Part shown: one piece after another, positions 1-64,000 of the stretch
How positions within the stretch are numbered: position 1 is the stretch's first letter
Layout: every line of letters begins with the position of its first letter
NCBI GenBank assembly: GCA_051362555.1
Contig: CM120641.1
Coordinates: forward strand, 28,154,401 to 28,218,400
Source: Lingula anatina
Lineage: Eukaryota; Animalia; Brachiopoda
DNA length: 64,000 bases
Direction of reading: 5' to 3'
The notes under the pieces: generated by a model
The model's database searches: none
What the model saw: the letters and a program-made list of their open reading frames with translations, nothing else
Told to the model about the DNA's origin: nothing
Translations under genes and position numbers: made by a program

Positions 1-98
1 AACTGCACTCATGATGAGAGCATCCGTCCTTTAAGCCCATTGAGTTATTCTCTGCAGGTGCATTCTAAGACAGTGTGAAATGTCATGAAAAAGAGACC

Positions 99-1199
99 TC
101 ATTTCTTTTGTGTCTCCTGCTCTTTTTCGGAAAGACTGCTGATACAGGTGACGGATGTTGCTGTTGTGGTGTTCGTGAGACCAAAACATTGGTTCTCCAT
201 GTTACTGCCATTACGTGATCCACGCTGACAACATCGAAAAAGAATCCTATAACCACGACGAACCTCTTTAAAACGCGCTCCGTAGATGATTGGATCCAGG
301 AAAAAATTGAGCAAAAGACACATGCTGTTGATGCGCACTGCAATGAATAAAATATACTCTGTCTCCGATCCTTTTTCTAATTTCTCCATCGCGTGAATGA
401 TGGCTATATTGGCAATACCTGGTGTCCAAAAAAGTATTAAGGCTGACAACAACAATCCAAGCGTGATAGTTGTTTTCTTCTCCGATTTACGATGAGGATC
501 TAATGCAGCCGACGTTTTCATGCTTTGGCGCACGACGATATAAAGTCGAATATATAACACAGCTGTAACCAAAAGCGTAAAACCGTTCGTTATATTAAAG
601 GCAATGCTTTTCGCTTCATGTGTAACTCGCTGCATGAAAAACTCGGCACAGTCTGGAAATTGGTCAGCCATTATTACCTCAATGCTGTCAAAAATAATTT
701 CAAAACAAAGGGCAAATGCATACTGGAGTAAGATAAGAATTCCAAAGCGCTTCTTTGTCAATATGGTTTCGTAGCGATACGGCTTTGCAATTGCAATAAA
801 CTGGTCAAACAATATGATTCCTGTTGACAGAAATGCAGTCATGGTCATTATATTAAGAAAAGTGGCGAAAACTCCCGACAAACATGGCTGCACTGAGGTA
901 CTTACAGTGTCAAATATCTGTGACATTTTTGTTGCCAAATATGCTACTAGCATCATCGTGACACCCAAGTCCGAAACTGCAATATTCATTAGCGCCCATT
1001 GATACTTTTTCCATGGTTTCCGCATGTGTAACAACGCTAAAACGGAGACTACATTTTCAAAAAAAGCAACTGCAGCCAAACAAAAGAAAACAACCGTGCT
1101 TTGCGTGGTAAAAGCGTTCGCTGCGTTATTCACTTGTGGGCTTTTCGTTGAAAAGTTTTCGAAGTCCTCTGTATTATTTTCAGCATTCATCTTTGTCAT
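99..1199 (-). CDS. Intronless rhodopsin-like (class A) GPCR, orphan; general melanocortin/adenosine-receptor-like architecture
   Basis: 366-aa ORF with seven hydrophobic segments. Class A motifs: EN (TM1), NIAVSD (TM2), DQFIAIAKPYRY (DRY variant), FWTP (CWxP variant), DPIIY (NPxxY variant), helix 8 and a CC pair. Confidence 0.9.
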   Translation of the reverse strand: MTKMNAENNTEDFENFSTKSPQVNNAANAFTTQSTVVFFCLAAVAFFENVVSVLALLHMRKPWKKYQWALMNIAVSDLGVTMMLVAYLATKMSQIFDTVSTSVQPCLSGVFATFLNIMTMTAFLSTGIILFDQFIAIAKPYRYETILTKKRFGILILLQYAFALCFEIIFDSIEVIMADQFPDCAEFFMQRVTHEAKSIAFNITNGFTLLVTAVLYIRLYIVVRQSMKTSAALDPHRKSEKKTTITLGLLLSALILFWTPGIANIAIIHAMEKLEKGSETEYILFIAVRINSMCLLLNFFLDPIIYGARFKEVRRGYRILFRCCQRGSRNGSNMENQCFGLTNTTTATSVTCISSLSEKEQETQKK

Positions 1200-1741
1200 G
1201 CAGCGTTCATGGGTGATGACAATGCACTACGTTGCTAACCCGCAGCACCGCATATAACTAGTCTTTTCTCAATGTGTCGAAGAGCAGCGGTCGAAAGTTA
1301 TACTATAGGGTCTTGCACAGCAAAGATAGTACCCTGAAAAAATCGGTTCAAAATCAAACATACATTTTTCCCAAAAAGTCTACAAACGACTGCTCACAAG
1401 AAAACACTGCGCTTGTTCTTGATCCATCCGCACATGTCCAACTCCGTACCAAATCTATATTTAATTCACTTTTGCTAATTAAATACCAAAACGTTATAGT
1501 AATACAAGGGGTTTAGTCATTCGTGTTCCTCATGTTGAATTGTTAAAGTTTACTGTAACAAGAAAATTTGCAAATCGGTTTTAGTACGCACCTTTTCAAT
1601 GTATAAGCCCTTAAACTGAAAGTACACGTTTTGCAGGCGATCGGCTGAACTGAAAATATTCTATTCCGTCTTATGCCAGGCATGGGCTTATATATGATAT
1701 GCTGATAGCATCACGCGTTGGTACAATCAATGTCCAGTTGA

Positions 1742-1974
1742 CTTGGACCCCATTTCCATAGATTTTAGATCGATCTATCCCTGTGGGGAGTCTCTCTAGA
1801 TTACTGTCAGCTTAGCCGGCTTAAGCGTCTGTCCCGCCTACTAAAAGCTGTAAGGGGGTAATTAACTATGGTGCGCGATCGGCTGACTGCAATTTAGCGT
1901 GAACCCCCAGGGAGTTAGGTCGATCTAAATCTTAATCTCTGGATCGATCTAAATCTCTGGGAATGCACCCCAAG
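1742..1974. mobile_element. Degenerate palindromic MITE-like element (~230 bp)
   Basis: Left end CTTGG..CATTTCCATAGATTTTAGATCGATC pairs imperfectly with right end GATCGATCTAAATCTCTGGGAATG..CCAAG. Internal arms (TCCCTGTGGGG..GTCAGC / GCTGAC..CCCCCAGGGA) also pair. Confidence 0.6.
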
Positions 1975-2753
1975 GGTCCGCCTACTCTGTAACATCACCG
2001 AGACATCTCCAAAACGCAGTAAACAGTTACATCTTTTTTCTCATGATTTATGGTTGCCGTTGGGAGGGGGCGTTTTCCACTTATTATTTAGCGCCATTAA
2101 GATTAAAACACAATTGGCAGTGATCGACAGGGGGGTAACTTGTTTGCTGAATCCGATTCAAGCGCGTGTACCGGTGCATTGTAGTATTAAATTATATATA
2201 ATTTACATGTAGGGGGGGGGGGGGCTACTCTGGCACTACAGTAAATTTAATTTAAAAAAAAAACGTAAAAACGAGTGCTAATGGCATGTGATTTAAAATT
2301 ATAGATTGTCATGATTACTGTTATCATAGCGTCTGTAATATGCTGTACAGGAGATCAGTGCAGTACTGAATCCTTTTATTTTCATATTTAGAAGTTGACT
2401 GCGGCACTGGATAAGCAAATTTCCTAATTTGAATACAAAATTGTAAATAATAAAGCATTACAAGCATACGGTGGCATTCAAGAATGAGCCAAAATGTTCA
2501 TGCGATATACATAAAACGGAATTAATTAATTGAGAAACAAACAGACATCAAGAAAAATTGACAAGCTGGAAAGGGCGGCCGTATATGCCAAAAGCAGTGA
2601 AAAAAATGCAAGTCAGACAACTTGTATCAGAGGCAAAAGACGACATACATGAGTATAAGCAAGGTTCGAGGCAGCCGTAAGGGAATGTGAAAGAAAAAAG
2701 CTTTTGCATGCATGCATTAGGCTTCAAAATTCGCCGGCACTTAGCCATCATTT

Positions 2754-3310
2754 CAGGCCTACCCAACTACCAGACTCGGCACCTAAGGATCCTGAATTAA
2801 CCGGTATATCGGATCACGCTACCCGTTTTCAAGGTGTGTGTCAGATCGCATTTCGGAGTATCATACCCCAGAATAAATTTTGTAGCACGACTGCGGGCTC
2901 ATCCACGCTCGGCTGAACAACCTGAAACTGTAGGCTACTCTTACTTTAGAGTACTCTATTTTATTGTCTCTATAGGGGGATTATGGGGACTTTACGACAT
3001 TCGGTTTGAATGTTTTAACCACTTTTGATAGGGCTTTTTTGCATTGTATTAGATTAATGTGGCAGTCTTAGGTTCATCTAGGTGGCTTTCAAATTTATGC
3101 GCCCGGTTTTAAAATCATATAGCGATTTTACGACAATCGTTTACTATCCAATCAAAGTGACAGCCGAGCATGCCAGGGCTCATCCTGTCGGTGTTCTGGC
3201 TGATACTCCGAAATGCGATCTGACACACACCTTGAAAACGGGTAGTGTGGTCCGATATACCGGTTAATTCAGGATCCTTAGGTGCCGAGTCTGGTAGTTG
3301 GGTAGGCCTG
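2754..3310. mobile_element. Non-autonomous TIR DNA transposon (MITE), ~110-bp TIRs, 6-bp TSD (hAT6-like)
   Basis: 2754-2863 and 3201-3310 are near-perfect reverse complements with CAGG...CCTG ends. TCATTT lies directly on both sides (2748-2753, 3311-3316). Confidence 0.9.
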
Positions 3311-4583
3311 TCATTTGGTTCCTCGCATTTTGAGTAATCATATACTGTATTGTTCACGTGCTACACTACTGTTTGGTTCCGTTGTTCACCTTGTTCAGGC
3401 TCAAGATATGGATAGTTGAGAAAATAAATATCAAATGATAGGTTTTCGAGATTATAACTTTATAAAAACCTATTTTTCTCTCGTTTTATTTTTTGCCATT
3501 TCTGTGCCACAAATGTGAATCAGCGCAAGGAATGATAATTGTTCGAATGAACGCCGACAAGTATATCCAATGGCCTGGGGCATTGTTACTAAACTCTAGG
3601 TTGACATCATGTCAACAAAAGCAATGACACGTTGTGCCAATTATAATTTTAGGGGGAAGGGCTATGCATGGTTTCTTGCCTCAAAATTCATTATTACATA
3701 ACTGCTTTCCTTCGAAGAAAATGTAAATTTATCGTTCTTTTAATCAAAAAGATTATTAAGATAAAAAACGATGTACATATTTTAATCGTAGGTGTACATA
3801 AAATAAAGTAACGGAATTTAAGTCTCACTCTCATACGACACCCCTGCATTCAAATTGACATGTTCACGACAGCAGCACCCCCAAGCGACAGTTTCCGATT
3901 AAAATAATAGAGCGGGTAATTATGAACTTGTGCTCACTCAACAGCGGTTAGACCAACAAGGAGGACATTTTGCGTTGCACTCTAAAAATGAACAAAGGAC
4001 GCGAAAATCAACGTGCATTTCTTCGAGGAGCCGTCTTCAAAATCCACGATAACCCTACGCCGATTCCCTTACTCGCGCAGGGGACGGAATACTACGTTTT
4101 TACCGCGTTTCTGCGCAGACTCTTCGCTCCGGTAAATCTTCAATCAGCAAAACGCACTTTACCTGGTCGTCAAATAACCTTCGCAGGATTCATCGTCATC
4201 GGAAATGGAACAAGGTCCAAGTTACTGGAGATGTGCTAGTGACGCTATTTCCCACTAGCTGTCTATCTTTTCATTTCTGATTTCTGACACCTTGTTTCCC
4301 ATGTCTCCAGGCCTTGCTTTATTGTCCTTATTGCTTGAAACAAAACGCTGCGCCTGTCTGTTCACGACACACTTTTCTCGTGTTGTTGGATTTCTCTACT
4401 TAGTCTGATGGGCACTATGCGTTGGATGTTTTTTCATTTGCATTTATTTCCATGTATGTCAGTTTTCATCTTTATTTCAGGTCCGAGAAGCAGACAACAT
4501 ACACTACTAGGATAGGATTTGATACATAACGTTTCATTAACATGGTAACTTCTCACTTTCTCCTTTTTCTATCATTTCACAGA

Positions 4584-7500
4584 GTTCAGAGGAAGACAAC
4601 AACCGCTTTCCCCAGGTGATAACTAACCAAGCCACTGACCACTGACCACATGAAGATATAATTAGGCAATACGTCTCCTTAGCCACTGACCATGGGGGTA
4701 AGTAAGTAAAATAAAGGTAAGTACTCAGTAGTATTGGGTTGAGGTTACAGGGTGTAGGGAGACCGGAACTAATTTCCTTTGATTTCTCTTTCAAGGATAT
4801 GAAGATGATGGCATTAGTCAACCCTTAGACACATTTCTGAGACAGGCTGCCTTCACATGGTAATGGTTTCCCATCAGATAAAGACCAAACCCCAGCATCA
4901 ACAAATCCTAAGCCACACCCGCCAGATAGTTCACTAGGACAAGCCAATACATCTCCTCAGCCACTAACCATGGGAGTAAGTAAGTAAGATGAAGGTAAGT
5001 AGTATTTGGGTTGTTGTTACAGGGTGTAGGGAGACAGGAACTAATTTCCTTTGATTTCTTTTTCAAGGAAATGAAGATGATGGCAGTAAGCAACCCTCAG
5101 CCACATTTGTGAAACAGGCTGCCTTCACATGGTAAGGGATTCCCATCAAATAAAGACCAAACCCCAGCATCAACAAGTCCCAACCCACATCCGCCAGATG
5201 GTTCACTAGAACAAGCCAATACGTCTCCTTAGCCACTGACCATGGGAGTAAGTAAGTAAGATGAAGGTTAGTAGTATTGGGTTGAGGTTACAGGGTGCAG
5301 GTAGACTGGAACTAATTTCCTTTATTTCTCTTTCAAGGATATGAAGATGATGGCATTAGTCAACCCTTAGAGATATTTCAGAGACAGGCTGCCTTCACAT
5401 GGTAATGGATTCCCATCAGATAAAGACCAAACCCCAGCATCAACAAGTCCTAAGCCATATCCGCCAGATGGTTCACTAGAACAAGCCAATACGTCTCCTT
5501 AGCCACTGACCATGGGAGTAAGTAAGTAAGATGGAGGTAAGTACTCACTTATTGTGTTGAGGTCACAGGCTGTAGGCAGATGGGAACTAATTTCCCTTGA
5601 TTTCTCTTTCAAGGATATGAAGATGATGGCATTAGTCAACCCTTAGAGATATTTCTGAGACAGGCTGCCAGATGGGTTCCCATCAGATAAAGACCAAACC
5701 CCAGCATCAACAAGTCCTAAGCCACAACTGCAAGATGGTTCACTACGACAAGCCAATACGTCTCCTTAGCCACTAACCATGGGAGTAAGTAAGTAAGATG
5801 AAGGTAAGTAGTATTGGGTTGAGGTTACAGGGTTTATGGAGACAGGAACTAATTTCCATTGATTTCTTTTTCAAGGATATGAAGATGATGGCAGTAAGCA
5901 ACCCTCAGCCACATTTGTGAAACAGGCTGCCTTCACATGGTAATGGATTCCCATCAGATAAAGACCAAACCCCAGCATGAAGTCCTAAGCCACATCTGTC
6001 AAATGGTTCACTAGGACAAGCCAATATGTTTCCTTAGCCACTAACCATGGGAGTAAGTAAGTAAGATGAAGGTAAGTAGTATTTGGTCGAGGTTACATGG
6101 TGTAGGGAGACCGGAACTAATTTCCTTTATTTCTCTTTCAAGGATATGAAGATGATGGCATTAGTCAACCCTTAGAGATATTTCTGAGACAGGCTGCCTT
6201 CACATGGTAATGGATTCCCATCAGATAAAGACCAAACCCCAGCATCAAAAAGTCCTAAGCCACAACTGCAAGATGGTTCACTACAACAAGCCAATATGTC
6301 TCCTTAGCCACTAACCATGGGAGTAAGTTAGTAAGATGAAGGTAAGTAGTATTGGGTTGAGGTTACAGGGTGTAGGGAGACAGGAACTAATTTCCTTTGA
6401 TTTCTTTTTCAAGGATATGAAGATGATGGCAGTAAGCAACCCTCAGCCATATTTGTGAAACAGGCTGCCTTCACATGGTAATGGATTCCCGTCAGCTAAA
6501 GACCAAACCCCAGCATCAACAAGTCCCAACCCACATCCGCCAGATGGTTCACTAGAACAAGCCAATACGTCTCCTTAGCCACTGACCATGGGAGTAAGTA
6601 AGTAAGATGAAGGTAAGTAGTATTAGGTTGAGGTTACATGGTGTAGGGAGACCAAAACTAATTTCCTTTCATTTCTCTTTCAAGGATATGAAGATGATGG
6701 CATTAGTCAACCCTTAGACACATTTCTGAGACAGGCTGCCTTCACATGGTAATGGATTCCCATCAGATAAAGACCAAACTCCAGCATCAACAAGTCCTAA
6801 GCCACAACTGCAAGATGGTTCACTACGACAAGCCAATATGTCTCCTTAGCCAGTAACCATGGGAGTAAGTAAGTAAGTAAGATGAAGGTAAGTAGTATTG
6901 GGTTGAGGTTACAGGGTGTAGGGAGACAGGAACTAATTTCCTTTGATTTCTTTTTCAAGGAAATGAAGATGATGGCAGTAAGCAACCCCATGGTAAGGGA
7001 TTCCCATCAAATAAAGACCAAACCCCAGCATCAACAAGTCCCAACCCACATCCGCCAGATGGTTCACTAGAACAAGCCAATACGTCTCCTTAGCCACTGA
7101 CCATGGGAGTAAGTAAGTAAGATGAAGGTTAGTAGTATTGGGTTGAGGTTACAGGGTGCAGGTAGACTGGAACTAATTTCCTTTATTTCTCTTTCAAGGA
7201 TTTGAAGATGATGGCATTAGTCAACCCTTAGAGATATTTCTGAGACTTCACATGGTAATGGATTCCCATCAGATAAAGACCAAACCCCAGCATCAACAAG
7301 TCCTAAGCCACAACTGCAAGATGGTTCACTACGGCAAGCCAATATGTCTCCTTAGCCACTAACCATGGGAGTAAGTAAGTAAGATGAAGGTAAGTAGCAT
7401 TGGGTTAATTGAGGTTACAGGGTGTAGGGAGACGGAAACTAATTTCCTTTGATTTCTTTTTCAAGGATATGAAGATGATGGCATTAGCAACCCTCAGTCA

Positions 7501-10500
7501 TATTTGTGAAACAGGCTGCCTTCACATGGTAATGGATTCCCGTCAGATAAAGACCAAACCCCAGCATCAACAAGTCCTAACCCACATCTGCCAGATGGTT
7601 CACTACGACAAGCCAATACGTCTCCTTAGCCACTGACCATGGGAGTAAGTAAGTAAGTAAGATGGAGGTAAGTACTCACTTATTGTGTTGAGGTCACAGG
7701 CTGTAGCCAGATGAAAACTAATTTCCCTTGTTTTCACTTTCAAGGATATGAAGATGATGGCATTAGTCAACCCTTAGACACATGTCTGAGACAGGTTGCC
7801 TTCACATGGTAATGGATTCCCATCAGATAAAGACCAAACCCCAGCATGAAGTCCTAAGCCACATCCGCCAGATGGTTCACTAGAACAAGCCAATACGTCT
7901 CCTTAGCCACTGACCATTGGAGTAATTAAGTAAGTAAGAAAGATGAAGGTAAGTAGTATTGGGTTGAGGTTACAGGGTGTAGGGAGACAAGAACTAATTT
8001 CCATTGATTTCTTTTTCAAGGAAATGAAGATGATGGCAGTAAGCAACCCTCAGCCACATTTGTGAAACAGGCTGCCTTCACATGGTAATGGATTCCCGTC
8101 AGATAAAGACCAAACCCCAGCATCAACAAGTCCCAACCCACATCCGCCAGATGGTTCACTAGGACAAGCCAATATGTCTCCTTAGCCACTGACCATGGGA
8201 GTAAGTAAGTAAGAAAGATGAAGGTAAGTAGTATTGGGTTGAGGTTACAGGGTTTATGGAGACAGGAACTAATTTCCATTGATTTCTTTTTCAAGGAAAT
8301 GAAGATGATGGCAGTAAGCAACCCTCAGCCACATTTGTGAAACAGGCTGCCTTCACATGGTAAGGGATTCCCATCAAATAAAGACCAAACCCCAGCATCA
8401 ACAAGTCCCAAGCCACATCCGCCAGATGGTTCACTAGAACAAGCCAATACGTCTCCTCAGCCACTGACCATGGGAGTAAGTAAGTAAGTAAGATGAAGGT
8501 AAGTAGTAATGGGTTGAGGTTACAGGGTGTAGGGAGACAGGAACTAATTTTCTTTGCTTTCTTTTTCAAGGAAATGAAGGTGATGGCAGTAAGCAACCCT
8601 CAGCCACATTTGTGAAACAGGCTGCCTTCACATGGTAAGGGATTCCCATCAAATAAAGACCAAACCCCAGCATCAACAAGTCCCAACCCACATCCGCCAG
8701 ATGGTTCACTAGAACAAGCCAATACGTCTCCTCAGCCACTGACCATGGGGGTAAGTAAGTAAGTAAGATGAAGGTAAGTAGTATTGGGTTGAGGTTACAG
8801 GGTGTAGGGAGACAGGCACTAATTTCCTTTGATTTCTTTTTCAAGGAAATGAAGATGATGGCATTAGTCAACCCTTAGAGTCATTTCTGAGACAGGCTGC
8901 CTTCACATGGTGATGGATTCCCAGCAGAAAAAGACCAAACCCTAGCATCAACAAGTTCTAAGCCACATCCGCCAGATGGTTCACTAGAACAAGCCAATAC
9001 GTCTCCTTAGCCACTGACCATGGGAGTAAGTAAGATGGAGGTAAGTACTCAGTAGTATTGTGTTGAGGTCACAGGCTGTAGGCAGATAGGAACTAATTCC
9101 CTTTGATTTCTCTTTCAAGGATATGAAGATGATGGCATTAGTCAACCCTCAGCCACATTTGTGAAACAGGCTGCCTTCACATGGTGATGGATTCCCATCG
9201 GATAAAGACCAAACCCCAGCATCAACAAGTCCAAAGCCACATCGGCAAGATGGTTCACTAGGACAAGCCAATACAATACAATAATTAGTTGACCCTTAAG
9301 CCACATGTCTGAGACAGGCTGCTTTCACATGGTGAAGGATTCCCATCGGATAAAGATCACACACAGCATCAACAAGCCCTAAGCTACATTGACCAGATGG
9401 TTCACTTGGACAAGGCAATACGTCTCCTTAGCCACTGGCCATGGGACTAAATAGGTTAGTAGCAAGTAAGTATTTTTGGGTTGAGGTTCTGGGTTGTAGG
9501 CAGGGAGGACTACTTTCCCCCCTAATTTTTAAAGATATAGAAGATGTAACATAAAAAAACCCTTTTAGAGTGTATGCACTAATTAAGGGTATATCATGTT
9601 CCAAGCTTAATTTCCATTTCTCTTCCTATACTTTTTGTAGAATGTATAAGTTTTTAAACTTTTAGGCTACCAGCAGCAGAGACCTCAGAAATGGATAATG
9701 ACAACTCCGCAAGATGAAACATATCCATGGCACACTCTTATAGGGCTTCATAACTTGTTTTAGCAAGGTAGCAGCGGGTGGTGTTCTATTACCACTGGGA
9801 TCGATAGTGCTTTAAGGCAAGTCATTGGGAAAGCAACTATCTGAAATTGTTTACATTATTTTTATTTGGAAAAAATTGTTAGAACACATTATTACCCATA
9901 GAACTGTATATCGATCCACACTAGGCAATGAAAACAATATTTTCAAGATGTGAAGTACTGTGCCTTCTTGGCCTGATGAAACCCCAGCATTTACAGATTG
10001 ACTTGCAAAATGTCCAAACTTGGCCGGTATATACATTTACTTGTTACAAGCTTGCCATCGGTCTCCATGTTCTTTAATGAAGATATAATTTGAACTTCCA
10101 GGATAGCAAAAGAGGCTTTGCAAGAACATTTTGAATAAGTCTTGAACCTCCAAATGGAAGATGACAAGTGAAATTAAATCTCCTGACAGAAATCGACATT
10201 TAAATTGCCAAACTCCTTGACAGTGTTTCCATATGCTTATACCCACTGAATCTGTCTATATACTATCAAAATTAGATTGGGAATCAACTATAATCAAAGT
10301 AGAATAGTAATGATGTGATAAGATAACTTCATGGGATTTTTATTTAGTTTTAATATTTATTTCACAATTAGGTGTTGTTTAATTGTGGGATTGATGTCAT
10401 CTTTGCATATTGAGCATTTTTGAGATATTTTGGACCATGGATTAAGTAAAGACATAGACAGTGAGCAATACTGTAGCAATATTGGAAAGATTTTGTCAAT

Positions 10501-11750
10501 ATATCATATATTATATGCATATCTGCTTACATGAAAATCATTTTGAATTCACAAATACTTGCAAAGACAAAACATATTTTATATTGTTAAAGTATACTTT
10601 ATTTAGCTAGATGTAAGTAGGTAAGATATGATTGCATTAAGTTGAATTAGTCAAAATTTATTTTTTCACTTGCATTTGTAAACATCCTGATAGCTAAACG
10701 GGTGTAAGAGTCAATCAGTAGTTTCTTACTGGACATATGATAGAATTCCTATACTTTTATAGGATTCCAACAGAGTCCAATAGCCCAATAGGAAATTTCC
10801 GTAAGTGTCTATATGGAAATTTTGATGGAGTTGTCATGAAACATTGGTATTACCTACAGTTTTGACTGTCCACATTTCTGTCAATTTTATTGAGAGTAGT
10901 ATTTTTAAAATTTGTGCTTCTGATGACGGGGGAAATTGTTCAGAATGGCATTTGAGAAAATCGATGATCCTAGCCCGGGCCTAACCACCACCCCAACTAA
11001 CATACTCTAACCCTCTTCCTCCTGAGGAGTGCTGGGTGCACACAATCATTCCTCTGGGGAGAATTGCATGTTACTGCTTTTCAGATTTTCTCAAGTGTAA
11101 CTGAGGAATAACCACTTCATCACAAGTGTCCCTTTTTTTTTTGTTCTAGATTTGAAGTGCACTTTAAATCAAATGTGGATGGTTATTATTTTAGATTATA
11201 CCAATTAATGATCCAGAGAATTCAATAGCAACTTTAAATGTGGGTGAAGGTTATTGGTACAATTTTATAAAAAATAATTGATATCATAGTTTATGGGTCC
11301 ATGGAGGGATATGGGTTATTGCATACACATACATTAATATCACAGGTGTTATGCTAGGGCTGTTTCATAATTCTTCTAAGAAAAAGTACTTTGGCTATTG
11401 AGTTATATTGAGATGAGTTGTCATATCATGCAAAAAGTAAGATCCAGGATAAGGTTACTTTAATTGCTAAATTTTCATTTTTACTGATTATTAATTTGGA
11501 TTATAAAGCTGATAGGTAATTATATAGAGGGTTATAATTACAATATTTAGATAATATTTTTAAAGTAATTGGTACGGTCCACTGTTTTGCTTTGGAATGC
11601 TCTATCTGTAATTTTTGCAAAGTTTTAATAGAAGTAAAGGCTATGCATAAATCTTTTTTGGTGTCATTTTATATTACAAGTAGTAACTAGTAATTGGAAT
11701 GCGAAGTTACCACTTCTACCTCCAAATAAAAAGTAAGACAAAACAATGAA
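4584..11750 (+). pseudogene. Candidate decayed or non-coding spliced transcription unit containing the exon-intron array
   Basis: Acceptor-led segment 4584-4697 reads SSEEDNNRFPQVITNQATDH*PHEDIIRQYVSLATDHG in the same frame as the array exons. A phase-compatible acceptor at 9665 precedes ~32 open codons. Another acceptor lies near 11149 and AATAAA near 11725. The region upstream (~3840-4430) is CpG-rich. Confidence 0.4.
4666..9546 (+). repeat. Tandem array of ~18 units of ~271-275 bp, each resembling an exon plus an intron
   Basis: TTCAAG|GA(T/A)ATGAAGATGATGGCA (a few copies with single changes) recurs at about 4796, 5068, 5338, 5614, 5876, 6143, 6414, 6685, 6960, 7199, 7466, 7745, 8021, 8296, 8571, 8846 and 9120, with degenerate flanking copies. 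Units carry GTAAGT donors, AACTAAT, a pyrimidine tract and AG. Confidence 0.97.
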
Positions 11751-13952
11751 TTTTTCATCCCTGTGGCCTTAATATTATTGTAAAATTTGTCATTGTATGC
11801 TTTCAAAAATATCTTTAATTCCTTACCCCCCCTCCCCCCTTAGCAAAATCACGAGTCTACCAGTGTCATAACTACTACAAATGCCATGTACTGAGGTAAG
11901 TTGCAACATCATAATTTCACAATGTCTGAGAAGAATTATTTTATTAACTTGATAACATTACACATTTATAATGAACATACCCAGAATCTTTTCAAATGAG
12001 TGATGGTGGAAATGAAATTCAGCTTGAATTTTGGCAGGCATATATACATGTAAATAAATAAAACTGTTTCCCACACACATTCAGTTTGTAATTCAAAATA
12101 CAGGGAATGTAAAATATCAACTACACATTATGTGTTCAGCAGTGTTACAGTAATACCCCCTGAATATGGAGAGTTAAGACAAAAACATTGCTAATGATTC
12201 AGTCAACAATTGCAAAAAACCAAAACACCTGCATAGTAAAGAAATAGGTTTTCAAAGATGCATTGTGATGATTGCATGGATGAACAGTTATCAAATGTTG
12301 ATTAATTAGAATGGATATTTAGGTGACCTGAGCAGCTGAGGCTACGTTGAACACAGTGTACTTTTGTGACACATGACAAACAATTAAGGCCTTAAGAGTA
12401 GAATGTGCTCTATAAGCCACCAGGTTAGAACCTACCCGATTTATATTAACTGTCAATTCCCAAAAGCAACTCTTGATTTATTGAAATATTTACCAGTGCC
12501 TGATATCATTAAGGTCTAATGGCCACAACAAATTAACAGCCCATAAAGGTTATTCAAAATACAAAATTACTGTTGTTTTATTTTCTTTGCAGTTATATCA
12601 ACAGTGTTTAATACAGAAGAAAATTGCATTCCTGGACAAAGGCCGATAACAATTATTACATGCATCAGAAAATACCATTTGGTGAAAAGAGTTATGCTGA
12701 TATGGTGTTGGACAGTACCTATTTCTTAGTCTAGTCTTAGTATTGTAGAAGTGAAACACTGGCAGCCAATATATACAAACATATCCCAAAATTTACAGGG
12801 TTGATATATTGCACTTGCACATGTGGCTTAACAAAATCGCCCCATGATTGGATCACCGTACTCTGCTTTCTACGTACCAGTAAGTATCTGTTTATAAATA
12901 TAACAGACACACAGGAAAAATCAAAGCACAACCATTGCAGCAAAAATACCAGTACTTATCTACAATTCAAACATCATGTAGATTTAAATGGAATAATTAG
13001 TTGCAGCACCATGCAGATGATATATGATTCAACAGTGTTGACAAATGATGTGATTAAAATGAACATGGAATAAATTGAAAATAAGAAACATCATTTCAAT
13101 GATATGGCAATCATAGTATTCACAATGAAATAAAACCATAATTATTTTTTTATATTATCTACTGCCTACAATGACAATGTATGAGACCAAAGGAAAATGT
13201 GCCTTTCTTTAGAGTGGATAAATTTTGATTGTGTTGAAAAACTTCCAATTTCCTTCCAAAACATCATCATCCACTTCATTATATTGATTTGCATCTGGTG
13301 TCAAATTGGACCTTCATTGTGCACAATTGCCTGCTTTTTCAATAACCATTATTAGATACCCGCATCTGAAACTGACAAGTAACATTAAGACTTCATTTAA
13401 TTTTAAAGCTACCAGTATTTGTTGTCTTGTAATCACTTTTCCATCATATCATTGCCCAATGAGGGTATTATTGGGTATGTTGTTTTTACCATCTAACTTG
13501 ACAAACATACAGATGTACTGAAATGACCATTACTTAGTGTAATTGCATGGAAAGGTACTTTAATTTCAAAGATGACCTTTATTGTAGGCCTATACCAATA
13601 TATGCACCATACAAAAGATTAAATTTCCATTTACAAATTGCCAATTAAGATGATGAACAAAACCAGCGCGTCCTCATTCATGTGAGGAGCAAAAGCATTT
13701 GTTGTAGAACAGCAGGGGTATCAGAAAATATATAAATATAATTTACAAAACCAGGCTTCAATAAACTTCAATCTAGGCTTGGGAATTTCTTTTTTTTTAA
13801 TGAAGGATACAATTCTTGACCAAATACAATTGAATTCTCTTTGCATGATATTTACAGGACAATATTTTCTCAAAAACATCAAAACATGGTAAATGTACCA
13901 GTAAACTAGCTACCTTGAAAGAGCTATGCCATCAAAACCTAACCATCTCCTT

Positions 13953-14121
13953 CAGGGGCGGATCCAGAAATATTTTCTGACAGTCTTCCATACTATATTT
14001 GTTGATCCATCCTCCATTTTTTGACCGTCTTCTGACAGAAACATATAGATACCCGTCAGTGAAAACTTGAAAATCTGACCGTCTTCCGGAAGACCCAGAA
14101 GACGGCCTAAATCCGCCCCTG
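13953..14121. mobile_element. MITE, CAGGGGCGGAT TIRs, 5-bp TSD (hAT5-like), copy 1
   Basis: CAGGGGCGGAT...ATCCGCCCCTG with TCCTT on both sides. A related copy is at 19762. Confidence 0.9.
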
Positions 14122-14419
14122 TCCTTTACCACAGAATAATGCCTTGGTAAATCAGACTGAAAACGAAAAGCAAGCATTAGGATCATTACAAAGAGTTAAT
14201 CAAAAATAGATAATGATCAGATCAACTAATGACATACTGTACTAATATTAAGTTTTCATAACAGCCTTTACTTCATCATCGGCAAATATATATATATATA
14301 AAACAGGTATCCGACACAAATGTTTGTTATGTTGTGTAACTGTATTATTAAAATATTTCACTCACAAATGCATATGCTTACTTGTGTGCACACCAGCAAA
14401 CACACGTGCACACATCCTT

Positions 14420-14455
14420 GCACACACACACACACATACACACACACACACACAT
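14420..14455. repeat. (CA)n microsatellite
   Basis: Seen directly. Confidence 0.9.
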
Positions 14456-15128
14456 GCAATTCTACTTGCTGGTATCTCACTTACATGTAACCTCAATATC
14501 CAAGTTTATTTCCTATTGTTCTTTGCATTGATAGATCCTTCTTCCATGCTGATAGACCCTTGCAGTGATAAGTCCCAACACAGGTTCATCTCTCCCCTCC
14601 ATCCTCAGGTATTTTGATCAGATATGAAAATGGCCTTCAGACTAGAATCCACTCTGTTAAATGATTTTGCGAGGTGAAAATGAAAATTCCCTTATACTAA
14701 TGCTGAAAAGCACCACACTGGCTTGGCAATATAACAGTGCAGGGATGTATTGATGTGGGTATCAGTGGATACAGTGACTATCTCACTATGCTCTTCTGTC
14801 CTTGACACCAGTTTACAACAGCCAGACTCATTTTGGGGTGGTGCCTGAAAATTTTGTGAATTATTTTGTTTATTCCATGAATATTCAGTAGCTGACATGA
14901 AAACTGTGACTTTAGGAAGCTGCCCCCCCCCCCAAAAAAAAAAAAATAATAATAAATAAATAATGATAATAATAATAAACTTTTGTCCTAGCTTCTGACA
15001 ATAACAGAAATGAAATGAAAAGTACTTTACCCTCCCCCCCCCCCAAAAAAAAAAAGAAGAAAAAAAGGGAACTTAATTTTCCTATGCAACTCCTCCCATT
15101 CCTCTCACTGAAAAAGGACTGCCCACCT

Positions 15129-16051
15129 TTAGTATTTAGTATTTAGTATTAGTTTCCTTCTGCTAATTCCAGTTAATAGCAGATGTACATTGATAATAGA
15201 AGAAAAGCTGCAGTGACCTCTTAAACTTAGGATCCCTTTCTCTTCCCCTATGACATACTCAGTATACAGTAGATCTGACAATGAAACTGGTTTTTGTGTC
15301 AGTTTTTGTTCTCTAATATCTGCTGAATTTTGACAAATGAAATCTTACATGGCATGACAATGAAATTAAAAACTTGTGAAACAAATAAATGAATACATAA
15401 ATAAATAAATAAATAATGCACCTTTATCTTGGTCCATCAATTTTCGCCAACTCTGACTAAGAAGTGGCATTGATATTAATGGCCCATCAGGAGACACCTG
15501 AATAACATGTGTCATCTGCAGACCTGTCACCTCTATAGTCTTCTTCACTGATTTCTCTGCTCTGATGCCTACAAATGTGAAATATGAAGAATTATATTTC
15601 CATTAAAATTAATTCTATAAGAAATAAAATAATGAAAACGTTAAAGTTGATACAAACATTGAATAACTACTTGTTTATAAAGCATGAATTATACTTCTAC
15701 ACTTACAGGCTTTTTTGCCTCAATGTAAATTCGTACTCTGCTACATTCTTATCTCAAGTAGACTAAGTGTTTTGAGGAATAAGGCCTAACATTGAGGCAA
15801 TTTTTAGGCTCAAACAACGTACCATTAATTCTCTCCCCTGCTGTGTCCAGTTTTGATGTCTTTTTGCCTTCTGAGGACATCTTGAAAAAAACCAGATGCA
15901 ATGTTTCAAAATATACAGTAGTTCTGTTCATGCACACATGTTACACGTGTATGTATGGACTTGTTCCGCCAAGTAAAATATTAAGTGCAAATCTTTCTTG
16001 ATTTATATTTGTGCCGAGTTTAAATATGCCACTGCCAGTGTCAGTCGCCAT
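15129..16051 (-). CDS. Unannotated spliced ORF (~165 aa over 3-4 exons), unknown protein, possibly the intact 5' part of a decayed gene
   Basis: ATG in AAGATGGCG context at 16051. Exons 16051-15947 (weak donor), 15880-15823, 15568-15422 and 15322-15129 join in frame through GT-AG introns: MATDTGSGIFKLG..PYIH/MSSEGKKTSKLDTAGERING/IRAEKSVKKTIEVTGLQ..DQDK/ADIREQKLTQKP..NTKY*. Confidence 0.5.
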
Positions 16052-16775
16052 CTTGTTTACAGTAGAAACCATAAGCACTTAAACGCGCGCAGCTTTGTTA
16101 ATTACTTTTATTGCATTTATGTTCCTCTTAGTTGCTAGCAAGGTTTTAGTACTGTTATTTTGTTCCTTTTTCTCAAAATAAGCTGATATAGTAAACAGAA
16201 TTGCTCTCTGTCCAAATTTTTTGATGATAACTTGTACTAAGTACTATGCACTTCGCTGACAGAGTGCACGCCTACGAAAAAGTTGCTCGAAAATCGGTAA
16301 TGTCAACACGACTGGTCAACACGGTAAGCCAACAAAATAACTATCCATATCAGTTATTTTTCCATTTACAAAGTCAGAAGTTTGATATGTTGTTTTGAGA
16401 TTTATATTACAAGTGAAAATAATGGTTAATATAAACAGGCCCTTTTCCAATGATGCAGATTCCACACAATATTATAATTCCTTGTCCACGGTAGCACGGG
16501 CAATGATACCGACTCAAAAACCGCCTCAACTCTATAATTTGACCCAGAGTTGCAAGCTTTGTTTAGAATTTAGAGCTTGGGTTCAGACAAATCACACAAG
16601 TACACTTGAATGCAGCTGAGGGTAAACTTCCGACGAGTATTTCTTGTATACTTTATGCAACAATGGCTTTGCTACCTGTATTTTAGGATACAATTTATGA
16701 GAGAACGTCATTGATCACCCTGCAATGTAGTCCTAGGTGAAGAAAACATGGTGAGAGAACCGTGATTGAGCGAAA

Positions 16776-18867
16776 ATGGGGACAGGTAGTTCCTTCTTCC
16801 GCCACCAGGATGAAGATGATCTTGGTGATGGGGTCATTAAGCGCATTCCCATCGAGGTCAAGCCTCGTGGAAAACTGGGGCTGCGATCTGTGGGGTCACT
16901 GGGTAGGAAACCCAAAGGTGGTAGCCTTCGTTCCGCCCTGTCTGTTGATCTGGAAAACCCAGAGGTGGAGCGAATCAGGAGAGAATTTGAGATGTATCGC
17001 CTCAACAAGGAAAATGAACTTGCAAATGTGCAGAAAAAGGAGCAGAAACTTGATACTGAAAATAAGAAGCTCAGGACAGAATTACAGGCTTTACAGCAGA
17101 TGTGTCGCAAGCTGAAGAATGAAAATGATATTGCCTTAGAGGCTGAGCAACAGGCCTTGGAGAGAGCATTCACATTTGAGAATGACAGAAATAAAGTTCA
17201 AAGACAATTTAAGGTATTTTGATATAGAATAAATACATTTATTTTAACAGTGTGCTCCTTAGCTGTAATAGTTATCGTACATATATCATTACTCTGAAAA
17301 CTATTCAGTGCATGGTATTTTGCATTTACCTTGTCTGTTATTGAGGAGTTTGAGCATCAGGCCAAAACACCATTCATTAACCATTTTGAAATTAAACTAT
17401 TTGTCTTCTTAAGATGTGTTTGAAGGCCCTACAGGTGATTTATGTCAACCAAAATCTTAAATAAATTTATTTACTTTCAGATATTCAGGGAAACCAAAGA
17501 AAATGAGATTCAGAACTTGCTTAAAGCCAAGCGTGACTTAGAAAACAAGTTGTCAAGGCTGTCCCATGGTTTGATAGTGGATGACTTGGACTCTGGTTCT
17601 AGGAGGTCCAACAGTCTGGACAATTTAGGTAGGGCAATTTACCCAAGAATGCTGATAATGTAAAATCTCCTTAATGAGAGTGGTCAGTTAAAGTTTTAGA
17701 AATTATTATGTTGTTTTTATATTGGGAATGTGTAAAATTAAGTAGAGTAATGAGAGTGGTAAGTAGAAGTTTGTTGTAGAAATTATTATTTGTTTTTATA
17801 TTAGTAATGAGTAAAATTATATAGAATAATGTTGTCCATCTAGGAGGTGGTCAGTCAGGAGACTGGTGGACAAACCTGGACAGTGAACCTTCAATGGGCA
17901 GTACATTACAACTACAGACCTTCATCAACAGAGGGGGACCAGAGTTTGCCCACAGTATTGTAGAGCTGGACGGACCATTCACAAATGTCACTAAAGGTAA
18001 AAATGAACATTTTAAAGTATTTCAGTACTAAAATATGTCAAAATTTTCCTTTTTTTTTTGAAAATACAGATAAGTGGATGAAACTTATTGAAATAAAAAC
18101 ATCAATAATTGGATATTTTTGATATGCTGCTGCTATATAATTCAATTTAAGTTTGACAAAATGTATCAGCTCATATGCAGGAAAGTTATCTTTCAGATGA
18201 CTGGAATGCTGCAGCAGCAAGCTTGGCTCAAGTCACTCCCATTCTCCCAACTCAGCCAGTCAAAAATACCATCAGGGTCTACATATGTGCCAGCAAGGAC
18301 ACACTGGATGAAGTAAAGCTTTTCAAAAGGGTGAGTGTACAACATATATCTGTTGTAACAGAAGATTATGCTGTGTATTGAACTTGCAAGAATTGTTTTT
18401 TAATGCATTGTCTAATGATTTTAGTGTCAACGCAGTAACAGTAGAAAATGTATACAATGGCAAAATCTACATTTGCATTTGAAAATTTACGTTATGACAT
18501 AGTCTTTTTTTCTTGGGTTTGTTTACAGTCATAATTAGATCTCATATTTTACTTAAAAATTTATGCAGTGACATATATCAATTGAATATGATTTTTTATA
18601 TTTTCTCTTTTTTACACAGGAGCATGTTCCTGATCTTGATAGACTGGTCTCAAGTGAAGGCAGGTCCCTGGTTGTAGTACATATTCAACAGGAGGATGAC
18701 ACACTCCCTGTATGTACTTTACCTAAATTCGTACAATAAAAAGACATATTTTCCCCTTAAGTATTCTTTTTAGTTAATGTGAGATTTCCATTTTATGTTA
18801 AAAGTGTCTTGTCACAAACATTTACAAGACTTAGTTTCAAAGTTATGAAAATAGTGCCCCTGTTCCT

Positions 18868-18898
<31 letters not shown>

Positions 18899-21800
18899 TT
18901 TTTTTTTTTTTGGGGGGGGGGGGGGGGACTTTTTATGCATTATGGGGATTTCACTTATAGTTTAAACTTTCCCAAAATCATTGCTTGACTTTTTTCTGCA
19001 TGGAACATTCCATTCCCCTGCAAATGTTGTTTGCCCCCCCCCTCCACACACACACACACACACATGCGCCTGTGCGCATACACACAAAATTATCTTATAT
19101 GTTGGTAGGTTGTCTAGTGTTTTGTAACAAATGTCTGAGGAGCAGACTACTTCATTTTCAAAGAATTCATAAAAACCTTCATGCACCAAAATAATTTTCA
19201 GTGACCTTTTTATTGATAGATGTTTGTTTATTTGTTTCAGATCAACATAAAACTGTTGTCTGGAGTCAGTTGCCAGGTAGCGGAATGCACCATATTTCTA
19301 GGTTTCCTTGGAAATAAAATAAACAAGTAAGATGCAAGAAAGAGATTCCCATTTTCTCTCAGCTAATTTATCAGTTTAAACATACAATTGCAAGTATGCA
19401 AACTGTTTTACTTTAACATATTAGATTTTATTTCAAATATTGTTACGTACAAAGGTCATGTGAACTGTTCTCAAATGATATGGTAGATGTTTGTGATATG
19501 ATTTTAACACATATTTATTGCAAGCCATGTCTCCTTTAAAAAAATAAAAAATTAGCACTTTATCTCTGTTTATCTAGACTAACTTTTGTTGCTTTTCCCA
19601 CTTTTATTAGGCTAGCTGAAGAGGCAGTGAATGTGTTCCTCAACTGTGATAATCAAAAATCAACAAGTGCAATATTTTGCTTCAAAGCTCCGGGTCCCAA
19701 GGGGTGAGTCTTCACTCAATCACAGGGGATGTGCTAACGTTAACTTAGGTTATAATTGTTTCAGGGGCGGATCCAAAGATATTTTCTGAAAGTCTTCCAA
19801 ATTATCTTTGTTGATCCACCCTCCATTTTAACCATCTTCCGACAAAAAACATTAGATACCCGTCAATGTAAACTTAAAAATCTGATCGTCTTCCAGAAGA
19901 CTCAGAAGACGGCCTAAATCCGCCCCTGTGTTTAGTTTGATTTTTTAGCTTACTGCCTTATTTGGACAGTATTTTACAGTGCCTTAATTTCAGGCATGTA
20001 TCAGCTGTTACATGTTTTTAATGGTAATAGCACAATTATATTTACGGAGGTAGAATTTTGATTCCAAAGTTTTCTTACTGTATATGTCACTCCTCACATC
20101 ACTTTGTTGGAAGATCTGAAAGAGGGATCACTGTGTCTCTCATAGTAAACTTGTATATGCTAAGAACTTGAGATCAAAGTCTTGTGCCAGTAGTGAATAT
20201 TGCACCTTATTCTCACTGGAGGACAAGAACCTCCCTCCTCTCTCCCCCCCCTCCCTCCCCTCTATGAACATTTGCTAACAGCTTGCTTTTTTCTCTAAAG
20301 GGTCACCCCTGAAGTGGAACAGATGAAGTACGATATAAGCAGTAAATGCTCTGGTGCTAAGATACATGAGAACTATGATAGTGCAGAGGATGGTGCGAAA
20401 TGTGCTTATGTTGACATCAAAAGTATTTTAAAGATGGTGAGTATGGTTTGAATTGATTTATCTATTTGTAGCTATTCATAATCTTATTGAGGATCACAAG
20501 GTGTACATAGTGTTGGGCAGATCCTCTCAAGAGGTTACAACTTTTGTAATATTCTCATTATTTCTAAAAGTTAAACTAAAAGTCGAAGTTCTTGTTTTAA
20601 GTAACCTGCTGCAATTTATATACTACAGTTGGAAGTGCATTTTTCTTCACAACAATAAGTTTTCTTGTAGTCTTGTATATACTGCATCGGTATTAATAAA
20701 ATATCTCAGCAGACTGGACGTTTGATTATTTTTGAGTTTTTTTGTTCATATATATTTGGAAATAATTGTATCAACAGAAGATTTATATTGCAGGAATTGG
20801 GTATGGACCAGGATCACTCTGATGCAGATTCAGGGTTCTCAGAAAATGGCGGCCCTGAGCAGCTATGCGGTGGGCTGTGGGATGTACATGGCCAGTTTGA
20901 GCAGATTGAGGCCTTGAACTATGCACTGAGTTCCAACTGCCAAATGGGGTTTGAAAAAGTAATTTAAGACTTATAACTATATGATTAATTGAATGAATAA
21001 AAATAAAGGCTTTGTTTGTAATAGAGGCCCTTATTCCAGCAGGATATTAGCAGTTTAAAAACACCATATTACTGTAGGCATTAAAAAGAATAAATAAACA
21101 CCATGTCAAAAATTTGGAAGGGTGTTTTATGTTGGCTTGATATAAAACTTTTATCTTTTGTTTCGAAATCCATGCAAGATATAACCACATAAATAAGGCC
21201 ATGTTGTTTCAGTACTATGAAAGACTGAACACTCACGTCCAGTCTGCTGGACCACTCCCACCGCTGCTGATCTCTGGAGGCTCTGGGCTAGGGAAGTCTC
21301 TGCTACTAGCTAAATGGTAATGTATGAATTATGAAATATGTGTATATATTGTAAATATCTTTAAATCATTTTATCCCATCATCTGCATTCAGTAGGAATG
21401 TTTACCTGAGAAAGTGGTTAGTAATGAGCATCTCATATGTGGGGCTCTTGGTTGTATTGGCAAATAATTTACCCTGGTATATTAAATTAGAGATACATTT
21501 AATAGACAGTTTTTTACTTGAAAGAAAGTCCAAAAATCTCTACTCGTCTGACATTTGCATTATGTGTACATGAATATGTTACCATAGAAACCTGAAGTTT
21601 TCCATTTCCTCTGCAACTTGGGAGAGAAGGATAATAACATTTCATGATAATTAGTACCACCAGCGTATACGCTGGCGGTACTCATGGTTTTAGTCCTGAC
21701 CCGTCTCGTACAGCTCCGCCGGCTCCTGCGGCTCCGCCGGCTCCTGCGGCTCCGCAGTCGGGCGCCGGAAACAAGTCACCGTTACCGCTTCTCCTCCTAG

Positions 21801-24800
21801 ACCGCCAGGACCTGTGTCCCCATCTCTTGGATTTAGGTAACATATGATCTCAACTTGAACACCCTGGTTTTTTTGTCTCTGTCGGTGCATTGGCCTGGGC
21901 GTGACACTTGTTGAAACGCACCCTTGTCAAAATTTTTGAAAATTCAAGGCTAAATATCTCCCAAACCAAAGGAATTATGGGAAAAATTACCACAGAAGCC
22001 TGACCGAAAGTCATATCTGGAGATTCCAAATATGCCCTGGGATTTGACTTTTGACCTTTTTTTCAAGGTCAAACAAGCCAAAATTTTCTAAAAATGGGAA
22101 TTTTCTGCAAAAAAATATTTGTTTGTGCTATTTTTTGGAAACTACACAGATCTGAGCTCTCCTGTTATAGTGAGGGGTTACAATTGGGGACTCCTTTCAT
22201 CTTTGGGAGTTTGGGGTCAATTGGTGCATTTTCACGGGAGAAGCAGCCATTAGATACCGAAACTGAAAACTTGCTTTTATTCTGGAATGGTAAATGCCAG
22301 AGACCTTTTGTTCCTTGCATTTTGTAAAACTTGTCAAGTGCAATACTGGAGGTGGTGTCCATTTTTTTGTTTTAGATATGGTTTAGGCATTGCGCTATAT
22401 CAAAAATTACAACATCGCAATATTCAGTGGGGAAAATGTTAAATATTCCAAAATTACCAGAGATATGCCCATAGTTACTATTGAACTTGAATAGGAAGTC
22501 ATATACTGGTAATCTAACTGTGACCTTGAAATTGACCTTTGACCTACCTTTCATGATGAACTGCACTTTGAAGTTTTCTGATCTTTATATCTCCAAAACT
22601 GGCAAAGATATGCCCATAGTTACTATTGAACTTGAATAGGAAGTTATATACAAGTAATCTAACTGTGACCTTTAAATTGACCTTTGACCTACTTTTCACC
22701 ATGAACTGAACTTTGCAAATTTTATATCCCTTATATCTCCAAAACTGGCAGAGATACACCCATAGTTACTATTAAACTTGAATAGGAAGTCATATACTGG
22801 CATTCTTATTGTGACCTTGAAATTGACATTTGACCTACTTTTCAACATCAGCTGAACTTTGCAAATTTTTTTATCCCTTATATCTCGAAAACTAGCAGAG
22901 ATAGGTCCAAAGTTACTATTGAACTTGAATAGGAAGTCATATACTGGCAATCTTACTGTGACCTTGAAATTGACCTTTGACCTACTATTTATGATGAACT
23001 GCACTTTACTTGTTTCCTGGCCTTCATATCTCCAACATTGGCAAAGAAATGCCCATAGCTACTATTGAACTTATATAGGAAGTCATATACTGTGACCTTG
23101 AAATTGACCTTTGACCTACTTTTTATCACAAACTGAACTCTGCATATTTTCTTGCCCTTCATATCTTCAAAACTAGCAGAGACCTGCCCAGTGTTGTCCC
23201 TAGGTTTTCTCTTTTGTCAGCATACCGGTATATGCAATACTGATAATGCATTTCAAGGAAAACCAATAGGCCTATTGCCAAGAAAATCACAGGAGTGATC
23301 AGTGTTAGGAAAATACAGGTCAATTTGAACATCTCCTTGATTGGACCATTTTAACTGTTATGTTTTTTTGATTTTTTTTTTTTTTTTTTTTTTTGCATAT
23401 TTTGAGAACTCTTGTTTATTGCATTTTATAGAGCTTGTCTAGCACAAGACTGGTGGTAGTGTCCAATTTTTTTTTTTGGTGGGGGGGGGGGCATACGAAT
23501 GCGCTTACTCCAGCTGGTGGTACAATATCCAGAGGCGGTATCGCCTCTCTGATCCTCTAGTTCTTTGAATGATTTCTAAAATGTTACTAAGTAATTGAGA
23601 ATATATGTTGCATGTTAAAAATTCTAATTTTGCAATTTGCAATCATCAAATTTGCAGGTTAGAACTGCTGCAGGACAAAGCCGAATCATCAGGAACCTTA
23701 ATTTTGTACCATTTTGTGGGCAGCCAAGACTCCAGTTCTGCTGATCCTATACAAATGACAAGGAGACTGACAGCAAAGGTAATACAAGGCTAAATTTTAA
23801 TATATAATACATGATATTTTTAATAGTTGATTTACTATATAAAAGTTAAATATTTAGTCATGAAGGATTTACACACAAGTAATTGGTACAATACATTTTA
23901 TAAAAATCTCACAAGGCCTTTTTGAATGGGCTGTCATGTGGTGTACTGCCAAAGATGATACCGGGTTGCTCTGTGATTGGAGTCTGCAAGATGTTAATTG
24001 TGTTCAAACAACCTTCTTCAAGCTTTATGTAATTTCATTTCTCTGATGCCTGTCCTTAAGAACTGTCTGTTTTATTTTATCCAATAATTTTCTGTCCACT
24101 GTCTGTATAGTTAATGCAGTATGTGTCATCCCCACCAACACTGACCTGTGACCCATCGCGTTTAGTGGAGGAATTCCCTCGTTGGCTTGAAAAGGTGTCC
24201 TCAAAACTACCTGGAGGTGTGGTGCTGGCTCTGGACTCTGTTGACAGATTCAGGGTATGATAGACAATAAGTTGCAATCAGAGATTCTTCAAACAACATG
24301 CTTGGAAGAAAGTGACTTGTGAGACATTGAAATATTAGAGTGGTAATATCTATGATTTAAAGCAACTCTTATATATATTACTTACAAAACATTTTCTAGT
24401 AAATATAAACAATTCATGTTGTTCAAATTTTCAAAAGTAATTACCATAAATGCTGTTATATGTTGATTTTGACAATATCTCAAGGGGGAATTTTCTGTTT
24501 CATTTTTTAAGCAAGGAGAACATCACCTGAAGTGGCTTTTAGATCCATTACCAGTGGACTTCAGAGTTGTTGTGACAGTACATGAAGACACTTGTCCTCA
24601 GTCGTGGAGGTGATAGTTGTTAGAAATAGTTGTTAGATGTCCTGTACAACTGAAGTAACATAAATATCTTCTTGAAATGTGGCTCTGATATTATAGATAT
24701 TTATGTGCTGGATACTTTATGAAATATTAAAAAACTAGAATTTAATGCATGCTACAGGCCAGTAGTATTTTCCTCCTTTATTTACATTTTTTGCTCCCAT

Positions 24801-27800
24801 ACCTGATATTAAGGCTTACAAACTGAAGTTTTTCCTTATTTCAGGGTTAAAGTTGTTACATGACCAGCTGACATATAAAAAACTATGTAACATCTTCAAT
24901 TCTTTATACAGATCATGGCCTACAGTACATATGGAACCACACAGTAGCAAAAGTGTCAAAGAAATCATAAGAACAGAACTGGCGGCAGTGGAGATCTCTC
25001 TGAATGCTGACCAGGAGAGCCAAGTCTTGACCCACTGCAGGACAGCGGCCACTTGCAACCCTCTCTATGTCATGCTGCTGGTCAGCGAACTTACAGGGTA
25101 AGCATGCTTTGTTACAGGGTGGCTCACAGGCTTAAGTACATTTGGATGTCTGTCTGTGATCAGATGGTTAGTATGCATGGGTGGTACAGGGTGGTTCAAA
25201 TAAGTTCAGTATGCATGTTGTCCACTGTATAAGACACATTACTCACAGGATTAAATTCCAGAGATTTCTGTGCCCTGTGGTTTTGGAAAGAAAAGTATAC
25301 TTTGAACTGATTGGCATTGTGCTGCTAATAGGCAAATTATGAATTGTTTTTTGAAGTATGTATGGTTCAAAAGTATCAAGTTACATATTCATAATAGATG
25401 ATGTACCCGTAGCTGCCACTGCATTTCTTTATTTAAGTTGCACTGATGAGGGTAGTCTAGATGACACATTGGAGTGGGTCCTGTCCACCAGTAGTGCCAC
25501 AGAGTTGTACCAGGTCACACTGGGTCACCTACAGCAGCAGTATGACAACAACTATGGCAGGGGGCTCTTCAAGAAGGTAATTCTAAAATTGTAGGGCAAC
25601 CATTTGTGTATTTCTTTACTAACTCTGTATTTTTACATTAGAAAATGTATGCAGTGGCAAAATCTACATTTGCATTTGGAAATTTATGTTATGACAAAGT
25701 CTTTTTTGGGGGGAGTTTGTTTACAGTCATAGTTAGATCTCATATTTTACTTAAAAAATTTAGGTAATGACATATATCAATTGAACATTTCTAGGTATAC
25801 TAGCAAAAATACTTTTGTCATGGTTGAAAATCTGGTAAAATTGCTATTAAAAAGCATAAAATCATAAAACAAATTTACTAAGATAAGGAGATGTCACTTT
25901 TAAAAACTGTATGCAGGTAATATTTCATAAACTAGGTGCTTCAGTTCATATATGCCAGCAGGAATGGCATGGGTGAGTGGGAGCTGATGGAACTTATCTC
26001 AGACCTCACCTGGAATAACTGGGTGGTCCTTTATAAAGACCTAGTGGACAGACAGGTGGTCACTCACAGAGGAGGAGTCTTGACCATTGTCCACGAGCAG
26101 GTAAGGTGAAGGGTGTGGTTGATATTATAATTACAGCAATAACCCAATCTTTTCAAAGGTGGAAAAGTGTGAATTTTACAAGTACTGTATTTTTAAGTCA
26201 TAATTTCTGAAAATTAGAACATTCCTATTGAGTCACATGGGTGGTAACAATAAAAGAAAATGCAAGAACTATATTATGTAGTTCTATTTTATGTAGTCAA
26301 GGCACCACAAATGCTATATAGAAATATAATTTTGTGATTAAAGATTATGTATCTGAAAGGTAGATAATTTTTGTCCATTGAAAAGATTGAGTCATTACTG
26401 TATATGTGCAATGCCAATGGAGGATCAAATTTTTTGCTTTGATTTCTCTGTCCATGAGTTGTTAATTAAATAATAAGTTTAAATCATATTTTGATCTCTC
26501 AACAAATATCTCTGAATTTGGTCCATGTTGAGGTACTGTTATTTTTTAAAGTTTATATACTTAAGTGTTAGTTTTTAATTTCTCTTTGTAGTTTTATTTT
26601 TTTGTATGTAAATGTAAACAGTGCTGAGATGCACGTGTAGCGCAGATTAAGAAATGCATTATAATTATTTTTATTACAAAGATGAGACAGAACACGTATG
26701 CAATAAATTCAGAGTAAGTGCATTAAAAACTAGACTTAAAAATTAAAAAATTCTGTTAAGCCTTGGTTCAGATCTCTACTTAACCATTCAATGCGTTTAT
26801 TTTATATTTTTTCATGTTTTAGGCTCGTGAGGCAGTCAAGGCCATGTTTTTTTCAGGAAGTGAGGAAAAGTCTCTAGATAAAACCAGAGAGGTTTTAATT
26901 GGTCATTTCTCAAAATGTTTAAAGTGAGTTGTATTTTTTTTTCTGCCAAATTTAGCTTTTGTACTGTAGAATTTCAGTTAGGATTAAAAATTTAATCAAT
27001 ACTTGTGGATTTTCCAAAAAGACATTTACATTTCATTACATGATTAAAATTATTCATCTTGCAACAAGTAGCCCTGATTTTATTTCTAATATTCAATAGT
27101 GAATTGGGTCCAAGCCTTATAATTTGTTGTTATTTTAAAATGTTTGAAATAAGCATGGTGTTTGTAATTAGTAAACAATTACCACACATCCAAGCAGTTG
27201 TTAGAAAACTGAACAAGTCTGATACTTTTTTCACCATTTCCAGACCAGGACAAGTGAACTTCAGAGTTGCTGATGAGTTGCCATGGTTGCTGAGACAAAA
27301 AGAAGATAAGCAAGCACTACAAGAATGTCTGTCCAATATCTGTGTTTTTCAGATGCTGTATGGAAGGTATGTGCTTGATTTCTGTAGAAAAAGATTTGTT
27401 TTGATTTTTTATTCTATGCTTGGAGCACCATTCCCCCTTGTAATTTACCCTCATGACTTCCTCTTGATGTTCACAAATTAATATATAGAAAGTTTGTCAT
27501 TGCAATTATTGAAGTTTGTTTCTTTTATATGTCTGAGAAAGATAGATTGACATTGTGATGTGATTGAATAGTTTGATGGATATGTGTGAAATTGATTTTG
27601 CATTGTTTCTTGTATAATATGTTAATTGTGTTTATATATATATATATATATATATATGCGTATCATTTCTAAAGAGACTAAACCTGTTTTTCACATTACA
27701 TCAGTCAGTCATGTTTTCACAGTGATGAATTGGTGAAACACTGTGTCTCAAAGGTAGAAGACACAATTTATCTTTTTAGAAACAATTTATTTTTTTTGTC

Positions 27801-30800
27801 CACATTAACTTAAAATTTAAGTATATCTGTGGCATTCCAGGGGTCACTGTGCCGAGATCCTGTCTCTCTGGCAGTATGTAGGAATGGACAGAACTGCCAT
27901 GGTCCAAGCTTATTTTGCCATGAACAAAAAGGTGGAAGAAAGTGAGTAAATTTTTTTTCACTAGCTTTAAACATCTTTTAAAAAGTGGAAATGTAAAAGG
28001 AGTGTGTTTATAGGTATGTTTATCTTATTATGTATTCAGAGAACAGGAGCAAATAGATTTTATGAATATTATATTGAACAATTAATCTAAATGAGAAGAG
28101 AGGTTGTTAAAAAATCGGTTGCATTAGGTTATCACTATCTCAGATCATCTTATCTAAACGGCACTAATTGATTTCAGTGGACATTCTAAATCTCACCAAA
28201 GTAGCAGACATGTATGAGACCTTGGGAAGGTTCTGCTGTGACCTGGGCCTACTGGAGCAAGCTTTAACTCCCCTACAGAGGGCGCTGGAGATCAGAGAGG
28301 GTGCTGACCCAGACCACCCCAGTGTGGCTCAGTCTCTCCATCATTTGGCTGGACTCCATGGTCAGTGGGGGAAGTATGCCACTGCGGAGGCTCTCTACAA
28401 GCAGGCTCTGGACATTAAGGAGAATGCCTTTGGGCCTGAGCATTACTCTGTGGCTGTGGAGCTGGACGCTCTTGCTGCACTGTACAGGAAACAGGACAAG
28501 TGAGTGACTTTTGATCAGACCAGAGTTACTAGACCTTTTAAATTTTCTAACTTTGATTAAACAATCAGCATCCTTTCTGCATCCTGTAGTACACTCTCGT
28601 TTGAGAGTATTAACATATATCAATTTTTTTATGTGCCGACAAATGGCCTATCATTGAGCATCCCTTCTGCAACCAAAGCGATGCTTGTACCTCCTTTCTA
28701 TGACCACAGCGATGCCAGTTTCATGGTCAGACTAAGGACTCAGAAAGGATGCTCTTCAGTATAAAGATGGTTTAATCAATGATGTTCTGTGAAAGCCTCT
28801 CTCTGAGTTCATTTCAGCCTTTAATCAACTGAAATTGGTGCATACCATTCTTTCCAACATTTAATATGTCTGGTTTGTTTTCAGGTTAGACCTTGCAGAA
28901 CCAGTGCACAAGAGAGCTGTTTCAATCAAATCGAAAACCAAAACATCAAGGATTGCTCCAGTTAGTTGAGCTTAAATAAGATGAATATACTGCATGCCAT
29001 AATATAAGAGTCAGAATTTGAAGTCCAGTATTTTTATTCAGAAAGTTGAGTCACCTTTCTTCCAAGATATAAATCAGTTATTGTACACAAACCACTTTTT
29101 ATTTAGATTATGACATTGACATTGAGAAGGTGGTCATTGATAATTACTCTTCTGCAACTGGTCACTTCAGAGTCCACTGAATGCTGGTGTCCAGAGAAAG
29201 AAGGCACTGAAGTTAGAGGACCTCACTATGAATGCAGACTCTCCTGAGCTGGCCAGGACACTGAATGAACTGGGAGTCCTATACTACTTGCAGAATAACC
29301 AGGAGTAAGTTGAACTGAAATTGTTTGAATGTGGGATGTCAGTTTTGTTAGGAAGTACAATGAAACAATGGCTTGCAGACATGCTGAAAGCTTTTCAGAA
29401 TGGCCGGACAATTGGACCGGCAGTAATGAAAAATTTGCCGGACCATATGGATTTTTACCGGACCGAAAATCACTCTATTCATTTGAGACAGATACTACGA
29501 TTAGGCAGCTTACTTTGTTTGTGAATGTGATTGGTTTGAAATCGAAGGAAAAAACGCTTTGGGTTTTATATAATTTTATTAGTGAAGTATGTCAAATGAT
29601 GACTGTAAATTCAAAATGGTGGTTCTTAAAACTATTGTCGGTCCTTTGGACCGACCAAGTCCAATTTTTACCAGTCCAGACAAATTTTGCAGGTCATGAG
29701 TTAGGCAGTTTCAGCATGTCTGTGCTTACAAATTTCAAGTTTGCTGTTAATGAAATGCTGACTGAAGAGTGAAGATCATTTTGTTGTATGTGTACATGCG
29801 TCCATGTGTGTGCGTTTTCAGGTTTTTTTTTTTTAAGTTGAATGTGCATCAGATGATTGTGTTTGTAAATATCCTGCTTATAAGAGTATCTATTACACAT
29901 GTTAGATATATTTCTTAAATGTTTGCTGATTTGCTTATAGGGCAGCAGAGTCATTTTTCAAGAAATCTCTGGCAATGAGAGAGGCCGTGTTGGGCAGCAG
30001 TCACACTGATGTAGCCCAGTCCCTGTACAATCTCGCTGGCCTGTACACTGATAGGAAGCAATATGATCTGGCAGAACCCCTCTATGAGAGAGCCCTGCAT
30101 ATCAGGAGACAGGTAATTTAAACCAAAGATAACTCTAATATGATAGGGAATGCAAGCGAGAGAGGTCATATGGAGAAAAAGTGTATTAGCCAGTTGGGTA
30201 ATGTGGATTGTTTTTAACTGTTTGAAGATGATCGTGTCAGTGTATCAAATATAAATTAATTTTTTCAGCCTGCTTTTAATATTTTTTATGTTATTTTCAG
30301 CATTTCCCAGCAGAACACCCTAATGTGGCATCTGTGGTGAAGCATTTAGTGGTGCTGTACAAGAAGCAGGTGGGTCTTGTGAAAAACAACTTAATGTAAA
30401 TGAATATTTGAAGATGCAGATATTCCTGTGTCCATGCATCTAGCTATCAGTAAAATTGGTCTGTGTTGTTATTGCCATACAGCACTGTTGTGTTGTATAT
30501 TTTCTTGTTACTTTCAACTGAATTCACAGATGACACTTTTACGATATGTTTGAATGACATTAGCTTAGGCTACTCATGGCACTCTTTAATAGATTAGAAG
30601 AAGCTGTCTTTGTTTTTAGATGTTGTCTTTGTATTTCTAAATTAAAAATAAAGACTTCATTAGGAAATATATGTACTGGAAGTTCATACTTAGTTTCAAA
30701 TGTGCCGTCAGTGATGCCAGTGAAGGTCCAAGATATGCACATTTATATTCAACATGTTATATGAAAGAATAGCCTCTGAAAATAAACAAACAAACAAACA

Positions 30801-33800
30801 AACAAAAAAAAAAACATAGTAGTAATGTGTTAAGAATTGTGTGCATAATAAGTTTTAGTAGCACTATTAGATGACTATGTGGATGGTGTTGTTTGTCACG
30901 GATTTCACAAAAGTCTAGGCATTGGCAACTGCAATTTCAGGACAAGATTGAGAAAGCTGAGCCCCTGTATGAAGAGACCATCCAGATGCGAGAGAGGTCT
31001 TTTGGTGTAAATCACCCATCAGTTGCCACAGCTCTGGTGAACTTAGCTGTTCTTCACTCACAACAGGTAAGTAAAAAAAATGAAGAATAGAACCTTAAAA
31101 AAGGAATTTTGTAAAGTGAGTGTACTTAGGTAATTTAATTGTACCACCAGCGTAGGCGCTGGCGGTACACATGGTTTTAGTCCCGACCCGTATGTTCCGC
31201 CGGCTCCTGCGGCTCCTGCGGCTCCGCCGCCAAGTCACCGTTACCGCTTCTCCTCCTAGACGGTAAGGGCCTCCATACCCATCTCTTGGATTTAGGTCAC
31301 CTATAATCTCAACTCGTTCCACGTAAAATTTGGGCTTTGTCGGTATTGGGGTCTAGGTGTGGCACTCATTGCAATGCACCCTTGTCCAAAAATGGCAAAA
31401 TTAAATGCTAATTATCTCCCCTACGGAAGGAAATATGGGAAAAATTTCTACAGACAGCTTTCCAAAAGTCATATGTGTAGATTTCATATATGCCCTTGGA
31501 TTTGACCTTTGACCTTTATTTCAAGGTCAAACAGGCCAAAATTTTCAAAAAAACAAAATTTTTGCCGAAAAAAAAATTATTTGCGGCCTTATTCAGATAC
31601 CACACAGACTTAACTAATAATATTAATGGAAATTGTTACCCTTCGGGTCATCTTTCATCTCCGTGAATTTGGGGTCAATCGGTGCATTTTCACGGGAGTA
31701 GCGGCCATAAGATATCGAAACTTAAAACTGTCTCTAATTTGGGAACCGTTAATGCTAGACACCCATTCTTTTTTGCATTTTGTAGAGCATGTAAAGCCCA
31801 ACACTGGAGGTGGTCTCCGTTTTTTTGTATTCCATACCGTTTTCGAGTTACGCTGTATCAAAAAGTACATATTGGTGGTGAAAGCAAAATGTGCAGTACG
31901 GTAATGGATAATAAATTTTGAACTCCGGAAAAATAAAACATAAGGCTTGGCAAAGCAGACAACTTGTGGTCAAAAATGACATTATTTCATCAAATTTGAA
32001 CATCTGGAACTTCAGAGCACCTCCCATTTCAAGAATTTTGACCAAAATGACCTTTTCTTTATTTTAATTAATTTTTTCTGTAGGAAATTTATGGCACATT
32101 ATGGTAACTCCAAAATTATAACATTTAGTCCCTTATATCTCCAAAACTGGCAGAGATAGGTCCATAGTTACTATTGAAGTTGAATAGGAAGTCATATACT
32201 GGCAATCTAAATGTGACCTTAAAATTGACCTTTGACCTACTTTTCACCATGAACTGAACTTTGCAAATTTTGCTTCCCTTTTATCTCCAAAACTGGCAGA
32301 GATAGGTCCATAGTTTCTATTGAACTTGAATAGGAAGTCATATACTGGCAATCTAAATGTGACCTTAAAATTGACCTTTGACCTACTTTTCACCATGAAC
32401 TGAACTTTGCAAATTTTGCTTCCCTTTTATCTCCAAAACTGGCAGAGATAGGTCCATAGTTACTATTGAAGTTGAATAGGAAGTCATATACTGGCAATCT
32501 AAATGTGACCTTAAAATTGACCTTTGACCTACTTTTCACCATGAACTGAACTTTGCAAATTTTGCTTCCCTTTTATCTCCAAAACTGGCAGAGATAGGTC
32601 CATGGTCTCTATTGAAGTTGAATAGGAAGTCATATACTGGCAATCTAAAAGTGACCTTAAAATTGACCTTTGACCTACTTTTCACCATGAACTGAACTTT
32701 GCATATTTTGCTTCTCCTTTATCTCCAAAACTGGCAGAGATAGGTCCATAGGTCCATAGTTACTATTGAACGTGAATAGGAAGTCATATACTGGCAATCT
32801 AAGTGTGACCTTGAAATTGACCTTTGACCTACTTATTATCATGAACTGAACTCTGCTAATTTCTTTTTCTTTTAACTCCAAACCTGGCAGAGATAGGCCC
32901 ATAGTTACTATTGAACTAGAATAGGAAGTCATATACTGGCAATTTACTGTGACCTTGGAATTGACCTTTGACCTACCTTACGATGAACTTAACTTTGATT
33001 GTACCATTTTTAGTTATATATATATTTTTTGCATATTTTGAAAATTCTTGTTGACTGAATTTTTACAGCTTGGCAAGCACAAGACTGGTGGCTGTGTTCC
33101 TTATTTTGTATATGTGGGGGTCTATACGAATGCGCTTGCTCCAGCTGGTGGTACAATATTCGGAGGCGGTATCGCCTCTCTGATCCTCTAGTTTTTTTTA
33201 TAGAATTGTTGCAGTAATCATAATTGACTTGTTTTATTTTGGCAAGGTTAGCATTTAAATCTATTTGAAATGAAAATTTAGAATTAATTACAAAATTAAT
33301 TTAAACAGGCTGATATTGTTTGCACTGCATTTTCTTCCCGATGCCCTCACTCTTCTTTCTAATAACTAACCATTTTTATGTAACTTTCAGAATAAGTACG
33401 ATGCTGCACTGCCTCTGTATGAGAGAGCACTCAGCATTTATGAGCAAAGTTTGGGTTTGACACACCCAAGGGTGGCAGAAACTCTCAGGAATCTCGCAAA
33501 ATTAAGATATGATCAGGTAAATTCTAATAACTCAGTCTCTTCCCCACTATTCCTCCTCAACAGCAAAGCCCTAAGCATCCTAGCTAGTTGTAGTGAGTAG
33601 TCACTTTTGGGCGAACTTATTTTCAGAAGACGCTGTGTGGAATTTTATGTCCGATGGACATATAAAGATCTAACAATTCGTCACATTATTTAAAAAAAAA
33701 TACATCTTTGCACAGCAGTCGTAGATCGGTACGATTCAGTTGTTTGTTACGAATTACTTCCTGGTTTTCACAAGGTCCCTCAAGAACTCTAAAACATCAT

Positions 33801-35270
33801 TATAATTGCAGCACATACAATAAAGCACCCAAATATACTTAGATATGGACACATCAGATTATATAAATGTCAAAATTCTAAATGACAACGATTTACAGCC
33901 TCCCGGGAATTCCTTTCCCTTTACGCTCTTTGTCGTGCTGGCGGTCCACGCAGCATGTATTTCAAAACAAGTTGTCTGCAAATTAACCACGATTTTGCAC
34001 CTTCAAGTTCCGTGTCACGTTTTCATATCATGTGCCTATTATTTCTACAAGTATTCTCTGCCCAAAATGCGTAAAGAAGAAATGTCATCTTACCATGTTG
34101 TTTGAAAAACTGCTTTTTTCTCAGAGTCCATTTCTTCTCTCCCGTTTACCTCCACCTAAAAATGACCACTCAGCTTTACATCTTACACCACTACACGTCA
34201 CTTCCGGCACAATTCTGACCAATGCTGATCTTCTCCGGTACCCTTTATTAAATGTTTCAAACACTGCACAAATTTGAAAATAAGTTTTGGGTGAAAAGCT
34301 ATATCTATACACATTAACAATATCTGTCAATTTTTCTCATAGAAAAGTTTTGTATCATTGCACAGAAGCAACAAATGTTTGTTTTCTTGCCCTTTAAATT
34401 TATACTGCAAAGGATAAAACTACAGGGTTGTCAGCTACCACTCAATAATAATTTTCTTATTTAAAGAATTAATGGGAAAAAAAACAGTGTATGTAAAATT
34501 CCAAATTTTTCCCATTAGAAGATTGAGTCAATACCATGTCTCAGCATGTAGCCCAACACCTATCTGAATCAGTAAACCTACTTAACTGACTAGTGGGCTT
34601 TTATCTGTATTTTTTTCTTTGCTGAACTAAAATAAGATTGTCATAATGCAATTTACTTTGTTTACTTCAGGGAGATTTCGAAACAGCAGCCAAGCTGTAC
34701 AAGAGAGCCACTGAAATTAAGGAAGGAGAAATGCTGAAAGGTTCAGGAAGAAGTTCCAGTGAGGAAACTGCATCAACCATGAAAAATGGGGTGCAGAGGT
34801 AGTTTAGTCATATTTGCAATATTACAACTGCAATACCGAACTGCTGGTAAAGTACATCACTGCATCAATGCTGTCTGTGTAACTATAATTAATGTTGGAT
34901 TATGGGACACTTGTCCGCTCTCACTCAAATCAAAAAAAGCCATCAGTCATTGTAAATGGCTGTTGCCCATGTTGCGCAATCCTGGGACAGGAATTCGAAG
35001 ACTGATGCATGTTGGGGCGCTCTTGGATGAGCTCATGACTGGGTGACTTGAACCTACTTTTCAAGGTCATAGTTTTGCTGCTGATCACATTTTCTATGCA
35101 GAGATCTTCTTGCTCATCAAAATCTTAAATTGATGACAGGTGTTTTTATTCTTAAAGAAACATGCATGACATCCATGATTTACACACTACCTAACAGGCT
35201 TATTTGATATTTCAGCAAACATGGAGTTATGCAACAAAGTCGTTTGTCATCGCAATCAGGCACTGCTTAG
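16776..35270 (+). CDS. NPHP3: Nephrocystin-3 (multi-exon)
   Basis: N-terminal MGTGSS myristoylation motif; coiled coil [23 protein letters not shown]; P-loop [16 protein letters not shown] (~21270); HFVG and LKWLLDPLP motifs; C-terminal TPRs ([42 protein letters not shown]). Exons with GT-AG boundaries, e.g. 16776-17213, 17481-17628, 17844-17996, 18197-18330. Stop at 35270, or near 34802 if the last intron is retained. Confidence 0.92.
19762..19928. mobile_element. MITE, CAGGGGCGGAT TIRs, 5-bp TSD (hAT5-like), copy 2, in an NPHP3 intron
   Basis: Same family as 13953-14121, with TGTTT on both sides. Confidence 0.9.
21652..23560 (+). mobile_element. Non-autonomous Helentron/Helitron2-like (HINE) element with internal ~146-bp tandem array, copy 1
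   Basis: 5' GTACCACCAGC with adjacent palindromic partner; CGGCTCC(TG/GC) mini-repeats; about five 146-bp units (~22450-23180); 3' GCTGGTGGTAC (23513-23523); hairpin AGAGGCG-GTAT-CGCCTCT; CTAG end followed by TT. Confidence 0.8.
27634..27657. repeat. (TA)n microsatellite
   Basis: Seen directly. Confidence 0.9.
29376..29722. mobile_element. hAT-like MITE in an NPHP3 intron
   Basis: 14-bp TIR CAGACATGCTGAAA...TTTCAGCATGTCTG, subterminal (C)CGGACC/GGTCC repeats, imperfect 6-bp flanks GGCTTG/TGCTTA. Confidence 0.75.
31139..33191 (+). mobile_element. Non-autonomous Helentron/Helitron2-like (HINE) element with internal ~146-bp tandem array, copy 2
   Basis: Same termini, GC mini-repeat, 3' GCTGGTGGTAC (33144-33154), hairpin and CTAG/T-run as copy 1. 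About six units at ~32127-32998. Confidence 0.8.
33598..34301. mobile_element. Probable degenerate TIR element in an NPHP3 intron
   Basis: CpG-richer block. AACTTATTTTCA near the left end is inverted as TGAAAATAAGTT near the right end. No clear TSD. Confidence 0.35.
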
Positions 35271-36832
35271 AAATATAAAAGCTGTGGCATTCCATGGTTC
35301 CTGTTAATTTTCATTATCATATGCTCTTAGAAATGCTGCAGAAATGATAACCCACCAGTATAAAAAATATCCTTTTTATTTTTCTTCTGATCTGGTTGCC
35401 TCTGTTGTTTTAAAAAATTTACAATGTTTTATATTACTGAGTATTTTTTAAGATAATAAATTACCATTCACATGAAATGAACCTTTTTGCGAAGTTGCTC
35501 CCATTGATTTTTTTTCTACTTGCTCATTTCAAGACGGTGTTAACTGGCAGTTTATAATAAAAAGGGGAATCATGCGTATTCGTCTTGTTTTAACCATTTA
35601 AAAGAAAGCTCAGTGATTTACATTGGCTCTTTGTATGTATTTTAATTATGACTCGGACAGGGAAGGAATTAAATGCATTTGCTGCCTTCATTGATTTTCT
35701 ATTTTCAGTTTAGACTTGAACAAATTATGTGAAAAAATCCCCGAAGTTTGCCTTTTTTATATCAACCTGTAAAGCTTTCACATAATTAAGAGAAAAATGT
35801 GGTTTTGGCTCATTGTCAAAAATTTAACATCAATAACTATCCTATAAATAATCCCAATTTTTAATTAGGCCATTCTTTTACCAAACAGTAAAAACATACA
35901 AAGAACTTTATTGCAGGTCTTTATTGCATTTATCATCACCTTAAAACATTAGAATACTAACAGTGACTTTCTTTTACATAGCATGTGCTTCTTCACCATT
36001 ATGTTAGTGAAAATTAATTGGGCATGTTGTTAACAAAGGCAAGCTTACAGTTGAGTGTAATTAAAAGTCACAAGGATGCGAAAAATTAAAATGTCTTATT
36101 CTTTCTCAAAATTGTTAACTTCCTACAACTACGCGTACTACTACTGATGATTGTACTGGCATTTTATGGCATACCTTACCAACATTTTCAACAATAAACT
36201 GGTCATAAATAAATACTTGAATAACCACGAAAAAAGTTCAAGGTCAATTAGTACTAATATGATAAATGAGGATGCTGACATTCACCAATTATATGAAAAT
36301 GGTATAAATAGTACAATTTAAAACTTTGCTAATACACAGGCACAAGTTAAAATTGTGATATACAACACTAGTCAACTTTGAAATCATAAATAAAATCCAT
36401 TACATAGTATGAGTTCACTAATGAAGTTGATGAAAATGAGTTACAATCTACCAACTTTCCAAAAAACGTAGCATTCAATGCTACATGTTGAACAAATCAC
36501 AGATGTTAGACGGTAAAAACAGCATTTTATGCTTCTCCCTTTTTTATGCTTTACAATGCGGTGTTGAACAGCCATGCAAATGGTACCATTGTAATTTAAC
36601 CATATCCTTCAAGCACACAAATATTGAGTGAAAACCATGGTGCATTTTGACAAAAATACAAAAAACAAATTTAGTAAAATAATTTTCCCAATGTTTGTTA
36701 TTAAGGGAAATTCTAATCTCAACAAATAGGCAGCATTTAAGACAATCCTTGTGAAAATGGATATATCACTAATATTTCAGACTTCCAGTTCATCTAATTA
36801 GTCCAACCTGGTGGGCATACCAGGCAACACAT

Positions 36833-39800
36833 TTATAATCCTTGTGAGAAAATGGACGTCAGCAGTAGCTTATCTTGCAAGGCAAATTCTACTTCCTTCT
36901 CATCCAGCTTTAGGCTGACCTGAAAGAAATTTTATTTTAATTATTAGAACACATTTTACTGTCCAAATTGTATTAAGAAAAAACAGCAAAGAAAAAATAT
37001 TTTTAATTTCTATGTATATATATATTTTTTTTAATATAAAAGGCCTATGGAACTCTAACCAGCTCATAAGACATAATCAAATACACAGTACACACCTTTG
37101 TCATCCTGGTCTCTTTTGTCTTCTTTAAGCCAACAATCCCTCTGGTTTCCAGAAGTGTACAGAGACTCAGGAATTCACACTGATCTGAACTGGTCATTTG
37201 TTTCTTCTTACAAATCTTTGCATATGAGTCGTGTAACTGAAACAGAAACAAATTCAGATGTAACAAGTATTTACTTTAGTTTGTTGTGTCATTATGATAC
37301 TTAGCACAAATTTTTATCACTGAATCTTGTGCATTTGTTTTCATGAATTCAGATAAAAATCGAAAGTACAAAATGAAATCTCTTTATCAGGAAACCAATT
37401 CATCAAACCTCTTAGCATTTAATAAGTAGCCGCCATGCAATTGTTGATCTAATGTTCAAACAAAATTTTCCTTACCTTTCCCAGTGTCACCTCTTTGTTC
37501 TTGGTTTGTTTTGTAAGCAACAACAATGTGCAGACGACAATTTTCTGTTGCAGAGGGATGGTCTGTTGTTGCTCCCCCTGGGGATTGGTAACCACCCTTG
37601 AACCGTAAACATCGGATACAACATTTGCAATGTCTGCCACTCCAACTTTTCTGCGTGCTGGTGGGTTTTTTCGTGGACTGTTGCCGTCTAGAAGTATAGA
37701 AAGAATATTAATTTTTTAACAGTTTTCATTGAAGAACATATCACTGAGATGGAAAAAGTACTGTAACTGCCTTTCTTAGAACTTCTTTAGCTTAAATTAA
37801 AATGCAAAATGGTGATTTTTTTTCTTTAAAATGTTACATAAATTTTTTTTTCTTTCTAAACTATCAATACTAAAACCAACCTGAGGGTTTGAGGATGGTC
37901 TGCCTCTTGACCTGTGACTCGACCACCTCCACCGCCCTCCTGCAGACGTCCAGTGCCTTCCTCATGTCTCCGGCCACAGCAGACACCTTCCTGGCACAGA
38001 ACTGGACTGCACTGGGGTCAACAAGTGCACCATCTTCTTGACCAACCTTTATAAGAACATGCAGAATTTAAAATTAAACAGAAAAATACAAAATTGGGCC
38101 TGGTTGTAGCTACCTTTATATATAGGAAAAATTCATTAACTTGGACACATATCTAAAACACGCACATCCTAATGAGCTGTAATCTTAAATTATTATTATT
38201 ATTATAAAATAAAACTTCCATTAGTAATTCCTTGGGACTTTGAAAACTAATAACACGTTTGCTTATATTTGTTATATTAAAATAAATAATGATATTATTT
38301 TCTGAAAGAGCAACTCATAATTTGTTAAGTTTAGTCATTTTTATTATAGCAAAACATTACCTGCTTTAAGCGGTCCTGTATTATATCTGTGATTTGCTGA
38401 CGAGTATACGGGGCAAAATTGAGCAACTGTGGCTTGCACTTTGGATGTGCTTGAAGTCGAGGCAGAATACGGTCTGTCAGGTCTAACGCATTAGCAATAC
38501 CTGGTAGGAAAAAAAAAAGAGTAGAAAAATTTTTATCAATAATCAGTATACTCTGATTAAACAGTTTTAAAGAGTTGGTCTTAGTTAGAAAATTTACTTG
38601 TGATATGTAGCAGATAACCCATAAACAAAATGTCTGTCAAGCTTTAAATAAAAGGATCACTTACCAATTAAAACAAGTCTTGAATTTTCCAGCGCAGGCC
38701 ACTCGAACATTGTATACAATACATCCTGATTTTTACTGTCTAACTGATCAATCTCATCCAAGATTAATAGCCTAAATGAATGAGAAACAAGGACTTATTT
38801 ATCATACTTCATTTCTTAAAACTTACACAAATGACCATAATAAGCATTATGACAAACTTTCAACAGCTGTGTCACTGATCACAATAAGTCATGACACCAA
38901 ATTTAATTCTAACAATTAATAAACAAATAAAATAATAGAAAAATAAATAAAATTGTAATTTTTTGTTATATGAAATAGCATAGCAAGTCATGTTTTACAC
39001 GGAATTGTTTTCTTTGTACTTACACCATGGGTCCTGAAGAAGTCAGTTGTTTTTCTAAGTGTCTTACAGATTCCTTCACAGTTTTCTGTACAGACTTTCC
39101 TTGCAACTCGCTCGCAACCTTGTTGAATATGGCAGCAGAATTCTTTGCAGTCATGCAATTAATAAATATGGACTTGTGCTTGGATTTTTCCTGTAAAAAC
39201 AAAATAACAATATTTTTAACGACAAAGGACCACAATGAAAACACTTGCAAAGACTTGACGCCATCCGTATTTGACTAGCACTCTATCATAAATATATTAT
39301 ATATTATATAAATCAGTTCGTTAATAAATTTGAACACAATACCTTACCTTGTAGGTGTCCATGACACGTGAGAGCACAGCAGTCTTCCCTGTTCCTGGAG
39401 CACCAGACACGTACAGACTTCCTGACACCTGACCTAACAAGTGCTTTGTTAGGAACTTGTCAATGGTGGCAGTTTCTTTCTCTCTTCCTACTAACCTTTC
39501 AGGTGCTGCAGTGTGGAGAACCTTCTTCACTCGCTGGTAACAACGACCTGTTAGGGAAAACGAGTTTGGCAATCATTTTTTTTGGTAGTGCAGGCAAAGT
39601 TATTGTAATACCAATGACAGTCTATCCTTTTCCCTTTTGAATAAAACTTCTACAGTTTTATAAAACTGATTGCATATTCTGTAATTTTATCCCAGCAAAG
39701 ATTTTAGTTATGACATTTTCATCATGACAAATACAGAATTGCACTACATTATAAAGACCTGGTAATAACATGTCTTATTATTTTACTGTTAGATATTCAG

Positions 39801-40705
39801 ATGGACTACACTTAAGACTTAATGCAACATGGCATCTTACCTTCTTGCCTGCAAATTTTGATAGGAGAAACATGCTGATCTTTGGTGTCATCATCCTGAA
39901 GAAGACGTTTTCTTGGACTTGGTACATTCTCCTTCTTGCACGAGTTGCTGGTCTTTACAGGGGTTTTCAAAGGACTATTAATTTTCACAGGAGTTTTCAG
40001 TGGACTTTTGATTTTTATAGGAGTTTTTAAAGGGCTACTGACTGCAATGGGGACTTTCAAAGGGCTGGTTTTCATGGGAGTTTCTCTAAGTGACCTCTTC
40101 CTTGGACTAGATTCATTTTCTTTTGAAGAAGCACTGCTGACCTTCAGTGTGGATTTTGCAGGACAGTTAACATTTGTGAAATTCTTTAAGGCAGTACTCT
40201 CTTCTAGAGTTCTCTTCCTGGGGCTTAAGACATCTCTGTCAATCACAGATGTAATTTTTACTGGACTGGTAAGGCTGCTGATCTTTACAGGGCTTTTCAA
40301 TGGACTTTTTATCAAGCAAACTCGTGGTTCCAATTTCAATGGAGTTTCTGCGGAATGTGCATTTTCACATTGCTCCGTCTTCTTTGTCTTTCTTGTTGAC
40401 CTCCTGCCAGTAACAGGCGCCTTCACATCTAAAATATAAAAACAACAGACCTAAATACATGTCAGTTTTACAATAAAAAATATTTCAAAGGAACTTAATT
40501 ACACTGTCAAAACACTTTTAGAAAATTTTACAGCTGCACAATAATAATAATAATAATAATACACACCTGACTTCACTTGTACTGGATAAACATTAGGATC
40601 TGGCACCTCTTTTGTTTCAGCAGCTGTGTCAGTTGTCTTTCCCCTTAGTCGGCTGCTCTTCCTGACAGGAAATTCAAGCTTTCTCTGGCATGCTCTGGTG
40701 GCCAT
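36833..40705 (-). CDS. CDC6: Cell division control protein 6 (AAA+ replication licensing factor), multi-exon
   Basis: [13 protein letters not shown] (Walker A), [10 protein letters not shown] (Walker B), [56 protein letters not shown] and winged-helix [11 protein letters not shown]. Ends ...SIFSQGL* at 36833. A 5' UTR exon donor lies near 41650. Confidence 0.96.
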
Positions 40706-41734
40706 ATTATCACAGTCAAGCTAAGAGAAATAAAGAGGTTTTGTTTAGATGACAACTATGTTATTAAGTTGGATGGACTTAAATATTTTGATTGGTGCAA
40801 AGAATGCTAATAAAGCAGTGCCCTCAGCCTTTGCCCTGATTTTTTTTTTTAATCTGCTTCTTTTTCATTTATAAATACAAAGTTGAAATCTCACTGAATT
40901 TTTGCTTGCATTGCCATTACATAGCACAGTCAGGCATCAGTGGTTCATACAGCAACATTTGAAACAAATTCAAGGACTTTTGAGTCTTTAATTCAGGCAA
41001 ATTTAGAATGTAAGCTAGGGAATCTTAATGTCATTTTTTTTACACACTGACAATGAAATGCAAGTTATTAACTACCACACAAGAATAAAAGTGAGATGTG
41101 TGGAAATTTAAGGGACTATTCTCCCCTTCTAGTTACTTAGATCGAATTATTGTTTACTTGATATTATACAAGGTAGAAATTAATTTGGTAAGTTGCCTAT
41201 CGATCATATTCCGAGTACTCTTCAAAACAGAAATTATTTTAAGGCCAAAAGCAATTTCAAGTGCTTTCCATTGGACCAATGCCATAAACTGAATTCTAGG
41301 ACCCAAGGGCAAATACAGAGCTGAACTCGAGCACTTCTCATTTAATGCTGGTATAAATCCTAGCTAAATATCAATTGGGTCATTTTATTTGATTTTAGAT
41401 TCACCAACTGATCAACCAAGCCTAGAATAAGTGCACAATGTACCACAGAGCACAAACTTTTGTCATCAATGTGTTGAACATATCGTTATTGACGAGGCCT
41501 CGAAGGTCAACAACACAATGCTGGTCCTGTCTCTTTAAATCGGGCAGTCTTTAAATTTCTACAAAAGCGTGAAACGAACACCCAAACTTCCATTGATGTA
41601 CAAAAAAGGTCCAGTTTAGTGAAACCACGATCATGTAATACACTACTTACCACTAAATCCAGAGGTTTGAGTCATAAATTCACTAGTGTTTAAAAGGTTG
41701 CATTCGTCGCTGTGTACAATCATACAGCTGAATA

Positions 41735-41803
41735 TTCGCGGGAAGTTGTGCGATGCTGTAAACTGATTGGCTAGCAATTCGGACGTGACGTCAGGCGCGG
41801 GAA
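41735..41803. promoter_or_regulatory. CDC6/CWC22 divergent promoter with two E2F sites, a CCAAT box and a CRE
   Basis: TTCGCGGGAA 41735-41744, ATTGG 41766-41770, TGACGTCA 41786-41793 and GGCGCGGGAA 41794-41803, in a CpG-rich patch between head-to-head genes. Confidence 0.7.
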
Positions 41804-42063
41804 TCTTACATACAATAGCACGCAAAAATAGAAAATATGGGAAGAATTTTTTTGACATTGAAATATCTCTAGATATTCCTAATTGGCTTCATATTGATAT
41901 GTTTTAGAGTTTTTAGTCTATTTTAATAATTTAAGTCTTATTTGATAAAGTTGGGCTATCATAGTTTTAGCTTGCAGTAGTCCCTACATCCGGCTGTCTG
42001 TGCGTCCTCGAAAACGTAGTGCAGTTTAGAAGGCATCATTGTGGTAGGATTTAGCTTCGTGAA

Positions 42064-45000
42064 ATGGCACACAGGTAAGATTACAAAAGGTATATCCTAC
42101 ACAATAATGTCGATGGTAACCACTTGTCCGACATGGACAAAGATATTCGAAAAATATTTTAATTATTGCTAGATTTTTAATTGAATTCGCATTGACGCAC
42201 TTGAATGTAAAAAGTTGATTTAAATTAAAATTTGCCTCCTAGTCTAACTACTTCTGGATCTCGTATACCTCTGTTACATACCAGGTCAATTGTCCAATTT
42301 TTTTCCAGATTCAGAGGTGGCAGCACAGGCAGTGATGAGTCCAGCAGTGATGAAGATGACAGGAGAGGGAGGATGCTAAGGAGTACAATATCAAGTATAA
42401 AGGTGGGTACCCGCTTTCGCAGACACCTGTATGAAAGGGAAGTGTATGCAACACTTACAGCTTAGATTGACTGCATGTGGTTGCAGACAGCTAGGTGTGC
42501 AGTTCGTGAACTGTAACGAAGAAGTGAAGAAAATGGAGCGTTTTTAACTGGTAATTTTAATCCCCAAAATGTCATTACATTTATTTCAGCAGACTGTATG
42601 GTATGGTTAAATGCATAAAGCATCATTTCTTTGATAATTGAGTAAGTTCTCATTGGCCTTGAAATAGCGGTTAAATTCCAACTTGCCATTCCCAATGGCT
42701 TGCAATTTATTTTTTGATATCCAGGCCTTTTCCCTAGCAGGCAGTTTTAAGTTGCTGCCATTTATCAAGGGAGATTTCTTGTCATAAGTTAGAAAGGAAA
42801 GTGAAAAGTGCTTATGTCACTTACATTTGAATGTTTTTTTTAATTCGTTGTCTAGTACATGAACATTGGCATTTGAATATTCAAAACATTGTTGAATTAC
42901 CCCTTTTTAAGAGAAGTGAGAAGTTTTTTTATGAAGAGTAATGCAGATGCTTTGTACAGTTCAAGTTTTCTTTTCCTTCTTATTGAATGATGTTATTATG
43001 GTATATTTTATCTAATCGTAGAGACCATCGCCTAAAAAGACAGTCGATGCAACTCCTCCAAGGTAAGGATATTAACTAGCTGGAGAGATGGAATATTTAT
43101 CTACATAGTAACTTCATATTTTCATAATAATTGTTGTCATATTTGGTAGTGAGACTGTAAGAATCATGTTACTTTATTTCAAAGTAAGTACTGCAGGAGA
43201 AACAAACTTGATATTTTTTTTTTTACAAACCAGTTATGTGTATTTAGTACAATGTTTATATTGGATAATATATAATGGACAATATAGTGTATAATACTGT
43301 TGATAGCCAAATGCTTTTAATGATATGTAGGTCAAGATCAGGATCAGTGGAAAGTGGAGAGAGATCTGAAAGTGAAACAGAACAGAGGAAACATGATGCA
43401 AGGACACCATCAGCCTCCCCACCACCTACCAAGAGAAAGAGGAGCAGGTCAAAATCGCCAGACGAGGAAAAACACAAAGATGATAGAGATAAAAGTAAGT
43501 CCCCAGATCAAGACAGGAGGAAGAGGGATCGAAGCAGAGACAGGTATAGAGATCGCGGAGATTATAACCACCACAGGGAGAGGTCACATTATGACCGGGA
43601 TTCCAGGAATAGATATGACAATAGGCGGGAAGAGGACAGATATAATGACAGAAGGGACAGGTATTACGACAGACAGGATCATCACAGGAATAGAAGAGAT
43701 GACAGGGAAAGCAGGAAAAGAAGACACGATGATGATGAAGATAGCAGAAGGGACAGGAGGAAGAGGAGGAGTCCAGGTGAGGAAGAGGATGATAAAGAGA
43801 ACAAAAGGGACGAAGAGAAAAAAGGGAGAGACAAAGATTCCAGGTTTGTTTACTATTGTGGAATTTAAATTAAAATATGATTAACAGGGAACTTGTAATT
43901 ATTACTGAACTGAATTCAAATATAGCTGTAATCTTATGTGTTAAGACATTTATCACATTTAGCTTATTGAATCTATAAATTATTGACCAAAAATGAGGTT
44001 GGCAGTGGTGTTTAGAGACAAAAATTCCATTTCAAAATATCTACATTTAATAACTGTTATTTTCAGGGAAAATACAGTGGGCACAGGCAACAGTACTGAC
44101 ACTCCACAAAATCCTCCACCAGCAAAGAAGTCCAAGGATGACCTGTTGAATACAAGAACTGGTGGAGCCTATATACCTCCTGCCAGACTGAGGATGATGC
44201 AGGCTCAAATCACTGATAAAAGCAGGTATGGAGGATAGTGTTCTTGTTCTGACTACATGAACTCAGACTGTCTAACAAAGACAATTCAGCGGTCATTTTG
44301 CATTGTAAAATTCCCTTCTTTATTTTTTTTCTTTTTTACCCCCACCCCCTCTAATCACCAGGAACACCCAGACAACAGTGCTAGTCTGCTGATATACTTA
44401 CTATACTGCATGATACTCTGTGCAGCCCTTTCTTAGTAATTATAAAAATCTTTTATTAATTGAAAAACTTGAGTTAATAAACATTGACTTGTGTGATTCT
44501 ATGTTAAATAGCAGTTTAAAATTATCATTTTCAGTGAACAGTATCAGAGGATCTCATGGGAGGCATTAAAGAAAAGTTTGAATGGTCTCATCAACAAAGT
44601 CAATGTGTCAAATATTTCTGAGATTATCAGAGAGCTTTTCCAGGAAAACATCGTGAGGGGGAGGTAAGTTAAAAATGGAAAATATTATTATTGCACCTTA
44701 TAATTACTATAGCTGATAGATCAGCCTTTGGTTCTAACAATCTTTTAAGTGAATTAGAGTTAAAAGTTATTGTTGAACGCTGCTTAATAATTTCCCATTT
44801 GTTATTATCATCATATTAAAAGGTTATTGTTCGCTTAAGAATTATCAGAGCTTTTTCATGTCAATCATTTTATGAAGGTAAAATTTATACAATTTCAATG
44901 TTTTTAATGTCAATCATTTCATGAAGGTAAAATTTATACAATTTCAGGGGACTTCTTACTCGTTCCATGATCCAAGCACAGGCAGCCTCCCCCACTTTTA

Positions 45001-47196
45001 CCCATGTCTATGCAGCACTAGTAGCAATCATCAATACTAAGGTTAGGAGAACAGTGAGAATTAGCAGAGCCTTAAATGTTATACACATGTAATTTTGTAT
45101 TGTTAAAGTGAAAGTTAGTGTTATTTTGTCAAAAAAAAAAATTATAATCTTATCTGTTAGAAATTGATGTGACAGTGGTTAGCTTAGGTTTGTAACTCCA
45201 AGTTTTCACTTGGGATGTTTTGCATATTATTGAGAGTCCTCTAAATAATTTGTTGAGAACTAAAGCACTATTTTATATTTTGTTTAGCAAATTCATTCCT
45301 TGAGAGCAGATGTGTAAGGACTGATGAATTAAATGGAAACCTTCATTTATTAATTAACAATTTTGAAACCTCTTTTTATTTTCTAGTTCCCAAATATTGG
45401 TGAGCTCATATTGAAGAGGTTGATTATCCAGTTCAAAAGAGGTTTCCGTAGAAATGACAAGAACATCTGCCTTACTGCTACTCGGTTTATAGCTCATTTG
45501 GTTAACCAGCAAGTGGTAAGTATTTATATATATATTAATTTGTGACTTGGTATTAACCACTCATGTTTTTTCCTTTACTATACACAAGAAGTAAAAGTGC
45601 TTTAAAATTGCTTGAGTCTTTCATGGAGTAAATATACAGTTCATGTTAAAATGGGTATGAAAGGCTTTATTGTGAATCTTCTTCTCTCTTCAGGCCCATG
45701 AGGTAGTGGCACTGGAGATCTTGACACTTTTGCTAGAAAATCCAACTGATGACTCTGTGGAAGTGGCCATCAATTTCCTCAAGGAATGTGGCCAGAAACT
45801 CACTGAGGTATCACCACGTGGAATCCATGCAATCTTTGAAAGGTTGCGCAATGTTTTACACGAGGGAAGCATTGACAAGCGCACACAGTACATGATAGAA
45901 GTCATGTTCGCTGTCAGGAAAGATGGCTTCAAGGTATTCTTATGTCTTTCTCAAACATATAAAAAGATTGATTGTTTTTTTGGTGATTTTTATTTTAATT
46001 ACAGTGATTTTGACTGAAAGTTTATGTGTTTTGGTATATTGATGTCAAAGTGATACCTTCATTCTGTTAAATGAAAATTAATTCATATCTTGATGGGATA
46101 AGCTCTCTTGTTCATCCATTATTTAATGGATAGTATTTTTCTTGTTCAATGTTCATCCACATTTACCCTTTTCAGGACCACCCAGCTGTGCCAGAGGAGC
46201 TGGACCTTGTTGAAGAGGATGACCAGTTTACCCACCTGACCATGCTGGATGAGGCAGTGAATGGAGAGGAGATGCTGAGTAAGTGAATAGTTGAGTGGAA
46301 TAGTTGAAAGGCATCTGGTGTGGAAAAATAAAGTAGTGAGAGGAAGAGAAGTCACAATGATTGCAAAAACTAAGAATTAAAAAATTGCAGAAAGTGAAGA
46401 CATGATTATTGTAGAAACTAGTACAGACATGAAAATAGTGTTTTGAAATATGAAAATGTCACCATACTTTTCTACTGTTGGTTTATTCATTTTAGTTGAA
46501 TATTGATGACAGCAAGTTGTATGATTCTGTATAAATATGTGAAGTATATGTAACAGATGACAAATCAAAAGTTTTGACTTAATCATTATAATGTAAGCAA
46601 GAAGCCATTCATCTGTTTCTAATGATTTATGTGTTTAGATATAAAAAGATAGAGTTGCAGAGTACATTCAGAAATTATTTTGATTAGTTTCTGTGGTCAT
46701 TTTGACATGTACTAAACATGTTTTTTTTTCTTTTCAGATGTATTTAAGAATGACCCAGAATATTTGGAAAATGAAGAAAAATATAAAACAATCAAAAGAG
46801 GTAACTTCAGTGATTCATCACGTAATATGTGTACTTTTTCAAGCAAATATTTCATTGTTTTAAAGGTATTCATTTATTCATTCATTTATTTATCTTAAAT
46901 ATTTACTGCATATTAATGAAAAATAAGGAAACTTACATCAGTGCATTTTTAAAGAATATTTGCTGCTGTTTTGAGTGTGAAGAATTATGAGGCACATCAA
47001 GTGTGCTGCAATGTTGATAATTCATCCAGAACTTGTTTAAGTTTAACAATTCACTTTCCAGTGGTTTTCCGATTAAGATTATTTCTTTGCTTCAGGTATT
47101 CTTGATGAAAGCAGTTCGGATGAGGAAGGTTCTGGCAGTGGAAGTAGCTCCTCTGATGACAGTGATGATGAAGAGGATGAGGAAGGTAAGATGAGG

Positions 47197-47235
<39 letters not shown>

Positions 47236-50200
47236 CTTAAATTTTCCCTCATCCCCACTGTATCTTTGAAATGGTGTCCTTATTTCAACTTTAGGAACTG
47301 GAACATTCTGTGAAAATTAATTTCTTATTTTTTGCACTTTCTTCAGGAAGGAGTTGCATTGTGAACTCTCTCTCATCCCTGTTTTGTCTTCACCTTTTGA
47401 ACCCACATAATTGTTATGGGATATAAAATCACATCCTACTTGAATTTTGCTACTTACAAAAGTATTTTTCAATTGCTTTAATTAAAAGCGTGTTTTTGAA
47501 AATGAAATGTTTCCAGATGCAGAGAAGCAGCAACAGATCATAGATCAGACAGAGACCAACATGATAGCGTTCCGCCGCACTGTCTACCTGACCTTGCAAT
47601 CCAGTCTGGACTTTGAGGAATGTGCACACAAGCTGCTCAAGATGGAGATCAAGCCTGGTTATGAGGTATCTGTGTGCCTTGTTTCACTGAGACTTATCAA
47701 GGTTTTTGATTTTTGTGGAAAGATGTCTTTGAAATTTGTGTTAGATCATAAACAGTGCGCCAACAACAAAATTGTGTTTCTTTTGTGATTTATGTCAGTA
47801 AGATTGGTAATTATATTTTAATGAAGGATTGAGTGTTAGGTTCTAAATTGATTTTGGGTTTGATTTGCTTGTTTAGTGAGTACATCTGTCAAAATATATT
47901 TACATAGTCATTAAGACATTACATGTGATTGTGATTTAAGAAAGTGTCTGATGGAGTAGTGTTTTAACATTACAGAAAGAACTGTGCAACATGATCCTGG
48001 ATTGCTGTGCACAGCTGAGAACATATGAGAAATTCTATGGACTTCTTGCACAGGTGAGTTGATTGGTAAAACAGAGTATCGTAGATCACATAAATAATAC
48101 ACAGGATGACATATCTGTTTGTCTTCTTGTTCCTTTTTTGCCTCGTCCAGTTTTCAAAGCATGATTTTCATTTTGTTTCATTTCCAGAGATTCTGCATGC
48201 TGGACCGCAAGTACATAGAACCCTACCAGGATATCTTTGAAGAGCAGTATACAGCTATTCACCGCCTGGAGACCAACAAGTTAAGAAATGTAGCCAAATT
48301 TTTTGCACACTTGCTATTCACAGATGCAATACCTTGGACAGTAAGTGCTCATATATGTTGTGTTCAGATATGACATGTACTTATGATATTGATGATAATA
48401 ATATGGTAATGCATAATTTGATAATACAAGTATATAATGTGCACTTATAAAAGGTATAACCAGAGAACTTCTTTGTACACATAGTGATTTTAAAATGGGA
48501 TTTAATTTGAATTGGGTTATAGGAAAAATACATGAGTTATTTTGCAAAGGGTTTTTGCAAACTTTTGGTTTAGTTATTCAGCACTAATTATAAATACTGT
48601 ATCTCTTTGCTTTGTATTCTAGGTTCTTCAAATTATCAAATTGAATGAAGATGACACCACCTCATCCAGTCGTATCTTCATCAAGATCTTATTTCAGGAG
48701 TTGTGTGAATACATGGGATTGGCCAAGCTCAATGACAGGCTCAAAGACCCGTATGTACAAATTGTTTGTAATATCATTAAAAGATAAGATTAAAAAAAAT
48801 TTGGTCCCATTTTCTGAAGTTTTAAAATATCCCCTTTGTTTAATTAATCAAGCTGTCCAGTAATTCCTGAATCTTAATGAGCTGAAGGGCCATTGGATTT
48901 ATGCCTAAGTCTGATATGCTTATTAACAAAAAATAGACCATCTAAACTTTAGTCTAATGAAAGAGGGGTTTGTGAGCAGTTTCCTATTTGCAGAAAGAGG
49001 TGTAGAGATTTTTGGGAAAAAAAGTTTACTCGTTCAAGACTAGTCAATATTAAGGTTGATAAATTTTTGGGCTTGAAGAGATTAATTTGGTCTAATAACT
49101 TTTGAGGAATAGCAAGCTTGTTAATTAAAAAAGTGTTTCTTACACTGCTCTTGTATTATATCATTGATATCTTAAAATTTATATTCTTATTATGTTGGAC
49201 GTTGAATTTTTATACAAATTAAATATTTGAGTAAGGTATTAGTTCAATCATTTTTCACTGTATTTTAGGACCCTACAAGAGTTCTTTGAAGGTCTTTTCC
49301 CAAGGGATAACCCTAGAAATGCAAGATTTGCCATCAATTTCTTCACATCCATAGGCCTAGGGGGACTTACGTAAGTTCTGTTTTATTAATTAATTAGTTT
49401 TTTAGTGATTGTTTTTTTTTATATATCAAAGATTACTTAGAACAGGGATTTTTCGATGTTTTTGTATAATTCTCTAGTATAATATCCTCAGTTAAAAAAA
49501 GTAGTTTCTATGAAATTTTTAATAAATTGGCTAAACAAAAGAATTTTCATAAAGTTGAAAAATTTGCACAAGATAGATTGCCAATGGTTTACATTAATTT
49601 GATTTTGTTTAAAAATAACTTTAGAATGTGATTTATATCACTTGAAATGAATCAATCTATTTTCTTTATATTTTACACTACCAGTTAACCAAACTTGAAG
49701 ATATTTTGGGTATTTTTCTCCTAGGGATGAGTTGAGGGAACACTTAAAGAACATGCCAAAGGTGACCATGTTACAACAGCCCCAGCAAGCTGAGGGAGCT
49801 GAAGGAGACCAGAGCAGCAGCAGCAGCAGCAGTGATAGTAGTAGCTCTGACAGCTCCAGCGGAGAGAGTTCCAGCGATGACTCCAGTTCAGACAGCTCAG
49901 ATGATGAAGACTCTAGTAGTTCTAGTAGCAGTTCAGATTCCTCAGGTATGTGATCTAATCCCTTTAAATGCCCACATCTTTAAATGCCCTCATCTTTTTG
50001 TCATACAGTGAACTCATTTTAGAAATATTCCTGAAGGGTAAGCTTTTATGTATACTTCACATTTTTCCTCAAGAAAATGCAACAAGGATTGCTTAAAAAT
50101 ATTTGTATTCATCTTTGGTCACTGTTTATTTAGTCTTCTATCTACAGCATAGAGATTAACAAGTAGTTTCCAAAGCAGGCATTTAATTATTGCTTTTATT

Positions 50201-50918
50201 TCCAGATTCAGAATCTGAAACTGAGGCAAGAAAGCGAAATAAGAAAAAGACCACTAAGAAAGTTGTAGAAGATAAACTTACTGAAAGAAGAAGGAAGCAC
50301 AGGGAAGAGGAAGAAGAACCAAAGCATAGAAGAAATCGCAAGGAGGAAGAGGATGACAGACCAAATAAGCGAGACAGAGGCAGAAATCAGGAAGAAGATG
50401 GCAATAGGAAAACTGAAAGACGAAAAAGAAGGGCAGAAGGGGAACAAAATGGGAATGAACTTCTTCGCCAAAGGAGAGAGGAAAATGGGGAAAGATCTTC
50501 TGATCGTAGGCGAAGAGAAGAAAATGGGGATGATGACAGACCACGCAGAATGAGAGAAGAGCGTGAAGAGGAAAGTGAAGAACCCAATCGTAGTAAGCGG
50601 AGGGCAGAAAAAAGGGAAAATTCTGTAGAAAGAGATCCTAGAAATGAATGTAGAAGAGCAGATAGACATGATGGAGAAAATGAAGTAAGAAAAGAACGCA
50701 GTTCAGGTAGAAACAAAGAAAGAGGCCAAAATAAAACGAGAGATCGTGATAGTGTTGAAAGTGATGATCGTGAAAAAACACGTGATAAAATGAGGACTAA
50801 GGAAAGAAAACATTCAGAACGGGAAAGAGATGGAGATACAAGACGTGAAAGACATGAACGCAATAGGCAACGAAGATCAGAATCTGAAGAAGATAACCGC
50901 AGCAGGCGTAGACGATAG
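42064..50918 (+). CDS. CWC22: Pre-mRNA-splicing factor CWC22 (MIF4G + MA3), multi-exon
   Basis: [107 protein letters not shown] and [29 protein letters not shown]-rich termini. In-frame 5' exons from ATG 42064. Confidence 0.97.
47199..47233. repeat. (GT)n microsatellite
   Basis: Seen directly. Confidence 0.9.
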
Positions 50919-52299
50919 CAAAAATGTGCTGTTGGCGCCACTCTGACTTTGACTCTGTGATACTTAAATCTGACATTTACCAGGTTGCTCGAATTTTGGT
51001 AATTTTTGAACCTACACCTCTGAAAACTGACCATCAATTGTTTTGAATAATACAAGGGGGTGATAGGGCAAGTGGTAAAGAAGACAGTAAATTGCACTCC
51101 ATTTATTAAGAAGTATCCAGCTAGAACATATTGTAAACCTGGATTATCTGTTATCGGTAGTCATTTCAATGTTTTTCTGTTTGTGAATGCATTTTTCCAG
51201 TCTGCAAGTCAATATCAGATGATAATCTTGATAATGGGGTGACATATAATTATGTTTAAATCCTACAAATAAATGAAAAAGTTCAAAGATATTGCATCCA
51301 CTTTCGATATTTTTGTTTCAATTTATTTCGTCTCTTTTTAGGATACCAAACCTTTATTACACAAAATAATGACCCCATAGTGCCAAAGCTTTCAATAATA
51401 ATGATCAGTAAGTACAATGAAAATGCCTTTTACTGCATGAAAAATCATTTTGGAAAGTCCTAGAAGATGTCATTTCACTACTGTTAAATAAACTTTTCTG
51501 TTTGTCCTTTTTCAAATTCATAGATTGATTCAATACCATTATTGCATTAACATTTCCTCCCTTTCAAATATCCAGTAACCTACAGCACCTTTGGTTCTAT
51601 TTTCACTTTAATGAACTGTATCTGCACTTGTATTGTTTTGCAATCCCTAATTATCATAGCATTTCTTGATGGCAGTAGGACGTTAAAAATTCTGTTCAGC
51701 AGATGTGGTAACCATGTGATAGCGGATTTACAAAAAAAAATGACGGTGTACTCTATGTAAGTTTGACCCAAATGGTATACATTCACTTCACTTTCATTTG
51801 TTCATGTCAGAAATCATTTCCTATCAATTTACCCACCATTACGGTACTCCCAGTAATGGCACCAAAAGTTTGCAAATTTTAATACCATTGCGGTGGTCAT
51901 GTAAATATCCATATCCTGACAGTTGGTGTATTTCAGAGTAAGACATTCCACAAAAACCCAGAAAGGTCATTTTACACATACATTTTGTATATCCATCATC
52001 TTTGTGTTGTCTTTTTACTTAAGCAGGATCCAGTTCAGTAACACTGGGCAATGAATGTATCCAAAGTTTGGGATGAGCAAATTTGTATTAATTTTCTCTG
52101 CGTCTTTGAAAGTGATGCATCTTTATTCATGTCTGTGGCATCAACGAAAAAAAAGTTCAGTCTGAAAAATCTGTCACTTAGTCAAAATTCAACTTTCAAA
52201 TTAAGAAACATATCCAGTATTAAGGAACTTTCAGAAATCCATCCTCTCCAATCTCAAATTTTCATTGCAGTCAGAGGTGGAGATTTCCTATTGCTGTAA

Positions 52300-53426
52300 T
52301 CACACAAACTCTGTGAAGTCTTCATTCACAGAATCTGCTCTCTTGTTTTGATTTGATGTACTCTGCAACTGCAATATCTTGCTCTTGATTCTTTTGATCT
52401 GCCTCAGCCTCTCCAGCCAGTTGGATGCATATGGATCCGAGGGATTGGTGTTCTGCCTCATCAAGATCAGTGATGCAAGCTGCAATGCAAAACGATGTCC
52501 CATAACCTTAAAATAACATGATGGAATTGTGTCCTAGCTGATAATACCACTGTATTTCATTTGAAAGCTATTTTGAAGAATAAACATCTCTCTCCTTCAG
52601 AAACACAAAACAAGTTGTAGAATCATCTTCTCCCTAACACCCCCCTCTCTAAAAGAAATGGACAGTTTTCCTTAAAAAATAAAAGCAGTTTTCTCCTACT
52701 CTATGTTCTATCTGTTCCTAAACTTGGCTGTGGTGTTTCGTTTCTTTGCATGATAGGTTAACATAGAAAATATGACTATGAGGCATTTTCAAATGTGGAT
52801 AGTATACCTTTCATAAAAAGATTGATAAGATTATGAGCCAATGTAGAAATAAAATAGAAAGATTTATTTATACAGCAAAATACTTAAAGTTTAATCCCTG
52901 AAAAATTACACAGCCTAGGATACTTACATTTGCATGCAGTGCCATCTGACGAACAAATACTGACAGGTGATTATCTGATATGATTTTGGTGTCCTGATGT
53001 CCAATAATTGGTGCAATATCTGAAAGGAGGACAAGATTCATTAATATAAAGATTTTGCATATCCTATTGACAAATTGTCAATTTTTGGACCATTTTAAAG
53101 TAAATAAAAAAGTAAATCTTTTCTAAAGACACTGAACATGATTTCTACCTATGAGGCATGACATTACAACCCTTCATTGCACAAAAAAACAAATGTTTCA
53201 CTATTTTTAAGTTATCTTTTGAAACTTTCTGTTTTCAATTTAGACAGAATATAGCCTCATAGTTATGCAGAAATATTCTAGTCAAATGATATACAAATCT
53301 TGTATTATTGGAAAAACATACCCTCCTTTGCTCTGACAGTGACTGCATTACTCTCATGATCCAGTGGTTGAATCACTATGTTCACAAAGTTAAATTGGCA
53401 CTAAAAGAAATAACAAATCTACAAAT

Positions 53427-53465
<39 letters not shown>

Positions 53466-56400
53466 TCAGTATTATTTTAAAATGTTAAAAGGCAAAAAGC
53501 CTTAAAGATAAAATAGTGCTAATAAAATTTATTCTTTAAATCCAAATTCTGCATGAAAATACATGGAACCTGAAAATTTTTATAATATAAGAGTGGGATG
53601 CCCTTACATAGAAGAGATTTCTAATTTAGCTCCTGTTATCCACAAAGCACATATTTCAACATTTACCTTAATTGTCCCAGTCTGGTAATCTTCCCCACTC
53701 TCATTGTACACTATGGTAACATAATCATTGCCAATGTGGAGCTTTTTAGCATTGCAGTTTGGGTCAGATTCTTTGTTTGGCATCAGGGTAGCAACATGAA
53801 ATATCACTGAAAAACAGGTTAGAATCATTTTGACTAAAAAAATTGTAATGAACAGGTTAACAACTGTTGTTTAGAAGATGTGAAATAGCTTTAACAATAT
53901 CAAGAGGCTTCATCCATTGTAGGTTTCTCCTCCAGAACCAAAAGCATATATATATAAGTAATAGCATGATATGTAATTAGAAACAATATTATTTATGAGT
54001 ATTCCCCATATTGTCCTTCTTGGACAGTGGACATTGCTTTTCTGTCTTTGGGAAAGGATGGCGATTTATTTAGTTTAATTCTGTTCATGCAGTGTTGAGG
54101 CACTCTTCATTTATTTTGTCTAACACACCTCACAACTAAAACAATAAATTCTGAGTATGAAGAAAGGAATTTAGGGATGCTCTCTTTAAACTTTTAAATA
54201 TGCACTGACTAATACCTTGCATTTGATCGCCATGCCAAGAATAAGCAAAATGTCCATCATTGCCATTTAAGTCCAGTCCTCCCACATACACGTGGTCAGG
54301 ATTGCAGTCGGACAACCTGAGCAGAGAGCCCAAGCCTCGCAGGAACTCCGCATACCTGGAGGAACCATAGACATTGCGCAGTATGGAGCCTTCATCACCC
54401 ACCTGAATAGCAATTTACAGCATAAGATCGTTTATCGAATTTTTGAGAAATATTGCAAAGCTGAGTAAAATAATCAAAAAGTCTAGCAATCAGAACACAA
54501 AAAAGCCTCTTTTACATATATGACAGTTAAAACCCTACAGTTTTTACACATGAAATAGAACAACTTATGAGGGCAAATTTTCTGACAACAAAGCAAAATA
54601 CTTATCCAACATCTAAGACCACCCACCTGTCCAGGTCCGACATACAACACTGCCAGCTTGTGTGTCTCTTGGGGAGCAATGCGGTCCAGATTCTTCATAG
54701 CTCTTTCTATCACCTACATTAACCAAATTTCATGCATATAGGTTGGGTTGATTCTGGGCCATCCCTTAAGGTTAATCTTTTTTTATCCCTCAAATTTCAA
54801 TATTGTTTAAAATAACTTTTGACTCCAAACCATTCAAAATCCTTAATAGTGATAAACAAACAAAAGAGGATTAAATAAATAGATATTCTTTAGTCAGCCT
54901 AGATTTCAAGTAACGCTAAGGAAAAGAATTGGCAAAAGCTATCCATACATCACCTCATTCTGTGGCAGCACCAAAGGTTTCTCTTCTTTACTCGCTCCAA
55001 AGAATGCACTGTGGTACAATTGCAGGAACACAAAGCTTGGGTTGATACCATTCTTCACTGCCTCCCTCCCAATGCCCCGCCCAGAGTCTCGTCCACTCTC
55101 CAGATTGTCCATAACAGACAGTGTGTGACCCCGCGGCCGCCGGGAAATGACTGGTAAGGCATGTATTTCGTCATTAAAGGAGCTCAAGGTGGTGGAGTCC
55201 AAAGAAACTTGGGTGTTTAATGCCGAGTGCAGAGTGTGGACGCCATGCTCAGCAGCTGAGAAAGCAGGGGCTGGTGGTTTACCATGTTTGTCCTCACTGT
55301 GGAGAATCTCAGAAATGTTGCTTTCACTGTGCATTTTAACTGGATCTGATGGTGGGCTTAGAGTCTGAAACATATAGGATGATAAGATTCAAAATCATTC
55401 ATTATGTCTTTTTTATGATAAAAGGTTTATTATGCAATGAGAAGCATGTTCATAGCTATCCATATAATGGACTACCCTGTATTTTTCAATCCCTTCTTCA
55501 AACTCCACAATAAATTTAGCCTATTTCTCCAAAACTGTGCCAAGTAATTCAAGAAAGCCACAGAAGACTATTGAGGTCTAAATTAGAAAGTGAAAAAAAA
55601 CCCTAAAGGACAAAGTTAGCCACCTGTTGTGCCTGTAACTGGCCAGTATTTAGAAACTCTGGAGTGGCCTGGGTAGGTAAGGAGCCCAAGTTTGGGGAAG
55701 AACTGGTCCTCCTCACTGTGACTCTCTTCACAGGACCTCCACCAGAAACTGGCCCATCCTTGTCTGAAGATCCCCATGATACATCTGGTGATATCACCTC
55801 CGCTGCTGTGTAATTAGAAATAAAATATGTCCGACATTGCTATATTTTTCACTGCACCATATGTATGTGACAACTGCATATATTGTCATTGTAACAAAGT
55901 TTTTTAGAATGACTCTTAGTGATACTTATAACATCAGTCACTGTATCCCACTATCACTACTACTACATGTGTACTACTTACTAAGTTACTATTGCAAATA
56001 ATTATTAAAGGGATAATAACTCTTCGTTTTGGCCAAAAAATGAATTTTCCTGGAGTAAACAACAATTTTCCCATACTTACCAATGGTTAATGAATCCATT
56101 TTTACATTCAAAGTTAGTCCCTGGTTTTTTTCTAAAAAGTTTGGTTTTTTGTTAAAATCTCTTAAGAGATTTTAACAGAGTACAGCCATCAATGGAGGTC
56201 ACGTGGTCTGAAGACAATCTCAGATATCAGAATAATAGCTATAACTGCCGTTTTTCTTGTACAACAGAATATATTATATTTCTATGAGTTGGTCACAATG
56301 TTTTTATTGTGAAATATAGATCTCATACAAAGAGTTATTATCCCTTTAATAATAAAAAGAAATAAATTATAATCAGAACACTTACATGTACCTGCTTCTT

Positions 56401-59111
56401 CTCTTTTCATTACACTTGTGTCCCTGCTGTCCTGTTTGGTGATGTCCGTTTCTCTCAACCCTGCTATCTCCAGTGTAACACCACACATGCCTTCCACATC
56501 TAAAAACAACAGACAAAAACAACAATCCTTAAACTGAAAACTTTCAAAGCAAAATGTTATACTTGTCTCGAAATGTTCTTCTTCAGTCTCTAACAAGTTC
56601 ATAACCCACTCCTCTTTATCACAGATCTGTGCACATAATCATTAAACTTTTTTTAACTGGTGCAGGTTTAAATGTACAGACAAGACCTTAAGTAATAAAA
56701 GATAACCAATAAGAAAACCCACTTTATTTTGAAATCAAATTTGTCCCCTTTGCCTCAAAAGCACAAAAGCAGTTGATGAAAAGGTTCAAGTAAAAGGACT
56801 ATCCTCAAAGTATCAAAAAATCACACACAACATTGTTTATTTTTCTACGTAAATTTATATAACATGTTTTTAAAAACACAAAGAACACCAAATAACACTT
56901 ACCAAGGACCAGCTCAGGTTGAGCAGTGTCAGCTACTGAACCATCTGTCGTTATTGGTGGTTTCTCATCAAAGCTTGGAAAATGCTGCTCATACAAACTC
57001 TCATATTCATTTTCACCCAGGCTCTCACTGTCTATTCTCCCAATGCTGTCGGCATCAAATGCCTTCTCTGCATTGTACATGAAAAGTGTGCCTATGTCTG
57101 CAAGAGGGAAATCTTGGCCAGATGACGTGAAAAGTAAAGATTCGTTTTCCAGACGCATTATCCACGAGATGTTACCACTGGGTCTGCGAATGTAAACCTC
57201 AGCCCAGCCCTGACACCAGCAGCTACACACATGGGGACTGACCGAAGATTTATGCTTTAAACCTGGACAGATAGAAAAAAAAAAGAAACATCTGTGTCTG
57301 TACTGTACATAAAAAAAGAAATGAACTTTAAATCATTATAGGAAGTTTGTTTAAATCCCTACTATTGCACTATACCTAGAATCTAACACTGAGATTTTAT
57401 TTATCAAATTGGTTTTTGTGTGATAACTTGTCAACTTTTAATTAGTTTAATAAGGAAGTATGTCCTGTAGCACTGGTAGTTCAACCTTTGTAAAAATTGG
57501 AGCAATTTGTCATACTGATTCCTTCTGCATTTTCTATCTAGACAAACACAAAGGTTTGGTTTTGCAATATTTCTAATTTACCTTGCACCAAACTATCCAT
57601 AGTCTGGGTCCCCTCTGTCCCTAAAGACTTCCCTATACTTGTATCACTTTCCAGTCTCTCCTCCTTGCCAGCACCAGCGCCACCTGTCTCCCTTTCCTCT
57701 GGAGACGACCCATGCTTGTGAAGCTGAATGTCATCCACGCTCTGTTGTCGTAGGGCTTCTCGTGGACGTGGGCTGACGTAAGCAGATTTATGCCGTCTCC
57801 TCATTGATGAAGCGCCATCTGTCTTCACTTTCTCTTCACTGGCACTCAAGGAGAAGGGGTCCTCATGGGTGTCATTTTTGTTGCCCATGCCAGTTTTACA
57901 AAGAGCTGTGCACTTATCACAAAGACCACTCTTGCCCAGCTTATTGCCTCCCCCGCTGGTAGTTATGGTGATTATTCTGTTTCCTAGCAACCAGCTCTGA
58001 CTCTGGCCTCCAGCTAGCAGGAATTCTGACACTGAAGTCCTAAGGATAGGAGGGAAATATTTACTTAAGAGATATCATCATGTTTCATGATATTTTCTTT
58101 AATTTACTCTGAATGCAAATGCTATAACTGCAACATGTAAAGAAACCTTTGTAATGGGAATCAAATTTTTATATTTTTCCTCCAATTCCGTAACAACAGA
58201 CAAGACATACATCGAAAATGCCAATGTAAAAAAGAAAAAAAGAAAAAAATGCATAACATTAAGAAATATTTTCCAATCAAGTTGTTTTTCCATTCTGAGC
58301 TGTATTTAAGTCCTAAGAATCAAGCTTGTTAGTTAGATAATAAGTAAACATGTTTAATAATTAATTATAGTGTTTATGGTGGCAGTGCAGAAAATAGGGT
58401 TTTGTCAATTTTGATGCAATATTACATAATGATTACAACAAAATCACCACGAATTTTTATTTACAGATGTTTAGTCACACAGTTTTCCATGAAATGCATT
58501 AATGGTGAAAAGTACGGACACACTGAGGAAAAAAAGAATGTGCGATGTGAGCCATGTGAAAACAATAAAACGTCAATACCTCTGAGAATTTTGTAACAAG
58601 ATTATTCAAATTGATGATAAATGCTTCCTTATAACCTGCTTTTGAACACCTGTCTAAATATTCAGGAAAACAGTCTGACAGCTTGTTAGCAGCCAGGTTA
58701 AATAGGGTAAAGGGAAATAGGAAATGAGCAAAAGTGCAATATACTTGTTGAGATGATATCAGAAAATGGCTAAGTCACAGTTTTCCATGAAATGCATTAA
58801 CGGTGAAAAATACAGACACACTGAAGAAAAAAAAAACATGCAACGTGAACCATGTAAATAAAAAAGCCAACACTTTTTCTTAGAATTTTGTAACGAATTA
58901 TTCAAATTGATAACCAATGCTTCCTAGTAACCTGCTATTCAGGAAAAAAGTAAGACAGCTTGTTAGCAGCAAGGGCAAACAGGGTAAAGGGAAATAGGAA
59001 CTGAGAAAAAGTGCAATATACTTGTTGAGATTATATCAGAATGAAAAATAATCTGATTGGGTTGGTTTTCATACTCTGTGTTTTAGTCTTTAGAATCATT
59101 CTTGTAATACG

Positions 59112-59151
<40 letters not shown>

Positions 59152-62100
59152 ATAACTGCCACCGATTCTAATTATATTTAACATGGGTAACATGGATATT
59201 CAGAAATGTAAACAGCAAAGGACTTCAGGTCTTATGGATTTCAAAGTTTCACATTAGAAAAGTCAATATGAAAATAATGAACATTTCACTAAAAACTGCA
59301 AAACTTGAAGAAAAAAATTTAATCAGGCTGATTTTTCCAACTAAAGCTGTATTTCAATCTTTAAAATCATTTTTGAACGTTTGAAGATAGTAAGTAATGT
59401 GGTTTTCTTTTCAAACAAGAATAAGTGGTAGTGCAAAAAAAAAAAAAAGAGTTTACCAAAATATTAATTAACCATCAATGTTTAACAATATGCTATATGT
59501 TACATAGACATTCACAAAATGTGACTGGGATAGGGCTTCAGGCCCATGGGATCTCAAAGCCAAATTTGAAAATGTCCAAATTTGAAAAATGAACATTTCA
59601 CAAAAATTTGCATAACTTGAACGTACGAGGTCGGTAAGTAACACAGCTTTCCTTTCATACTGCTTAATGTGCCAGTTCACAAAGAAGGGTTTAAATGCAA
59701 AATATCATACTGCTTAACAGACTAATCACCACTTTTATTATACTTACATACTACAAGCAATATGAATATTCTGACACACTGCGTCTGAACGTAAAATTTC
59801 TATTGTTCTAATCTCAGAACTCTTTTTCATATTGAAAAGACATAAAATTATTTTGTAGACAACGTTAATACTAATTAACACTGTGTCATAAATTAAAGAG
59901 CAAAATGCATGTGTGTACCTGTTTGAAAGGACAGTTTATCATAAAACAAACATGGAGGGGTCCTTTACCTTTTAGGCATAGATGTCACAGTGGCAAAGGT
60001 GTACCTGGCCAAGACATCAATACACGTCTCAATCAACTCCTGGTGAAAGGCGGACAAACTTTCATCTACACCTGGTTTGGAGTCTGTGAAGGATGCTGGG
60101 GCCTCACGACTTTTAACTTCTTTTAATTTCTCTTCCTCCCCTTTAGATCTCCTTCTGAATATAGCAAAAATATTCAAAATACAAATCAGCTCTGTCCATT
60201 CATGAAAATGTAGTGTCTGTATATAAACTATGAATGATCACTTATCTTATCATGCACTAATACAAAAAGTAGTAAATTCTTACTTGAAGAAATGAATAAC
60301 ATGGTGAAAAAGACCTCTAAAATACTCTTCATTCATTCATTCATTCTCTTATTTTATTTCTTCAATAAGCATGCTAATTCAAACTGAACAATTTTTAGTC
60401 ATTTCAATCCTCTCTCACTTTCTCATGGCAGTCCCGATGGTGTTGGATCTCTGCCTAAAGCTCGGCTCTTCTGCCACAGACTGCATCTTCTGCACCGTGC
60501 TGTCCCTCAGCTGTCTCAGCACATTGGCATGGAGGCCCTGGGAGACAAGGAATGGGCACATGATCGCACTCTTAAGTTGTACTTATTTCAAGAAATTAAA
60601 ATGCACATCTGTTACGGCTCAACCCTGTTATGAATATATTATGCCTTAGAAAAAATGGCAAATTAAATTTGCTTTTGTTTCTCTACCCCATCTTTTTATG
60701 CTCATCTGTTTTCCACAATTATAAAAGAATCTACCTTTATCATGTGTCGTCTGAGGAGAGAATTAGAAAGATGCCTATAGTCACATTGCACATAATAACT
60801 GTATTTTCTCTTGTTTAAACCACTATAAAATCATTTATCTAGGTACTATCTTTTTGACCCTACGAAATTTTAATCCATGTATTTTTTGATGATATCTAAT
60901 GATGTATGTATCCTTTTTTTTTTTTTTTGAGGGGGGGGGGGGGCATTATCTTTGAAAGCAGAGCAGTCTTACCCTATTAATGAAGCTGACCATGTCTTTT
61001 CTGAATGTCAGGCGACATTTGAGGAACCACTTGACAATAACCCTGTAGGCCAGGGAGACAGCATAGTGACTGAATCTGAACAGAAAATCACAAGTAACAA
61101 TTTAAAAAGTTACCTGCTTCTTTTTAACTCTCTGTAACATAGAAGAACCATTTTCAACATTATTTATTCTCATTCATGTCAGTGTAAATTTCTTGTCAGT
61201 GTAAATCTATTTTAAGTTTAACATATCCTTTTGTGTTTCGAATTTAATCTGTGAAAAAGGATAAAATATAAAACTCATATTAACTTCACTACAGACATAT
61301 GCACAAAAAAATATTAATTAAAGAATCTGAATCTTAAAGGTGGGCTGCCCCTCATGTACGCACTTAAAAGGATTGGTGTACGGCAAGGCTATGGCAAAGA
61401 CACTGCGGTAATGATCCTCCACAAAATTACTGTACAACTTTGGAATGTTGATCAAATCTGAAACAAATAACAAATAATGTTATTAATCATAATATTGCAA
61501 ATAATGACCGATTTTGTAAACAAAAATTGTATCTGTCAGTTTACATACATTGTAAAATGAAGTAAGTATTTTAAGACAGATGAGCACTTGTATTTTATAA
61601 ATTTTCATCACTGTGATCAGGCCTCACTTGTAAATCCCAAAATCTGTCAATCAAGTATTAAGTAATAACAATATAAAAATCTAAATACTGCATCCCTGAC
61701 ATAAAACATGAGCAGACACTATCCACAATAATTCCGCTTCAAGAGAAAAATTCACAAATCAACTGAACATTACAGAGATTTCACAAAAAGACACAACAAA
61801 AAGAAATTTATAATCTCTTACTTGACAGAAACTCCAACATAGGCGCTGCCATGGCAACCGTTGCCGAGATCTGCGAAAATTTCACCAACACAGAGGGCAT
61901 CTCCCTCATCATCACCTCCTGCATCTCCATGGTACAGAGGATCAGAGCAGACACACAGATCTTGGCACACTTTGGAGACACCAGACCAAACTCTAGGCAA
62001 TGGATGAGGTCCCACTAAAATTGATAACCATTGGTAACACTTTGATTCCCTATCTGCAGACTGTGATGTAAGTTACTGGGGTGATCAATTAAAAATATGA

Positions 62101-64000
62101 GTTTGGACTATAGTTTTTATAAAAGTGTATTTTTTCAAAGATGCTGGTCCAATCAGACCAGTGGAATATTCTTAATTATTGTAGATAAATTTTCAATTTG
62201 AAGTTTTCATCTTCAAACTAGTAAAATAATTTGATTTGGTCCAGTAAAGTTCTCTGAGGTCTTCTTGTCAGAGTGACCAGTGAACTGATTTAAATATGGT
62301 GCATGTATTACGTCTTAGATAGATTGAGGCAGTTGACTGTAGCAAATAGTACCGATTTATGAAGAGTACTGATAACTGATGTCTTTCTCAATGCTTTCTC
62401 AACCCTCGTGTTTTTAACTGATGAAATGGCACATGTAACTGACTTATCTACAGGAAATTAACAAAAGAAAAACAACTGTGTGCATTTGTCCAAATTTGCA
62501 AATTGTAAACTAAAACAAACATATTCTCCCACAAGAAATAAATTCTGAACAACAGTGTCTTCATACTTAATGTAATACAGAGCTTGTTCTAGTACATACA
62601 TGTATACACGAATGCCTTTGTGATTGTGCATGTATGTCCCTACAAGCAGTAGTATAGATATTGCACAAGATGCTTACCTGTCTCTGTTTATCCAGCACAC
62701 AATGGTAGGTGACCAAGCTTGCCAGAACTGGGAAGATATAGGAGTGGAACTCTGATTTGGAGAACTTTTGCGGAGTCTCTCGCAGCTTCTCTGGCAAGCC
62801 AAGGTTACGATCGCTCACCATAGCACACAGTTTCCGGCTCATGCTTTCAACATATTCACTTGCAGCAAGCACTAGGGTTTTGTTTTGAAGGAGCAGGCAG
62901 AGACCTTCAAGGACTACCCTCAGGACCCTCCAATCTTTTTCCTATCATATTAAAATGGTAAAAAAGTCAACTGTGTCTAAAGAGACTTTTTACCACCTAC
63001 GAGGTATGAAGTTTCAATCCTTCGTCAAAAACAATCACAGGTTTAATCTCTTTGAAGAAGATTGACTTTTTTACATGTCTACTCAAGAAGGTGATGCAAA
63101 TCCTATTTCACCAAAACAAAATGGTCAACTTTGCTGACATATGACTATCTTGACATAAGTGTCACTCTCTCACAGTCAGGTAAAAAGCACAAATCTGGAA
63201 AAATTGTTTTCAATCCACACACCAGATTGCACATGAAAAAAATAAAACATTCAGAAATACTTACAAACTCCAGGCAACAGTTGAACATTGAGAAGGCCTG
63301 TGTATACTGCAGCACTGTGGAATTAAAGGGGGCAATAACAGGGGAAGGTGCCGCACTGCTGGCAGGACTCACTCTACTGTTTCTGCGTTCAGACACATCT
63401 CTACAGAGATATAGGAAAACCAACCTCAATAATCTTTAATTTTTATACCTCAGAACATCTGGCAATCATTTTATACTGCACATTGGCATTCAAACTCTAC
63501 TGAGATAAAATGAAAGACATTTTATTTCATAGCTCAGGTTTATGAAAACAATATGCCTTGATAAATGGTCAACAAAATTTGCTTTTGTTTTTCTACCTCA
63601 TCTTTTTATGCTCGTCAGAGTAGCTTTACCATCTGTAATCTGAGGAGAGAATTAGAAAAGATACCTGTAGTCACACTGCATAAAATAACTGTATTTTCTC
63701 TTGTTTTGTGTAAATGGCTCTATCAATCCAAGGCGATGGAGGGCATCAGCTCTAAGGCTAAGGAAGCACTGAAAAATCTGAAATTCAAGGCATAAATCTA
63801 AGTAACATTATAATGCACTATGCACCTAGTGTCAATAATTTGAATAAACCCTTCAGTACTGTAACTTTTAACAAATAATGTATGCCAGAACCTATATTAC
63901 AAAATTTAGATGTTGTATATAATTTCTGAAAAATGTAACATCCGTACCATGAGTCTTATTGCAGTGGAGGACTCGGTGTTGAAGTTTTGGCTGTAGTGGT
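52300..64000 (-). CDS. TSC2: Tuberin (3' portion; gene continues beyond the window), multi-exon
   Basis: Tuberin-domain exons ([33 protein letters not shown]), [45 protein letters not shown], Rap-GAP motifs ([41 protein letters not shown]) and C-terminal [20 protein letters not shown]. Confidence 0.96.
53428..53466. repeat. (TAA)n microsatellite
   Basis: Seen directly. Confidence 0.9.
58474..59041. repeat. Tandem duplication of ~270-300 bp in a TSC2 intron
   Basis: GTCAC(AC)AGTTTTCCATGAAATGCATTAA...CTTGTTGAGAT(G/T)ATATCAGAA occurs at ~58474-58764 and ~58774-59041. Confidence 0.85.
59116..59150. repeat. (GT)n microsatellite
   Basis: Seen directly. Confidence 0.9.

What the first reader, a model, noticed from the sequence alone, without database searches (positions are those of the whole stretch)
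4666..9546. Satellite-like array whose monomer is a whole exon plus intron
Seen: a full unit is AG|180 nt|GTAAGT..., then a G-rich stretch, branch-like AACTAAT, TTCCTTTGATTTCTTTTTC and AAG. The 180 nt forms a symmetric phase-1 exon reading (G)NEDDGSKQPSATFVKQAAFTW*GIPIK*RPNPSINKSQATSARWFTRTSQYVSSATDHG, in frame with the unique exon-like segment upstream. All three + frames contain stops shared by nearly all copies, yet splice signals are kept in about 17 units. Inference: the amplification happened after coding loss (an exon turning into a satellite), or this is a spliced lncRNA built from ~18 repeated modules.
Basis: partly seen in the sequence, partly recalled or inferred. Interest (0 to 1): 0.8.

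Follow-up and report, generated by a model that had tools for sequence, protein, structure and literature searches.

The report
Unspliced exon-intron tandem array in Lingula
In the lamp shell Lingula, a 271-base unit that looks like one exon plus one intron is repeated about 18 times in a row and is weakly transcribed, but in the samples tested the RNA runs straight through the supposed introns, so it is likely a leftover exon-intron piece copied into a tandem repeat inside a mostly unspliced non-coding RNA, not a gene of 18 spliced modules.

Summary
The array is real: 4667-9536, about 18 copies of a ~271-bp unit, 7 kb upstream of NPHP3 in Lingula anatina. Each unit has a 180-nt exon-like part and a 90-100-nt intron-like part (GTAAGT...CTAAT...AAG); all three + frames carry stops and no protein relative was found. 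Of 8 RNA runs laid, 4 had + strand reads on the unit, and none listed a joint at the predicted junctions, where roughly 6-30 per run were expected if fully spliced. Reads cross the introns unspliced, while NPHP3 junctions were detected in the runs. Transcription is weak. Branch point and acceptor are unchanged in 17 of 17 units, but significance is marginal (P about 0.04-0.06). Best reading: an exon-intron relic of a non-coding or long-dead gene, amplified by unequal crossing-over inside a weak, mostly unspliced RNA, likely held and degraded in the nucleus. Splicing in an unsampled tissue is not excluded. The scan noted similar arrays on other DNA (e1-9569091, e1-9814498; unchecked). Interest low.

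The parts
4667..9536 (+). Tandem array, ~18 copies of a ~271-bp unit; two interleaved unit types, no higher-order period
4796..4975 (+). Exon-like part of unit 1 (180 nt; stops in all + frames); further copies start at 5068, 5338, 5614, 5876, 6143, 6414, 6685, 6960, 7199, 7466, 7745, 8021, 8296, 8571, 8846, 9120
4976..5067 (+). Intron-like part of unit 1: stacked GTAA repeats with 2-4 GTAAGT sites per full unit, G-rich middle, CTAAT, pyrimidine tract, AAG; retained in the RNA reads
   Evidence: reads
9120..9536 (+). Degenerate 3' edge: unit 17a, 147-bp duplication 17b (79% to consensus), first donor lost, acceptor decayed
4481..4697 (+). Diverged 5' edge copy (inferred): 64-nt exon-like piece ending ACATG|GTAA as in the monomer, 38-nt GT..AG piece, 115-nt exon-like piece with one TGA
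   Evidence: 64-nt piece: 5 and 20 of 1000 shuffles reach the score; chosen after the fact
3800..4250 (+). CpG-rich stretch (o/e 1.36) with the most upstream + strand reads; likely promoter region of the transcript (inferred; no start site mapped)
   Evidence: depth up to 2 at 3840-4175 in X1 and X4

Best explanation
A 271-bp unit with exon-like and intron-like signals is repeated about 18 times, is weakly transcribed on the + strand and is read through without detectable splicing in the RNA runs that cover it; it is likely a relic exon-plus-intron of a non-coding or long-dead gene that was amplified by unequal crossing-over. Shown: the array, its signals, stops in all frames, + strand RNA from many units, read-through of the intron-like parts. 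Inferred: (1) origin from a once-spliced exon-intron; (2) growth by unequal crossing-over and conversion, with the oldest copies at both edges; (3) one transcript from the CpG-rich stretch at ~3800-4250 through the array; (4) poor splicing because of the short intron, the AAG acceptor and 2-4 overlapping donors (the effect of overlapping donors is recalled, not sourced); (5) the unspliced RNA, with 51 GTAAGT sites, would be held in the nucleus and degraded, as shown for human RNAs with intact 5' splice-site motifs (PMC9074902, abstract read), which would explain its low level. No function is required.
For: Unspliced read-through: the only joint on the unit is 4997->4727 (goes back 271, one whole unit; X1 2 reads, X4 7); depth at intronic 4788 vs exonic 4798 is 8 vs 8 (X1) and 21 vs 25 (X4); all 3 loose-end rows continue as genomic array sequence. 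In one search no joint is listed in 8950-9540 for X2 or X3, though GT..AG joints of NPHP3 are (3, 3, 1, 4 reads at 17211->17479; 35, 25, 1, 13 at 17625->17841). About 7-9 (X1), 24-30 (X4), 8-10 (X2) and 6-7 (X3) junction reads were expected under full splicing (rough). Strand: first mates on -, as for NPHP3. 36 of the 40 variant letters shown (34 further rows not shown) occur in window units of both types. Level: 0.3 and 1.7 reads per kb per million; depth per copy is close to that of the unique flank. CpG o/e falls from 1.36 to 0.16 at the array, like NPHP3 promoter 0.92 to body 0.25 (proxy described in PMC8330077, passages read). Turnover: units 2 and 9 differ only by a 31-nt deletion, near-identical 210-310-bp blocks at varied offsets, no lag periodicity. 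Intron-like anatomy in 6 of 2000 shuffles.
Against: Branch motif and acceptor are intact in 17 of 17 units while 85 of 271 columns vary; three of the seven invariant runs of 7 or more columns fall on donor, branch point and acceptor. P is 0.004-0.015 for 14 sites but this is inflated by realignment within the GTAA repeat; without the donor it is 0.044-0.064. A pure relic should not keep them. In X3 intronic depth (2 at 9099) is well below exonic depth (9-11), which could hide some splicing. Only ~6% of runs X1-X6 was read, joints under 3 reads are not listed, tissues are unknown, and the whole array was never laid at once. No ancestral spliced copy was found, so the origin is inferred from motifs alone. 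Repeats are also methylated, so CpG loss does not prove a gene body. Copies elsewhere in the genome could supply the reads (not testable).
Confidence: 0.55

Rival explanations
1. A spliced lncRNA of ~17 repeated 180-nt exons that is made and spliced in a tissue or stage not sampled here (for example germ line); the reads seen are leaky or nascent RNA.
For: Branch motif and acceptor intact in 17 of 17 units, first GT in 16 of 16 full units; exon-like part slightly less variable than intron-like part (49 of 180 vs 36 of 91 columns; pi 0.082 vs 0.096); promoter-like CpG stretch and strong acceptors at 4481 and 4583 upstream; signals are on the transcribed strand; X3 intron depth low. Tissue-limited splicing with U1-type silencers exists (P-element IVS3, PMC4647562, search listing only).
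Against: No listed joint in 4 of 4 runs with sense reads, three of them poly(A) libraries; in X4 at most 2 reads per joint against ~24-30 expected; conservation P only 0.044-0.064 without the donor; no snoRNA or miRNA in the introns to give a reason and no unusual folding (z +0.9, -0.2, +0.3).
Confidence: 0.2
2. An ordinary tandem repeat whose splice-like motifs are coincidental (a GTAA microsatellite next to a T-rich run); it was never an exon and the reads are background transcription.
For: The donors are a GTAA microsatellite; AAG acceptor and 90-100-nt length are atypical against 22 NPHP3 introns; no splicing seen; very low RNA level; GT+AG alone invariant with P 0.22.
Against: Donor, branch motif 24 nt from the 3' end, tract and AG in the right order and on the transcribed strand in 6 of 2000 shuffles (post-hoc rule); exon-like pieces with good splice sites also flank the array upstream; transcription is strand-specific and above the near-zero depth at 9562-10173.
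Confidence: 0.17
3. A decayed protein-coding gene with repeated symmetric phase-1 exons (mucin- or matrix-protein-like), amplified around the time it lost its frame.
Confidence: 0.08

Closest known systems
SNORD115/SNORD116 host transcripts and rat Bsr/RBII-36 (PMC3413130, passages read)
   Same: Non-coding transcription unit made of tandemly repeated exon + intron units.
   Different: Those are spliced and each intron releases a box C/D snoRNA; here no splicing was seen, the 90-100-nt intron-like part has no Rfam match and no box C motif, and the unit is only 271 bp.
Firre lncRNA with the exonic local repeat RRD (PMC4820808, passages read)
   Same: A local repeat within a non-coding locus; the repeat may act as a nuclear retention signal (shown for RRD, only inferred here).
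   Different: RRD copies are separate spliced exons (7 of 13 human exons), conserved across mammals and with tested function; here copies are head-to-tail, unspliced in the samples tested, with no known homologue or function.
Human F7 IVS7 37-bp VNTR minisatellite (PMC1557585, search listing and start of abstract only)
   Same: Tandem repeat that multiplies a splice signal because its unit spans an exon-intron boundary.
   Different: F7 repeats only the donor inside a working protein-coding gene; here donor, branch point, acceptor and a whole exon-like part are repeated and no host coding gene exists.
RNAs with intact 5' splice-site motifs retained by U1-70K/ZFC3H1 (PMC9074902, abstract read)
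   Same: Poly(A) RNA that keeps unused 5' splice-site motifs (51 GTAAGT in the array) and is of low abundance.
   Different: Shown in human cells for intronic polyadenylated transcripts and reporters; localisation and decay were not tested here and the pathway was not checked in Lingula.

Membership tests
Repeated exon-intron snoRNA/miRNA host gene (SNORD115/116 host, Bsr) | Tandemly repeated exon + intron unit in a non-coding transcript | tested here: inconclusive
   Anatomy and + strand transcription present, but exon status not shown
Repeated exon-intron snoRNA/miRNA host gene (SNORD115/116 host, Bsr) | Units are spliced | tested here: not met
   No joint listed in 4 of 4 runs with sense reads; other tissues untested
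Repeated exon-intron snoRNA/miRNA host gene (SNORD115/116 host, Bsr) | Small RNA encoded in each intron | tested here: not met
   No Rfam match in the array at E<=1; no box C or Sm motif; no stable fold; small-RNA libraries not examined
Firre-type lncRNA with exonic local repeats | Repeat confined to one locus | not testable with these tools
   No genome held; no other copy within the 64-kb window
Firre-type lncRNA with exonic local repeats | Repeat copies are exons of a spliced, nuclear RNA with function | tested here: not met
   Unspliced; localisation not testable
Local tandem array / VNTR-type repeat | Head-to-tail copies with turnover by unequal exchange | tested here: met
   ~18 copies at 86% matches; mosaic near-identical blocks and decayed edges
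Local tandem array / VNTR-type repeat | Copy number varies between individuals | not tested
   No DNA runs were laid
Satellite DNA (high-copy) | Hundreds to thousands of copies in long arrays | tested here: not met
   4.9 kb, ~18 copies in this assembly; collapse of a longer array or other loci not excluded
Pseudogene of a repeated-exon protein gene | Homology to an intact protein | tested here: not met
   only 2 of 6 frames went to the large protein searches, and short queries are weak
Retrozyme (tandem hammerhead monomers) | Hammerhead ribozyme in each monomer | tested here: not met
   No Rfam hit; CTGA.GA core 0 times on +, 3 on - over ~18 units

The most novel reading that the evidence does not exclude
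The array is a splicing-switch lncRNA: in most tissues its stacked donors keep it unspliced, nuclear and scarce, while in one tissue or stage all ~17 mini-introns are removed to give a ~3-kb RNA of near-identical 180-nt modules, with selection holding branch point and acceptor in every copy although the introns carry no small RNA.
Probability: 0.15. Interest if true: 0.6.

Novelty: new member of a known kind. Interest (0 to 1): 0.25.

Why it matters
As it stands it is a local tandem repeat with splice-like signals in a weak non-coding transcript, a useful caution that well-formed, copy-wide splice signals need not be used. If a tissue were found where it is spliced, it would be a compact invertebrate example of a lncRNA built by tandem exon-intron duplication without intronic cargo, and a natural test of how overlapping donors switch an RNA between retention and export.

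Tried and rejected
Whole-genome search: none held, so other copies and an intact ancestor in the same genome were not searched. Sequencing-run index: no RNA holder listed; this is no evidence either way. Array as NPHP3 5' UTR or intron: rejected; NPHP3's upstream exon ends at 16322, a - strand spliced gene lies between, and depth is 0 in all 4 runs at 11092-11703. Alternative junctions (internal donor ACATG|GTAA at unit position 64; AAG|GTAAGT at intron position 20): no joint listed, and the second is not conserved (3 of 9 sites vary). Protein homology: Pfam, 7 translations, only DUF4389 at E 0.052; word-index searches of two frames among longer proteins, 0 of 3 and 0 of 12 candidates at E<=1; HMMER gave 2 hits, a 7652-aa Cyanophora repeat protein (best stretch 25 residues) and a 549-aa repeat ORF, which I judged by inspection to be weak matches summed over repeats. 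Rfam on 3800-17000: 2 sub-threshold hits, both outside the array. Two patterns in metagenome contigs: 0 matches each. Older sub-repeats inside the exon-like part: not above shuffles. Higher-order repeat: none (lag divergence 0.077-0.093). Literature: no paper on this locus appeared in the listings (terms with 'Lingula anatina'); one search gave no source for inhibition by overlapping donors, so that step is recalled. Earlier scan notes near this place or on this sequence: none. No supplements were read.
Full report
Setting. The window is from an animal: the first coding exon at 16776 is 100% identical over 146 aa to nephrocystin-3-like of the brachiopod Lingula anatina, and that protein maps exon by exon to 16776-34799. 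A single-exon rhodopsin-family receptor lies on the - strand at 99-1199. No whole genome is held.

Observation. TRF finds 17.0 copies of period 275 at 4667-9274 (86% matches) and a 147-bp duplication at 9137-9421; with decayed edges the array spans 4667-9536, about 18 units. Seventeen TTCAAG|GA sites, 239-279 bp apart, mark every unit, each preceded by CTAAT and a pyrimidine tract. The exon-like part is 180 nt in 10 of 16 full units; the intron-like part is 90-100 nt and begins with a GTAA microsatellite giving 2-4 GTAAGT sites per full unit, 51 in all. The first donor is GTAAGT in 15 of 16 full units and is lost in the last copy. All three + frames have stops in all 16 units. An intron-like arrangement arose in 6 of 2000 shuffles on the + strand, 16 of 2000 on either, and in 3 of 199 real windows (rule written after seeing the unit).

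How the array evolved. Pairwise differences run from 0 to 39, two unit types are interleaved, units 2 and 9 are identical but for a 31-nt deletion, near-identical blocks of 210-310 bp recur at varied offsets and there is no higher-order period. Edges are the most diverged: 17b is 79% identical to the consensus, and the 'unique' upstream segment is a diverged copy (score 74 against a best shuffle of 48; its 64-nt piece ends ACATG|GTAA at the same distance from its acceptor as in the monomer, 5 and 20 of 1000 shuffles). This is the pattern expected of unequal crossing-over and conversion (inference). The differences between copies argue against an assembly artefact, but copy number was not checked with DNA reads.

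Coding origin. No support. Pfam gave nothing better than E 0.052; two frames read through with X found no relative; HMMER's 2 hits are unrelated repeat proteins. Short queries are weak, so absence is not proof.

RNA test. Nine raw RNA runs of the same species label were offered; I laid 8 of the 9, four on each of two stretches that hold one to two units, at 85% likeness so that reads from all units pile up. On 3600-5010, X1 (poly(A)) gave 18 reads, X4 80, X7 and X9 none. Nearly all first mates lie on -, as for NPHP3 in runs of the same two studies, so the RNA is + strand, the strand of the splice-like signals. The only joint is 4997->4727, a step back of one whole 271-bp unit (2 and 7 reads), which is unspliced read-through. 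Depth at intronic 4788 and exonic 4798 is 8 and 8 (X1), 21 and 25 (X4); the three loose-end rows continue as array DNA. On 8950-18100, X2 and X3 (poly(A)) gave sense depth 8.1 and 6.4 in the first bin, X5 none, X6 0.8 antisense; no joint is listed in the array, while NPHP3 joints are (16322->16686, 17211->17479, 17625->17841). Full splicing would give roughly 7-9, 24-30, 8-10 and 6-7 junction reads in X1, X4, X2 and X3 (from approximate depths); joints under 3 reads are not listed. Against my reading: in X3 intronic depth at 9099 is 2 against 9-11 in the exon-like part (X2: 9 against 13-16); the intron copy laid there is a divergent type and may lose reads at the cut-off, but some splicing cannot be excluded. 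Only about 6% of X1-X6 was read and tissues are unknown.

Source and level of the RNA. 36 of the 40 variant letters shown (34 more rows were not shown) occur in window units of both types, so many units are transcribed; the other 4 may be alleles, extra copies or alignment offsets. If all reads come from this array the level is 0.3 (X1) and 1.7 (X4) reads per kb per million, and depth per copy is near that of the unique flank at 3840-4700 (up to 2). CpG o/e is 1.36 at 3800-4250, 0.16 in the array and 0.23 beyond, like NPHP3's 0.92 and 0.25, which fits a promoter followed by a methylated body (proxy per PMC8330077, passages read; repeats are methylated too). The array is not part of NPHP3: its upstream exon ends at 16322 and a - strand spliced gene lies between.

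Are the signals under selection? 85 of 271 columns vary. The 14 donor, branch and acceptor sites are invariant in the alignment (P 0.004 hypergeometric, 4 of 270 circular shifts, 0.005 base-matched), but the donor realigns within the GTAA repeat and unit 12 in fact reads GTAATT. Without the donor P is 0.047, 12 of 270 and 0.064. This is a marginal hint and the main reason to keep the spliced rival alive. No intronic small RNA was found and neither part folds better than shuffles. The intron-like part is shorter than all 22 resolved NPHP3 introns and AAG ends 2 of those 22 (one gene only).

Mechanism. Best reading (0.55): an exon-intron piece of a non-coding or long-dead gene was amplified in tandem inside a weak + strand transcript that now stays mostly unspliced; its unused donor sites would hold it in the nucleus for decay, as for human 5' splice-site-motif RNAs (PMC9074902, abstract). 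Origin, cause of splicing failure and retention are inferred. Rivals: spliced lncRNA in an unsampled tissue (0.20), coincidental motifs (0.17), decayed coding gene (0.08).

Comparison. It resembles the repeated exon-intron hosts of SNORD115/116 and Bsr (PMC3413130, passages) and Firre (PMC4820808, passages) in layout, but fails their defining tests here (splicing, intronic small RNA). It meets the description of a local tandem array that multiplies splice signals, like the F7 IVS7 minisatellite (PMC1557585, listing only; lead taken from earlier scan notes). Earlier notes describe like arrays in other genomes; they are unchecked and are not support. No paper on this locus appeared. Verdict: real feature, new member of a known kind, interest 0.25.

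Noticed in passing
window ~12000-16060, - strand: A spliced gene divergent from NPHP3: CT..AC joints 15567/15822 (4, 2, 1, 3 reads) and 14156/14485, with a covered 3' stretch at 12010-13539 in X6. Short open frames only; identity unknown.
   Followed up: partly
window 15950-16400: CpG-rich (o/e 0.92) shared promoter region; GTTGCTAGCAA near 16132 looks like an RFX X-box and GCCATCTT near 16048 like a YY1 site (motif names recalled). NPHP3 has an upstream exon ending at 16322.
   Followed up: partly
window 13953-14121: A ~170-bp element with inverted ends that collects thousands of divergent RNA reads from both strands with unrelated flanks: a high-copy MITE-like repeat.
   Followed up: no
window 22443-23190 and 32129-32997: Two arrays of the same 146-bp repeat (5.2 and 5.9 copies) inside NPHP3 introns.
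   Followed up: no
window 8016-8874, - strand: One - strand frame is open for 102 aa across whole units 13-15; no Pfam match for the first.
   Followed up: partly
window 5149, 7010, 8377, 8652: AATAAA occurs in four units of one type (and at 4710), possible internal polyadenylation signals; no read-end pile-up was listed.
   Followed up: partly
window 2755-2865 and 3188-3320: An inverted repeat pair around ~350 bp (seen by eye), possibly a MITE.
   Followed up: no
window 38300-63400: Exon-like frames that resemble CDC6 (-), CWC22 (+; MIF4G match) and TSC2 (-); gene names recalled from the translations.
   Followed up: no
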